A stretch of DNA of 48,084 nucleotides, from NCBI GenBank assembly GCA_964560935.1, contig CAZLOC010000001.1, positions 1 through 48,084 on the forward strand. The letters run 5' to 3'. Shown in pieces: positions 1 through 48,084 of the stretch; position 1 is the first letter of the stretch; each line of letters starts with the position of its first letter. The notes under the pieces were generated by a model. It had not been told where the DNA came from and ran no database searches. It saw only the letters and a list, made by a program, of their open reading frames with translations. Origin of the DNA: an uncultured Anaerolineaceae bacterium. GTDB lineage: Bacteria; Chloroflexota; Anaerolineae; Anaerolineales; Villigracilaceae. The position numbers and the translations under genes were made by a program.

Positions 1-781
1 ACATGAACATGGTTTGCAGCACCGAAAGTCCGCGCTCCTGGGCGCGCAGGATGATAAACGAATCGGATGAATTGCCCAACGTGAACAGGATAACGACCAG
101 CAGGAAGGCTTTGAAGCGCGCATCCACGCTTTTCAAACTCAAGCGCATCTTTTCGGCCCCCTGGCCTGCCACCGTTACGTCTTTCGCTCCCAACGCCAGG
201 ACGACCACCGCCAAAACCGCCGGGAGGATGCTGACCAGCACCGCCGTGCGGAAAGTGGCAACCGATAACAGGGAAGCATTGGCCTGTGTCAACCAGATGA
301 TGAGCGCAGCAATGCCGATGCCGATAAAAGCGCCGGCTGTATCCCCAGCGCGGTGCAGACCGAAAGCCAGGCCGCGAGATTTCTCGTCGGTGCTGGCAGC
401 CACCAGCGCGTCCCGTGGCGCAGTGCGAATGCCCTTCCCGGTCCGATCGGCGAAGCGCACGCCCAGCACCCACCCCCAGGTGTTGGCAAAATACAGGAAA
501 GGCTTGGCGATTGTCGAGAGACCGTATCCGAGCACAGCCAGTCCCTTGCGTTTGCCGAGTCTATCAGAGAGAGCGCCGGAGTAGATTTTGAGCAGGCTGG
601 CAGTGGTCTCGGCGATGCCATCGATCAAGCCGATAACTGCCGTGCGCACGCCCAGGATGTTGGCGAGAAAAAGCGGGATGAGATAGACGATCATCTCGGA
701 GGAGATGTCGGTCAGGAAGGAGGTGGCCGTCACCACCCAGATGTTGGGATGCAGGCGGCGGAGAGCAGGGACTTTTTTCAC
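1..781 (-). CDS. MFS-type transporter, N-terminal part (gene continues beyond the left window edge)
   Basis: Absent from the track because it has no stop in the window. The reverse-strand GTG at 781-779 opens a frame that stays open to position 1. Hand translation (VKKVPALRRLHPNIWVVTATSFLTDISSEMIVYLIPLFLANILG...YSGALSDRLGKRKGLAVLGYG...RFADRTGKGIRTAPRDA) is helix-rich and carries the MFS loop motif D-R-x-G-K-R-K. The listed + ORF 3..584 is its antisense shadow. Confidence 0.75.
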   Translation of the reverse strand, partial: MKKVPALRRLHPNIWVVTATSFLTDISSEMIVYLIPLFLANILGVRTAVIGLIDGIAETTASLLKIYSGALSDRLGKRKGLAVLGYGLSTIAKPFLYFANTWGWVLGVRFADRTGKGIRTAPRDALVAASTDEKSRGLAFGLHRAGDTAGAFIGIGIAALIIWLTQANASLLSVATFRTAVLVSILPAVLAVVVLALGAKDVTVAGQGAEKMRLSLKSVDARFKAFLLVVILFTLGNSSDSFIILRAQERGLSVLQTMFM

Positions 782-819
782 GCATTCTCCTATGGATGTG
801 CAGCGGGACAATACACGCT

Positions 820-1998
820 TTAAAGAAGGAGCATTCTCAAAATGCCAATCGCAGCCCCGCCCGCAATCAGCCAGGTGGAATTGACTTGATAACGGACGAG
901 CAGCCCAAAGGCGGCCAGGGACATCACGATGGTGAGCGGGTCCACCAGGGAAGCCCGGCCCAACTGCCAGGTGACGGCTGCCATCAGGCCCAGGGAGGCC
1001 GCGTTGATACCGTCCAGCAGGCTGCTGGCCCAGGGTGAATTTCGCAAGCGGGGGATCAAGGGGTTGCTGATGGCTACAAAAACGAAGGAAGGCAGGAAAA
1101 TCCCGGCGGTGGCCAGCAGCGCTCCCGGCGTACCGCCCAGCAGGAAGCCAATGAAAGTTGCCGCTGTGAATAACGGGCCGGGGGTCACCTGCCCGATGGC
1201 GATGGCGTCGATCAACTGCTGGTCACTGATCCAGCCCAGGCGGGTGACAAAGTCAGCGCGCAGGAAAGCCAAGAGCACGTATCCGCTACCGTATAAGACC
1301 GAACCGATCTTCAAGAAAGTGAGAAATAGGATCGGAAGGCTGAAAGGGATGGCGGCCAGGGCAGGCAGGCTTATCCCGGCGAAAGGTAAGAACAGCCCAT
1401 TTACACCGGGTCGCCTATATTTTTGCAGATTCTTGATGAACATGACAAGCAAACCGGCGGCGAAGAGCAGGGCAATCTCATTGATTCCCCAAAAATAGGC
1501 CGCGATGACCAGCAGCCCGGCAACTCCTGTCAGAAAATCTTTGAGCGCCTTTTTGCCCAGATTCAGCAACGCATTGACGATGATGGCTATGATGACGGGC
1601 TTTATCCCATAGAGCAGCCAGCCGATCTGGGGTGTGGAACCGAAGCGCACGTAGATTTCCGCCAGCGCCAGAACGATCAACGTGGCAGGCAGGACAAAAC
1701 AAAGGCCGCCGAGCGCAAAACCTAACCACCCTGCGCGCAAAAAGCCAAGATGGATCGCAATCTCAGTGGAATTTGGACCAGGGATGAGATTGGTTGCGCC
1801 GATCAAGTCAAGGAAATGTTGCTCGTCCAGCCATTTGCGTCGTTTGACCGCTTCATCGTGGAACAGGGCGAGGTGCGCGGCCGGCCCGCCGAATGCAGTA
1901 AAACCCAATTTCAGGAACAACAAAGTGACTTCGACCAGACGCCGGGCAAGGGAAGGCATCTCTGGTTCAGAGGAAGATGGTATTCGACTCATTTTCAT
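820..1998 (-). CDS. chrA: chromate ion transporter (CHR family)
   Basis: 392-aa polytopic membrane protein with the duplicated CHR signatures GFTAFGGPAAHLALF (N half) and GQVTPGPLFTAATFIG (C half). Confidence 0.85.
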   Translation of the reverse strand: MKMSRIPSSSEPEMPSLARRLVEVTLLFLKLGFTAFGGPAAHLALFHDEAVKRRKWLDEQHFLDLIGATNLIPGPNSTEIAIHLGFLRAGWLGFALGGLCFVLPATLIVLALAEIYVRFGSTPQIGWLLYGIKPVIIAIIVNALLNLGKKALKDFLTGVAGLLVIAAYFWGINEIALLFAAGLLVMFIKNLQKYRRPGVNGLFLPFAGISLPALAAIPFSLPILFLTFLKIGSVLYGSGYVLLAFLRADFVTRLGWISDQQLIDAIAIGQVTPGPLFTAATFIGFLLGGTPGALLATAGIFLPSFVFVAISNPLIPRLRNSPWASSLLDGINAASLGLMAAVTWQLGRASLVDPLTIVMSLAAFGLLVRYQVNSTWLIAGGAAIGILRMLLL

Positions 1999-2119
1999 TT
2001 CCCCAACTCACGGAGGAGTTCCTCGGCCTTTTCACGTCCTTGTGCAAGCATCCCCCGCCCGGCAGGGGTCAAGTAGAGCGTCCCCGGGCTAAAACGGTAG
2101 CCTTTTACATACAACGATT

Positions 2120-2545
2120 CTATTCTTCACCCTCGTCACCCGTGGCGCCGGGCTGTTCCACCTTAAGCACTTCGCCCTGATAATTCACCACCACCTTGAA
2201 GCCCATCATACCAAGATAGGCGCGCGCATCTTCAGGGATGCCCTGCTGCAGTAACAGGTCGAATTGCTTGTCCATGTTTTTGAGTTGCTGCTGGATGGCT
2301 GCTACTGTAAAGAGATCATCCTGGCCGAGCATCTTGGCGGTTTGCTCGGAGATCAGGTCTTCGCTACCTTTCATCAAATCTTGCAAATGCTGCAATACCT
2401 GGCGGTCGACCTGTTCGGAGGAGATGTGCCGGCGGAAACCGGCATCATCGATGACATAGCAGGGTTCATCACCAACATAAGCAGTTTCTGCGGGGTTGCC
2501 GGTCTCGTCGATGACCAGACCAGCAAAGAGGGGTTGTTTGGACAC
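2120..2545 (-). CDS. hypothetical acidic protein (141 aa)
   Basis: Clean ORF. Its GTG start at 2545 overlaps the TAG stop of the upstream gene by 1 nt (TAGTG), implying translational coupling. No motif I recognise; acidic tail GATGDEGEE. Confidence 0.6.
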   Translation of the reverse strand: MSKQPLFAGLVIDETGNPAETAYVGDEPCYVIDDAGFRRHISSEQVDRQVLQHLQDLMKGSEDLISEQTAKMLGQDDLFTVAAIQQQLKNMDKQFDLLLQQGIPEDARAYLGMMGFKVVVNYQGEVLKVEQPGATGDEGEE

Positions 2546-3123
2546 TAACTCTGTCTACCCTCTATAGCCGCCAGCAAAATGCCAGCCGCCAGTCCTACCC
2601 GACGATCCAATACTTTAGCGGTGTCAAAGGTGAAATCCACATCCAGTTCGTAGCGGAACGGGTTAAAACGCTGCTTCAGGTCAACCACGCGCTGATCATT
2701 GACGGTCAAATCATAATTCTGCGGCAAAAGTGAACCGAGCAGCAGACGTCGCAGCATGGCCAGCCCCATACTGTCTTCGAACAATTTGCCGATGACCTGA
2801 TCGTTGGCATCCAACACTTCCCATTCATCGCGCAAAATGGACCTCATCCCCTTACGGCGCAACGCCCCAACCTTCTGGTTGTAAGCGCTATCGATCACAT
2901 CATAGGCGGCTGAAAAGTCTATGATTTGGCGCGCCTTGATCTGCAAAACCTCCTGAGTCTTGCTTTCGTCAGCGAACACGCGGATGTCTTCGCGCAGCTT
3001 GAACATCTTTTGCTCGCTGAACATGACCAGGTTGCCCATCGGGTCATAGTAGCGAAATTTGCCAGCCAGCGCAAAAACCTGGCGTTTGAGCAGATACCGG
3101 TCGTATTGGAAAATGGGATTCAT
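2545..3123 (-). CDS. Tubby-C-like (scramblase / LURP-one-related superfamily) protein
   Basis: 192 aa. The pattern YLLKRQVFALAGKFRYYDPMGNLVMFSEQKMFKLREDIRVF...IKARQIIDFSAAYDVID...LRRKGMRSILRDEWEVLD matches the alternating beta-strand repeat typical of bacterial scramblase/LOR-like proteins. Family assignment is from memory of the pattern only. Confidence 0.5.
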   Translation of the reverse strand: MNPIFQYDRYLLKRQVFALAGKFRYYDPMGNLVMFSEQKMFKLREDIRVFADESKTQEVLQIKARQIIDFSAAYDVIDSAYNQKVGALRRKGMRSILRDEWEVLDANDQVIGKLFEDSMGLAMLRRLLLGSLLPQNYDLTVNDQRVVDLKQRFNPFRYELDVDFTFDTAKVLDRRVGLAAGILLAAIEGRQS

Positions 3124-3132
3124 GTTTCACTC

Positions 3133-4170
3133 CTAGATGGATTTGGTGACCTGAACAGCCGTTCCCTGGCCCGGCAGATGCAGGTAATCGACTCCGGGCG
3201 GGACAACTGGGCTGGTCCAGCGATAGATAAATTTGGCGTCAACTGACGGCAGATTCACGCAACCGTGGCTGCGTGGACGTCCGTAATCATTATGCCAGTA
3301 GGTGCCGTGGAAAGCAATACCTGTACCAGTGAAGAACGAGCACCAGGGCACACCGGGCAGGTCGTAAATGCCCGCATCGTCGTCGCCTTCATTGGTCATG
3401 TGCACCGAGGGGCTCTTATGATATGTACGAAAATCGCCCAGGGGCGTTTTGGTGTTGCCTGCGCCGCTGGAACAGCGCGAAATCAGCACGGGCGTTTCGT
3501 CTTCGAAGGCGGTGACGGTCTGCGTACCCAGGTCTATATGGATGTGTTTCAGGGCCTCGGGAACCTCTGGGGAAAGGGGAGCAAGCTCATCGTCCGGGAT
3601 GATGCGCATGTCATATGTGGGAACGTAGTAGGATTTGCGCTCATGGAAATCGTAGATTTCGTACCAGATACTCTTCTGTTCACGGTTGACAATCGTTTGC
3701 TTAACCCAGTGCGTGGTCTGGTAATACAGGCGGATCCCATTGTAGCGGACGTCTGGCTGTGCGCGCACCTGACTGAACGGGACGGTGATCTCGCCAACCT
3801 GGCCCTCTACACGGATGTCGAATACAGGTTTGTTGTAGTTTGTTTCTACGGGCTGCACCCAGCCGGAGTAGGTAAATCCCTCGTCACCAATACGATACCA
3901 GGTTTTGTTGAAAGGATTGCCTTCGTCGCCTTCGATCACTTTGCTGATAGGGACAACCTGGTCTTTACCGAAAGCTTTCCACTGCCTGCTGTTGAACGAT
4001 GGAGTTTCGTACATGAACAGGCCATTCATCAGCACGCGTCCGTGACTGGTTGGGGAGGGCACGGCGGCCAGCGCGCGATCAAGGCCGGTTTCGGCTAAAA
4101 ATAGCCCAAGCGCGCCGGATGCGCTGAGTTTTAGAAAATCGCGGCGGGTGAAAGAATAGAGTGGCTTCAT
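3133..4170 (-). CDS. L,D-transpeptidase (YkuD domain) with Tat signal
   Basis: C-terminal catalytic motif HGTYWHNDYGRPRSHGCVNL and twin-arginine signal TRRDFLKLSASGALG. The track starts at a TTG (4176); the ATG at 4170 (MKPLYSF) is more plausible. Confidence 0.9.
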   Translation of the reverse strand: MKPLYSFTRRDFLKLSASGALGLFLAETGLDRALAAVPSPTSHGRVLMNGLFMYETPSFNSRQWKAFGKDQVVPISKVIEGDEGNPFNKTWYRIGDEGFTYSGWVQPVETNYNKPVFDIRVEGQVGEITVPFSQVRAQPDVRYNGIRLYYQTTHWVKQTIVNREQKSIWYEIYDFHERKSYYVPTYDMRIIPDDELAPLSPEVPEALKHIHIDLGTQTVTAFEDETPVLISRCSSGAGNTKTPLGDFRTYHKSPSVHMTNEGDDDAGIYDLPGVPWCSFFTGTGIAFHGTYWHNDYGRPRSHGCVNLPSVDAKFIYRWTSPVVPPGVDYLHLPGQGTAVQVTKSI

Positions 4171-4186
4171 TTGCAATAAATCAATT

Positions 4187-4256
4187 TACCACTAAGTCAC
4201 GAAAGCACAAAGTCCCAAAGTTTATTATTTGGTGACTTGGAGACTTTGTGGTGAGG
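4187..4256. repeat. REP-like imperfect hairpin, family B (CCAC.AAGTC ... GACTTTGTGG)
   Basis: ttaCCACtAAGTCACgaaagCACAAAGTCccaaag...ggTGACTTggaGACTTTGTGGtgag lies between two same-strand transpeptidase genes. Related copies at 20894-20966 and 37572-37635. Confidence 0.55.
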
Positions 4257-4258
4257 GT

Positions 4259-5296
4259 TCATTCAAAAATATGTACAGTGGTGCCGAAATACTCATAAGC
4301 AAATTGCTTACCGGATTCTACGGAAGGCAGCGTCCAGCGGTAGAGCCATTTGGCGGCCTGCGGCGTCAGGTTGATGCAACCGTGACTGCGCGGGTGACCG
4401 TAGTCATTATGCCAGTAGGTTCCATGGAAAGAAATCCCACTTTTGGTTATGTACAGCACCCAGGGTACGCCAGGCAAGTCGAAACCGTTGGAGGCAATAT
4501 CGCCTGCCGCCATGTGACGAGTGGGACGTTTATAAGATGTAAGGAACTGCCCAATAGGAGTCGTCCAGCGACCGCTGCGGTATTGGTTGCCGGTGGCGGC
4601 CCGGGCCGCAAATACCAGCCGGGATGCTTCGTAGGCCAGGACAAGCTGTCGGGTGAGGTTGACCTCGATCGACTTTTCGGACTCGGGCAGGTCCGGAGAA
4701 ATGGGGGCAAGCTCGTTGTCAGGGATGATGCGCATGTGTTCCGCTGGGATGTAATAATGCAGATTTAATTTGTCATCCAGCAATCGATACCAGGTTTTTC
4801 CGTCCGCGCCGATGGCCGTCTGTGTGATCCAATGCACAGTCTCGTAGTACAAGCGATGGGCGACTTTGGCGGTGGCGTCTGGCTCTTCATGTGCATCAGT
4901 GAATGGGACTGTGATCTCTCCTAACAAGCCACTCGGCGGAACGTCACGCACTGGCCGATTGAGAACCGTGTTTACAGGTTGAACGCTTCCGGAGTATACA
5001 AAGCCCTTGCCATCCACCTCATACCATACACGATTATACGCCGCTTCATCTTCGCTGATGGCTGCGCCCGTGAGCGGAATGACCAGATCGCGCCAGTACA
5101 TTTCAACACGATTGGATTCCGGGGAAGGCGCGTCATACATCCATAATGAACCCTCTGTGACACGACCCTGCAAGTCGGAGTAATAGGTTTGTGTGATATG
5201 GGAGCGGGGAAGATCAGGCAGCAAGAGCCCCAACATACCGTAACCGGCCAATTTCAAGAAGTCACGGCGCGAGAACTCGCCGATGGGCATATCCAT
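4259..5296 (-). CDS. L,D-transpeptidase (YkuD domain) with Tat signal, paralogue of 3133-4170
   Basis: HGTYWHNDYGHPRSHGCINL and SRRDFLKLAGYGMLG, with the same length and architecture as the neighbouring gene. Confidence 0.9.
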   Translation of the reverse strand: MDMPIGEFSRRDFLKLAGYGMLGLLLPDLPRSHITQTYYSDLQGRVTEGSLWMYDAPSPESNRVEMYWRDLVIPLTGAAISEDEAAYNRVWYEVDGKGFVYSGSVQPVNTVLNRPVRDVPPSGLLGEITVPFTDAHEEPDATAKVAHRLYYETVHWITQTAIGADGKTWYRLLDDKLNLHYYIPAEHMRIIPDNELAPISPDLPESEKSIEVNLTRQLVLAYEASRLVFAARAATGNQYRSGRWTTPIGQFLTSYKRPTRHMAAGDIASNGFDLPGVPWVLYITKSGISFHGTYWHNDYGHPRSHGCINLTPQAAKWLYRWTLPSVESGKQFAYEYFGTTVHIFE

Positions 5297-5306
5297 GATA
5301 CTCTTG

Positions 5307-6506
5307 CTAATAGTGGACTTTTACCACTGTACCGTACGAAGCCCAGTTATACAGCCATTCAGAATCCGGGATGGTCAGGTTGACGCAGCCATGGCTCATA
5401 GGTGTACCAAAATTATTATGCCAGTAAGTGCCATGGAAACCATAATCTTTGTAGAAATACATCACATAGGGGACATTTGGCAAATAATAGCCCGGGCCAG
5501 ACATGGCCTGGATGCGGGTCTTATTCCAGATACTGAATGTCCCGGTCACGGTGGGGGTTTGCCAGGTTCCGGTCGAAACGAGGAACGAGTTCATCAACAC
5601 ATCCCCTTCCCAGGCATACACACGCTGCTCGGAGAGGTTTACTTCTATCCAGCGCTCGCCGTTACCTACAGGCGGCTGTTGCGGTTGGGCGGTGGGGGCC
5701 GCGCTTTCATCGGTCGGCCGTGGGGTTGGCACAGGCGTGTCCTCGACGATGTCCAACACCAGCGAACCGGCGGGAGTCGAAGTCGCTTCAGGAGTGAGAG
5801 TGGGTTGGGGTCCCAACTCTGGTTCGGGAGTGGATGTAGGGGGCGCTGCGGTTGGCTCAAGAGTAGGCGGCGGTAAGGTTGGTGTAGTAGGAGCCGGGAG
5901 GGTAGGCCCAGTTTCTGCGAGGACCGGTGCTGGTTCAGACGCCTGAGCCGGTTTGGCGATTTCCACGCGCGCCCATACCTGCGGATGCAAATCTTCCTTC
6001 GGCTGGGACGCCCCGCTTAGAATAGATGCTAACGCCGGGGTCGTGCTGGCTGTCCAAGCGGCGAAGATAACGGCTAGACAGCCCAGCGCCAGCAACAGGA
6101 TTGGAAAGATGGGTGTCCGGGAAGCCTTTTTGGGCGACACACTTCTCGCAGCGTTCTTGGATATACTCTTAGTCCCCTTCGACACGCTTCTGACAGCGCC
6201 CTGTGCCTGCTTCGCCGCAACCGGCATTGTCTGTGCTGAGGGCTCTTCTTGCAACCGTTGCAGCGCCCAGTGCATTCCCTTGCGCGCACGCGGACTGTCC
6301 GGGTTGATCTGCAAAGCCCGCTGAATAAAAGACACACTCGCCCGCGGACTGGCAACCGCTGCCAGGATCAGCCACGGATCTTCCAACTGTGGGGCTAATT
6401 GGGCTGCCTGCTCGGCCCAACGACGAGCCGCGCTGCGGTCTCCGCTGCGCAAGGCCTCGCGCGCGTTTCGAATGGCTTCTTGGGCTTGGAGCAACTTAGG
6501 ATTCAT
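5307..6506 (-). CDS. bitopic L,D-transpeptidase: N-terminal TPR-like module, TM helix, Pro/Thr linker, YkuD domain
   Basis: C-terminal HGTYWHNNFGTPMSHGCVNL, a central hydrophobic span IFPILLLALGCLAVIFAAW, then a PT-rich stretch (PTLPAPTTPTLPPPTLEPTAAPPTSTPEPE). The N-terminal ~85 aa are TPR-like. Confidence 0.9.
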   Translation of the reverse strand: MNPKLLQAQEAIRNAREALRSGDRSAARRWAEQAAQLAPQLEDPWLILAAVASPRASVSFIQRALQINPDSPRARKGMHWALQRLQEEPSAQTMPVAAKQAQGAVRSVSKGTKSISKNAARSVSPKKASRTPIFPILLLALGCLAVIFAAWTASTTPALASILSGASQPKEDLHPQVWARVEIAKPAQASEPAPVLAETGPTLPAPTTPTLPPPTLEPTAAPPTSTPEPELGPQPTLTPEATSTPAGSLVLDIVEDTPVPTPRPTDESAAPTAQPQQPPVGNGERWIEVNLSEQRVYAWEGDVLMNSFLVSTGTWQTPTVTGTFSIWNKTRIQAMSGPGYYLPNVPYVMYFYKDYGFHGTYWHNNFGTPMSHGCVNLTIPDSEWLYNWASYGTVVKVHY

Positions 6507-7306
6507 GGCGCAAAAGTAGGTATCGGGGTTGGCTCGATATTCTCATTGCGAGAAAAGCATAAAATGCCCTTTACAACACCATCGGCGACCAAGTCCGTTT
6601 GATTGACCAGGATGTCCCGGTCCAGGTTCAAGAAACCGGTTTCGATGATGGCAGCAATGGTGTTCGGGTCGATTTCCGAGAAAGCATGATAATCCCGCAT
6701 ATCAGTGGTAATGCTCCCGGCGTGAAAATGGAGGCCGGTCACGCTGCCATAACGGTCACGCAGGCATTCGGTCAGGCGCGTGGCGCGGTTGAAATCGCGC
6801 GTGTTCACAGCCGCAGCCACTTTGAATCCGGTTGCCTCGGGGTTGATGTAATCGCACGAGTCATTATGGATGGATATCAGGACCAAAGCGCGGTAGCCGT
6901 TCAAACGGGTATCGAACTCATTGAGCAAATCCACTTGATAGCCTTCCGCGGTCAACGTTTTCTGCACAAGGCTGGCAATTTCCATATTGACATCCGCTTC
7001 GGTTAGCGTAATGTTACCGTTGCTGTCTATGCAGGTTGCGCCCGAGTCATTGCCCGCATGCCCGGCGACGATCCCGATGCGTAATTGAGGTTGCGGGGTA
7101 GCCACAAAGTTGCTTTCCGGTTGAGCGGTTAATATAAGACCAAGCTTGTCAGAAAAGCTACCGGCGAACAGACCCTCGGATGGAGTCCACAGGTTGAACA
7201 GGGTCGCCAGGAGAATTGCCAGACCAATCGTGCTACCAAGTACCCGAACAGGGCGTGGACGGCTGCGAGTGGAAGAACGAGGGGACGAAACAGGCGATGA
7301 TTTCAT
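6503..7306 (-). CDS. N-acetylmuramoyl-L-alanine amidase (Amidase_3 type)
   Basis: Signal anchor followed by IGIVAGHAGNDSGATC ... LISIHNDS ... ETGFLN, typical of AmiC/CwlD-type zinc amidases. Its stop overlaps the next gene's ATG as ATGA (6506-6503). Confidence 0.85.
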   Translation of the reverse strand: MKSSPVSSPRSSTRSRPRPVRVLGSTIGLAILLATLFNLWTPSEGLFAGSFSDKLGLILTAQPESNFVATPQPQLRIGIVAGHAGNDSGATCIDSNGNITLTEADVNMEIASLVQKTLTAEGYQVDLLNEFDTRLNGYRALVLISIHNDSCDYINPEATGFKVAAAVNTRDFNRATRLTECLRDRYGSVTGLHFHAGSITTDMRDYHAFSEIDPNTIAAIIETGFLNLDRDILVNQTDLVADGVVKGILCFSRNENIEPTPIPTFAP

Positions 7307-7445
7307 GTATGTTTCGTATAATAGTACCTCAACAGGTCGTGAAATAGCAAGAGGTAATTTGGAGTTATCCTGGGGTATTTATGAACGGTGACAGTCTACA
7401 GAACCTGACGGACAGGATCTGTATTGATTTCGAAATATTTTTGAC

Positions 7446-7474
7446 TTGACTCCCGCCCCCCTCCCAGCTATTAT
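7446..7474 (+). promoter_or_regulatory. sigma70-like promoter giving a (near) leaderless mRNA for the flavin reductase gene
   Basis: TTGACT (7446-7451), a 17-nt spacer, TATTAT (7469-7474), and the ATG at 7483 only 8 nt after the -10 box. There is no room for a Shine-Dalgarno sequence. Confidence 0.5.
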
Positions 7475-7482
7475 GAAAGCCT

Positions 7483-7977
7483 ATGAAGCAGCCCGCCATC
7501 CTTGACCCCGAACAGCTCCGCCAGTCCATGCGCGCGTGGACTTCAGGCGTTACCGTTGTGACAGCCTCCCACGCGGGAGAACAGCACGGCATGACCGTCA
7601 GTTCGTTCACATCCATCGCGCTGGAGCCGCCTTTGATCATTATCTCCCTGCAAACAGACAGCCGTACGCATGAGCTCGTCTCGCAAGCCAAGGCTTTCGC
7701 TGTGACCATCCTCGCAGAGGACCAGCAAGAGCTTTCCGAACGTTTCGCCGGACGTGCGCCGGATGTAGAAGACCGCCTGGCAGGCATCGGGACCGATACC
7801 CTGGTCACAGGCGCGCCTTTCATCAAAGGCGGTCTGGCTTATCTCGATTGTCGCGTTATGCAGAGCATTTCGATGGGTACAAACACGCTCTTCCTGGCCG
7901 AAGTTGTTGCCGCACGCGGCAATGGAGCAGGCCAGCCTCTGGTCTATCACGATAGAAAGTATCACAAATTGGTCTGA
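7483..7977 (+). CDS. flavin reductase-like FMN-binding protein
   Basis: 164 aa. WTSGVTVVTASHAGEQHGMTVSSFTSIALEPPLIIISL matches the flavin_reduct/HpaC-like split-barrel signature. Confidence 0.85.
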   Translation: MKQPAILDPEQLRQSMRAWTSGVTVVTASHAGEQHGMTVSSFTSIALEPPLIIISLQTDSRTHELVSQAKAFAVTILAEDQQELSERFAGRAPDVEDRLAGIGTDTLVTGAPFIKGGLAYLDCRVMQSISMGTNTLFLAEVVAARGNGAGQPLVYHDRKYHKLV

Positions 7978-8007
7978 TACCATTCCTCTTGCAAAGGGGA
8001 GGGAAAA

Positions 8008-8580
8008 ATGACCGAAGACAAACTGACAACCGAAGAAAAGCAAATCCTTTTGCGTCTGGCACGCCAGGCGTTGGAAATGGGCGTTCGCGGTCAAAAATTA
8101 CCGCCGCTCGATCTACAGTCCATGCCGTCGCGCTTGCAGGAACAAGGCGCATCCTTCGTAACGCTCACCATCCACGGGGACCTGCGCGGCTGCATCGGCG
8201 CACTGGAACCTTATCAACCCCTGGCCGATGACGTGCGTGAGCACGCTGTTGCCGCTGCGCTACAGGATTACCGCTTTCCAAAAGTGAGGCCGGAAGAATT
8301 GGCACAAATCGAGATTGAAATCTCTCGCCTTACCATTCCCGTCCTGCTCGAATACAGTGCACCGGAAAATTTGCTGACCAAACTCCGTCCCGGAACAGAT
8401 GGCGTGCTCCTGAGCGATGGCGCACGTCGCGCAACTTTTCTGCCGCAAGTCTGGGAAAAAATTCCCGGTCCCGCCGAGTTTCTCGATAACCTGTGCTACA
8501 AGATGGGCGCTTCGCCCAAACTCTGGCGGAAAAAACATTTGGATGTCTCAATCTATCAAGTAGAAGAGTTCCACGAGTAA
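8008..8580 (+). CDS. AMMECR1 domain protein
   Basis: 190 aa. GASFVTL...LRGCIGALEP...PLADDVREHAVAAALQDYRFPKV...LEIEISRLT is the AMMECR1 core with the conserved CIG motif. A GGAGGG RBS lies upstream. Confidence 0.85.
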   Translation: MTEDKLTTEEKQILLRLARQALEMGVRGQKLPPLDLQSMPSRLQEQGASFVTLTIHGDLRGCIGALEPYQPLADDVREHAVAAALQDYRFPKVRPEELAQIEIEISRLTIPVLLEYSAPENLLTKLRPGTDGVLLSDGARRATFLPQVWEKIPGPAEFLDNLCYKMGASPKLWRKKHLDVSIYQVEEFHE

Positions 8581-8636
8581 ACAAAAATGCGATTCATTTG
8601 CTTGTCCCTTCTCCCAGCCTGTAATACAATCTAAGC

Positions 8637-10526
8637 ATGGCTGAAGAAGATACCATGTTCCAGGAAGCGGTCGAGGCGTTGCGCCAGAAAGATAAGGCCA
8701 AGGCCAGAAACATGCTGACCCAACTGCTCAAATCGGATCAGAAAAACGTCCAGTATTGGATCTGGTTGAGCGCGGCGGTTGAATCCACCAAGGAACGCAT
8801 CTACTGCCTGCAGACGGCTCGTCAACTGGACCCTGAAAATGCCACCGTCAAACGAGGGTTGGTTTTGCTGGGGGCCATCCCACCAGACGAAAGCGTCCAA
8901 CCCTTCCCGTTAAATCGCCCTCGCTCGTGGGACGAAGAACTGGCTCTAGCCAGTGACCAGCCTAAAGAGAAAAGAACCTTCAAGAGCGTCATTTCTAGCC
9001 CTGTAGGACGACTGGCCGGTTTTGGAATCATAGGTATAGCCATCATCACCTTGGTTGTTTTTGGCCTGATCCTGCCAAATAACAATCCCCTCGCGCCGCG
9101 CAGCGCCAGACCGACTGGGCCAACACCCACCTATACGCTGACACCCACCTTCGCCAATGCGACTGCGCAGGCTCCCGCCGCGCGAGGTACGCTGGTTCCC
9201 CTGGCGGAACTGTTGGAAGCGCCACACACGCCCACGCCGCTCTATGTCAACACCCCACGCGGGCCTCTGTCTGCGGATCAAAACCGGATGGTAAAAGCTG
9301 CCTACGAACGCCAGGATTGGGATACAGTCATCTCCGGGATGCTGGAAATCGCCCGCAATGAGCCGGAGGCTGCTGATCCGTACTATTACATCGGTGAAGC
9401 CTACCGCTTCAAAGGCGATTACCGTAATGCATTGGATGCTTACAATGAAGCGCTCAGGATCAATCCTGATTTCGGTCCGCCTTTTCTCGGTTTGGCGCGC
9501 GTTCGCTTACTCCAAGAACCCAATTTAGATGTCAACTTTTTGTTTGTTGAGGCCCTGAAACGCGATCCCAACTTTGGTGAAGTCTATCTTGAGCGTGCCA
9601 TCTTCTATCTCAACCGCCTGGAGCCGGAACTGGCATTGGCCGACCTGAAGACGGCCGAAAGGCTTCTGCCCGGTTCCCCGCTGGTTTACTATTATGAAGC
9701 TCGCACCAATATTGTATTGGACAATCTCGATGAGGCTGAAGCTGCAGCGCTAAAGGCCAACGAAGCTGACCCGACGATGCTCTCGGTCTATTTCACCCTG
9801 GGAGAGATATACCTGGCAAAAGGCGAGTACGCAAAAGCCATCGATGTCTTACAGACTTACACAGGCTACGAGACGCGCAATGCGACAGCGCGGGCCATGC
9901 TCGGTGAAGCTTATTACCAAACCGGAGACTGTGAGGCAGCTATTGATGCGCTTGGAAGCGCCATTTCGATGAATTCGAGCCAGCGGCGGGCTTATCTTTA
10001 TCGAGGCTTATGCTACCTGCAAGAAGAAGAAATCGACGAAGCGAAGGCAGACCTGGATCGTGCCCAGCAATACTATCAAGATGATTTCGAACTCAACCTG
10101 AGCCTGATGCGTATCAGTATGCTTCAAGAGCGTTTTGGTGATGCCTATCTGCAAGGGGAAACTGTTTTAACTCTGGCTGAAACCGATGAAGAGAAAGCAC
10201 TGGCTTATTATTGGCGTGCGCTCAACTTCGAAGAGCGGGAAGAAGCGGACAATGCCGCCGATTCATGGCAGGAGTTGCTTGCACTGCCCGCAAACGCGAT
10301 GACGCGCCAGATGCGCGCCGAAGCACAGGAGCATCTCCCCAAACTCCGCACAGCGACTCCCAGTCCCACCTTAACCAAGAGACCCGTCACGCCTTCGGCA
10401 ACGAGAACGGCTACGTTACGCTCCGGCGCGGCAACCAGAACGCCTACACCAACCAGGACTCCGACACTGACAAAGACCAGGACTCCAACGCCGACCAGAA
10501 CGCCCTCACCCACGCCTACTCCATAG
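8637..10526 (+). CDS. membrane-anchored TPR-repeat protein with Pro/Thr-rich tail
   Basis: N-terminal TPR-like module, TM helix (GFGIIGIAIITLVVFGLIL), a long TPR array (repeated A..Y...G....A...Y..AL...P), and a C-terminal TRTPTP repeat. Confidence 0.8.
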   Translation: MAEEDTMFQEAVEALRQKDKAKARNMLTQLLKSDQKNVQYWIWLSAAVESTKERIYCLQTARQLDPENATVKRGLVLLGAIPPDESVQPFPLNRPRSWDEELALASDQPKEKRTFKSVISSPVGRLAGFGIIGIAIITLVVFGLILPNNNPLAPRSARPTGPTPTYTLTPTFANATAQAPAARGTLVPLAELLEAPHTPTPLYVNTPRGPLSADQNRMVKAAYERQDWDTVISGMLEIARNEPEAADPYYYIGEAYRFKGDYRNALDAYNEALRINPDFGPPFLGLARVRLLQEPNLDVNFLFVEALKRDPNFGEVYLERAIFYLNRLEPELALADLKTAERLLPGSPLVYYYEARTNIVLDNLDEAEAAALKANEADPTMLSVYFTLGEIYLAKGEYAKAIDVLQTYTGYETRNATARAMLGEAYYQTGDCEAAIDALGSAISMNSSQRRAYLYRGLCYLQEEEIDEAKADLDRAQQYYQDDFELNLSLMRISMLQERFGDAYLQGETVLTLAETDEEKALAYYWRALNFEEREEADNAADSWQELLALPANAMTRQMRAEAQEHLPKLRTATPSPTLTKRPVTPSATRTATLRSGAATRTPTPTRTPTLTKTRTPTPTRTPSPTPTP

Positions 10527-10534
10527 AAAAAAAA

Positions 10535-10562
10535 CCGCCCCCGTCTCAGTGACAGGGGCGGC
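10535..10562. terminator. bidirectional hairpin terminator between convergent genes
   Basis: aaaaaaaa-CCGCCCCcGTCtcagtGACaGGGGCGG-cttcaattt. The A-run and T-rich flanks serve both strands. Confidence 0.7.
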
Positions 10563-10577
10563 TTCAATTTGTGGAAT

Positions 10578-10919
10578 TCATTGTCCGCTGCGACATTCTT
10601 CGCAGGGGCATAAGGCTCGCAAATAATGCCAGTTGAAGATCCCATAATCATGTCCATCTTCCCAAACGATGGACAGCGCATACGAACCAACTGCCACGAC
10701 GTTCTCAATGCGTGTGGAAGGCGACTCTTCAAGCTCAATGCCGAATACGTTGGGGTCAGGTTCGCTGCCCATATTTTCGTGCCCACCCCGGCAGGAAGCG
10801 CAGGGACAGGCTGCACGCAGCAACCCAAACGGATAAACGCTAGTGTGCCCGTCGTCCCAGGTGACGGTGAATTCACGAGTCTTTTTGTTGGCAGTGATGC
10901 CGGTCGGTTTTTCGTTCAT
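10578..10919 (-). CDS. DUF971 family protein (gamma-butyrobetaine-hydroxylase-like N-terminal Zn-binding fold)
   Basis: FTVTWDDGHTSVYPFGLLRAACPCASCRG ... ALSIVWEDGHDYGIFNWHYLRALCPCEEC is a duplicated DUF971 pattern with two CPCxxC motifs. I prefer the ATG at 10919 (GGAG 6 nt upstream) to the track start at 10931. Confidence 0.75.
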   Translation of the reverse strand: MNEKPTGITANKKTREFTVTWDDGHTSVYPFGLLRAACPCASCRGGHENMGSEPDPNVFGIELEESPSTRIENVVAVGSYALSIVWEDGHDYGIFNWHYLRALCPCEECRSGQ

Positions 10920-10932
10920 ATACATCTCCATT

Positions 10933-10988
10933 CCCCTCTCCCTTGTAGGGAGCCCCCATCGGGGATAATAAGGGGCCAGGGGTGAGGG
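10933..10988. repeat. REP-like GC-rich palindromic element, family A (CCCCTCTCC ... GGGGCC.GGGGTGAGG)
   Basis: CCCCTCTCCcttgtagggagcccccatcggggataataaGGGGCCaGGGGTGAGGG. It shares both termini with the copies at 14181-14255 and 37513-37567. Confidence 0.65.
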
Positions 10989-10994
10989 TGAAAG

Positions 10995-11483
10995 TTACGG
11001 TGAAGGGATTGCTCCCAAAAAATCTGCCGCCGCCCAGCCGGCGCGGGTTTCATCATAGGGGGCCACCAAATACCACCAGACGTATCCATCCGATTCCTGT
11101 GGCCCATCGCGCACTTCGAAGACTTCCTCGTCATAACCGAGAAAGACAGGGGCGCCGTTTAAACCGGAACTGGAACGCAGGCGCAGGCCTTCGCCATCCG
11201 TGCCGGTGATCTGTACGTAGCCGCCCACGCCAATCACGTCAGGAGCCAGGGTGGGGGTGCCAACGAGCAACGGGTCGGGCGTAAAGGTCGGGGTGACGTT
11301 GGGGGTAGAGGTTGGAGCCGGGATTATGGTCAAATCAGCGGGAGCAAACCCAAGGTCCCGAACAGGATCCGGCTTTGTCCATCCGATAGATATCAGTGTA
11401 ACAAGGATAAGCAGTCCGGCAACGCCCAGCGCCCCAAGTACAACACGTATGTTTACAATAGGTGAAAGGTTGTTTTGATTCAT
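10995..11483 (-). CDS. membrane-anchored SH3b-like domain protein
   Basis: N-terminal TM (VVLGALGVAGLLILVTLISIGW), a PT linker, then GGYVQITGTDGEGLRLRSSSG...VFEVRDGPQESDGYVWWYLV, typical of bacterial SH3 domains. Confidence 0.6.
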   Translation of the reverse strand: MNQNNLSPIVNIRVVLGALGVAGLLILVTLISIGWTKPDPVRDLGFAPADLTIIPAPTSTPNVTPTFTPDPLLVGTPTLAPDVIGVGGYVQITGTDGEGLRLRSSSGLNGAPVFLGYDEEVFEVRDGPQESDGYVWWYLVAPYDETRAGWAAADFLGAIPSP

Positions 11484-11486
11484 AGA

Positions 11487-12428
11487 TCAGTTTGCATTCT
11501 GTAAAAGATGAAGGGAGTCGGGCGGCATCAGCAATCTTAATGCCCGCTTTTGGACCGTGATATTTGCCTCCTTTGTGGCGTCCTTTGGCTCGGCATCCAT
11601 GTGCACAAAGAAGGGCGACTCCGCCTGTACCCGCAGGGATTGGAAGGCGATGCGCTGGGCCTCGCTGGAATTGACGTGATGCCCGCGCCATAACTCGTAT
11701 GCGATGCGGAAGGCATCGGCCAGGCTGTCGCCCTGAAAGAGCCACAGGTCGAGCAGGCCATCGTCGAGATACGCATTCGGCGAAAGGATGGAATGGCCGC
11801 CCATATAGCGACGGATGTTGTTGGCAACGGTCAAAAGATAATGGCCTTCGATTTCCTTCTCATCGACCCACAAGCGCAGGCGGATGCCGCTCCACTGGCT
11901 GGCGTTCCAGATGGTGGATGCGGCATATTCAGGCACAGCAAAGAATTTTTCGAGGCGGACGCGCGGCTCGATGGAGCGGATTGCCAATGCATCCAACCCC
12001 ATGCCCGCCCACATCATGAATGAATGCTCATTGCACTGACCCATATCCACGCGCTGGACAGGTGCGTTTGCCAAGGTGCGCGCATTTTCCTGCAAGCGCC
12101 CGGGATAGGCCCAGGTAAAAGACGGCAAACCAAGCTCTTGCGCCCAGACGTTGGATGTGCCTGCCGGCAAGACGCCCAACGCGGTCTCGGAACCGAGCAA
12201 TCCACCGGCGACCTGGCCAACCGTGCCATCCCCGCCGACGGCAAAAGCCGCCTCATATCCCTCAGCCGCGGCCTGCTCTCCGAGTCGGACAGCGTGATCG
12301 CCGCTCTGGGTGGCGACGATGTCGGTTTGCCAACCAGCCTTGACGAGTTCCTTCTCGATGGCTTTCAGGAATGGCTTGACCGGGAAGCGTCCCGCCGCAG
12401 GGTTATAGATGACCAGCGCTTTACGCAT
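11487..12428 (-). CDS. diacylglycerol/lipid kinase family protein (YegS/BmrU-like)
   Basis: ALVIYNPAAGR ... AFAVGGDGTVGQVAGGL ... LGVLPAGTSNVWA are DAGK_cat motifs. Starting at ATG 12428 (MRKALVIYNP) avoids overlap with the divergent kinase gene; the track start is 12497. Confidence 0.85.
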   Translation of the reverse strand: MRKALVIYNPAAGRFPVKPFLKAIEKELVKAGWQTDIVATQSGDHAVRLGEQAAAEGYEAAFAVGGDGTVGQVAGGLLGSETALGVLPAGTSNVWAQELGLPSFTWAYPGRLQENARTLANAPVQRVDMGQCNEHSFMMWAGMGLDALAIRSIEPRVRLEKFFAVPEYAASTIWNASQWSGIRLRLWVDEKEIEGHYLLTVANNIRRYMGGHSILSPNAYLDDGLLDLWLFQGDSLADAFRIAYELWRGHHVNSSEAQRIAFQSLRVQAESPFFVHMDAEPKDATKEANITVQKRALRLLMPPDSLHLLQNAN

Positions 12429-12471
12429 GGGCGAATTATAACGCCCTTGGGATGATATAATCATTTTCGCT

Positions 12472-13518
12472 ATGCAAGAAGGCACTCTGCTCAACAATCG
12501 TTATCAATTGCTCCAGCGTGTCGGCACGGGCGGCATGGCTGAAGTGTTTCGCGCGCGCGATTCCATGCTCGAACGCTACGTTGCCATCAAGGTGCTGCGC
12601 GCCGAGTATACGGAGAATAAATCCTTCCAGGAGCGCTTTCGACAGGAGGCGCGCGCGGCAGCCAACCTGTCACACCCCAATATCGTCACTGTGCACGATT
12701 TTGGACTGGACCGCGGGCAGTTGTTCATCGTCATGGAACATGTCCCCGGCACGGATTTGAAGACCATGCTGCGCCAACGCGGACGGTTTACGGTCGAGGA
12801 GACCATCCCATTGATCGTGCAGGCCTGTGCAGGCATCGGTTACGCTCACCGCGCCGGTCTGGTGCATTGCGATGTCAAGCCGCATAACATGTTGGTCACA
12901 CCGGATAAACGTCTCAAAGTGACTGACTTTGGGATTGCGCGTGCGCTGGCCACTATTCACCCCGGAGAGCGCAGCGATGTAGTCTGGGGCTCACCGCAAT
13001 ACTTTTCACCGGAGCAAGCGGCGGGTGAGCCTCCCTCCCCGGCTTCGGATGTTTATTCGTTGGGTGTTGTGCTCTACGAACTGCTCACTGGTTCCCTGCC
13101 CTTCAATGCCGCCACTCCTGAAGAACTGGCGCGCATGCACCTGGACGCCCGGCCGCATCCCATCCGCGAATATTTGCCGGATATTCCTGAAACTCTCGAA
13201 CAAATCGTCGACAAGGTGCTTTCGAAAGAACCTTCCGCGCGTTATCGCACGGCCGACCAGTTCGGACGTGTCCTGTTGCGCTTTGGGACACAGTCACAGC
13301 CGGAGACAGCGCCTGAGCTATCTCTGACGCCCGAAGCCTCCCCAACCTATCAGCCGGAGCCCGAACCGGTCTACTACACGGACCCGGAGCCTGCTGCCCC
13401 TGCACTTGATATCGACTGGGCCTCAGTCGCTCTCGGCCTGCTGGCCCTGATCGCTGTCGGTGGCTTGATCCCATTCTGGATGTGGGTCTATTTCACCTAT
13501 AATCCGCCCATTCGCTAA
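12472..13518 (+). CDS. Ser/Thr protein kinase, C-terminally membrane-anchored, no extracellular domain
   Basis: Hanks motifs GTGGMAEVF, VAIKVL, HCDVKPHNML, DFGIAR and SPEQ, plus a single TM (VALGLLALIAVGGLIPFWMWVYF) 8 aa before the stop. The stop overlaps the rpe ATG (TAATG). Confidence 0.9.
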   Translation: MQEGTLLNNRYQLLQRVGTGGMAEVFRARDSMLERYVAIKVLRAEYTENKSFQERFRQEARAAANLSHPNIVTVHDFGLDRGQLFIVMEHVPGTDLKTMLRQRGRFTVEETIPLIVQACAGIGYAHRAGLVHCDVKPHNMLVTPDKRLKVTDFGIARALATIHPGERSDVVWGSPQYFSPEQAAGEPPSPASDVYSLGVVLYELLTGSLPFNAATPEELARMHLDARPHPIREYLPDIPETLEQIVDKVLSKEPSARYRTADQFGRVLLRFGTQSQPETAPELSLTPEASPTYQPEPEPVYYTDPEPAAPALDIDWASVALGLLALIAVGGLIPFWMWVYFTYNPPIR

Positions 13519-14177
13519 TGACCGACAATTTTATTATTGCACCATCTATCCTTTCATCCGATTTCCTGAATTTAGGCGATGTACTGCAAGCCTGCCAATC
13601 CGCGGGCGCAGACTGGGTCCACGTCGACGTGATGGACGGCCAATTTGTCCCCAACCTGACGATGGGACCCTTTATCGTCAAGCACTGCCGCCGCGGGATG
13701 GATTTGCCGCTGGACGTGCACCTGATGGTCGAAAAACCGGAAAACCTGCTGGAAGCTTTCGCCGAAGCGGGCGCATCTCATTTGACTGTCCATGTAGAAA
13801 CTTGCCCACATCTGCACCGCACCCTGGAAGACATCAAATCATTGGGATGCAAGGCGGGCGTCACACTCAACCCAGGCACACCGGCTGCGTCCATTTTTCC
13901 AGTGCTGCCTTTTGTGGATCTGGTACTAGTGATGAGCGTCGATCCGGGTTTTTCTGGCGGTACCTATATTCCGGAAATGGTCAGCAAAGTAGCCGAGATT
14001 CGCCGCAAGCTGGACGAAATCGGTTCCTCCGCCTGGCTGGAAGTGGACGGCGGAATCTCCCCCGAAACCCTGCCCGAGATGAAAGCCGCCGGTGCGACCG
14101 CATTTGTATCGGCCACGTCGATTTTCAAGCACCCGGGTGGCATTGTGGCGGGGATTGCTGCGTTGCGAAATTCATAA
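13518..14177 (+). CDS. rpe: ribulose-phosphate 3-epimerase
   Basis: IAPSILSSDF...GADWVHVDVMDGQFVPNLTMGP...DVHLMV...MSVDPGFSGG...EVDGGI is the full set of Rpe signatures. Confidence 0.95.
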   Translation: MTDNFIIAPSILSSDFLNLGDVLQACQSAGADWVHVDVMDGQFVPNLTMGPFIVKHCRRGMDLPLDVHLMVEKPENLLEAFAEAGASHLTVHVETCPHLHRTLEDIKSLGCKAGVTLNPGTPAASIFPVLPFVDLVLVMSVDPGFSGGTYIPEMVSKVAEIRRKLDEIGSSAWLEVDGGISPETLPEMKAAGATAFVSATSIFKHPGGIVAGIAALRNS

Positions 14178-14180
14178 AAT

Positions 14181-14255
14181 CCCTCACCTCTGCCCCTCTC
14201 CCAAAGGGAGAGGAGAACTCCCCTACCCTTGCGGGGGAGGGGCCGGGGGTGAGGG
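14181..14255. repeat. REP-like GC-rich palindromic element, family A
   Basis: CCCTCACCtctgCCCCTCTCCcaaaggGAGAGGagaactCCCCtacccttgcGGGGgaGGGGCCgGGGGTGAGGG is a nested imperfect palindrome directly after the rpe stop. Confidence 0.7.
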
Positions 14256-14260
14256 AAAAT

Positions 14261-14290
14261 AAAAAATCACGGCTTGAGCCGCGATTTTTA
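14261..14290. terminator. bidirectional rho-independent terminator (rpe / rpmB convergent)
   Basis: aaaaaATCACGGCttgaGCCGCGATttttta is a hairpin flanked by an A-run and a T-run. Confidence 0.7.
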
Positions 14291-14310
14291 TCAATCAGGA
14301 AAGGAACGAG

Positions 14311-14496
14311 TTACGCTTTGGTTTTGGTCATGGTGCGGATGCACTTGGCACACAGCACCTTCTTGACCTTGCGACTGCCCTCATAAACCGTCACCTTTTG
14401 CAGGTTGGGTTTGAACGTGCGATTGGTTGCACGCATTGAGAACGACCGGCTGTGACCAAAAGTCGTCGTCTTTCCGCAGTGAGCACACTTAGCCAT
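14311..14496 (-). CDS. rpmB: 50S ribosomal protein L28
   Basis: MAKCAHCGKTTTFGHSRSFSMRATNRTFKPNLQKVTVYEGSRKVKKVLCAKCIRTMTK is 61 aa from the ATG at 14496. The track ORF extends spuriously to 14604. Confidence 0.9.
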   Translation of the reverse strand: MAKCAHCGKTTTFGHSRSFSMRATNRTFKPNLQKVTVYEGSRKVKKVLCAKCIRTMTKTKA

Positions 14497-14618
14497 CTTA
14501 CAAATTCCTTTCTTGCTATAATTCCAGAGTTCTGGCTTGCTCTCGCAAGCACAGCATTCTACCACACATCGTATCCTTCTACAAGAAGAATTGTTAATAA
14601 TCAACAGAGGATTGAACT

Positions 14619-14975
14619 ATGGGCGAAGAAACTACATCTTTAGGTGGCATCCACATCGCACCCAATGCTGTCGCAACCATTGCATACCATGCCACGCTGG
14701 AATCATACGGCGTGGTGGGGCTGGCCCCCAAGAATCTGGCAGAGGGACTGGCGCATACCATTACACGTGAGCCGACCCGCGGGGTTTCGGTTGCGTACGA
14801 TGGGGAAAACGTGGATATCGAACTCTACATTGTCGTGGAATACGGCACGCGCATTGCATCTGTAGCAAACAGTGTTGCCAATACGGTGCGTTACCACGTA
14901 GAAAAAGCGTTGGGGTTACGCGTCAACACCATCAATGTGCACGTGGCCGGTCTGCGTGTCAGCAACACCGACTAA
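14619..14975 (+). CDS. Asp23/Gls24 family envelope stress protein (YloU-like)
   Basis: GGIHIAPNAVATIAYHATLESYGVVGL...VDIELYIVVEYGTRIASVANSVANTVRYHVEKALGL matches the Asp23 family pattern. Confidence 0.85.
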   Translation: MGEETTSLGGIHIAPNAVATIAYHATLESYGVVGLAPKNLAEGLAHTITREPTRGVSVAYDGENVDIELYIVVEYGTRIASVANSVANTVRYHVEKALGLRVNTINVHVAGLRVSNTD

Positions 14976-14997
14976 GACCAGAGGAGCAGGAGACAGT

Positions 14998-16680
14998 ATG
15001 GGTTTGGATTCCACGGACACACAGAAACGGCTGGAGAAATTTCGCAAGGCTCCCATGGATGGGCAGTCGCTTAAGCGGCTGGTGGAAGCCGGCCTGACCT
15101 GGCTGCGCACCAACCAGCAGATGGTCAATGCGCTGAACGTCTTCCCTGTCCCGGATGGCGATACGGGCACCAACATGGTGTTGACCATGCAATCGGCGTA
15201 CAACGAGATCAGCACGCTGGGCCATCGCGGCGTTGGTGATATGGCGGCGGCAGTCTCGCAGGGCGCGTTGATGGGCGCGCGCGGCAACTCGGGCGTCATC
15301 CTGTCACAGTTGTGGCGCGGCTTTTCGCGCGGCTTGCAGGGGCAGGAAGTGCTGGATGGCCCAGGGCTGGCCAAGGCATTTGCGGAAGCACGCGATACAG
15401 CCTATAAGGGCGTTGTCCGCCCGGTGGAGGGGACGATCCTGACCGTCGCCAAGGATGTGGCTGCGGCAACGGAAGCAGCCCTGGCGTTCACGCAAGACCC
15501 GATTGAAATTCTTGCCCTGGCGGTAAAAGCAGCGGACGAATCGGTCGAGCGGACCCCGGAACTGCTCCCGGTTCTCAAGCAGGCCGGTGTGGTCGACTCG
15601 GGCGGTATGGGCTTGTTCTTAATCTTGGAGGGCATGTTGCGTCACATTTATGGCGATCCGTTGGATACACCGCTGGCCTCGGTCCAGCCGCTTTCGGCAT
15701 TAGACTTTGAAAGCGCCATGCAGGAAGTCGAAGAGGGGCAGGATTTCGAGGTGGTGGTGGATTTCTACCCCGAAGCCGAATTGAATCTACCATCATTCTA
15801 TGGCAAGCTGGAAGAGATGGGCACATCCATTCAGGTGGGCGAGGGCGACGGCATGTACCGCATGCACATCCACGTGCCGCTGGAAAACCGCTACCTGCCG
15901 ATCGATTACATCATGGGGCTGGGGACGATTACCAAAGTGGCGATGGAGAACCTGGTCGCACAGATGGACGAAATCGACCAGCAGTCCAAAGGCGACAAGA
16001 TCGAACTGGCCAATATCGAGCCGGGACAGATCGCCGTGGTGACCGTCTCGCCGGGACCGGGACTGAGCCGCATCTTTGCCAGCCTGGGTGTGGCAGCCAT
16101 TGTAGAGGGCGGGCAGACTATGAATCCCAGCACGCAGGAAATCCTGGCGGCCTTCGAAAACCTGCCAACTGATAAGGTCATTATTTTGCCAAACAACAAG
16201 AATATAGTCATGGCTGCCAATCAGGCGAAAGATGTAACGGTCAAGAATGTAAAGGTAGTGCCCAGCCGCAATATCCCGCAGGGATTATCAGCCATGCTGG
16301 CACTTAACCCGGACGGCGATGTCGAGGCCGTTGCAGAGAAGATGAACAAATCGCTGGCGCTGGTGAAAGCCGGCGAGATCACGATTGCGACGCGCAGTGT
16401 GGAAATCGATGGCGTCAACGTAGAACAGGGCCAGGTGATTGCACTCCTGGATGGCAAACTGGTCTGTTCTGCAAAATCCGTGGAAGAAAGCTGTCTATGT
16501 ATGTTAGGCAAAGCCAAAGCCGATGAGCATGAATTGATCACGCTCTTCTATGGTGAAGACCTGAGCGCCACCGATGCCAACCGCATTGCCGATAAAGTGC
16601 GCGAAGCCTACCCGGGGCAGGAGCTCGAAGTCCAGGATGGCGGGCAGCCACATTATCAGTTCATTATTTCGGTAGAATAA
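14998..16680 (+). CDS. DAK2 domain fusion protein (YloV-like)
   Basis: VFPVPDGDTGTNM...GARGNSGVILSQ (Dak2 phosphate-binding motifs) plus a C-terminal DegV-like/YloV region. The ATG at 14998 follows GGAGCAGGAG; the track start is 14935. Confidence 0.9.
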   Translation: MGLDSTDTQKRLEKFRKAPMDGQSLKRLVEAGLTWLRTNQQMVNALNVFPVPDGDTGTNMVLTMQSAYNEISTLGHRGVGDMAAAVSQGALMGARGNSGVILSQLWRGFSRGLQGQEVLDGPGLAKAFAEARDTAYKGVVRPVEGTILTVAKDVAAATEAALAFTQDPIEILALAVKAADESVERTPELLPVLKQAGVVDSGGMGLFLILEGMLRHIYGDPLDTPLASVQPLSALDFESAMQEVEEGQDFEVVVDFYPEAELNLPSFYGKLEEMGTSIQVGEGDGMYRMHIHVPLENRYLPIDYIMGLGTITKVAMENLVAQMDEIDQQSKGDKIELANIEPGQIAVVTVSPGPGLSRIFASLGVAAIVEGGQTMNPSTQEILAAFENLPTDKVIILPNNKNIVMAANQAKDVTVKNVKVVPSRNIPQGLSAMLALNPDGDVEAVAEKMNKSLALVKAGEITIATRSVEIDGVNVEQGQVIALLDGKLVCSAKSVEESCLCMLGKAKADEHELITLFYGEDLSATDANRIADKVREAYPGQELEVQDGGQPHYQFIISVE

Positions 16681-16742
16681 CCTTGTTCTTCCAGCAGTTG
16701 AACTGCGGGAAGAAATTCCACTTACTTGTCGGGGTTTGCTTC

Positions 16743-16766
16743 CTTCGGGAGTGCTTTGCGAAGACC
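16743..16766. repeat. dispersed repeat core CTTCGGGAGTGCTTTGCGAAGACC (family C), intergenic copy
   Basis: 22 of 24 nt are identical to 36841-36864 inside acnA (hand alignment, mismatches at positions 14 and 17). It is embedded in a GGGGT...ACCCC hairpin. Confidence 0.6.
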
Positions 16767-16797
16767 CCCGCCAAACTTATCAGGATGGAAATAGAAT

Positions 16798-17640
16798 ATG
16801 AAACTTGGCATTGTCACTGATTCCACTTCCGACCTCCCACAGCACATCATCGATGAGCACGAGATTGAACTTGTCCCGGCAGTGCTCGTCGTGGACGGCA
16901 AGTCCTATGCGGACGGCAAAGGCATCTCCCGCGAAGAGTATTACACGCGCCTGCCGGACATGCAACAGCCGCCTACCACGGCAGCGCCTTCCACTGGCGA
17001 TTTTGCGGAACGCTTCCAGAGATTGTTCGATTCTGGCTGCGATCACATTCTCTCCATCCACGCCGCAGTAGAGTTGACCGCCATCGTCAGCGTGGCGCGC
17101 CTGGCTGCACATGGCTTTCGTGAGCGCATCACCGTGCTGGATAGCGGTTCGTTGACTCTGGGCCTCGGTTTTCAAGTATTGGCAGCCGTTCAGGCTAGAT
17201 TAGAAGGGTTGAGTCTGGAGAGTATCCTGGCTGCCATTCGTTCTGCGCGAGAACGGACAAAGGTCATGGCCGCATTGGACACGATGGAATACCTGCGCCG
17301 CAGCGGGCGTGTCCCGAGCGCGGTGGCCGCCCTGGGTGGCTTATTGAGCATCAAACCGATAGTCGAACTTTTGAATGGCGAAGTCAAACCCCTCGGCGCG
17401 GTGCGGACGACCCGCCAGGCCGGCGAACGCATCTACAACGCCTTGCGAGAACTCGGCCCGTTGGAGCGCCTGGCGATTTTGCATACCAATGCCGAACATC
17501 GCGCCCGTCAACTGCTGGATGAACTCATGCAGACCGTCAGCCAGTCCATCCCGCGCGATATTTTGATGGTCAATGTGACTACGGTGATCGGTACGCATGT
17601 CGGACCGAATGGGCTGGGGTTTGCGGCGGTGAGAGCCTAG
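16798..17640 (+). CDS. DegV family fatty-acid-binding protein
   Basis: MKLGIVTDSTSDLP...PTTAAPSTGDF...ILSIHAAVELTAIV...GRVP is the DegV signature. Confidence 0.9.
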   Translation: MKLGIVTDSTSDLPQHIIDEHEIELVPAVLVVDGKSYADGKGISREEYYTRLPDMQQPPTTAAPSTGDFAERFQRLFDSGCDHILSIHAAVELTAIVSVARLAAHGFRERITVLDSGSLTLGLGFQVLAAVQARLEGLSLESILAAIRSARERTKVMAALDTMEYLRRSGRVPSAVAALGGLLSIKPIVELLNGEVKPLGAVRTTRQAGERIYNALRELGPLERLAILHTNAEHRARQLLDELMQTVSQSIPRDILMVNVTTVIGTHVGPNGLGFAAVRA

Positions 17641-17643
17641 TTC

Positions 17644-17683
17644 TTACGCAGATTGCGCAGAAGAATCTGTGAAATCTGCGTAA
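17644..17683. repeat. perfect 11-bp inverted repeat hairpin after degV (REP/terminator-like)
   Basis: TTACGCAGATT (17644-17654) and AATCTGCGTAA (17673-17683). The loop holds a mini-palindrome cagaAGAAtctg. No T-tract follows. Confidence 0.5.
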
Positions 17684-17719
17684 TCTACGGATACTTCTTC
17701 CCCGTGATAAAATACCCTC

Positions 17720-20284
17720 ATGCAGCCCTCATTAGAAAAACTACGCAAATTTTTCCGTCTCGAACACCAAAACGGCTACACCGATACAGCCATCATCGGC
17801 GGCCTCGCCAAAATGCTCGACTTCTGGGAAGGCGAAGCCCGCGCGGACGGCATTGCCGAAGAAATTGTCCAAGCAGTGGTTCAGCGCTTACAATCGTATG
17901 GCAAGCTGACACCCGAATCTCGCGCCGAATCCCTCAAAGGACTCTGGAAGCGCATTGGCGAACATTATCCCGAAGCAACCAAAAAACAGGGCGCGCATGC
18001 GCCTCCTTCCAAGTCCGGGCCTGTATCATCCCCGAAGGCCGTCTCGCCCCCCGTCTCGGGCCGACGCCCTAGCGGGGCGGACGGCGGGCCGGGGAACGGG
18101 GGGGCTCCTCCAAAACAAGTCGAATCCACTCCTGTGGCCGAACCCGTTAAAGAGCGCCCCGCTCCGCTGGGCCGCGCCGAAACCGCTCCCGGCGGCAAAA
18201 CATCCGCCACTCCCGCCGCCCTCAACGCCGATCTGACCGTATTGCAGGGCGTCGGTCCGCGCCACGCGCAGACGCTGGGCAAGCTCGGCATGTACACGCT
18301 GGGCGATATGCTCTACTACTTCCCGCGCCGCTACGAGGACTATAGCCAGCTCAAGCCCATCAAGGAACTGTTCTACGGCCAGCAAGTAACCGTCATCGCC
18401 GCGGTGCAGTCGGTGCACACCCGTCCGATTCGCGGGGGCAAAGCACAACTGGTCGAAGCCATCCTTTCAGATGGCACCGGCGCACTACGGCTCTCCTGGT
18501 TCAATCAACCCTGGATGGCAAACCGCTTGAAACAGGGTGACGCCATCGCAGTCTCGGGAAAAGTCGAGCAATATCTGGGCCGCCTGGTGATGAACAATCC
18601 CGATTTCGAACCGGTCGAGACCGAGAGCCTGCATACCAACCGCATTGTCCCCATCTACTCGCTCACTGAAAAAATTACCCAGAAATGGCTGCGCGGACTG
18701 ATGAATCAGGTAGTCACACATTGGGCACCGCGTGTCACCGATCACCTGCCCGAAAGCGTTCGTTCAGCGGCTAAACTACCTGAGCTGGGCGAGGCGCTTT
18801 TGCAGGCGCACTTCCCTGACACGCAGGACAGGCTGAAGTCTGCCCGCAAGCGGCTGGCTTTCGATGAAATTTTCTTCTTGCAAATGGGCGTGCTGCGCCA
18901 GAAACGCGACTGGCAATCCGTTACTGCGCGCATCTTCGATGTGCCGGAAGAGTGGATGGACGCGCGCATCAAGGCCCTGCCCTTTGCTCTTACCAACGCA
19001 CAGCAGCGCACTGTAGATGACATCCTGGTCGATCTTGGCTCTGGTCGCCCAATGAACCGCCTTTTGCAGGGTGATGTCGGCTCCGGGAAAACGGTCGTGG
19101 CCGCGTTAGCGACTGCCATTGTCGCCAACGCGAGAGCCCAGGCGGCGGTCATGGCACCCACGTCTATTTTGGCGGAACAACATTTTCGCAATTTCTCCAA
19201 TCTTTTAGCAGGCGAAAACGGAATCCTGCCGCAGGACGCGATCCGCCTGTTGGTCGGAGACACGCCCGAGGCTGAGAAAGAAGCGGTCCGCGCTGGCTTG
19301 CAGGACGGCAGCCTCAAAGTCGTCATCGGTACGCACGCGCTGCTGGAAGACCCCGTCCAGTTTGCGGACCTGGAGTTGGCCGTCATCGACGAGCAGCACC
19401 GCTTCGGTGTGGACCAGCGAGCTGCGCTGCGCTCGAAAGGCCGGACGCCGCACCTGCTGGTGATGACCGCTACGCCCATCCCGCGCTCGCTGGCGTTGAC
19501 GCTGTACGGCGACCTGGACCTGAGCATCATGGACGAGATGCCCGCCGGGCGACAGCCGGTTGATACGCATGTGCTGCGCCCACAGGAACGCGAGCGCGCG
19601 TACACGCTGATCCGTTCGCAGATCAAGAGCGGACGACAGGCTTTTATCATTTATCCGTTGATCGAAGAGAGCGACAAGATCGACTCGCGCGCTGCCGTGG
19701 ACGATCACGAGACGCTCTCGAAGGAAATTTTCCCTGACCTGAAACTCGGCCTGCTGCACGGACGCATGCGCCCCGACGAGAAGGACGCGGTCATGCTCAA
19801 GTTCCGCGATAAAGAATTTGACATCCTGGTCTCGACCACGGTGGTGGAAGTGGGCGTGGACATACCCAACGCGACCGTGATGCTGATCGAGGGCGCGGAC
19901 CGCTTCGGCCTGGCGCAATTGCACCAGTTGCGCGGACGGGTGGGGCGCGGCTCGGAGCAGTCGTATTGCCTGCTCATCCCCGACCACGAAGACGCGGTCG
20001 AGAATGAGCGTTTGCAAGCCATGACCGAATCCAATGACGGTTTTGTGCTGGCCGAGCGCGACTTGCAACAGCGCGGTCCCGGCGAATTCCTGGGCACGCG
20101 CCAGTCGGGCTACGCGTCCGGTTTGCGCATGGCCAGCCTGACCGATGTGGGTTTGATCGAGAACGCCCGCTCGCACGCGCAGAAATTGTTCGAAGAAGAT
20201 GCCAGGCTCGAGAAGCCTGAAAATGCCCTGTTGTCTGAAGCCTTAGAACGCTTCTGGGGTGATGGCAAAGGTGATGTAAGTTAG
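17720..20284 (+). CDS. recG: ATP-dependent DNA helicase RecG with ~170-aa N-terminal extension
   Basis: Wedge/OB region, then helicase motifs GDVGSGKT, DEQHRFG, MTATPIPRS, LHGRM, VSTTVVEVGVDIPNA and QLRGRVGRG. Confidence 0.95.
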   Translation: MQPSLEKLRKFFRLEHQNGYTDTAIIGGLAKMLDFWEGEARADGIAEEIVQAVVQRLQSYGKLTPESRAESLKGLWKRIGEHYPEATKKQGAHAPPSKSGPVSSPKAVSPPVSGRRPSGADGGPGNGGAPPKQVESTPVAEPVKERPAPLGRAETAPGGKTSATPAALNADLTVLQGVGPRHAQTLGKLGMYTLGDMLYYFPRRYEDYSQLKPIKELFYGQQVTVIAAVQSVHTRPIRGGKAQLVEAILSDGTGALRLSWFNQPWMANRLKQGDAIAVSGKVEQYLGRLVMNNPDFEPVETESLHTNRIVPIYSLTEKITQKWLRGLMNQVVTHWAPRVTDHLPESVRSAAKLPELGEALLQAHFPDTQDRLKSARKRLAFDEIFFLQMGVLRQKRDWQSVTARIFDVPEEWMDARIKALPFALTNAQQRTVDDILVDLGSGRPMNRLLQGDVGSGKTVVAALATAIVANARAQAAVMAPTSILAEQHFRNFSNLLAGENGILPQDAIRLLVGDTPEAEKEAVRAGLQDGSLKVVIGTHALLEDPVQFADLELAVIDEQHRFGVDQRAALRSKGRTPHLLVMTATPIPRSLALTLYGDLDLSIMDEMPAGRQPVDTHVLRPQERERAYTLIRSQIKSGRQAFIIYPLIEESDKIDSRAAVDDHETLSKEIFPDLKLGLLHGRMRPDEKDAVMLKFRDKEFDILVSTTVVEVGVDIPNATVMLIEGADRFGLAQLHQLRGRVGRGSEQSYCLLIPDHEDAVENERLQAMTESNDGFVLAERDLQQRGPGEFLGTRQSGYASGLRMASLTDVGLIENARSHAQKLFEEDARLEKPENALLSEALERFWGDGKGDVS

Positions 20285-20360
20285 TCCAACAAGTTGACAG
20301 GTCTCACAAGTCCAACCATCGACTTGTAGGACCTCTTAGACCGATAAGACCTGGAGACCT

Positions 20361-20876
20361 ATGGTTCGAGCACTATTCCCTGGAACATTCGACCCCATCC
20401 ACTACGGTCACATGGACATCGCCGAGCGCGCCTCGCGCCTGTTCGATGAGATCGTGGTAGCCGTTTACGATAAACCCATCAAAACGTTGTTCTTCTCACC
20501 CGAAGAGCGCATCTCACTGGTAGAGCAAGCGGTCGCGAGCAATCCCAAGATCCGTGTGACTGGCTACAGCGGCCTGACTGTTGAGTACGCTAAAAAAATT
20601 GGCGCGCAGGTCATCGTGCGCGGGCTGCGCGTGTTCTCGGATTTCGAATTCGAGTTCCGCATGGCGCTGGCCAATCACCGCTTATTGCCGGAAATTGAAT
20701 ATATGGCGCTTATCACCGCAGAAGAGCACACCTTCCTTTCGTCAACCACAGTACGCGAGATCGCATCGCTGGGCGGTGACGTATCGAGCATGGTGCCGCC
20801 ATACGTAGAGGAAGCGTTGAAAAAGACTTTGATCAATATGAAAGACAAAGACGTCCCAAATGCGCTCAGGGACTAA
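20361..20876 (+). CDS. coaD: pantetheine-phosphate adenylyltransferase
   Basis: ALFPGTFDPIHYGHMDIAERA...VRGLR...DFEFE...ISSTTVREI are CoaD signatures, including the T/HxGH motif. Confidence 0.95.
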   Translation: MVRALFPGTFDPIHYGHMDIAERASRLFDEIVVAVYDKPIKTLFFSPEERISLVEQAVASNPKIRVTGYSGLTVEYAKKIGAQVIVRGLRVFSDFEFEFRMALANHRLLPEIEYMALITAEEHTFLSSTTVREIASLGGDVSSMVPPYVEEALKKTLINMKDKDVPNALRD

Positions 20877-20893
20877 AAATCGGATAGAATATA

Positions 20894-20966
20894 ACCACGA
20901 AGACGCCAAGACACAAAGTCACAAATTTGTTTTGTTAGTGTCTTCGTGACTTTGTGCCTTCGTGGT
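20894..20966. repeat. REP-like hairpin, family B
   Basis: ACCACGAAGacgccaagaCACAAAGTCAC...GTGACTTTGTGcCTTCGTGGT has arms complementary over about 20 nt with one bulge. Confidence 0.65.
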
Positions 20967-21010
20967 ATAAACGATAATCGGGTATCCGTGGATGGAAAAC
21001 GGAGGAGCCT

Positions 21011-21526
21011 ATGGACATCCTGCAACTGATCGACCGCCTGGAAGAACTTTTCAACGATGGGAAACCCATTCCCTTCACACATAATGTGGCCGTGGATGAG
21101 GATCGCATGTTGGATATCATCGACCAGATGCGCATTGCCATCCCAGAAGAAGTGAAAAAAGCACAACAGTTACTCGGTCAGCGTGACCGGGTGATGGCGC
21201 AAGCGCAAGAAGAGGCCAACCGGACCCTCGATTTGGCACGCGAAAAAGCGGATGGGCTGGTCAGAAAGGACGGGATTGTCCAGGAGGCCGAGCGTCGCGC
21301 TGAGCAGATCCTTAGCCAGGCGCGCGCAGACGCCGAAGCTACCCGTCAAGACGCAGATGATTATGTGATCGATACCCTCGGTCGCCTTCAGGACGAACTC
21401 GAACGTTCCCTCACCCAGGTTCGCAACGGTATTCGTGCGCTGGAGGAAGAACGCATGCGCCGCGCAGCGCCCGCTCCATCAAATCCGGCTTCTGTTCCAA
21501 CGGAAGGCCAAAGCGAAGAGAAATAG
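21011..21526 (+). CDS. hypothetical coiled-coil protein (171 aa)
   Basis: Charged heptad-like sequence (AQQLLGQRDRVMAQAQEEANRTLDLAREKADGL...AEQILSQARADAEATRQDAD). No catalytic motif. Confidence 0.6.
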   Translation: MDILQLIDRLEELFNDGKPIPFTHNVAVDEDRMLDIIDQMRIAIPEEVKKAQQLLGQRDRVMAQAQEEANRTLDLAREKADGLVRKDGIVQEAERRAEQILSQARADAEATRQDADDYVIDTLGRLQDELERSLTQVRNGIRALEEERMRRAAPAPSNPASVPTEGQSEEK

Positions 21527-21534
21527 CATCAACA

Positions 21535-21565
21535 AGAGCGCCCCGTGAAATTCACGGGGTGCTCT
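21535..21565 (+). terminator. hairpin terminator
   Basis: AGAGCGCCCCGTGaaattCACGGGGTGCTCT followed by tctgt. One G-T wobble in the stem. Confidence 0.6.
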
Positions 21566-21568
21566 TCT

Positions 21569-21644
21569 GTCACTCTGAGCGTAGCGAAGAGTCTCCCGCG
21601 CGCAGCGCGGGGATTCTTCACTCCCTTCGGTCGTTCAGAATGAC
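21569..21644. repeat. long imperfect palindromic element (GTCACTCTGAGCG ... CGTTCAGAATGAC)
   Basis: The terminal 13-mers are complementary at 11 of 13 positions. The centre is the GC palindrome cccgcgcgcagcgcgggg. Confidence 0.55.
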
Positions 21645-21651
21645 AATAGGG

Positions 21652-22464
21652 CTATATCCTCTCTGTCCAGGACGGATGCGCGTATTTCTCACGAACAAGT
21701 TCTTCTGCGCGCGCTAGTTCAGACTCGGACAATTCCCCCGCTTCGAGTTCCAATCCCAACTGCGCTTCGAACGCCCGGACAAAGGCCTGCGCGGCGGTTC
21801 CCCAGGCCACTTGTTGCCCTAAAACGGACTCCACCGTCGTCGCGCGCACTAACAACCGTTGCATGGCCGTCTCACGTGCGGACTCGTCCGGGAAGACCAG
21901 CGCCAGGCAGATACGCGTCAGGTCGCCGGTCAGGGGCAGCGACCCGTGCTGGAGCACGCCATCCTTGCGGCGTGCCTGCGCCGAGCCGATCAACTTCTTT
22001 CCATCCACCGTGATCTCATACGTCGACGGCACTTCGAAGCAGACCGGGTTGGGTATCCCATTGCTCTCTGCTTTGCCTTCCTTCATCTCCACCGGCAAAC
22101 TCAAATCCTGTACGGCAGCCAACAGGGCCCTCGCCAGGCGGTTATAGGATTCAAGTACTGTGCCGACCAGTCGCGGCTCGTCAGCAGGGCCGGTGACAGA
22201 GTAGGTCAACTCGTCAGTATGCAAGATGGCGCGCCCGCCGGTCATGCGCCGCACCACATCCCAGCCATGAGCTTTCAGGCGGGACGTGTCCACATCCGCA
22301 AAGGGTTGCGCCCGCCCGAGTGAGAGGCAAGGTGGATCCCAGGCATATAATCGCAACGTTGGGAACGTTTTGCCGTGTTCCACGTGCTCGAGGATGGCTT
22401 CGTCCACGGCCATGTTCCATGCGCCGCGGGCAGGGGGGGTGGTGATGAGTCGCCAAGTTGTCAT
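21652..22464 (-). CDS. lipoate-protein ligase A / octanoyltransferase family protein (catalytic domain only)
   Basis: WNMAVDEAIL...TLRLYAWDPPCLSLGRAQ...RRMTGGRAILHTDELTYS...VDGKKLIGSAQARRKDGVLQHGSL is the BPL_LplA_LipB domain with the catalytic Lys. Confidence 0.8.
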   Translation of the reverse strand: MTTWRLITTPPARGAWNMAVDEAILEHVEHGKTFPTLRLYAWDPPCLSLGRAQPFADVDTSRLKAHGWDVVRRMTGGRAILHTDELTYSVTGPADEPRLVGTVLESYNRLARALLAAVQDLSLPVEMKEGKAESNGIPNPVCFEVPSTYEITVDGKKLIGSAQARRKDGVLQHGSLPLTGDLTRICLALVFPDESARETAMQRLLVRATTVESVLGQQVAWGTAAQAFVRAFEAQLGLELEAGELSESELARAEELVREKYAHPSWTERI

Positions 22465-22783
22465 AGGACAATTCTACTAATAAATTCATCAGATTACTAC
22501 TTGTATGGAAGCTATTTATGGTGTATAGTACTATTACAATAAGATGATTTATATAAAGATTGTCTCATTTGGTGCCTGTATGTTTGCCGAACTTTTTCAG
22601 TTAACATCAGCGATAGGGTTGGATACAAAACTTCACCACCAGAAAAAATCCATTGTCTGAGATCAAACGCGTTGCCTCACATTCTAGAGCTTTGTGAAAA
22701 GGACTTATCTTGTGAGTTTTCCAAATTCGTTATGATTGCAACTCGGGTTTATTTTATCCGCACAAATAAAGGAGAGAAAAAAT

Positions 22784-24130
22784 ATGAAACGTTGGAAATT
22801 GATCATGGTGGTAACTATCGTCGCTACAGCTTTGATTGCACTGACTACCTCAGCACTGGCTGCTGTCCCCCCAAATGAGTTGGTTGACATCTGTACCGAC
22901 CTGTACGCTGGCGTATTTGGCGTACCCAATAGTGAACCACTGGGTGTCTGCCAGTGGGATATGGCCATCATTAATGCCACTGACAGTGGTAGCTATGCTA
23001 CCGCCACCGGAGCGGGTGTCACCGTAGGCATGATCGACAGCGGTGTTGATTTCACCCATCCTGACATCGCACCCAACCTCGATGTAGACCGTTCATGCTC
23101 ATTTATCTATGATGATACGCCTACCGCCAATCCGGCCGAGATTGCTAATGGCGATTGCTCCAACAAGGCCGCTGTGCAAGACCTGAGCGGGCATGGTACT
23201 CATACCGCCTCAACAGTAGCCGCACCGATTAATGGCATAGGCATCGCTGGTGTGGCGCCCGAAGCCACTATCGTGGCGCTGAAAGCTTGCACCGAAGCAG
23301 GCTACTGTTTCGCTGACTCAGTTGCCGCCGCGCTGCGTTATGCTGGCGACAATGACATCGACATCGTCAATTTGAGCCTGTTTGCAGATCCCTACTTGTA
23401 CTATTGCAAGTCTGAGAAAGAACAGAAGGCTATTCTCAAGGAACTGGAGGCCGCCGCTCGCTACGCCCAACAGAAAGGCGTGTTGATTGTTGCATCAGCT
23501 GGCAACGAACAGGCCGATTTACAACACCCGGTCTTCGATGATATCAGCCCTGACTGGCCTCCGGGATCGGAAGAGGAGCGCTACGTACAGAACAACTGTC
23601 GCGTGGCTCCGGCCGAACTGCCTGGCGTGCTGACTGTTTCTGCCACCGGTCCTATTGGTTACCCTGGCTATGACCTGTGGATCGCCGATTATTCAAGCGT
23701 GGGTATGTCCCGCGTGGATGTAGCCGCTCCCGGTGGGGATTATTTCCGAGCAACCGGCACCGTTCAGGATGCCGTGCTTGGAGCGGTTCCCTTCAATTCA
23801 GAAATCTGGAACGGCTATGACCCACTCAATGCCTTCTATCCTGGTATCACTACCACTGATGGCGGCGGTGGATATGTCTACTTAAACGGCACCTCAATGG
23901 CGGCTCCGCACGCCGCAGGAGTTGCCGCTCTTGTCAAGCAGATGCACCCCGGTTGGAGTCCAGGCGCAGTCAAGTCAGCCGTGCAGCGCTCGGCGCAGCA
24001 ACTCGATTGCCCACCCGACTGGCAGCCGCTGGGTCCTAACGATGAACGCGAACGTTGCTATGGCAACGGCGGACGTACCTCGTTCTTCGGTCATGGCCTG
24101 GTGGATGCCGCTGCTGCCGCGGAAGAATAA
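22784..24130 (+). CDS. secreted subtilisin-like serine peptidase (S8 family)
   Basis: Signal peptide MKRWKLIMVVTIVATALIALTTSALA and the Asp/His/Ser triad motifs GMIDSGVDFTHPD, GHGTHTAST and GTSMAAPHAAG. The ATG at 22784 follows AAGGAGAG; the track TTG start is 22736. Confidence 0.9.
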   Translation: MKRWKLIMVVTIVATALIALTTSALAAVPPNELVDICTDLYAGVFGVPNSEPLGVCQWDMAIINATDSGSYATATGAGVTVGMIDSGVDFTHPDIAPNLDVDRSCSFIYDDTPTANPAEIANGDCSNKAAVQDLSGHGTHTASTVAAPINGIGIAGVAPEATIVALKACTEAGYCFADSVAAALRYAGDNDIDIVNLSLFADPYLYYCKSEKEQKAILKELEAAARYAQQKGVLIVASAGNEQADLQHPVFDDISPDWPPGSEEERYVQNNCRVAPAELPGVLTVSATGPIGYPGYDLWIADYSSVGMSRVDVAAPGGDYFRATGTVQDAVLGAVPFNSEIWNGYDPLNAFYPGITTTDGGGGYVYLNGTSMAAPHAAGVAALVKQMHPGWSPGAVKSAVQRSAQQLDCPPDWQPLGPNDERERCYGNGGRTSFFGHGLVDAAAAAEE

Positions 24131-24245
24131 CCCCGCACCAATATTAAGATCAACTGGAGCCCAAAGACTTAACCCGAGTCGCTGTCTTAGAGGCCAATAG
24201 CTTTACGTTACATCCCTTGTGTTGAGCATAGTTTTGGCTCTCGAA

Positions 24246-24283
24246 ACAGACCCTCTTGCGAATCAACGTGCAAGAGGGTCTGT
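24246..24283. terminator. bidirectional hairpin between convergent genes
   Basis: A perfect 14-bp stem, ACAGACCCTCTTGC (24246-24259) and GCAAGAGGGTCTGT (24270-24283), with a 10-nt loop. Confidence 0.7.
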
Positions 24284-24384
24284 ATTCTTAGGAATTTCAT
24301 CAGACATAGAACTTACACAGTTCGCGAAAAGATACCAAAAACATTCGGCAAAATCAGAGTGTTGGCTTTTCACCCCAACTCTCG

Positions 24385-25233
24385 CTACTCTCCGCTGACT
24401 TCTTTCCAGGTCTTCAACATATTGAGCGCATCTTCTTCCATGATGGGACTCTCGCACAGGATACGCCCGGCGCAGCCAAAGTCTTTCAAAGTGCGAAAGA
24501 GGGCAAGTAGATCTAAGTCCGCTTCTTCCAGTTTCAGGTGGTTCTTCTCACCCTTGGGCCCGTACTCGATACCCGAAAGATGGATGTGCAAGCGTTTCAA
24601 GGATTTTTTCCCCAGTGCTTTACTATACAGTTCCAGATAGCTTGACCACTCATCGTAGGTATTAACGCTCCCATCGCCGGGACGGGCGTGCAGATGGGCG
24701 AAGTCAAGGCAAGGTTCCACACCATCGATGGCTTTGCCCATTTCGAGTGTGTCTTCCAGCGAGCCAAGCATGGCGGATTTACCCATCGTCTCCGGGCGTA
24801 ATGTCACCGGGTTGCCCGCCGCGCGCAGTTCGTCCACGCAACCCTGCAAGCGCGGGAAGGCAACTTTCAGCACTTCTTCGGGCGGGCGCTCGAAATACGA
24901 ACCGGGGTGAAAGATGATGTCGGTGCAGCCAGCCAGGTTCCCGTAATGGGCCGCGTCCATCAACCGCTGGCGGGACTTGGGCCATTCTTCATCGTCCGCG
25001 TTCAGGTTGATAAAGTAGGGCGCATGCACGCTCAAACTGACGCCCTGCTCTTCTCCGGCTGCCTTGATCGCAGCACAGGTCTCTTCGCTGACGCGCACTG
25101 CGCGCACCCAGCCCAACTCAAGTGTCTCCAGCCCAATGGATTTGCTGAATTCAATCGCGCCTACCGAGCCGCCCGGTTTCTTGGGAGTGCCGATGGGAGA
25201 ACCAACCGTACCAAATCGAAACGATAAAGTCAT
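24385..25233 (-). CDS. endonuclease IV-like TIM-barrel protein (AP endonuclease family 2 / xylose-isomerase-like fold)
   Basis: VHAPYFINLNA, IFHPGSY, RPETMG, CLDFAHLHA and HIHLSG parallel the metal-ligand motifs of endonuclease IV. The ATG at 25233 (MTLSFRFG) follows GGAGG; the track start is 25245. Confidence 0.7.
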   Translation of the reverse strand: MTLSFRFGTVGSPIGTPKKPGGSVGAIEFSKSIGLETLELGWVRAVRVSEETCAAIKAAGEEQGVSLSVHAPYFINLNADDEEWPKSRQRLMDAAHYGNLAGCTDIIFHPGSYFERPPEEVLKVAFPRLQGCVDELRAAGNPVTLRPETMGKSAMLGSLEDTLEMGKAIDGVEPCLDFAHLHARPGDGSVNTYDEWSSYLELYSKALGKKSLKRLHIHLSGIEYGPKGEKNHLKLEEADLDLLALFRTLKDFGCAGRILCESPIMEEDALNMLKTWKEVSGE

Positions 25234-25250
25234 AACTACCTCCAAAGAAC

Positions 25251-25964
25251 TCAGGGAATATATATACCAACACCTTTTTCGCGAGCAAATTCCTGCAACT
25301 CGCGCGTAACAGCTTCCGGTGGAAACGGTAAAGTCACCAACTGGCCGGACTGCTCATCAAAAGTGTTTTGCATCCAGAAAAGCGACTCGCCAACGGCCAT
25401 CCGTCCAATGACTTCCTTGACGCCTGGCAAGTCAAGCGGGGCTGCCTGAACTTCATCCAGCGTTTTGTTCCGGTTTGTGCCCACCAAGATGGCAAATTGC
25501 CATTCGCCAGCCTCGCTTTGCCATGAATACAACTCCATCCCTTTGAAGGCAGTTGCTTCGCTGCGTACGGCCTGTGGAGCCTGCCCAAACCAATTGCCCG
25601 CCTTTTCCCACAACGGCGGACCCATAATTAAAAGGCCCACGCCAATCGCTGCCAGCGCCGCGATCAAAACCGCGGCTGCGCCCACGTCCTTGCCCACCTT
25701 CGCCAACGGGTGATTTGCCGGGCTGGCCAAATCCACGACCGCCTCGATGGCCGTGTTGAAGAACTCCGCTGCCCAGACCATGGCGATGGTCAACAGCAAC
25801 ACAGCCCAGTCGCGCGGCGGCAGCCCCAGCCACAGACCAACGATGAGCACTGCCGTCGAGACGATGGCATGGATCCAGGCGTTCTGCTGCGTGCGGATGA
25901 CGTGCCACCAGCCACGGAAGGCGTAACCAAAAGAATGGATGCGGGAGAGGAAGAATGATTTCAT
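25251..25964 (-). CDS. dgkA: prokaryotic diacylglycerol/undecaprenol kinase (DgkA) fused to an unrecognised ~115-aa C-terminal domain
   Basis: The N-terminal ~120 aa have AEFFNTAIEAVVDL and AKVGKDVGAAAVLI with three TM helices. Residues ~125-237 (KGMELYSWQSEAGEWQFAILVGTNRNKTLDEV...) are extra. Confidence 0.8.
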   Translation of the reverse strand: MKSFFLSRIHSFGYAFRGWWHVIRTQQNAWIHAIVSTAVLIVGLWLGLPPRDWAVLLLTIAMVWAAEFFNTAIEAVVDLASPANHPLAKVGKDVGAAAVLIAALAAIGVGLLIMGPPLWEKAGNWFGQAPQAVRSEATAFKGMELYSWQSEAGEWQFAILVGTNRNKTLDEVQAAPLDLPGVKEVIGRMAVGESLFWMQNTFDEQSGQLVTLPFPPEAVTRELQEFAREKGVGIYIP

Positions 25965-26013
25965 AGTTCCGTTATTTACTATTCGAGATTTGGGAATCGT
26001 CGAGGTGGACGAC

Positions 26014-26466
26014 TCACGATTCCCGAATTTCGATTCCCGACAACCCGAGTTTCTTCAGGACTTCAGCCTGCGCTTTCCACATACGGGCCTTTTCCTCGGC
26101 TTCGGCATGATCGTAGCCCAGCAGATGCAGAGTCCCGTGGACGGCAAGCAACTGAACTTCGGCCTCCAACGCATGCCCGGCGGCGCAGGCCTGCTCTTCG
26201 GCGCGGGGAACCGAGATGAGAATATCACCCAGATAACGGCGGGCAGTCTCCGGGTCCGTTTCGGAGGCGGGGAAGGAGAGCACGTCGGTCGGCGCATCGA
26301 TCCCCAGATAATGCCGGTTCAGTTCGTGCAGTTGCGCGTCGTCTGTCAATACGATGGTCAGGTCGCCGTCCGCAGACCGGTGCGCGAGCACGGTCAGCGC
26401 AGCACGTTCCAGCAGGTCCGGCGCAAGGCCGGTTTGCAAGGAGGGATTAACTTCAACTTGGATCAC
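26014..26466 (-). CDS. ybeY: rRNA maturation endoribonuclease YbeY
   Basis: 150 aa with the zinc motif HGTLHLLGYDH. The stop/start overlaps the upstream gene. Confidence 0.95.
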   Translation of the reverse strand: MIQVEVNPSLQTGLAPDLLERAALTVLAHRSADGDLTIVLTDDAQLHELNRHYLGIDAPTDVLSFPASETDPETARRYLGDILISVPRAEEQACAAGHALEAEVQLLAVHGTLHLLGYDHAEAEEKARMWKAQAEVLKKLGLSGIEIRES

Positions 26467-28589
26467 GATTTGATTTCTTTTCGCGGGGTGGTCGGGACAT
26501 CCTGGGCAGCAGGGGCATCTTTCACCTTTGGATATTCGATGCGCGGATGATAGGAGCCGCGCAGGGTGGTGACGAAGGATTCTGTGATTTTGTTCAGATC
26601 GCTCAGGGTAAGCTGGGTATTGTTGAGCTGACCAGTCGATTGGACATGCTCTATAGTGCTGCGCACGATGGCACGCAACTCGTCTTCATTGCCCGGCCTC
26701 CCGGCGCGGACACGCGCCTCGGTGCCATCCGCCAGCATCAGCAGGGCTGTTTCGCGCGAGCGCGGAGGCGGGCCGGGGTAGCGAAAGTGTTCCGGGTCCA
26801 CCTTGGACTCGTCACCACCCGCAGCCTCAACCGCTTTGGAATACTGGTAACGCGTGAGCATGGTGCCGTGATGTTCGAGAATGAAATCATCGATACGGCG
26901 CGGCAGTCGATGTTTGCGCGCCAGCTTGATGCCATCCAGCACGTGCTGGCTGATGGCGGCGGAACTGTCTGCTGGGTCGAGGTCATCGTGGGTGTTGATG
27001 TTACCGTGCGCCTGGTTCTCGATGAAAAACGCGGGGTTCATGGCCTTGCCCACATCGTGGAAGAGCGCGCCCACGCGCGTGAGCAGCGCGTCTGCGCCAA
27101 TATTTTCGGCGGCCTGCTCGGCCAGGTTGGCAACCTGCAAGCTGTGCTGGTAGGTGCCCGGCGCGTTGCGCAGGAAGAATTGCAGCAGGGGAAAATCGGG
27201 TCGGGAGATCTCGAGCAATTGCAGCGGCGTGGTCAGCCCCAGGATCTGGGCCAGGAAGTATTGCAGCAACAAGGTAATGCTGGCCGAGGCAATGCCGTTG
27301 AACGCCGCTGCGCCCAGCAGGGTAACGATCCCAACCCAGTCCATCTGGTTGAAGGGCAGGCGGAAAGCCAGGATCATGGCTCCTCCCGCCAGGGCAATCG
27401 CGATCCCCGCGCGGAAGAATACCCAGAAACGCCGGGCAGACCCGAGCACGAGTACGCCCGTCAACGAGGACAGCATATAATAAGGCATCAGGTCAAGCGT
27501 GTTGGGCAGGTCATAGGCCGCCAATACGGAGATGACCAACCCGAAGATCATGCCTGTTTCCAGGTTGAAGAGCGTTGCCAGCAACAGCCCGACCGCGGCC
27601 AGCGGGTAAAGGTAGGGGATGATCGTGCGGTTAGGGATGGATAACCTTGCCCCGACCAGGAAAACAATAAAGATGATAGCGATAAGCACCAGGCTGCGGA
27701 CTTCGGAAAGATGAGGCCGGTTGCGGCGATAGAAATACAACCCGACAAAAGTAGTCGTCAGGGTAACCAACGCGACCACTCCCAGATAATCCTGCCATTG
27801 CTTGCCGGACTCGATCAGCCCCAATTTTTCGAGCGCTTCGAGTTGCGCAGGGCTGATGAGCTGGCCGCCGGCCACCACCATCTCGCCCGGTTTATAGGTC
27901 TGGACCACCGGCTGGACGGCATCGCGCGCGGCCTGACGGGCGGCTTCGGTCAGTTCGAGACTGCTGAAGCTGTTCGGCGCAATAAATGCAGACACCAACT
28001 CTGCGACCAGTCCCGCCTGCTCTTCGGTCAGCGCCAGGCTGACCAGCGAGGGCACGCCGCGGCGAATGGTCTGCAGGTCGTTCTCGCGGATGGTGTTGCG
28101 CATGACCTGTTCCAGCACCCTCAGGGCTTCCTGCTGGGTGGTGTCCCAGCGGGCAGCCGGCAAGTTGATGATTTGATCGCTGGTTTCAGGTTTTAGGGTC
28201 AGGTCGCTCAGGGCAGCCAGGTCAGTTTGCTTTTGCTCGGGAGCGGCAAACTCATCGGCACGCACCAGGCTGATATAATCGAGAGCAGCCCGCAGATGTT
28301 CGATCTGACCGCGCGCGATGGACGGGTCGGGCAGGGAATAGACCGGCGGGACGGCACGTTCGGCAGCCGCGCGCGCTTCTTCCGTCCGCACTTTGCTGAC
28401 GTATTCAATTGCCTGGGGAGCCTGCAAGTCGCGCGGCGCGACGTCGCCTGCTGAGAGCGGCAGGGCCTCGGGGCTGAGGGACAGCGGCGCGATCAGGGCG
28501 ACCAACGAGACCAGGCCCACCAGGATGAGCAGGATGAATTGGATCGTGCGAATGCGGGCAGGGACTTTCCCTGGCTTGGCAGAAGCCAT
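26463..28589 (-). CDS. 7TM-receptor HD-GYP-like phosphohydrolase (PgpH/YqfF family)
   Basis: N-terminal extracellular domain, seven hydrophobic helices, then an HD domain (HSLQVANLAEQAA, LFHDVGK, ILEHHG). Confidence 0.85.
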   Translation of the reverse strand: MASAKPGKVPARIRTIQFILLILVGLVSLVALIAPLSLSPEALPLSAGDVAPRDLQAPQAIEYVSKVRTEEARAAAERAVPPVYSLPDPSIARGQIEHLRAALDYISLVRADEFAAPEQKQTDLAALSDLTLKPETSDQIINLPAARWDTTQQEALRVLEQVMRNTIRENDLQTIRRGVPSLVSLALTEEQAGLVAELVSAFIAPNSFSSLELTEAARQAARDAVQPVVQTYKPGEMVVAGGQLISPAQLEALEKLGLIESGKQWQDYLGVVALVTLTTTFVGLYFYRRNRPHLSEVRSLVLIAIIFIVFLVGARLSIPNRTIIPYLYPLAAVGLLLATLFNLETGMIFGLVISVLAAYDLPNTLDLMPYYMLSSLTGVLVLGSARRFWVFFRAGIAIALAGGAMILAFRLPFNQMDWVGIVTLLGAAAFNGIASASITLLLQYFLAQILGLTTPLQLLEISRPDFPLLQFFLRNAPGTYQHSLQVANLAEQAAENIGADALLTRVGALFHDVGKAMNPAFFIENQAHGNINTHDDLDPADSSAAISQHVLDGIKLARKHRLPRRIDDFILEHHGTMLTRYQYSKAVEAAGGDESKVDPEHFRYPGPPPRSRETALLMLADGTEARVRAGRPGNEDELRAIVRSTIEHVQSTGQLNNTQLTLSDLNKITESFVTTLRGSYHPRIEYPKVKDAPAAQDVPTTPRKEIKS

Positions 28590-28592
28590 CAG

Positions 28593-29039
28593 TTAGCCAG
28601 CGAGCAGCTCTTTTACCATCGCGCTGACCTCGCCGCCGGGCGCGCGGCCAGCCACCTTTTCCAGGACGACCTTCATCACCTTCCCCATATCAGCGGGCGC
28701 GGAGGCGTCAGTCTCGGCGATGGCAGCCTTCACGATCTCGCGCAACTCGTCCGCGGACATGGCTTCTGGCAGGAAGGCTTCCAGCACAACGATTTCGGCT
28801 TGGTTGTCTTTGATGAGATCATCGCGGCCAGCGGTTTTGGCCTCTTCGAGGGCTTCCTTACGGTTCTTGATCTCCTTTTGCAGCAGCGCGATGACCGCCA
28901 TCTCGTCCAGCGTGGTCTGTTTGTCCACTTCGACCTGTTTGATGGCTGCCAGCGCCATGCGGATGGTGTTCTTGCGCACCGTATCGCCAGAGCGCATGGC
29001 GTCCTTCATTGATTCGTTAAGTTGAGTTTTTATGTCCAT
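28593..29039 (-). CDS. GatB/YqeY domain protein
   Basis: 148 aa. LNESMKDAMRSGD...LQKEIKNRKEALEEA...GKVMKVV follows the YqeY pattern. Confidence 0.85.
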   Translation of the reverse strand: MDIKTQLNESMKDAMRSGDTVRKNTIRMALAAIKQVEVDKQTTLDEMAVIALLQKEIKNRKEALEEAKTAGRDDLIKDNQAEIVVLEAFLPEAMSADELREIVKAAIAETDASAPADMGKVMKVVLEKVAGRAPGGEVSAMVKELLAG

Positions 29040-29171
29040 GTAGAGGATTATACTAGAAAGCCACCCTGGTTTATGCCGGCGTTATTCGGAGACTTTCGGT
29101 CACGCCCGAAGCTTTTTACCGACAAACCCACTTGCTTTGCTCTAAATCTATATTCGGAACAAACCAGACGT

Positions 29172-29298
29172 GAGCGCGCATATCAACGTGGCTGCCACAT
29201 CATGCAGTTGACCCCACAAATCATGCATGGATGCGCATCGCTTTTATGAAAGGCTGGGGTTTGCAAAATCACATATTGGGATGAAAATAAATCTGTGA
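29172..29298 (+). pseudogene. decayed C-terminal remnant of a GNAT acetyltransferase (frameshifted, truncated)
   Basis: One frame reads ERAYQRGCHIMQLT. After a frame change near 29225, the frame from 29233 reads AHRFYERLGFAKSHIGMKINL-stop, the classic GNAT C-terminus (A..FY...GF). Only ~85 codons of space separate this from the previous gene. Confidence 0.4.
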
Positions 29299-29582
29299 AA
29301 AACGAAAATATTGAAGTAATTCATAACCAAGAAGAACATCGCTTCGAGATCACAACCGATGGGCATGTAGCCGTGCTTGATTACATGTTGAAGGGTGAGA
29401 TCATGATCTTTACGCACACTGGCGTTCCACCTGCCATTGGGGGACGAGGTTTAGGCAGCAAGTTGGTTAAGACTGGTCTGGATTATGCCAGAGAGAATCG
29501 TCTGCAAATCAGGTCCTTGTGCTGGTTTGTGAGTAAATATATCCGTCGCCATCCCGAATACCAGGATCTGGCGAAAAAATAG
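29295..29582 (+). CDS. small GNAT-like N-acetyltransferase (YjdJ-type, ~95 aa)
   Basis: HNQEEHRFEITTDGHVAVLDY...IFTHTGVPPAIGGRGLGSKLVKTGLDYARENRLQIRSLCWFV matches the short Acetyltransf_CG family pattern. GTG start. Confidence 0.75.
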   Translation: MKNENIEVIHNQEEHRFEITTDGHVAVLDYMLKGEIMIFTHTGVPPAIGGRGLGSKLVKTGLDYARENRLQIRSLCWFVSKYIRRHPEYQDLAKK

Positions 29583-29861
29583 GGTTATGCCTGATGGGGT
29601 TGGCGCAGTTTCTGCATATAAAACGATCAGGGTGTTCGTAAGTAAAGGTAGAAAAACGATCCCAACGCGTAACCTATTCGCGAAGAAATCGTCTTGGATA
29701 TAACAGCGAGTATCCATTAATGGAGGGACAGCAACAACAGGGAGGAGACTTTACGGGTCTGTTGGTGCTGCCAGCTACTTTTTAGCGGTGTGGACATTGA
29801 CTAGTTTTGGCAGACTCGAATGCTCGTCTGAAATATAAACAAACAACATCAACTGGCGAGA

Positions 29862-30155
29862 ATGACAAATTATCGATTTTCTAAGCAAGAGGTGGTTAAG
29901 CTGTTGCCACAGCTCAGGGAACTCCGCGTGGAATATCCTCCTGAACTGTTGGCTGCCCAGCGCGAGTTATACCTTGACATGGTAATACAACTGGCCGCAA
30001 CACGTAGCGCGGTCAATACCAGAAGACAACAGCGGAGATATTCAATCATGCACGAACCAAGTTCAATGGTGGTAAAAGCCCTCATCGTGGTTTTTACAGC
30101 GTTTCTGATTGCATTTGTGGCGTACTCGATTGCAACTGGCAATGTAAATTTTTGA
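29862..30155 (+). CDS. hypothetical tail-anchored membrane protein (97 aa)
   Basis: The only ORF in an A+T-richer patch, with a C-terminal TM (VVKALIVVFTAFLIAFVAYSIA). No recognisable domain. Confidence 0.4.
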   Translation: MTNYRFSKQEVVKLLPQLRELRVEYPPELLAAQRELYLDMVIQLAATRSAVNTRRQQRRYSIMHEPSSMVVKALIVVFTAFLIAFVAYSIATGNVNF

Positions 30156-30215
30156 GTGGCTAAGAGAATTGTTTTCGAATTGAACCATCCCCTTGTTGGG
30201 AACTCTGCGGTTGAA

Positions 30216-30246
30216 CAAAAACACGCTTCATACGAAGCGCGTTTTT
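30216..30246. terminator. bidirectional hairpin terminator next to tRNA 3' end
   Basis: aaaaACACGCTTCatacGAAGCGCGTtttt. Confidence 0.6.
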
Positions 30247-30247
30247 C

Positions 30248-30340
30248 TGGCGGGGAGGGCGGGATTCGAACCCGCGGTCGAGTTTAACCCCGACACTCAC
30301 TTAGCAGGCGAGCCCAATCAGCCAGCTCTGGCACCTCCCC
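30248..30340 (-). tRNA. tRNA-Ser (anticodon GCU), CCA encoded
   Basis: The reverse complement GGGGAGGTGCCAGAGCTGG...CTCGCCTGCTAAGTGAG...long variable arm...GCGGGTTCGAATCCCGCCCTCCCCGCCA folds by hand into a class II cloverleaf. Anticodon loop is CU-GCU-AA. Confidence 0.9.
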
Positions 30341-30368
30341 ATATTCAATTTTCTTGCCCGGAATGACA

Positions 30369-30456
30369 TGGCGGAGGGAGTGGGATTCGAACCCACGTGG
30401 GCTTGCACCCAACCTGTTTTCAAGACAGGCACCTTCAACCGCTCGGTCATCCCTCC
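30369..30456 (-). tRNA. tRNA-Ser (anticodon UGA), CCA encoded
   Basis: The reverse complement is GGAGGGATGACCGAGCGGTTGAAGGTGCCTGTCTTGAAAACAGG...GTGGGTTCGAATCCCACTCCCTCCGCCA. Anticodon loop is CU-UGA-AA, with a long variable arm. Confidence 0.9.
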
Positions 30457-30572
30457 GGGCGGAACGATTTTACCATATCTTAGTGATGGAATCGATGTTC
30501 GGCGCATTTCCCAATTCACAGCTCTCAAGTTGAATCTCGGAATCCTGACAAACTTGGTATAATTCTCGCCCT

Positions 30573-31988
30573 ATGGAGAAAAAGTATCATATTTGGACTG
30601 AAGGCTGTCAGATGAACGTGGCCGACTCGCAACGCGTCGGCTCGTCGCTGGAGCATTTGGGTTACACCTTTACCGATCAAGCCGAAGAAGCGGATGTTAT
30701 TGTTTTAAACACCTGCGTTGTACGACAATCTGCCGAAGACAAGGCGCTCGGGCGCTTAAGCTCGCTCAAGCCGCTCAAGGACAAGAATCCCGACCTGGTT
30801 ATCAACCTGATGGGCTGCCTGGTGGGTGTGCGCAGTACGGAGAAACTGCGTCAGAAGCTTCCTATGGTGGATGTCTTCTCCCCGCCTTCCGACCCCGGGC
30901 CACTCATCTCCTACCTTACTCAGGGCGAAGTGCAAGACCTGGAAGCTGACGAAACCAAAACCCGTTACGCCATCATGGATGGCGACCCTTCGACTATGCT
31001 CAGGGCAGGCCTGCTGCTCCCGGTTCACGAGCGCGGCAAACTGGTCAGCGCGCATGTGCCGATCGTCTACGGCTGCTCGCACGCCTGTGCCTTCTGCATC
31101 ATTCCCTACAAGCGCGGCATTGAGCGCAGCCGCCCGGTCGGCGACATCGTCAGCGAAGTGCGCTCGCTGGCGGCGCAGGGCGTCAAGGAAGTCACCCTAC
31201 TGGGTCAGATCGTCGACCGCTACGGGGTAGACATCCCCGATGGCCCAGACTTGGCCGGTCTGCTGCGCCTGATCCACGAGGTGGATGGTATCCAACGCAT
31301 TCGCTTCCTGACCTCGCATCCCAACTACTTCAGCGAAGAACTGATGGACACTGTGGCCGAACTGCCAAAAGTGATGCCGCACATCGAAGTCCCCGTCCAG
31401 GCAGGTGACGATCAGGTACTCGAAAACATGAAGCGCGGCTACACCCAGGACGACTACCGTAAACTGGTCACCAAGATTCGCGAACGCATCCCGGACTGTT
31501 CCATTGCGACGGACATTATCGTCGGATTCCCCGGCGAAACGGAAGAACAGTTCATGCAGACGTATCGCGTCTTATCGGACCTCAAGCTGGATGTCGCTCA
31601 TTTGGCGCGTTACTCGCCTCGGGTGGGCACCGTTTCCGCCCGCCGCATGGACGATGATGTCCCCGACGCCGAAAAGCGCCGTCGCTTCCACCTGCTGGAA
31701 GATTTGCAAGAGGGGATCGTGGGTGAGATCAACGCCAAACTACTCGGCCAGACTGTCGAAGTGCTGTTCGAAGAAAAAGTCAAAGGCCGCTGGAAGGGAC
31801 GCACGCCCACCAACAAACTGGTCTTCGTTGAATCGGAAGAAGACCCTTCGACAGCCCTTCGACAAGCTCAGGATAACAGCTCAGGGCGAGATTTGCAGGG
31901 CCAGATCGAAAATGTCGCCATCACGTGGACGGGGCCCTGGTCCATGCAGGCCAACCTGATACGACAGCCAGTCGCAATTTCGTTATGA
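30573..31988 (+). CDS. miaB: tRNA-i6A37 methylthiotransferase MiaB
   Basis: UPF0004 N-domain (WTEGCQMNVADS), radical-SAM CxxxCxxC (GCSHACAFCIIPYKRG) and a C-terminal TRAM domain. Confidence 0.95.
   Translation: MEKKYHIWTEGCQMNVADSQRVGSSLEHLGYTFTDQAEEADVIVLNTCVVRQSAEDKALGRLSSLKPLKDKNPDLVINLMGCLVGVRSTEKLRQKLPMVDVFSPPSDPGPLISYLTQGEVQDLEADETKTRYAIMDGDPSTMLRAGLLLPVHERGKLVSAHVPIVYGCSHACAFCIIPYKRGIERSRPVGDIVSEVRSLAAQGVKEVTLLGQIVDRYGVDIPDGPDLAGLLRLIHEVDGIQRIRFLTSHPNYFSEELMDTVAELPKVMPHIEVPVQAGDDQVLENMKRGYTQDDYRKLVTKIRERIPDCSIATDIIVGFPGETEEQFMQTYRVLSDLKLDVAHLARYSPRVGTVSARRMDDDVPDAEKRRRFHLLEDLQEGIVGEINAKLLGQTVEVLFEEKVKGRWKGRTPTNKLVFVESEEDPSTALRQAQDNSSGRDLQGQIENVAITWTGPWSMQANLIRQPVAISL
31845..31889. repeat. 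45-nt low-complexity repeat-derived segment in frame inside the miaB TRAM domain
   Basis: CCCTTCGACA occurs twice (31844-31853 and 31855-31864) and AGCTCAGG twice (31865-31872 and 31878-31885). The segment encodes PSTALRQAQDNSSGR. Confidence 0.55.
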
Positions 31989-31992
31989 TGCC

Positions 31993-32029
31993 CGTAGGGG
32001 CGGGGTTACCCGTCCCTACGTTATTTTTT
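31993..32029 (+). terminator. rho-independent terminator after miaB
   Basis: CGTAGGGGCGGGgttaCCCGTCCCTACG followed by ttatttttt. Confidence 0.75.
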
Positions 32030-32038
32030 GGAGGGACA

Positions 32039-32470
32039 ATGCCGCACATCCGCCCGCTTGCCATTTGTATTTTCAGCCACAATGGCAAAATCCTCGTTTC
32101 TGAAGAACACGATCCCAGTAAAGGCGAGACATTCTACCGTCCGCTGGGTGGGGGGATCGAATTCGGTGAACACAGCGCCGACACCATCCGCCGCGAGTTA
32201 AGGGAGGAGATCGGCACAGAAGTGAAGAGTTTGGTTTATCTTGGCACGCTGGAGAACATCTTCATCTTCAACGGGGAACCCGGCCATGAGATCGTGCAGG
32301 TCTATGATGGGGCTTTGAAAGAGTCTGGGTTGTACGAGCAGGCCGTGATTTCAGGTCATGAAGCGGACGTCAGTCTGTCCATGAAGGTGATCTGGAAAAG
32401 CCTGGACGAATTTGGGCCGGGCAAGTCTATCCTGTATCCCGAGGGCTTGTTTGAGATGCTGAATCAGTAG
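32039..32470 (+). CDS. NUDIX hydrolase
   Basis: Nudix box GGGIEFGEHSADTIRRELREEIG. The ATG at 32039 follows GGAGGGA; the track start is 31925. Confidence 0.85.
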   Translation: MPHIRPLAICIFSHNGKILVSEEHDPSKGETFYRPLGGGIEFGEHSADTIRRELREEIGTEVKSLVYLGTLENIFIFNGEPGHEIVQVYDGALKESGLYEQAVISGHEADVSLSMKVIWKSLDEFGPGKSILYPEGLFEMLNQ

Positions 32471-32530
32471 TTGACATTTCGTTTTTAGGGGATTCTTTTC
32501 TAACAGCTTTGTAAAGTACTTTAGGGTATG

Positions 32531-32559
32531 TTGAGAATAAAAACGACTTAGCATATAAT
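32531..32559 (+). promoter_or_regulatory. sigma70-like promoter upstream of the GGDEF gene
   Basis: TTGAGA (32531-32536), a 17-nt spacer and TATAAT (32554-32559), about 33 nt before the ATG. Confidence 0.5.
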
Positions 32560-32591
32560 TTCACAAGAGGAAGGGATACAATAGATGCCTG

Positions 32592-33809
32592 ATGCCCCCA
32601 AAAATTGTACAACCACCGGAACCCAATAAACTTCTCTCGCAAGAACAGGAGCCGATCAATGCTTTGCATGACTGGCGCAGCAGTGTTCTAGATATTTTTC
32701 TGCCGCTTACTTCGCTCGCTATTTTTCCCTCGGTTGTTCAAACTGTGCTGCAAGCAATCAAAAATCCACAGATTGCATGGCAGGGGGTTGCAATATTTTT
32801 ATTCTTTTACCTGATCCTTGTTTTTGCAACCATTCAACGAAACCTGGGTGCAAACGTACGTAGTTGGATTGTCGTCGCTCTAACCTATCTGACCGGCGTG
32901 GTATCAATGGCACGCGGTGGTTTGGCCGGGGACGGAACTATTTTTCTGACAGTTTTGCCAATCCTGACCATCACACTGGTAAACGCACGGATGGGGATAT
33001 ATGCTGCTGGGGTTTCATTATCTACTTTTGTCGTATTTGGAATATTGGCCCACTTCGGTGTGCTGAGTCAATGGCTGATTATTCATGATAATCCGCAGAC
33101 TCCGGATCAATGGCTTTACTTTGGATTGGCGATGAGTACATTGATCATTGTGACCGTCTTCGTTGTGGTCAGGTTCTCCAACTTCCAATTGGAAACGCTT
33201 GAGTCAGTCCAGAAAGTGTCGCAAGCCCTTGCAGATGCCAACAGGCAGTTGGAGCAAAAAATACTACAGCGTACCCAGGAACTCAGCAATGCCAACCAGC
33301 ATTTACAATTCCTTGCCACCCACGACAATTTAACAGGCCTACCAAACCGTATTCTATTTTTTGACCGTCTCGAACAGGCCATCAAAAAAAGTCGTCGGCA
33401 AAAGCATCGCTTTGCTCTGTTTTTTATTGACCTGGATGACTTCAAAAGGATCAATGATTATTTTGGGCATCTCGTTGGAGACCAGGTGCTACAAACCGTC
33501 GCCGATATTCTAAATCATGTTGTGCGTGATAGTGACACGGTTGCACGCCTGGCGGGAGACGAATTCACGATCATTCTGGACAACGTTCAAGACATATCCA
33601 ATATCAAAGCCATCGCAAGAAAAGCCATCAAAGCTGTCTCACAACCCATTGAGGTTCCGCAAGAGACCGTTGTCATGACGGTCAGTATTGGTATCAGCTT
33701 ATTTCCCGACCACGGTGAAGATGCCGAAACCCTGCTCCGGAAAGCGGACGCGGCGATGTATCACGTCAAAAACGGGGATAAAAACGGTTATTTCCTGCAT
33801 TCCGAATAA
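32592..33809 (+). CDS. membrane-bound diguanylate cyclase (GGDEF domain, AGDEF variant)
   Basis: Five or six N-terminal hydrophobic helices, a coiled coil, then HDNLTGLPNR...FFIDLDDFKRINDYFGH..GD...RDSDTVARLAGDEFTIIL. Confidence 0.9.
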   Translation: MPPKIVQPPEPNKLLSQEQEPINALHDWRSSVLDIFLPLTSLAIFPSVVQTVLQAIKNPQIAWQGVAIFLFFYLILVFATIQRNLGANVRSWIVVALTYLTGVVSMARGGLAGDGTIFLTVLPILTITLVNARMGIYAAGVSLSTFVVFGILAHFGVLSQWLIIHDNPQTPDQWLYFGLAMSTLIIVTVFVVVRFSNFQLETLESVQKVSQALADANRQLEQKILQRTQELSNANQHLQFLATHDNLTGLPNRILFFDRLEQAIKKSRRQKHRFALFFIDLDDFKRINDYFGHLVGDQVLQTVADILNHVVRDSDTVARLAGDEFTIILDNVQDISNIKAIARKAIKAVSQPIEVPQETVVMTVSIGISLFPDHGEDAETLLRKADAAMYHVKNGDKNGYFLHSE

Positions 33810-33819
33810 CCCTGTCCGT

Positions 33820-34491
33820 TCATATCTTGCGCAACTGCACGCGCAATTTGCTTTCTCCCGCTAAGCCACGGATTTGTTCCATAACATTCTCTGCGATCGT
33901 CTTGACCAGCGGGCGGTCGTCTGAATCGCCCTGGAAATGCAACGGCTTGCCAACCGTGATTGCATACGGCCCGCGCAGATACCAGGTGATGGTATCCGGT
34001 TCGCCCTCCAGCGTGGTTGGCACACGCTTGCAATTTTCATCGCGTAGATGAATGCCAATCGGCACCACCGGCACGCCACTCTGCAATGCCAGCCGCGCCA
34101 CGCCGGAGCGGACGGGGGCAAAGCCATTCGCCGGGCTGATAGCGCCCTCCGGAAAGATGACGACAGAACGACCGGCAGCTAATGCGCGGACTGCCTGTTT
34201 CAGCACCCGATCGCTCTGGCCTTTGCCACGGATCACCTCGATCTGCTGCATCTTGCGCATGTATGCACCCAGCACCGGGATCGAAAATATCTTGGAGTTG
34301 ATCATCACGCTCATCGGCTGTTTTGTGATCAAATGAATGTAGATCGGGTCAGTGGTGCTGGGATGGTTGGCGGCAAACAATACAGGGCCTTGCGGTAATG
34401 ATTCTTGCCAGTGCACGTCCATTTTGAGCATCAGGCGGGCATAGGTACCGATGATGATGCGACCGGCTTCGTAGAGCAATTTAGAGAGCAT
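33820..34491 (-). CDS. plsC: 1-acyl-sn-glycerol-3-phosphate acyltransferase family protein
   Basis: H(X)4D block AANHPSTTDP and the FPEGA block. Confidence 0.85.
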   Translation of the reverse strand: MLSKLLYEAGRIIIGTYARLMLKMDVHWQESLPQGPVLFAANHPSTTDPIYIHLITKQPMSVMINSKIFSIPVLGAYMRKMQQIEVIRGKGQSDRVLKQAVRALAAGRSVVIFPEGAISPANGFAPVRSGVARLALQSGVPVVPIGIHLRDENCKRVPTTLEGEPDTITWYLRGPYAITVGKPLHFQGDSDDRPLVKTIAENVMEQIRGLAGESKLRVQLRKI

Positions 34492-34658
34492 GGGCAGGGT
34501 TCCTTTTAGATAGACGATTGTATGAACACTTTAGAGCCGAAAAGTTTCATACGCAGGATGTTACCTGCTTATCGATTTTTCCTCCTATCCGGGAGCTAAC
34601 GGGGAGCTATCAAGGAATCACCAATTTGAAAACAAAAATCCCCATCAGCCTTCGGCCA

Positions 34659-34700
34659 CCTCTCCTAAAGACGACTGGGGTTCGTCGTCTTTAGGAGAGG
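34659..34700 (-). terminator. perfect 17-bp inverted repeat just downstream of the acnA stop (terminator or REP)
   Basis: CCTCTCCTAAAGACGAC (34659-34675), an 8-nt loop, GTCGTCTTTAGGAGAGG (34684-34700). On the minus strand a T-tract (gatttttgtttt) follows only ~19 nt later. Confidence 0.45.
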
Positions 34701-34712
34701 ATGGGTTTGGGC

Positions 34713-37493
34713 TTACTTCACCATATTCCTCAGCACCGTATGCAGGATACCGCCATTGCGGTAGTACTCCACTTCGACTTCCGTATTCAGCAACGCCTCG
34801 GCCTCGAACATATCCACACGGCCATCCAGTCGGCGCACGCGTACGTTGACGCGGGTTCGCGGGGGCATGTCGCCGCGCAGGCATTCGATGTCGTAGACTT
34901 CGTCGCCTTTCAGCCCCAGGGATTCGGCGTTCTGCCCGTCCACGAACTGCAGGGGCAGGATGCCCATCCCGACCAGGTTGGAACGGTGGATGCGCTCGAA
35001 CGATTCGGCGATGACCGTCCTGACGCCCTGCAGCAGGGGGCCCTTGGCCGCCCAGTCACGGCTGGAACCGGAGCCGTATTCCTTACCGGCGATCACGATG
35101 CAATGGACGCCTTCTTCTTTATATTTCATGGCCGCAGCATAGATCGGCATGACTTCCCCGGAGGGCATGTGCTTCGTCCAATTGCCTTCCTTTGGGGCTA
35201 CCAACTGGTTCTTCAAGCGGATGTTGGCAAAGGTGCCGCGCGCCATGACCTTGTCATTGCCGCGGCGCGAGCCGTATGAGTTGAAGTCCCTGTATTCGAC
35301 GCCATGCTCCTGCAAGAATCTGCCCGCCGGGCTGTCAGGAGCGATCGCGCCAGCCGGGGAGATGTGGTCGGTGGTGATCGAGTCGCCGAACAGGCCCAGC
35401 ACGCGCGCGCCTTTGATATCGCTCACAGGAGGCACTTCCAGCGTCAACTCCTGGAAGAAGGGCGGGTGCTGGATATAGGTCGAAGTTTCATCCCATTCGT
35501 ACAGGTCGCCGCCGGAAACCTTGATCTCATTCCACATCTGCGAGCCGGAGAACACGTCAGCGTATTTCTCTCGGAACATTTCAGAGGTCACACTGGCAGC
35601 AATCGCCTCCTGGACCTCCTGTGTTGTCGGCCAGATGTCTTTCAGGTATACAGGCGCTCCGTCCGCGCCAGTACCGAGCGGCTCGTTGACCAGGTCGATA
35701 TCGACAGTCCCGGCCAGGGCATAGGCCACTACCAGCGGTGGGGAGGCCAGGTAATTGGCCTTAACCAATGAATGGATACGGCCTTCGAAGTTGCGATTGC
35801 CAGAGAGCACCGCTGCCGCGACCAGATCGTTGCTCGTCACGGCCTCGGCCACCTCGACAGGCAGCGGGCCGGAGTTGCCGATGCAGGTCGTGCAGCCGTA
35901 AGCGATCACGTTGAAGCCCAGTTTGCTCAAGGGATCGATCAACCCGGCCTTGGTCAGGTATTCGGTCACCACGCGCGAGCCGGGCGCCAGCGAGGTCTTA
36001 ACCTGCGGCGCGGCGCGCAGTCCTTTTTCGACGGCCTTCCTGGCGACCAGTCCCGCCGCGATCAGAACAGACGGGTTGCTGGTGTTGGTGCAGGAGGTGA
36101 TGGCGGCGATGACGACCGCTCCGTGCCCGATCGGATAGGACCCGCCGTTGGCCCCGACCGTGCCTTTACGGGCCAACGCCTCGGGACTCAGCTCGAAGCC
36201 GCGCTCCTTGACCGGGGCCTTGAGCGCGTCCCGGAAGGTTCCCTTCATCTCGGCCAGCGGGACGCGGTCCTGTGGGCGCTTGGGTCCGGCCAGGGAGGGG
36301 ACCACAGACCCCAGGTCCAGTTCGAGCGTGTCGGTAAATTCAGGGTCGGGAGCGTCCTCATCACGGAACAGTCCCTGGGCGCGCAGGTAGGCTTCCGTCC
36401 GCTCGATGACTTCTTCGGAGCGGCCGGTGAAGCGCATGTAACGGAGTGTTTCATTGTCCACCGGGAAGAAGCCCATGGTCGCGCCATATTCGGGAGCCAT
36501 GTTGCCGATGGTGGCGCGGTCGGGCAGGGACATGCTGGCCAGGCCGGGACCGAAGAACTCGACGAACTTGCCAACCACGCCCATTTCACGCAGCATCTGC
36601 GTGACGGTCAGCACCAGGTCGGTGGCGGTCACGCCCTCAGCCAATTTGCCGTACAGCTTGAAGCCAATCACATCCGGCAGCAGCATATCCATCGGCTGGC
36701 CGAGCATGACCGCTTCGGCCTCGATGCCGCCCACGCCCCAGCCAACCACGCCCAGGCCGTTGATCATGGTGGTGTGAGAGTCGGTGCCGACCAGGGTGTC
36801 GGGGAATAAGACCCTAAAGGTCTCAGTCCCCGTTGTTTCACTTCGGGAGTGCTCTGTGAAGACCTTTAGGGTTTCTTCTTTCGTCATCACCACATCCGCC
36901 AGATATTCCAGATTGACCTGATGCACAATCCCTGTCATCGGCGGGACAACGCGGAAATTATCGAAAGCCTTTTGTCCCCATTTGAGGAACTCGTAACGTT
37001 CGCGGTTGCGGTGGAACTCCATTTCGGTGTTGCGTTGCAGCGCTTCGGGCGTGGCGAAGAAATCGACCTGCACCGAATGGTCGATGACCAAGTCCACCGG
37101 CACGATCGGGTTGACCCTCCTGGGGTCGCCGCCCAGACGAGCCACCGCTGCGCGCATAGCAGCCAAATCGACGACCGCAGGCACACCGGTAAAGTCTTGC
37201 ATCACCACGCGAGCAGGTAGGAACGGGATGCCGGGCCGGCCCACCCCCCTCTGTCCCCCCTGCAGGGGGGATGAAAGGGGGGTCGGGATCCACGCGGCGA
37301 TGTTCACCACATCTTCCCGGGTGATCTCGCGCTCGTTGCATTGACGCAGCGCCGCTTCGAGCACAATGCGGATCGAAAACGGGAGCCGTTTGAGGTCCGT
37401 CAGCCCCGCTTTTTCCAGCGCGTCGAGGCGGTAATATGTATAAGTCCCGTGCTTGGTCTTCAGGGTATCACGGGCATTGAAAAAGTCTTGCAT
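34713..37493 (-). CDS. acnA: aconitate hydratase A
   Basis: 926 aa. [69 protein letters not shown] and SSRDWAAKG are the full aconitase/IRP signature set. Confidence 0.95.
36811..36872. repeat. 62-nt palindromic element inside the acnA coding sequence
   Basis: A perfect 13-bp inverted repeat, ACCCTAAAGGTCT (36811-36823) and AGACCTTTAGGGT (36860-36872). The interior holds the family C core, 22/24 identical to the intergenic 16743-16766. Confidence 0.65.
37241..37286. repeat. GC-rich palindromic element inside the acnA coding sequence
   Basis: A perfect 16-nt palindrome CCCCCCTGCAGGGGGG (37255-37270), flanked by roughly complementary CCACCCCCCT / AGGGGGGTCGG arms. Confidence 0.55.
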
Positions 37494-37512
37494 TGTGGTC
37501 TCCTTTGGCTAC

Positions 37513-37567
37513 ACCCCTCTCCTTCAAGGACATGTGCCCGAAAGGGTAGAGGGGCCGGGGGTGAGGT
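37513..37567. repeat. REP-like GC-rich element, family A, in the acnA upstream region
   Basis: aCCCCTCTCCttcaaggacatgtgcccgaaagggtaGAGGGGCCGGGGGTGAGG. Confidence 0.65.
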
Positions 37568-37571
37568 CAGG

Positions 37572-37635
37572 TCACCACAGAGACCAAAAAGACGCAAAGG
37601 TGCGCCTTTGCCGTCCTTTCGGACTGTGTGGTGAG
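37572..37635. repeat. REP-like hairpin, family B, in the acnA upstream region
   Basis: TCACCACAGAGACCaaaaAGACGCAAAGGtgcgCCTTTGCCGTCCTttcGGACTGTGTGGTGA has a stem of about 28 nt with a few mismatches. Confidence 0.6.
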
Positions 37636-37657
37636 AATCTGATTATTGCAGGTTCCT

Positions 37658-37687
37658 ATTCTACCAAAATCGGATAAGATACAGCAA
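37658..37687 (-). promoter_or_regulatory. candidate extended -10 promoter for acnA
   Basis: On the minus strand: TTGCTG (37687-37682), an 18-nt spacer ending in TGG, then TAGAAT (37663-37658). This would give a ~160-nt leader containing both REP hairpins. Confidence 0.3.
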
Positions 37688-37907
37688 GTTTGAGGGGCGT
37701 TTCTGCCATTTTTCGCACCAGCTTACAAACTACTATCAAATGCACATATGCCAATCAAATCTGCTTTTGATGGCTGTGTTACGTTCAGCAAGGCTGAAAT
37801 TGGCGGCGATTGATGCTCTCCGAGGCACGGTTCAACAGCGAATTTCAACCAGTTAGCTTTACCAACATCAGACGTTATTTATATTCCCCCGCACGTATAC
37901 CTGTTAA

Positions 37908-38576
37908 TCATTCCGGCTTGTACTCGAACCTGTATCCCTGAATCTCCACATACGGCTGCCAGTGTTTATAACTGATAGCGCGGATTCTGCGGGCAATCTC
38001 GTCCTTGCGCATGTTGGGCCGGATGACGAACAACTCGTTGAACTGGACGCGCGTGAACGGCGGCCGGGTCCAGGTTTCCCCGGAGACGGATAATTCTTTT
38101 CCTTCGGCCAACAACCCCACGATCTCGAAGAACAATTCGATTTGATGCATATACGTCCGTTCGAGTAATTCGGCCACTCCGTCTTCCGGGTAGACCGGAA
38201 AGCGCCTGACTGCGATGATCGCGCCCGTGTCCACTTTGGAGGCCATGTGGTGACAGGTCACGCCGTATTCTTTGGCATCTTCGTACAGTGCGAAGTTATT
38301 ACAGCCAATGCCGGGATACTCGGGCGAAGCCGGGTGAAAGTTGAATGAAGCTTTGCACGCACGTTCCAACAGGAATTCGGGCACCACCCAGCGCGAGAGA
38401 TACGAGATGACATAGTCGCCTTCCCAGCTTCGGGCGGCTTCGGGCAGCGGGTCGCCCCACACGCCGAGGCAGTAGGTCACGTCCGTGAAGTGCTCCTGGC
38501 AGAAGGCCAGCGCGCGGGCGCAGTCGGGGTCACTGGCTTTGCCGAGGAAGAGGATGGAAGAGTCAGATTTTGTCAT
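37908..38576 (-). CDS. formyltransferase-family protein (N-terminal catalytic domain type)
   Basis: 222 aa. SFNFHPASPEYPGIG (Asn/His of the formyl-transfer site) and VDTGAIIA (catalytic Asp) parallel Fmt/PurN motifs. The substrate is not inferable. Confidence 0.65.
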   Translation of the reverse strand: MTKSDSSILFLGKASDPDCARALAFCQEHFTDVTYCLGVWGDPLPEAARSWEGDYVISYLSRWVVPEFLLERACKASFNFHPASPEYPGIGCNNFALYEDAKEYGVTCHHMASKVDTGAIIAVRRFPVYPEDGVAELLERTYMHQIELFFEIVGLLAEGKELSVSGETWTRPPFTRVQFNELFVIRPNMRKDEIARRIRAISYKHWQPYVEIQGYRFEYKPE

Positions 38577-38763
38577 ATTTTATTGGGGACACAGATAACA
38601 CGGATGGAACAGAGACCGATTAAATCACGGAAGAATCCGTCCTGTCCGTGAATTCCGCGTCCAAAAAAGTGCTCAGATTTAGGTCATCATTATAAACCGA
38701 GAGCAAACTCATCGTGGGATAGAAGCGCGCGGATCCTTTTTCGTGATATTCGTGCTTTTAGTG

Positions 38764-38790
38764 ATAAAAAAACCTGCGCGGGGCGCAGGT
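38764..38790 (-). terminator. rho-independent terminator after the LuxR-type regulator
   Basis: Minus strand reads ACCTGCGCcccGCGCAGGT followed by tttttttatcac. Confidence 0.75.
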
Positions 38791-38799
38791 CATTGTCTT

Positions 38800-39459
38800 T
38801 TAAGTCGAAATATATTCGCGCAGGCTATGCTCCACCGCATACGCGGCAGCCTCCGCGCGATTGTTGACTCCCAACTTGGAGAGAATACTGCTGACATAGT
38901 TGCGCACCGTGCCTTCCCCAAGGAACAAGTTTTTAGCGATCTCGCGGTTGGTCTTGCCTTCCGAAACCAGCAGAAGCACATGTTTTTCCTGCTGGCTCAG
39001 GTGTGCAAAGGCCGAAGCTTCTTCTTCCTTCACCGCCCGGCGCACTTCCTGGAACACGCGCTGCGTCACAGCCGGGTCGAGCAGCGCTTCGCCGCGTCCA
39101 ACCGCTTCGATGGCCTTGACCAACTCCTCGCTGGCGATCTGCTTGAGCACATAGCCCGACGCCCCGGCGCGGATGGCCGAGAACAACATCTCATCCTCGG
39201 CGTACGAAGTCAGCATGATAACTTTGGTATTCGGATGTTGGTCGACGATTTGCTCGCAGGCTTCGATCCCCGATGTGCCCGGCAGGCGGATGTCCATAAC
39301 AACCACATCTGGTTCCAGGGCGGCCACCTGTTCCAGCGCATCGCGCGCCGAATTCGCCTCTCCAACGACTTCAAACTGCGGATGTCGTTCCAACAACGAC
39401 TTCAACCCCAAGCGGACGACCTCGTGGTCATCCACCAGTATGATCCTTTGTTTTGCCAT
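38800..39459 (-). CDS. NarL/FixJ (LuxR-type HTH) response regulator
   Basis: Receiver ([32 protein letters not shown]) plus a LuxR HTH ([45 protein letters not shown]). ATG at 39459; the track start is 39519. Confidence 0.9.
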
Positions 39460-39526
39460 TAAGGTTAGCCTCCAAGATGGTCGGATAAAGAGTATAGTCC
39501 AGACGAAGATGTCTGACAAGGGCGGA

Positions 39527-39569
39527 TAAAACAGGGCGTGCCGTGCAACTCTGCGAGACGCGCCCTGTT
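39527..39569 (-). terminator. probable terminator after the OmpR-type regulator
   Basis: AACAGGGCG (39530-39538) and CGCCCTGTT (39561-39569) form a 9-bp stem. Minus-strand continuation is tttatcc. Confidence 0.45.
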
Positions 39570-39654
39570 CGCTTCTTGCGAGACCCTAAATCTGTATCAT
39601 CCCCGCATCGTCCCCGTAAGGGGGAAGAGGGTTCCCGTTTAATTATCTCACACG

Positions 39655-40377
39655 CTACTCTTTATTCTCTCTTCGAAAATCCACAAACCGGTAACCTACA
39701 CCGCGCTCTGTCAGGATGTACTTGGGATCGGAAGGATCAGCCTCCAACTTCTGGCGCAGGTAGTTGATGTACAGTCGCACGTAATGAGGCTCATCGCGAT
39801 ACTCGTAACCCCAGACCTTGGTCAGCAACTGATCGTGGGTGACAACCCAGCCCGCATTCTGCACCAAATGGTAGAGCATGCGGTATTCGGTCGGGCGCAG
39901 TTTTACCAATTTGCCTTCTAACCAAATCTCGCGGCGATCGAAATCGATCTTGAGACGGTCGTCCACCTCGATCAGTCCATGCATCGAACCGCTGGCGCTT
40001 TCCGTGCGACGCAGCACAGCTTTCACGCGGCTGACCAGTTCGCGCGGGCTGAAAGGTTTGGTAACGTAATCGTCTGCACCCAGTTCCAGGCCGCGCACAC
40101 GATCATCTTCCTCGCCTTTGGCCGTCAACATGATGACCGGCACATTGCTCACCTCGCGGACGGTCTCCAACACTTCGAAACCATCCAGGTCGGGCATCAT
40201 TACATCCAGCAGGATTAAATCGGGGGGCACATCGCGTATCTTTTGAATGGCCTGTTTCCCGTTGAATGCCTCACTGACCTGGAAGCCATCATGTTCCAGG
40301 TTCATGCGAATGAAACGGACCATGCGTTCTTCGTCGTCTACTACCAGGATGCGGCGGCGTTCAAAATCGTCTGGCAT
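39655..40377 (-). CDS. OmpR/PhoB-type winged-helix response regulator
   Basis: Receiver ([37 protein letters not shown]) plus the Trans_reg_C domain ([29 protein letters not shown]...[13 protein letters not shown]...[11 protein letters not shown]). Confidence 0.9.
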
Positions 40378-40379
40378 AC

Positions 40380-40622
40380 TTACTCCCTTACGAATCCGAT
40401 GATTTGGTCTTCTTCCTCGCCTGCCAGAATTTCGATGAAGCTAATGCGGTATAAGGGCCAGATCACCTCGACGACGTTGTGCTCCAGGTAGTGCAGGTCT
40501 TTTCCGTCTTTCTGGCGCGGGTTGTGGACTGTGATGATAACATCGGTTGGCTTGGGTAGTTCATCTACTTCACCGATGATGGCGGATTCATTTGCAATAT
40601 GTAAAATAACGGTATGTGGCAT
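40380..40622 (-). CDS. hypothetical 80-aa protein, operon partner of the FHA protein and the OmpR-type regulator
   Basis: Clean ORF with an ATG start. Its stop lies 2 nt before the regulator ATG and its start 17 nt after the FHA stop. No motif I recognise. Confidence 0.55.
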
Positions 40623-40639
40623 TCGTGCACCTTTTTCTG

Positions 40640-41137
40640 TTAGGGATTCTTTAACAGGATCTGGATTTTGAGTTTACCCAGGGAAAGGATATCGCCATGA
40701 TTAAGGGCCTGGCTGTCGTTTGGTTTTAAACGTACACCGTTCAAATACGTTCCATTCGATGAACCCAGGTCCATAACATAGACTTGGCTTTCTTCTTTCC
40801 TTAGAACTGCATGTAAGCGTGAAACACCACAGGCGTAGGCCTGATAGGGGGTCAGATCGATATCCGGCATGATGGGTTGGGCGTCACTGATACGTCCCAG
40901 TGTGAATTCTTCGCGGTCGGAGAGGGGCAGGATCTGCCCGCTATCGGTCAGGTGGATGGCGGCCCACGCATCGAGATCCTTTGGAAATACGCTGGTTCTC
41001 TTTAAATCCCGTGTTATTTGCTCTTCTGAGATGTTTTGTGTGACGATGGGATTTATACTAGTTAATTGCGTGCCGCAATCACTGCAAAATACGGTCCCGT
41101 CTAAATTTTCATGTGTACAGTTGGGGCAAATGATCAT
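40640..41137 (-). CDS. zinc-ribbon + FHA domain protein
   Basis: N-terminal CPNC...CSDCG, then an FHA core FTLGR...VSRLHAVL...VMDLGSSNGTYLNGVRL...GDILSLG. The start overlaps the upstream stop as ATGA. Confidence 0.85.
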   Translation of the reverse strand: MIICPNCTHENLDGTVFCSDCGTQLTSINPIVTQNISEEQITRDLKRTSVFPKDLDAWAAIHLTDSGQILPLSDREEFTLGRISDAQPIMPDIDLTPYQAYACGVSRLHAVLRKEESQVYVMDLGSSNGTYLNGVRLKPNDSQALNHGDILSLGKLKIQILLKNP

Positions 41138-42618
41138 ACCAGTTCTTCCTTTTTTTCTTGTGGCATTATGAGAGCCCGTGTGCCATATTTGATTTCTTTA
41201 CTTCCTTCTTCGGAAAACGCCTGCGATTTCTCAATATTTTCAGCTTCTATCAAGGCTGTGCGTGCCAGATCCCGTTCGCCCTGTGACAACAAACTTGTTG
41301 CAAGTTGCTTCATATGATGGGCAGCGAGTTCAAACTGACCTTGGTCCACTTCCATATGAGCTTTTTCTTGCATGCGATACAGGGTCAGTTTGCCAAGGGC
41401 CCGGATAATCAAGGCAGACGGTGGTATTGTGGTGTCTGCCTCTTCTTTCACCTCACGTGAAAATTCGATCCGGACAGGCTGAATCGGCGTCGGTAGGGCA
41501 GCGATCGTGAGTTTGAGTGAGCCGCGCAAAACTTGAATCATGTCCCCTTTTGTCAGCGATGGATCGATGCGGAATTCGAAGAGAACGCTCAGAGTGGAAT
41601 CTTGCAGAACCGGGCCCAGGTGGATGTCTCCCTCCATCGGCAGCGGACCAGTTTCAGGTTGAGTCCGAAACGCATAGGCCAATTCAACGCCGGTTGTCTC
41701 TTTGAAGTCCAGGACAACGTCATCGGCCAGGATACGTGCCAGCGTGTCGAATTTTTCCACTAGAAAACGTTGGATGTCTTCGGCGCGGGAAATATAGCGG
41801 CTGCTTCCGCCGGTGCGATTGGCCAGGGTGTCCAGGAACACGTCGTTCCACTCTTTCCCGATGCCCATTGCGCTGATGCCAATCCCTTGCCTGGCAGCTC
41901 GTTCCGCCAATTTGAGGCACTGCTGTTCATCCCCATATGTATGGCCATCGGTCAGGAGGATGATATGGTTGACACGTTCATGGCTGGCATTGCGTTGGAT
42001 CTCATCGTAGGCCGCTTGCATGCCCTGGTAAATCTCAGTTGCGCCCCCTGACTGTAACATTCGAATGCGGGCCTCGAGTTTGCTTTTGTCGAACGAGTAC
42101 GAAGCGGGGATAAGAACTTCTGCTCGATCGCTGAATGTGACCACACTGAAGATATCTTGAGACCGCAGATTCCGCATGACCTTGATAGCCGCATTTTTGA
42201 CTATATCCATTTTTTCATCTTTCATGGACGTGGAGCGGTCGAGCACCAGGCTGACGTTTAACGGCGGTGCAGGGATTTCTTCTGATTTTTGTTGAGGTAT
42301 GATTTCCAGGAGTACGTACAGGATCTGTGGTTCGTTCAAGCGAACCAGGTTGGGGCGGCTGTAATAAATTTCATATTTTACTGGTAAAGACGGCTCTTCT
42401 TCTGGCGGTAGTGTGGCATCGTATTTTTTGCGTCGTTTGGGATTGGAGAGCGTTTCGTATGCCTGCTGGATTTCAAGAAAGATTTCGGTCTCTCCTGCCG
42501 CTTTGTTTTTGTCCGGATGCAAACGTTGCGCGGCTTCGTAATAAGCCTGCTTGATTTCCTCCTGGGTTGCGTTGCGTGCTACGCCAAGGGTGACGTAGTA
42601 ATCCGGGTTTGTGGGCAT
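41134..42618 (-). CDS. J-domain (DnaJ-like) - von Willebrand factor A fusion protein
   Basis: J-domain DYYVTLGVARNATQEEIKQAYYEAAQRLHPDKN (HPD present), vWA MIDAS LVLDRSTSM with ILLTDGHTYGDE, and an unassigned ~200-aa C-terminus. The ATG at 42618 lies 1 nt after the PP2C stop; the track TTG start is 42627. Confidence 0.85.
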   Translation of the reverse strand: MPTNPDYYVTLGVARNATQEEIKQAYYEAAQRLHPDKNKAAGETEIFLEIQQAYETLSNPKRRKKYDATLPPEEEPSLPVKYEIYYSRPNLVRLNEPQILYVLLEIIPQQKSEEIPAPPLNVSLVLDRSTSMKDEKMDIVKNAAIKVMRNLRSQDIFSVVTFSDRAEVLIPASYSFDKSKLEARIRMLQSGGATEIYQGMQAAYDEIQRNASHERVNHIILLTDGHTYGDEQQCLKLAERAARQGIGISAMGIGKEWNDVFLDTLANRTGGSSRYISRAEDIQRFLVEKFDTLARILADDVVLDFKETTGVELAYAFRTQPETGPLPMEGDIHLGPVLQDSTLSVLFEFRIDPSLTKGDMIQVLRGSLKLTIAALPTPIQPVRIEFSREVKEEADTTIPPSALIIRALGKLTLYRMQEKAHMEVDQGQFELAAHHMKQLATSLLSQGERDLARTALIEAENIEKSQAFSEEGSKEIKYGTRALIMPQEKKEELV

Positions 42619-42619
42619 T

Positions 42620-43519
42620 TTATCCAATCAACTGCGCAATAATGACACTGATATTATCCGGCCCTCCGGCCGCGTTCGCTGCCTCGACCAGATTTTGACA
42701 GGCGCGCTGCAAAGTGGGTGCGTCCTTGATCATGCGATGCATATCTTGCTCGGCCACAACACCCCATAAGCCATCGCTACAGAGCATAAGGTAGCCTGTC
42801 TGGGGGAAGGCAACGGTAAAGATGTCAGGTTCGAGGATTTCACCCTGCCCAAGCGCACGATAAAGAACATTGCGATGAGGATAGTTTTCGGCTTCATCTG
42901 CGCTGATATGCCCAAGCTCTTCCAGGCGTTTGACCAGGGAATGATCGCGTGTGATCACTTCTATGCGCCCTTCGGAGTAAATGTTATAAGCACGGCTGTC
43001 ACCCACATGGGCAATTGTTACTTGTTGGCCCAATACCAGGGCAGCCGTCAGCGTGGTGCCGCTGCTGGGGGCTTCGTTTTGAATGGTTTTCTGCGCTTCT
43101 TTAACTGCGGCTTGCATGATTTCTTGCAGGGATTCTTCGGGCGGGGTAGGCTTGAGACTGAACAAGTAAGGCTGGAACTTGCGCATGATATGGCCGGCAA
43201 CAGTGCGGATGGCTGCATTGCTGGCCACTTCTCCATACTGATGACCACCCATTCCATCTGCGATGATGTATAACCCTAAGGGTAAACTGCCTGAATTGCC
43301 AGCCAGCGTTGTTGTGAGGGCAAAAAGACTATCTTCGTTTAACTCGCGCTGTTTGCCAACCGATTGCCCTGAAGCAGCAACCAGTTGTTGCAAATCAAAT
43401 TGTACGTTTTTGCTGTACAAAATCGACTGGATTTGTTGATCGGTAAGGGGGGCTGTGGTAACTGTTTCTGTTATTGGAGCAGCTCGACCGCCGAATAATT
43501 TTCGGAAAAATTCCATCAC
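42620..43519 (-). CDS. PP2C-family Ser/Thr phosphatase
   Basis: NEDSLF, IIADGMGGHQYGEVAS, GDSRAY, LCSDGLW and GGPDNISVI. Confidence 0.9.
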   Translation of the reverse strand: MMEFFRKLFGGRAAPITETVTTAPLTDQQIQSILYSKNVQFDLQQLVAASGQSVGKQRELNEDSLFALTTTLAGNSGSLPLGLYIIADGMGGHQYGEVASNAAIRTVAGHIMRKFQPYLFSLKPTPPEESLQEIMQAAVKEAQKTIQNEAPSSGTTLTAALVLGQQVTIAHVGDSRAYNIYSEGRIEVITRDHSLVKRLEELGHISADEAENYPHRNVLYRALGQGEILEPDIFTVAFPQTGYLMLCSDGLWGVVAEQDMHRMIKDAPTLQRACQNLVEAANAAGGPDNISVIIAQLIG

Positions 43520-43534
43520 AATAATATCTCCTTC

Positions 43535-45496
43535 TCAGGCAAGTAACGCATAAACCTGGTGGTCGGTTGAACCAACATAGACAATATCATCATACACCAA
43601 GGGAGAGCCAACGATCTGGCCTTCTGTCCCAAACTTCCAACGAAGGCGTCCAGTGCGATATTCCAGACAATACAGGTAACCATCCACCGAACCGCAATAG
43701 AGAGAGTCTTTGTAAACAACCGGCGAACTGCTAACCTGATGCTCCGTGCGGAAGCGCCAGACTTCTTTGGCTGTTCTTGCCTCGACCGCATAGATGAATC
43801 CATCTGCTGCGCCGACAAATACCATGTCATCGCTTACATAGGGGGATGAAATGGAGCCTTTGCCCAGCCTGAAGCGCCAAATGATGAAACCATTGCGGTG
43901 ATCAAGGGCATACAGCGTACTATCCAGGGAACTGAAGATGATCATGTGCCCACTGGTGGTTGGGGATGAAGTAATGGCTCGTTTTGCACGGAAGCGCCAC
44001 TTCAAATTGCCCCGAAAGTCAATCGCCAGGAAATCGCCCATTTCGTTGCCCACATAAACCAATTCGTTGGCGACAAATGGCGTTGAGCGAACAGGATCTG
44101 AAGTTTCAAATTTCCAAGCCAGGCGTCCCGTGTTCAGGTTAACAGCGTGCAGGTATTGGTCGTCGGAACCTACAAAAATGTGGCCTTCTGCAATGCGCAC
44201 GGAGGAACGTACCGGACCGTCGGTGAAATACGTCCACACCACTTTGCCGGAGCGCGCGCTTACGACATACATACGGTTATCTTCTGAACCAAAGTAGATG
44301 TTGTCTTCGTATGCACTGGGCTTGGAAACAATTCCGCCTTCGGTGGGGTATTTCCACAAGAATTTTCCATCGGCCGCGTTGATGGCGTACAGGTTGTTAT
44401 CGTAGCAACCGATATAGATCGTATTCTTATAGTTCAAGGGTGTGCCGCGGATTTCATCTTCACACTTGAACGTCCATAAAGGTTTGATGCCGTTCCCCTT
44501 GCTAATAGATGTTGTCGAAACTTTTGACAGGATGCCGGTCTTGTGCGCGGCAGCCAGTAGAGCATCCTTCATGTCGCTTGCGCTTGAGAAGCGGTCTTCG
44601 GGATTGTACTCCAGTGCCTTCGAAACGACAGCTTCCACTTCGGCAGAAACCGCAGGATTGATTTTTCGCAACGGGCGTTCTGCAAACGAGAAAGGCGGTT
44701 CCATGCGCGGGTCACGGCGGGACAGGGCGTGATGCAAAGTAGCGCCCAATGCGTACAGATCAGCTACGGGCGTAGCTTCGCCGCGATATTGTTCGGGGGG
44801 GGAATATCCCTCGGTGCCGATCATCGTCCCTTTTTGCCCGGATTGGAAGGTCTTGGCAATGCCAAAGTCCACCAACTTTATTTCGCCGTTGTGATCGACC
44901 ATCACATTCGATGGTTTCATATCGCGGAAGATGATCGGATCGGGCTTGTGGTTGTGCAGGAAAGAGAGTACATCGCAAAGTAAAATACCCCAGGTCAGTA
45001 CCTGTTCCTCGGGCAAAAAACCGCCTGTGTCACTGATCACTGCTTCCAGGTCCTTACCGTGGATATATTCGAGCACAAGGTAAGAGCGATCTGACTCTGA
45101 GAAATAATCATAGATGCGCGGAATAGCCGAATGATTAAGTGTTGCCAGTATATTAGCTTCCCGCTCGAAATTTTGAACAATGGTTTTCCGCACTAATGGA
45201 TCTGGCGCGGTATTAACCATCTCTTTGACCGCGACCAGCTTCACCACGTTTGGGAAGTGTAAATCACGGGCGCGGTATACAGAGCCCATGCCGCCAACCC
45301 CTATGACTTCCTGGATCAAGTAGCGCTTAAAAAGGGTAGCACCTGACTCAAGTTGCCGTCGAGGGGGTTCTCTTCCGTTTCTGTCTTCTGGCGGTGATAT
45401 ATGTTGTGTTTCCAGTGGAAACTCCTGCAAAGCTATGACAAGTGCCGCTATTTTATGCGGCAAACTGGTTGAGTATTGATTTATTATAGTAGGCAC
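43535..45496 (-). CDS. Ser/Thr protein kinase fused to a PQQ-like beta-propeller, no transmembrane segment
   Basis: The kinase has GVGGMGSVYRA, VAVKEM, FRDMKPSNVM, DFGIAK and SPPEQ. The C-terminal ~300 aa carry repeated G..lW.f......ssP...d..vYvGs.D..lYAl blades. The GTG start at 45496 is uncertain. Confidence 0.9.
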   Translation of the reverse strand: MPTIINQYSTSLPHKIAALVIALQEFPLETQHISPPEDRNGREPPRRQLESGATLFKRYLIQEVIGVGGMGSVYRARDLHFPNVVKLVAVKEMVNTAPDPLVRKTIVQNFEREANILATLNHSAIPRIYDYFSESDRSYLVLEYIHGKDLEAVISDTGGFLPEEQVLTWGILLCDVLSFLHNHKPDPIIFRDMKPSNVMVDHNGEIKLVDFGIAKTFQSGQKGTMIGTEGYSPPEQYRGEATPVADLYALGATLHHALSRRDPRMEPPFSFAERPLRKINPAVSAEVEAVVSKALEYNPEDRFSSASDMKDALLAAAHKTGILSKVSTTSISKGNGIKPLWTFKCEDEIRGTPLNYKNTIYIGCYDNNLYAINAADGKFLWKYPTEGGIVSKPSAYEDNIYFGSEDNRMYVVSARSGKVVWTYFTDGPVRSSVRIAEGHIFVGSDDQYLHAVNLNTGRLAWKFETSDPVRSTPFVANELVYVGNEMGDFLAIDFRGNLKWRFRAKRAITSSPTTSGHMIIFSSLDSTLYALDHRNGFIIWRFRLGKGSISSPYVSDDMVFVGAADGFIYAVEARTAKEVWRFRTEHQVSSSPVVYKDSLYCGSVDGYLYCLEYRTGRLRWKFGTEGQIVGSPLVYDDIVYVGSTDHQVYALLA

Positions 45497-45612
45497 TCAG
45501 GGGTTTGGCAACTCCCCACATAAGTTTACCCTGATTTATCCCACGTGACGATTACTGTTTTGTAAAGTTCCCTTGCACAGATTGTCAATCTGCGGCAAAA
45601 TGAACCACAGGT

Positions 45613-46245
45613 ATGATCAAAATACTCGCTGTGAGTGACCAGGTGGTGGAACGCATCTACGCGCTGTCTGCGGACGGGCATTTTCAAGACGTGGACTTAG
45701 TTCTTGGCTGTGGAGATCTGCCTTATACCTATCTGGAGTATCTTATCACCGTATTGAGTGTCCCGCTATACTACGTGCCTGGCAATCATGACCCTGAGTA
45801 CAATGTTTACCGTTCTATCTCTCGTGCCGAAGGCGGCCTGAACCTGGATATGAAAAGCACTTATGCCAACGGACTTTTACTGGCCGGCCTGGGCGGCAGC
45901 ATTCGTTACCGCCCCGATGGGGTCAACCAGTACACGCAAGAACAGGCTTTTTTTCGAGCTTATAGGTTATTGCTAAATTTGCTGGTCAACCAGGTTCGCT
46001 TTGGCCGCAAGCTGGATATTCTCATCAGTCATTCCCCTCCATTTGAAGTTCACGATGACGATTCCCAGGCCCATCAGGGACTCAAGGCGCTGAACTTTCT
46101 CATCCGCACAGTGCGGCCACGCTATCTGTTTCACGGGCACACTCATTTCTTCCGTCAGAATCTGGAAAACTCCGTTACATCGATCAGGCAGACCACCGTC
46201 ATGAACATTTTCCCCTACAAAGTGATCGAGGTCAATGATGAGTAA
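45613..46245 (+). CDS. metallophosphoesterase (calcineurin-like)
   Basis: ILAVSD, GCGDL, VPGNHD, ISHSPP and HGHTH are the five metallophosphatase blocks. Confidence 0.8.
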   Translation: MIKILAVSDQVVERIYALSADGHFQDVDLVLGCGDLPYTYLEYLITVLSVPLYYVPGNHDPEYNVYRSISRAEGGLNLDMKSTYANGLLLAGLGGSIRYRPDGVNQYTQEQAFFRAYRLLLNLLVNQVRFGRKLDILISHSPPFEVHDDDSQAHQGLKALNFLIRTVRPRYLFHGHTHFFRQNLENSVTSIRQTTVMNIFPYKVIEVNDE

Positions 46246-47089
46246 CCCAATAAATTCTCGTAGTCAAGCTGATTACAATCGGGCACGCTTTCGAGCCTTC
46301 CTGAACAAGGTTTGGGCGGTGGTATCCGGTCAACCCACAAATTTGCTTTCCTACGACGAAATCAAAGAAAAATTGCGTATTGGCGGCCCCATCTATCGCG
46401 GCCTGCACACCGTACGCATAGACCAGATCGCCGGTAGTCTCAACCGTTACCACCAATTCGACCGCGCATTTCTGCCCGTGCAAGATGAAACGGCAGAGCG
46501 CTGGCAACGTGTCGACCGCGCATTTTACGAAGACATCGGCCTGCCACCGGTGGTGCTTTACAAAGTGGGGCAAGTCTACTTCGTGGTAGACGGGCATCAT
46601 CGCGTTTCCGTCGCCCGGCAGCAGGGGCAAGTTTTCATCGAAGCTGAAGTGCGCGAGTGTGCTACCAAGGTGGACATTACGCCCAGTATCAAGCCGGAAG
46701 ACCTGGAAATTTTGGGTACCAAAGTCCGCTTTCTCGAACGCACCAATCTGGATCAACTACATCCCGAAGCCAACATCGAACTCACCATCCCTGATGGTTT
46801 CGCGCGTATGCTTGAGCATATCGCCGTGCATCGCTACTTCATGGGGCTCGACCTGGAACGGGATGTCTCTGAGGAGGAAGCCATCATGCACTGGTATGAA
46901 ACCGTCTATATGCCCATCATTGAGATCATCCGCGAGAGTAACACTATGAAAGAGTTCCCCGGCAAAACGGAAGGCGACCTGTACCTGTGGGTGCTCGACC
47001 ACCAGCATTATCTGGCTGAAACTAGCGGACAACCACTTCAACCGCCCGACGAAGCAGCGCGCGGTTTTATCGAAGGAGTAGAACCCTGA
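46235..47089 (+). CDS. ParB/Srx-fold N-terminal domain protein with a DUF4032-like C-terminal region
   Basis: PPVVLYKVGQVYFVVDGHHRVSVARQQG has the DGHHR motif typical of ParB/sulfiredoxin-fold proteins. The C-terminal half (HRYFMGLDLERDVSEEEAIMHWYETVYMPII...GDLYLWVLDH) resembles DUF4032, from memory. It overlaps the upstream gene by 11 nt. Confidence 0.6.
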   Translation: MMSNPINSRSQADYNRARFRAFLNKVWAVVSGQPTNLLSYDEIKEKLRIGGPIYRGLHTVRIDQIAGSLNRYHQFDRAFLPVQDETAERWQRVDRAFYEDIGLPPVVLYKVGQVYFVVDGHHRVSVARQQGQVFIEAEVRECATKVDITPSIKPEDLEILGTKVRFLERTNLDQLHPEANIELTIPDGFARMLEHIAVHRYFMGLDLERDVSEEEAIMHWYETVYMPIIEIIRESNTMKEFPGKTEGDLYLWVLDHQHYLAETSGQPLQPPDEAARGFIEGVEP

Positions 47090-47994
47090 TGACCGCACAC
47101 CCTTTATCCGGCGTATATGCCGCAGCTCTAACCCCCCTCAAAGCCGATTCAACCCCGGACCTCGAACCTGTTCCCGCTTTCCTGGCCTTTCTCGCCGACC
47201 GGGGCTGTCATGGCGCACTCGTCTTCGGCACCACTGGTGAAGGCCCATCGTTCTCGCCCGTTGAACGTGAGATGGTCTGGCAAACAGCCCTGCGAGTCCG
47301 CGAAACGCACCCGGATTTCCGCCTGCTGGCCGGGACCGGGACTCCCAGCTTGCAAGAGACAATCGACCTGACCAAAACCGCCTTCGACCTGGGCTACGAT
47401 GGCGTTGTGGTCGTCCCCCCATACTATTTCCGCAATGCCACGGACGAGGGCTTATTCCGCTGGTTCGAGCAGGTGATCCATAAAGCGGTTCCAGCGGATG
47501 GCTATTTGCTGGGGTATCACTTCCCCGCTGTGGCCGGGATCGGGTTCTCGCTGGCATTACTTAGACGACTGAAAGATACTTTTCCTGTCCAATTTGCAGG
47601 TATCAAAGATTCATCACACGACCCGGCGCTGGCCAGCGCCCTGGGCGCAACCTTTGGCGCAGACCTGGCTGTCTTCACCGGCACAGATTCTTATTTATCG
47701 ATGGCTTTACAGAATAATGCCGCAGGTTGCATCACTGCGCCCGCAAACCTGATCTCACCGGGCCTGCGCGCCATCTACGATGCCTTCTCACGTAATGAAG
47801 ATTTGTCGGAAACGCAAGCATGCGTAACCGAGCAGCGACATATTTTGGAGAAATACATGCCCTTCCCGCCTGTTCTTAAAGCCTTGCTTTCGAAAAAATA
47901 CGTTTTCCCGCACTGGCCGGTCCGCCCGCCGCTGGTAGAAACGCCAGACGAGCTCGTGGAGCAGGCTGCCAGAGAACTGGAAGAATGTGAATAG
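47089..47994 (+). CDS. dihydrodipicolinate synthase / N-acetylneuraminate lyase family aldolase
   Basis: GTTGEGPSFS, the VVVPPYY motif and the Schiff-base lysine context AGIKDSS. The ATG overlaps the upstream stop (TGATG). Confidence 0.85.
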   Translation: MTAHPLSGVYAAALTPLKADSTPDLEPVPAFLAFLADRGCHGALVFGTTGEGPSFSPVEREMVWQTALRVRETHPDFRLLAGTGTPSLQETIDLTKTAFDLGYDGVVVVPPYYFRNATDEGLFRWFEQVIHKAVPADGYLLGYHFPAVAGIGFSLALLRRLKDTFPVQFAGIKDSSHDPALASALGATFGADLAVFTGTDSYLSMALQNNAAGCITAPANLISPGLRAIYDAFSRNEDLSETQACVTEQRHILEKYMPFPPVLKALLSKKYVFPHWPVRPPLVETPDELVEQAARELEECE

Positions 47995-48084
47995 CCAGAT
48001 TTTTCAGTTTTTTGCTAACCTGTCATTCTAATGGTCTCCCCGCTCAGTGTGGTTGAGTGATTGCCGTGTCAAAATTACCGCAAA

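Follow-up and report, generated by a model that had tools for sequence, protein, structure and literature searches.

What do six close-set minus-strand genes on a contig of an uncultured Anaerolineaceae bacterium do together, and which known system lies nearest to them? They occupy 39655-45415 of a 48,084-nt stretch (the window), and are flanked by a sigma-70-like promoter and a terminator-like hairpin (Table 1). An earlier note, made from the sequence alone, took them to be one tightly coupled Ser/Thr-phospho-signalling operon, offered the TerY-P triad and the T6SS threonine-phosphorylation pathway as comparators, and could name no described system of this exact composition. We found no description in the literature either, and the operon appears so far to be unstudied.

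Table 1. Positions in the window of the operon genes, their junctions and the adjoining features.
Feature	Position	Strand	Remarks
OmpR-family response regulator, WalR/VicR-like receiver	39655..40377	-	Pfam Response_reg + Trans_reg_C
p80, conserved 80-aa protein	40380..40622	-	Predicted Sm/LSm-like five-stranded barrel, acidic tail, C-terminal GFVRE
Zinc-ribbon + FHA protein, ArnA-like	40640..41137	-	Pfam FHA 2e-16, Zn_Ribbon_1 3e-7
J-domain + ArnB-type vWA protein (J-vWA)	41134..42618	-	Pfam DnaJ 1.4e-21, VWA 6.8e-23
PP2C-type Ser/Thr phosphatase, Stp1/IreP-like	42620..43519	-	Pfam PP2C 2.7e-17
Soluble Ser/Thr kinase + PQQ-type beta-propeller, 626 aa	43535..45415	-	Probable CTG start 45415
Kinase/PP2C junction	stop 43535 to start 43519		15 nt
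PP2C/J-vWA junction	stop 42620 to ATG 42618		1 nt
J-vWA/FHA junction	ATGA overlap 41137-41134		-4 nt
FHA/p80 junction	stop 40640 to ATG 40622		17 nt
p80/regulator junction	stop 40380 to ATG 40377		2 nt
Operon promoter-like site, TTGCCA-17-TATAAT	45483..45511	-	11/12 consensus positions matched
Terminator-like hairpin, then UUUUAU	39527..39569 (fold ~39530-39568)	-	Operon end
Divergent calcineurin-like metallophosphoesterase	45613..46245	+	Pfam Metallophos 6e-10

A six-gene operon with an older core

The locus is a real six-gene operon, intact across Anaerolineales. The ORF positions and junction lengths of the earlier note came out at the same values on re-check, Pfam bears out its domain calls for five of the genes, and the catalytic and binding motifs that it saw as intact are invariant or near-invariant across 68-79 orthologues. 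It had also proposed to ask whether the gene order recurs, and all 67 of the Anaerolineales species-level genomes with enough flanking DNA to be eligible have the six genes in the same order, so that the genes are co-conserved and the one-operon reading is supported. Junction lengths are conserved as well, with medians at the orthologous loci of 11, 2, -4, 16 and 2 nt from kinase to regulator. The ATGA overlap of the J-vWA and FHA genes is kept in 59 of 73 loci, and the regulator is translationally coupled to p80, the gap between them being -1 to 7 nt in 79 of 79. The six genes, coupled in translation, lie between a single promoter and a single terminator-like hairpin. At nearly every orthologous locus the -10 box, usually CACTATAAT, is found 25-73 nt 5' of the kinase start, and the hairpin with T-tract that had been noticed after the regulator is a stable fold (-32.3 kcal/mol, z = -2.84 in an 86-nt context) with UUUUAU directly 3' of it. 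No TM-like segment is present in any of the six proteins (Kyte-Doolittle, 19-residue mean; maximum 1.38), as had been said of the kinase, and no histidine kinase, here too in agreement with what had been said, occurs among the 30 larger window ORFs scanned (180 aa or longer, a few mostly overlapping ones in 1-38000 aside).

Across Chloroflexota classes the part held in common is kinase/PP2C/vWA/FHA/p80. This five-gene core, composed of an AfsK-like kinase, a PP2C, an ArnB-type vWA protein, an FHA protein and a p80 predicted to be Sm-like, is the older arrangement, and it is found in several of these classes. In the Anaerolineales form the vWA protein carries a fused J-domain, and p80 is followed by an appended WalR-like response regulator. 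Other Chloroflexota classes have neither of them in the operon, so the core mechanism does not depend on either, and in one lineage the J-domain is present and the regulator is not; the two are later, independent, lineage-specific additions. No sampled Chloroflexota lineage outside the main Anaerolineales group has the regulator in the operon, and since the vWA protein, the FHA protein and p80 stay with the kinase there, those four form the older conserved partnership. One Herpetosiphonaceae genome has an FtsW/RodA gene immediately 5' of the core cluster, a single sighting.

Kinase and phosphatase

The kinase has Pfam matches to Pkinase (2e-40) and Beta-prop_ACSF4/PQQ_2 (1e-86), and its best NCBIfam match, far under the cut-off, is AfsK. 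AfsK likewise joins a soluble kinase to a PQQ propeller, so this fusion, which the earlier note had singled out as unusual, is an architecture already known. Among 68 kinase orthologues, VAVKE, RDMKPSN, DFGIAK and GTEGYSPPEQ are invariant or near-invariant. The start is most likely the conserved CTG 45415. An N-terminal peptide, (L/M)ET...RQQLxSGxTLVNRY, is conserved, with codon-position entropies of 0.72/0.38/1.60, and AGGAG stands 6-7 nt 5' of a CTG in 48 of 64 loci. The alternative start, GTG 45496, is rejected: the promoter-like site overlaps it, so the 653-aa ORF that begins there is over-extended into the promoter. The PP2C begins at GTG 43519, or at ATG 43516 according to JGI records. 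It scores 215.8 bits against the NCBIfam model Stp1_PP2C_phos (cut-off 230), and ADGMGGH is invariant in 73 orthologues.

The vWA and FHA proteins resemble ArnB and ArnA

The J-vWA protein is laid out as a J-domain (1-67), two beta-strands (80-108), vWA (120-293), a beta-sandwich (296-391) and a four-helix bundle (402-481), and no Pfam model matches residues 300-494. Its AF2 model (pLDDT 84.9, pTM 0.78) has the vWA, split beta-sandwich and four-helix bundle, for which the top Foldseek match is ArnB of the ArnAB complex (8s05_A; E = 2e-22, TM 0.73), with 4fx5 and 5a8j next. By sequence, too, the best PDB match of the vWA part is the ArnB chain of 8s05. The MIDAS residues D127/S129/S131/T194/D224 are invariant in the orthologues, and so, across Chloroflexota classes and even at about 30% identity, is the C-terminal G472-x-K474..G479-T480-R481-x-L483. 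For the FHA protein the best PDB sequence matches are 5a8i_A (ArnA, 4e-8) and 8s05_C. Its C4/C7/C18/C21 form CxxC-x10-CxxC with the same spacing as C21/24/35/38 of ArnA, and the pThr-binding residues of its FHA domain are invariant (R82, S106, R107, H109, N128).

The closest known system is therefore the archaeal ArnA/ArnB module, rather than TerY-P or T6SS, the weaker comparators, since ArnA/ArnB is the top match by both sequence and structure. ArnA is a Zn-finger-FHA protein and ArnB a vWA protein with beta-sandwich and helix bundle; in the archaeal complex, Zn-finger docking is combined with phosphorylation-driven FHA binding to the C-terminal helical domain, the kinase being ArnC and the phosphatase PP2A (PMC6509490, PMC12852372). 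The apparent bacterial counterpart is here joined to its own kinase and phosphatase, a small protein predicted to be Sm-like, a J-domain and a WalR-like regulator. Identity to ArnA and ArnB is low, 15-19% by structural alignment, and sequence alignment recovers just the FHA core. The ArnB-type layout also occurs widely beside other partners (E. coli YfbK, C. acidiphila 4FX5, MerR-linked copies on Deinococcus plasmids), so the fold alone is no proof of an ArnAB-like mechanism.

p80

The 80-aa ORF had been called an orphan. It has no Pfam, NCBIfam or PADLOC match, but it belongs to a compact conserved Chloroflexota family, with matches forming 1824 clusters at 90% identity and 175 at 50%, nearly all of them about 80 aa long, and at least 512 matching stretches among GTDB species genomes. 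Its AF2 model (pLDDT 87) finds only Sm-type or LSm-domain-based structures among the Foldseek matches listed, at E of 0.0097 or higher and TM 0.48-0.69. p80 founds a new Chloroflexota family, for which the model predicts an Sm-like fold. The FHA gene is directly 5' of p80 in every context with readable upstream DNA, and a minimal FHA-p80 pair is also among the contexts.

The regulator

Of the six genes, the regulator is conserved best (median 89% identity). With the receiver alone, the five best PDB matches are WalR/VicR/YycF or VicR-like receivers. D58, T85 and K107 are invariant. A canonical Asp pocket is kept, so an unlinked histidine kinase may be the main input. T106 aligns with WalR Thr101, the PrkC site, in identical surrounding sequence; many OmpR-family regulators with a Thr at that position are not phosphorylated by PrkC (PMC4478028).

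Proposed mechanism and alternatives

The reading that we favour, with somewhat better than even confidence, is that the operon encodes a phosphothreonine switch in the cytoplasm, with a bacterial counterpart of the ArnA/ArnB pair at its centre. We infer its phosphosites, complex formation, DnaK recruitment and output through the regulator as follows. The kinase propeller would sense a cytoplasmic cue. The best candidate phosphothreonine is T480 of J-vWA, in an invariant KYGTRxL motif with Leu at pT+3. The zinc ribbon would tether the FHA protein to the beta-sandwich/helix-bundle surface, as ArnA is tethered to ArnB, and the FHA domain would clamp the phosphothreonine, so that a loose complex becomes tight; the PP2C would undo this. 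p80 may be a stoichiometric fifth subunit, bound to the FHA protein or else placing its conserved acidic C-terminus (R-E/D) in the intact MIDAS site. In Anaerolineales the J-domain could recruit DnaK to the complex, so that a partner is remodelled or released, and the output would be transcription via the co-translated regulator, controlled by sequestration and release and/or by kinase phosphorylation at T106, besides Asp58.

A possible but rather doubtful alternative is control of growth or the cell envelope of the PknB/PstP/FhaA or PrkC/PrpC-WalR type, in which the WalR-like regulator (plus unlinked substrates) is the main substrate of the kinase, and the FHA and vWA proteins serve as scaffolds or substrates and not as the switch itself. 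It overlaps the phosphothreonine switch and differs mainly in which component carries the signal. Its strength is the regulator: the WalR/VicR/YycF-like receiver with its Thr101 context, the high conservation, and best NCBIfam matches (RpaB, YycF, MtrA) that are essential growth regulators of three phyla. The Stp1/IreP-like PP2C fits, too, and AfsK, the architectural relative of the kinase, is reported to govern polar growth through DivIVA (10.1101/2021.03.01.433328). However, the regulator falls under every equivalog cut-off and is missing from the operon in the lineages sampled beyond the main Anaerolineales group, all parts of the system are cytoplasmic with no PASTA or other wall-sensing domain, and the FtsW/RodA gene beside the core cluster is one case only. 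We regard as unlikely a chaperone-targeting module in which J-vWA, as a class-C J-protein, hands a client (p80, the regulator or another) to DnaK via its vWA/MIDAS surface and phosphorylation merely gates client binding. The J-domain HPD (34-36) is invariant in 36 orthologues, the MIDAS is intact, and the conserved acidic/hydrophobic tail of p80 could be a MIDAS or Hsp70 ligand; against this, no dnaK gene is linked, and several lineages that retain p80 and the remaining core, Chloroflexia and Herpetosiphonaceae among them, have an orthologous vWA protein with no J-domain, so chaperone recruitment cannot be the ancestral function.

A TerY-P-type triad of vWA, PP2C and kinase, the lead of the earlier note, which would here act as a metal-sensing or anti-phage defence switch, we consider very improbable. 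The three domain types and the MIDAS metal site are there, the kinase domain matches generic PADLOC kinase models, and TerY-P-like modules are reported as stand-alone defence systems (PMC11090510). Yet the vWA reaches 22 bits with the TerF/TerY-like model, under its cut-off of 29.4, and carries the ArnB-type beta-sandwich and helix bundle common to the top structural matches, and the TerY-P kinase has a zinc ribbon or OB fold fused at its C-terminus, whereas the kinase here has a propeller. PADLOC matches only generic kinase, PP2C and, weakly, receiver domains, and none of vWA, FHA or p80. The neighbours are housekeeping genes with no ter, T6SS, defence, restriction or effector genes found nearby, and the strict vertical synteny (67/67 species) is unlike a defence island. 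Less probable still, to the point of being nearly discounted, is a T6SS-style PpkA/PppA/Fha1 pathway controlling the assembly of secretion or surface machines, despite the co-occurrence of kinase, PP2C, FHA protein and vWA domain. The FHA protein matches the TagH FHA domain at 34 bits where the cut-off is 120. In PpkA the vWA is the periplasmic domain of a membrane kinase, whereas here it is a separate cytoplasmic protein and all operon proteins are soluble. T6SS and other secretion genes are absent from the 48-kb window, and none was seen in the related loci whose neighbours were examined; the earlier note, too, had said that the window has no Ter or T6SS gene.

Base composition and surroundings

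The five genes from kinase to p80 have GC of 0.47-0.51 and GC3 of 0.51-0.58, the regulator 0.54 and 0.66, and the other genes used for comparison 0.564 +/- 0.033 and 0.653 +/- 0.065. The A+T richness that had been counted for the FHA-to-kinase part is thus a real dip, but a modest one; at the orthologous loci the operon is 1.6 points of G+C under its flanks, and lower in 25 of 37. It is no sign of transfer and does not mark a foreign island; the operon is vertically conserved with its divergent neighbour. That neighbour, the metallophosphoesterase gene, stands in divergent orientation at about -5.6 kb in 54 of the 63 loci that were eligible, and is possibly an accessory of the system. The genes around the operon are housekeeping genes, and directly beyond the hairpin the next gene has a promoter-like site of its own (39519..39491).

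Operon layout and conservation

All six minus-strand ORFs that the earlier note had read from the sequence are present with the junction lengths it gave, and Pfam agrees with its domain calls, finding Pkinase and a PQQ-type beta-propeller in the kinase, PP2C, DnaJ and VWA in the J-domain-vWA protein (J-vWA), a zinc ribbon and FHA in the FHA protein, and Response_reg and Trans_reg_C in the regulator. The remaining gene encodes an 80-aa protein, p80. The kinase had been described as having no membrane span, and TM-like segments are absent from all six proteins. A promoter-like site lies upstream of the kinase, and the hairpin reported after the regulator is borne out by folding (-32.3 kcal/mol in context, z = -2.8) and is followed by UUUUAU. 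The gene downstream has a promoter-like site of its own. The mechanical ORF of J-vWA begins at a TTG overlapping the PP2C stop; the orthologue alignment favors the ATG (MPTNPDYY...), giving a 1-nt gap to PP2C.

The neighborhood search that had been proposed was run by tblastn, using the window proteins as queries against p80-bearing loci. The six genes recur, with their order and shared strand unchanged, in 67/67 species genomes with sufficient flanking DNA, the orthologue evidence coming wholly from metagenome-assembled genomes (MAGs). That the operon is real and conserved we regard as close to certain. It is a vertically inherited core operon and no island, and its setting is housekeeping and chromosomal, with window neighbors that include recG, aconitase, rpe, L,D-transpeptidases, and lipoate ligase. 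Its components are annotated generically or as 'hypothetical' only. A divergently oriented metallophosphoesterase gene is kept in position in 54/63 Anaerolineales loci.

The A+T richness ascribed to the operon is real in the window but small, with the genes from kinase to p80 at GC 0.47-0.51 versus 0.564 ± 0.033 for the other genes. This dip of ~1.5-2 SD averages only 1.6 points over 37 orthologous loci; being so small, in an operon that is vertically conserved, it was rejected as evidence of horizontal transfer. A MASE11-GGDEF diguanylate cyclase gene is lower in G+C than the operon and lowest in the window (GC 0.465, GC3 0.485), and there are 2 further low-GC stretches (table).

Coordinates of the operon genes, of other window features, and of related loci; identities are medians relative to the window, and gaps to the next gene are given as window value; median across loci
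Feature	Location	Strand	Identity (%)	Gap (nt)	Remarks
Kinase	43535..45415	-	72	15; 11	
PP2C	42620..43519	-	67	1; 2	
J-vWA	41134..42618	-	58	-4; -4	ATGA overlap in the window and in 59/73 loci
FHA protein	40640..41137	-	57	17; 16	
p80	40380..40622	-	67.5	2; 2	Gap -1 to 7 nt in 79/79 loci
Regulator	39655..40377	-	89		
Promoter-like site of operon	45511..45483	-			TTGCCA-17-TATAAT
Apparent kinase start	45413-45430	-			CTG 45415, context gcAGGAGtttccaCTG
Rejected kinase starts		-			GTG 45496 (653 aa); TTG 45319 (594 aa)
J-vWA start region	42618-42627	-			TTG 42627, ATG 42618
Hairpin after regulator	~39530-39568	-			
Promoter-like site, downstream gene	39519..39491	-			
NarL/LuxR-type response regulator	38800-39456	-			
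Metallophosphoesterase	45613-46245	+			
Second Hanks-type kinase	12472-13518	+			
DAGK_cat/YegS-like ORF	11487-12497	-			
rpe	13518-14177				
Peptidoglycan-remodelling cluster	3133-7306	-			
Diguanylate cyclase	32592-33809	+			
Low-GC stretches	~29000-30500, 22000-23500				
L095, Herpetosiphonaceae MAG	1252-8249				Five-gene core
L101, divergent p80 locus	6599-7249				FHA-p80 pair
L102, Deinococcus plasmid	5106-7221				MerR, ArnB-type vWA
L103, Deinococcus plasmid	5378-7242				MerR, ArnB-type vWA

Kinase start, kinase family, and phosphatases

Neither of the existing gene models for the kinase is acceptable. The 653-aa ORF is wrong because it runs into the promoter, and the 594-aa model, as in JGI records, truncates the first strand of the kinase domain. 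The 14 codons 5' of the latter's TTG carry a coding signature in 68 loci (codon-position entropies 0.72, 0.38, and 1.60), the upstream codons encode the conserved peptide (L/M)ETRNIT...RQQLQSGxTLVNRY, and in many loci an in-frame stop is found a few codons 5' of the conserved N-terminal peptide. The conserved first codon is CTG in 48/64 loci, ATG in 11, and TTG in 5, and most CTG loci have AGGAG 6-7 nt 5' of the CTG. By this alignment the kinase appears to begin at a conserved non-canonical CTG, with the start used by public gene callers falling 32 codons too far downstream, and such a conserved start suggests that kinase translation is deliberately kept low. The UTR varies from 25 to 73 nt across loci. 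The stretch from the -10 box to the Shine-Dalgarno sequence was considered as the site of a conserved 5'-UTR hairpin or riboswitch, but this was rejected, small hairpins occurring in some loci with no consistent structure.

The best NCBIfam match of the kinase is AfsK (NF053615) at 198.2 bits, and since this is far under the equivalog cut-off of 1300 it is no AfsK orthologue. AfsK of Streptomyces is likewise a soluble kinase with a C-terminal PQQ-type beta-propeller, but the architecture alone is in common, and the known AfsK partners AfsR, KbpA, and DivIVA are not encoded here. The PP2C is Stp1/IreP-like, scoring 215.8 bits against a 230-bit cut-off. Divergent from the operon promoter region is the 210-aa calcineurin-like metallophosphoesterase, which has no NCBIfam match and could be a second phosphatase of the system, ArnAB using a PPP-type metallophosphatase, or a mere syntenic neighbor. 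Elsewhere in the window there is a second Hanks-type Ser/Thr kinase, short (348 aa) and with no extra domain, whose start overlaps the end of a convergent/overlapping DAGK_cat/YegS-like ORF and which abuts rpe.

The FHA protein and J-vWA compared with ArnA and ArnB

The top sequence and structure match to this system is the archaeal pair ArnA/ArnB, which represses motility in Sulfolobus acidocaldarius (PMC6509490, PMC12852372; PDB 5A8I, 5A8J, 8S05). The FHA protein, with Pfam Zn_Ribbon_1 and FHA domains, has its best PDB sequence matches to 5a8i_A (ArnA) and 8S05 chain C. Its Cys 4, 7, 18, and 21 have the CxxC-x10-CxxC spacing of ArnA C21/24/35/38, and the pThr-binding residues R82/S106/R107/H109/N128, intact as in ArnA, are invariant among orthologues. 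In every Chloroflexota context with a vWA gene, the FHA gene adjoins it. For J-vWA itself, the top PDB sequence matches are J-domains of DnaJ/Hsp40 proteins; Pfam DnaJ scores 76.8 bits, H34-P35-D36 is invariant in 36 sequences, and by these matches it is a J-domain protein of the Hsp70 co-chaperone type. The best non-J matches are 8s05_A and 5a8j_A (ArnB paralogue).

The AlphaFold2 model of J-vWA (pLDDT 84.9, pTM 0.78) consists of the J-domain at 1-67, 2 beta-strands at 80-108, the vWA domain at 120-293, a beta-sandwich at 296-391, and 4 helices at 402-481. As modeled, and at fold level only, it has the three-part topology that PMC6509490 and PMC12852372 give for ArnB. Foldseek ranks 8s05_A first (E 2e-22, TM 0.73, 423 columns), followed by matches that include 4fx5, 5a8j (fourth), ITIH1, and Sec23/24. 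The phmmer alignment with 8s05_A spans residues 117-313 only, residues 300-494 have no Pfam match at E <= 0.01, so that ArnB_C is not recognized there, and identity in the structural alignment is only 15-19%, with the C-terminal domain covered by no sequence model.

The title of the 8s05 entry is 'ArnAB complex an archaeal ortholog of the Sec23/24 core motif', and the Sec23/Sec24 core of the COPII coat indeed shares the layout of zinc finger, vWA 'trunk', beta-sandwich, and helical domain (Foldseek E ~1e-12 to 1e-13, TM ~0.4). Here, and in ArnAB too, the zinc finger comes in trans. The likeness does not go beyond the fold, our system having no gelsolin domain and no membrane or GTPase partners. 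Such a layout is widespread in prokaryotes.

The MIDAS residues of J-vWA are invariant, the site being intact as in ArnB. Candidate phosphosites in the helical domain are an invariant T480, in KYGTRxL, and T441; for T412 and T454, invariance is limited to the Anaerolineales set. Across lineages, at ~30% identity, the vWA protein keeps the MIDAS residues and a C-terminal motif G472-x-K474...G479-T480-R481-x-L483. Many bacterial FHA domains prefer pTxx(I/L), and as far as the sequence tells, a Thr with Leu at +3 in J-vWA fits that preference.

We consider an ArnAB-like architecture highly probable. The fold alone is insufficient for assigning a mechanism, because ArnB-type architecture is widespread in bacteria with other partners, examples being YfbK, 4FX5, and the MerR-linked Deinococcus plasmid copies. 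What argues for an ArnAB-like switch is several features taken together: a neighboring zinc-ribbon-FHA gene whose product has ArnA as its closest solved relative, a kinase and a phosphatase dedicated to the system, and a conserved Thr motif within the helical domain.

Plasmid relatives, found by tblastn with the vWA part, were examined as further FHA-vWA systems and rejected. On Deinococcus plasmids (L102 and L103) ArnB-type vWA genes directly follow MerR-family regulator genes, with no FHA or kinase partner. Matches to Synechocystis plasmid vWA genes are weaker, and MerR is annotated under them. The vWA plus MerR arrangement is a second, different pairing of ArnB-type architecture with a transcription factor. 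An 86-aa ORF after the D. psychrotolerans vWA gene has no relation to p80.

The p80 family

The 80-aa protein had been called an orphan, but it matches 1824 clusters at 90% identity, of which the 120 listed are all exactly 80 aa and 69-94% identical. A scan with one genome per GTDB species finds relatives at at least 512 sites, and the best 80 loci come nearly all from MAGs bearing an Anaerolineales, Anaerolineae, or Chloroflexota label, a few labels being odd or generic; among them are MAGs labelled Anaerolinea thermophila, Brevefilum fermentans, and Ca. Villigracilis. Pfam, NCBIfam, and PADLOC give no identification, and a profile search of PDB sequences gives nothing significant. An exhaustive HMMER search of 1.84 billion representatives returns 175 p80 clusters only, nearly all of ~80 aa, with no link to a larger family, and the family is therefore compact and self-contained. 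Judged by these searches, p80 is a new small-protein family.

The AF2 model (pLDDT 87) is a five-stranded barrel with a disordered acidic tail, and there is a conserved C-terminal GFVRE. All 50 Foldseek matches listed are Sm-type or LSm-domain-based (Edc3 LSm domain, Lsm2-8, archaeal SmAPs), at weak significance (E at least 0.0097, TM 0.48-0.69). Pfam and NCBIfam do not place p80 among Sm/LSm sequences, and the model is missing the N-terminal helix.

More distant p80 relatives (30-50% identity) come from MAGs with the labels Chloroflexia, Herpetosiphonaceae, Ktedonobacterales, and Anaerolineae, as well as from unlabelled metagenome contigs. In 4 of these loci (L093, L095, L097, L100) the order is kinase, usually with propeller, then PP2C, a vWA protein of 410-433 aa without J-domain, FHA, and p80, with no regulator after; in L093 the PP2C position is held by an unannotated 295-aa gene. 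From such contexts we take the ancient unit to be kinase/PP2C/vWA/FHA/p80. L092 has a 31%-identical p80 with an OmpR-type regulator 4 nt later. An invariable co-occurrence of J-domain and regulator is excluded by L099, an Anaerolineae MAG with the J-vWA fusion and no regulator, and on this sequence comparison the J-domain and the regulator are independent additions to the core. The FHA gene directly precedes p80 wherever upstream DNA is readable, and from these contexts FHA-p80 is the tightest pair. In L101 a 95-aa minimal FHA protein followed by p80 adjoins an SMC_N (RecN-like) gene, kinase, PP2C, and vWA genes being absent from the vicinity, an arrangement suggestive of FHA-p80 as the elementary pair. 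The L095 core lies directly downstream of an FtsW/RodA-family gene, a single occurrence whose arrangement resembles the actinobacterial fhaA-fhaB-pstP-rodA-pbpA-pknA-pknB cluster.

The regulator

Pfam recognizes Response_reg (7e-33) and Trans_reg_C (2e-25), and the Asp pocket is canonical, with D14/D15, D58, T85, and K107 invariant in 79 orthologues, so that by sequence it is an OmpR-family response regulator. Its best curated families are RpaB (231.5 bits, equivalog cut-off 330), YycF (223 bits, cut-off 340), and MtrA (221.9 bits, cut-off 300), all under cut-off. With the receiver alone, the five best PDB matches are WalR/VicR/YycF or VicR-like receivers.

In Bacillus subtilis, WalR Thr101 is phosphorylated by PrkC (PMC4478028), and the PrkC/PrpC-WalR system resembles ours in combining an OmpR-family regulator with a Hanks-type kinase and a PP2C. 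The counterpart of Thr101 is T106, at least 90% conserved, and the 2 receivers are nearly identical around the phosphorylated Thr; by analogy T106 may be a phosphorylation site of the regulator as well. Unlike the kinase here, which is soluble and in the regulator's operon, PrkC is a PASTA kinase of the membrane that shares no operon with walR. WalR's cognate kinase WalK adjoins it, whereas here, in line with what the sequence reading had claimed, no histidine kinase is found among the 30 larger window ORFs scanned (in 1-38000, those of at least 180 aa).

Directly downstream of the operon there is a NarL/LuxR-type response regulator, 84-98% identical in the subset of related loci where a true orthologue is nearby, at a variable distance of ~+1.06 to +1.9 kb. 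It is probably outside the operon.

Proposed mechanism, alternatives, and described systems

To the observed operon structure, domain identities, structural match, and conservation patterns we add a mechanism by analogy with ArnAB, where a Hanks-type kinase (ArnC/ArnD) and a Ser/Thr phosphatase act on the pair. [quoted passage not shown] As a fifth subunit, p80 might bind the FHA protein or give an acidic ligand to the MIDAS site, a partner's glutamate having been proposed as MIDAS ligand by the ArnB authors. In Anaerolineales, the J-domain would recruit DnaK and the WalR-like regulator would be the transcriptional output. This ArnAB-like phosphothreonine switch with a regulator output is the picture we lean toward, somewhat on the favorable side of even; we are less sure of the specific sites, of what p80 does, and of the regulator being the output.

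A PknB/PrkC-type growth or envelope circuit centered on the regulator would account for the WalR-like receiver and overlaps the favored picture, but the regulator is missing from the older core, and we think this alternative rather unlikely. Improbable to a greater degree is a chaperone-targeting module, suggested by the J-domain, which cannot be the ancestral function because the J-domain is lineage-specific. The earlier note had named 2 comparators that fare worse. PMC11090510, citing Anantharaman et al. 2012, describes the TerY-P triad of TerY-like vWA, PP2C, and Ser/Thr kinase as a proposed metal-dependent phosphorylation switch, the kinase C-terminus being a zinc ribbon, or an OB fold in defence variants. 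Linked vWA, PP2C, and kinase genes are in common with our operon. The vWA, however, scores 22.0 bits against the 29.4-bit cut-off of PF10138 (vWA-TerF-like), versus 82 bits for generic VWA, and has ArnB-type extra domains; the kinase ends in a PQQ-type propeller; and FHA, p80, J-domain, and regulator are additional. There are no ter genes, restriction/defence systems, or mobile islands near the operon, where neighbors are housekeeping with synteny in 67/67 species. PADLOC gives nothing for the vWA, FHA, and p80 proteins, and membership in a defence system was rejected, its matches being the generic kinase and PP2C plus weak receiver-domain matches only. With both the TerY-like vWA and the kinase-fusion tests failed and no defence context, a TerY-P or defence switch is very improbable. 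A T6SS-type pathway (PpkA/PppA/Fha1-TagH), in which a membrane kinase works with a periplasmic vWA, is given next to no credence, since topology and gene context are both unsuited: there are no TM segments, TIGR03354 (VI_FHA) scores 34 bits versus a 120-bit cut-off, and the window has no T6SS gene, as had been noted.

The earlier reading could name no described system of this composition, and our literature search found no paper on the operon, searches on the J-domain, vWA, FHA, and Chloroflexi composition and on FraH giving nothing relevant. The kind of system is nonetheless already known, because ArnAB is well studied in Sulfolobus and an operon of vWA, STPK, FHA, and PP2C genes is described in D. 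radiodurans, DRA0331-DRA0334, where the FHA protein and phosphatase are antagonistic in kinase signalling (bioRxiv 10.64898/2026.01.23.701218). By description, that is likewise a bacterial operon with a stand-alone FHA protein, but its kinase is transmembrane, its PP2C bears its own KI-FHA domain, its gene order differs, and a J-domain, p80, and response regulator are not reported there. ArnAB differs in being archaeal, our bacterial system having no archaellum to regulate, and in its PPP-type PP2A in place of PP2C; here kinase and phosphatase are in the same operon, with an N-terminal J-domain on the vWA protein, a putative Sm-like 80-aa subunit, and a presumably co-transcribed response regulator in addition. 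What is new is the Chloroflexota-wide five-gene core with its p80 family, the J-domain-vWA fusion, a WalR-like regulator that is probably coupled in translation to p80 while the larger window ORFs scanned include no histidine kinase, and the conserved CTG kinase start.

The comparison ties ArnA/ArnB, so far archaeal, to bacteria, where a single system encodes together the kinase, the phosphatase, both partners, and a putative extra subunit, and where the Anaerolineales version adds a DNA-binding output. The operon is fixed, at the scale of the genomes with enough flank, across an abundant and mostly uncultured order of filamentous bacteria. Being compact and reconstitutable, the set lends itself to tests of how the signal passes from FHA-vWA phospho-switches to transcription; the unusual J-domain-vWA fusion points to Hsp70 involvement in Ser/Thr signalling, and the arrangement suggests a possible means of control for an essential-type WalR-like regulator that has no histidine kinase next to it. 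A joint reading, in which the five-gene core is a true ArnAB homologue with p80 as obligatory subunit and the Anaerolineales complex uses J-domain-recruited DnaK to load or release the regulator, we hold to be doubtful, at odds between those of the growth-circuit and chaperone-targeting alternatives. If true, the five-gene core would be ancient and self-contained, a phospho-regulated assembly with the same zinc-finger, vWA-trunk, beta-sandwich, and helical layout that forms the Sec23/24 core, and the master input of an essential response regulator would come from a Hanks-kinase/FHA/chaperone circuit in place of the missing histidine kinase.

Near the start of the window, 3 tandem YkuD-type L,D-transpeptidase genes follow an N-acetylmuramoyl-L-alanine amidase gene, forming a peptidoglycan-remodelling cluster.
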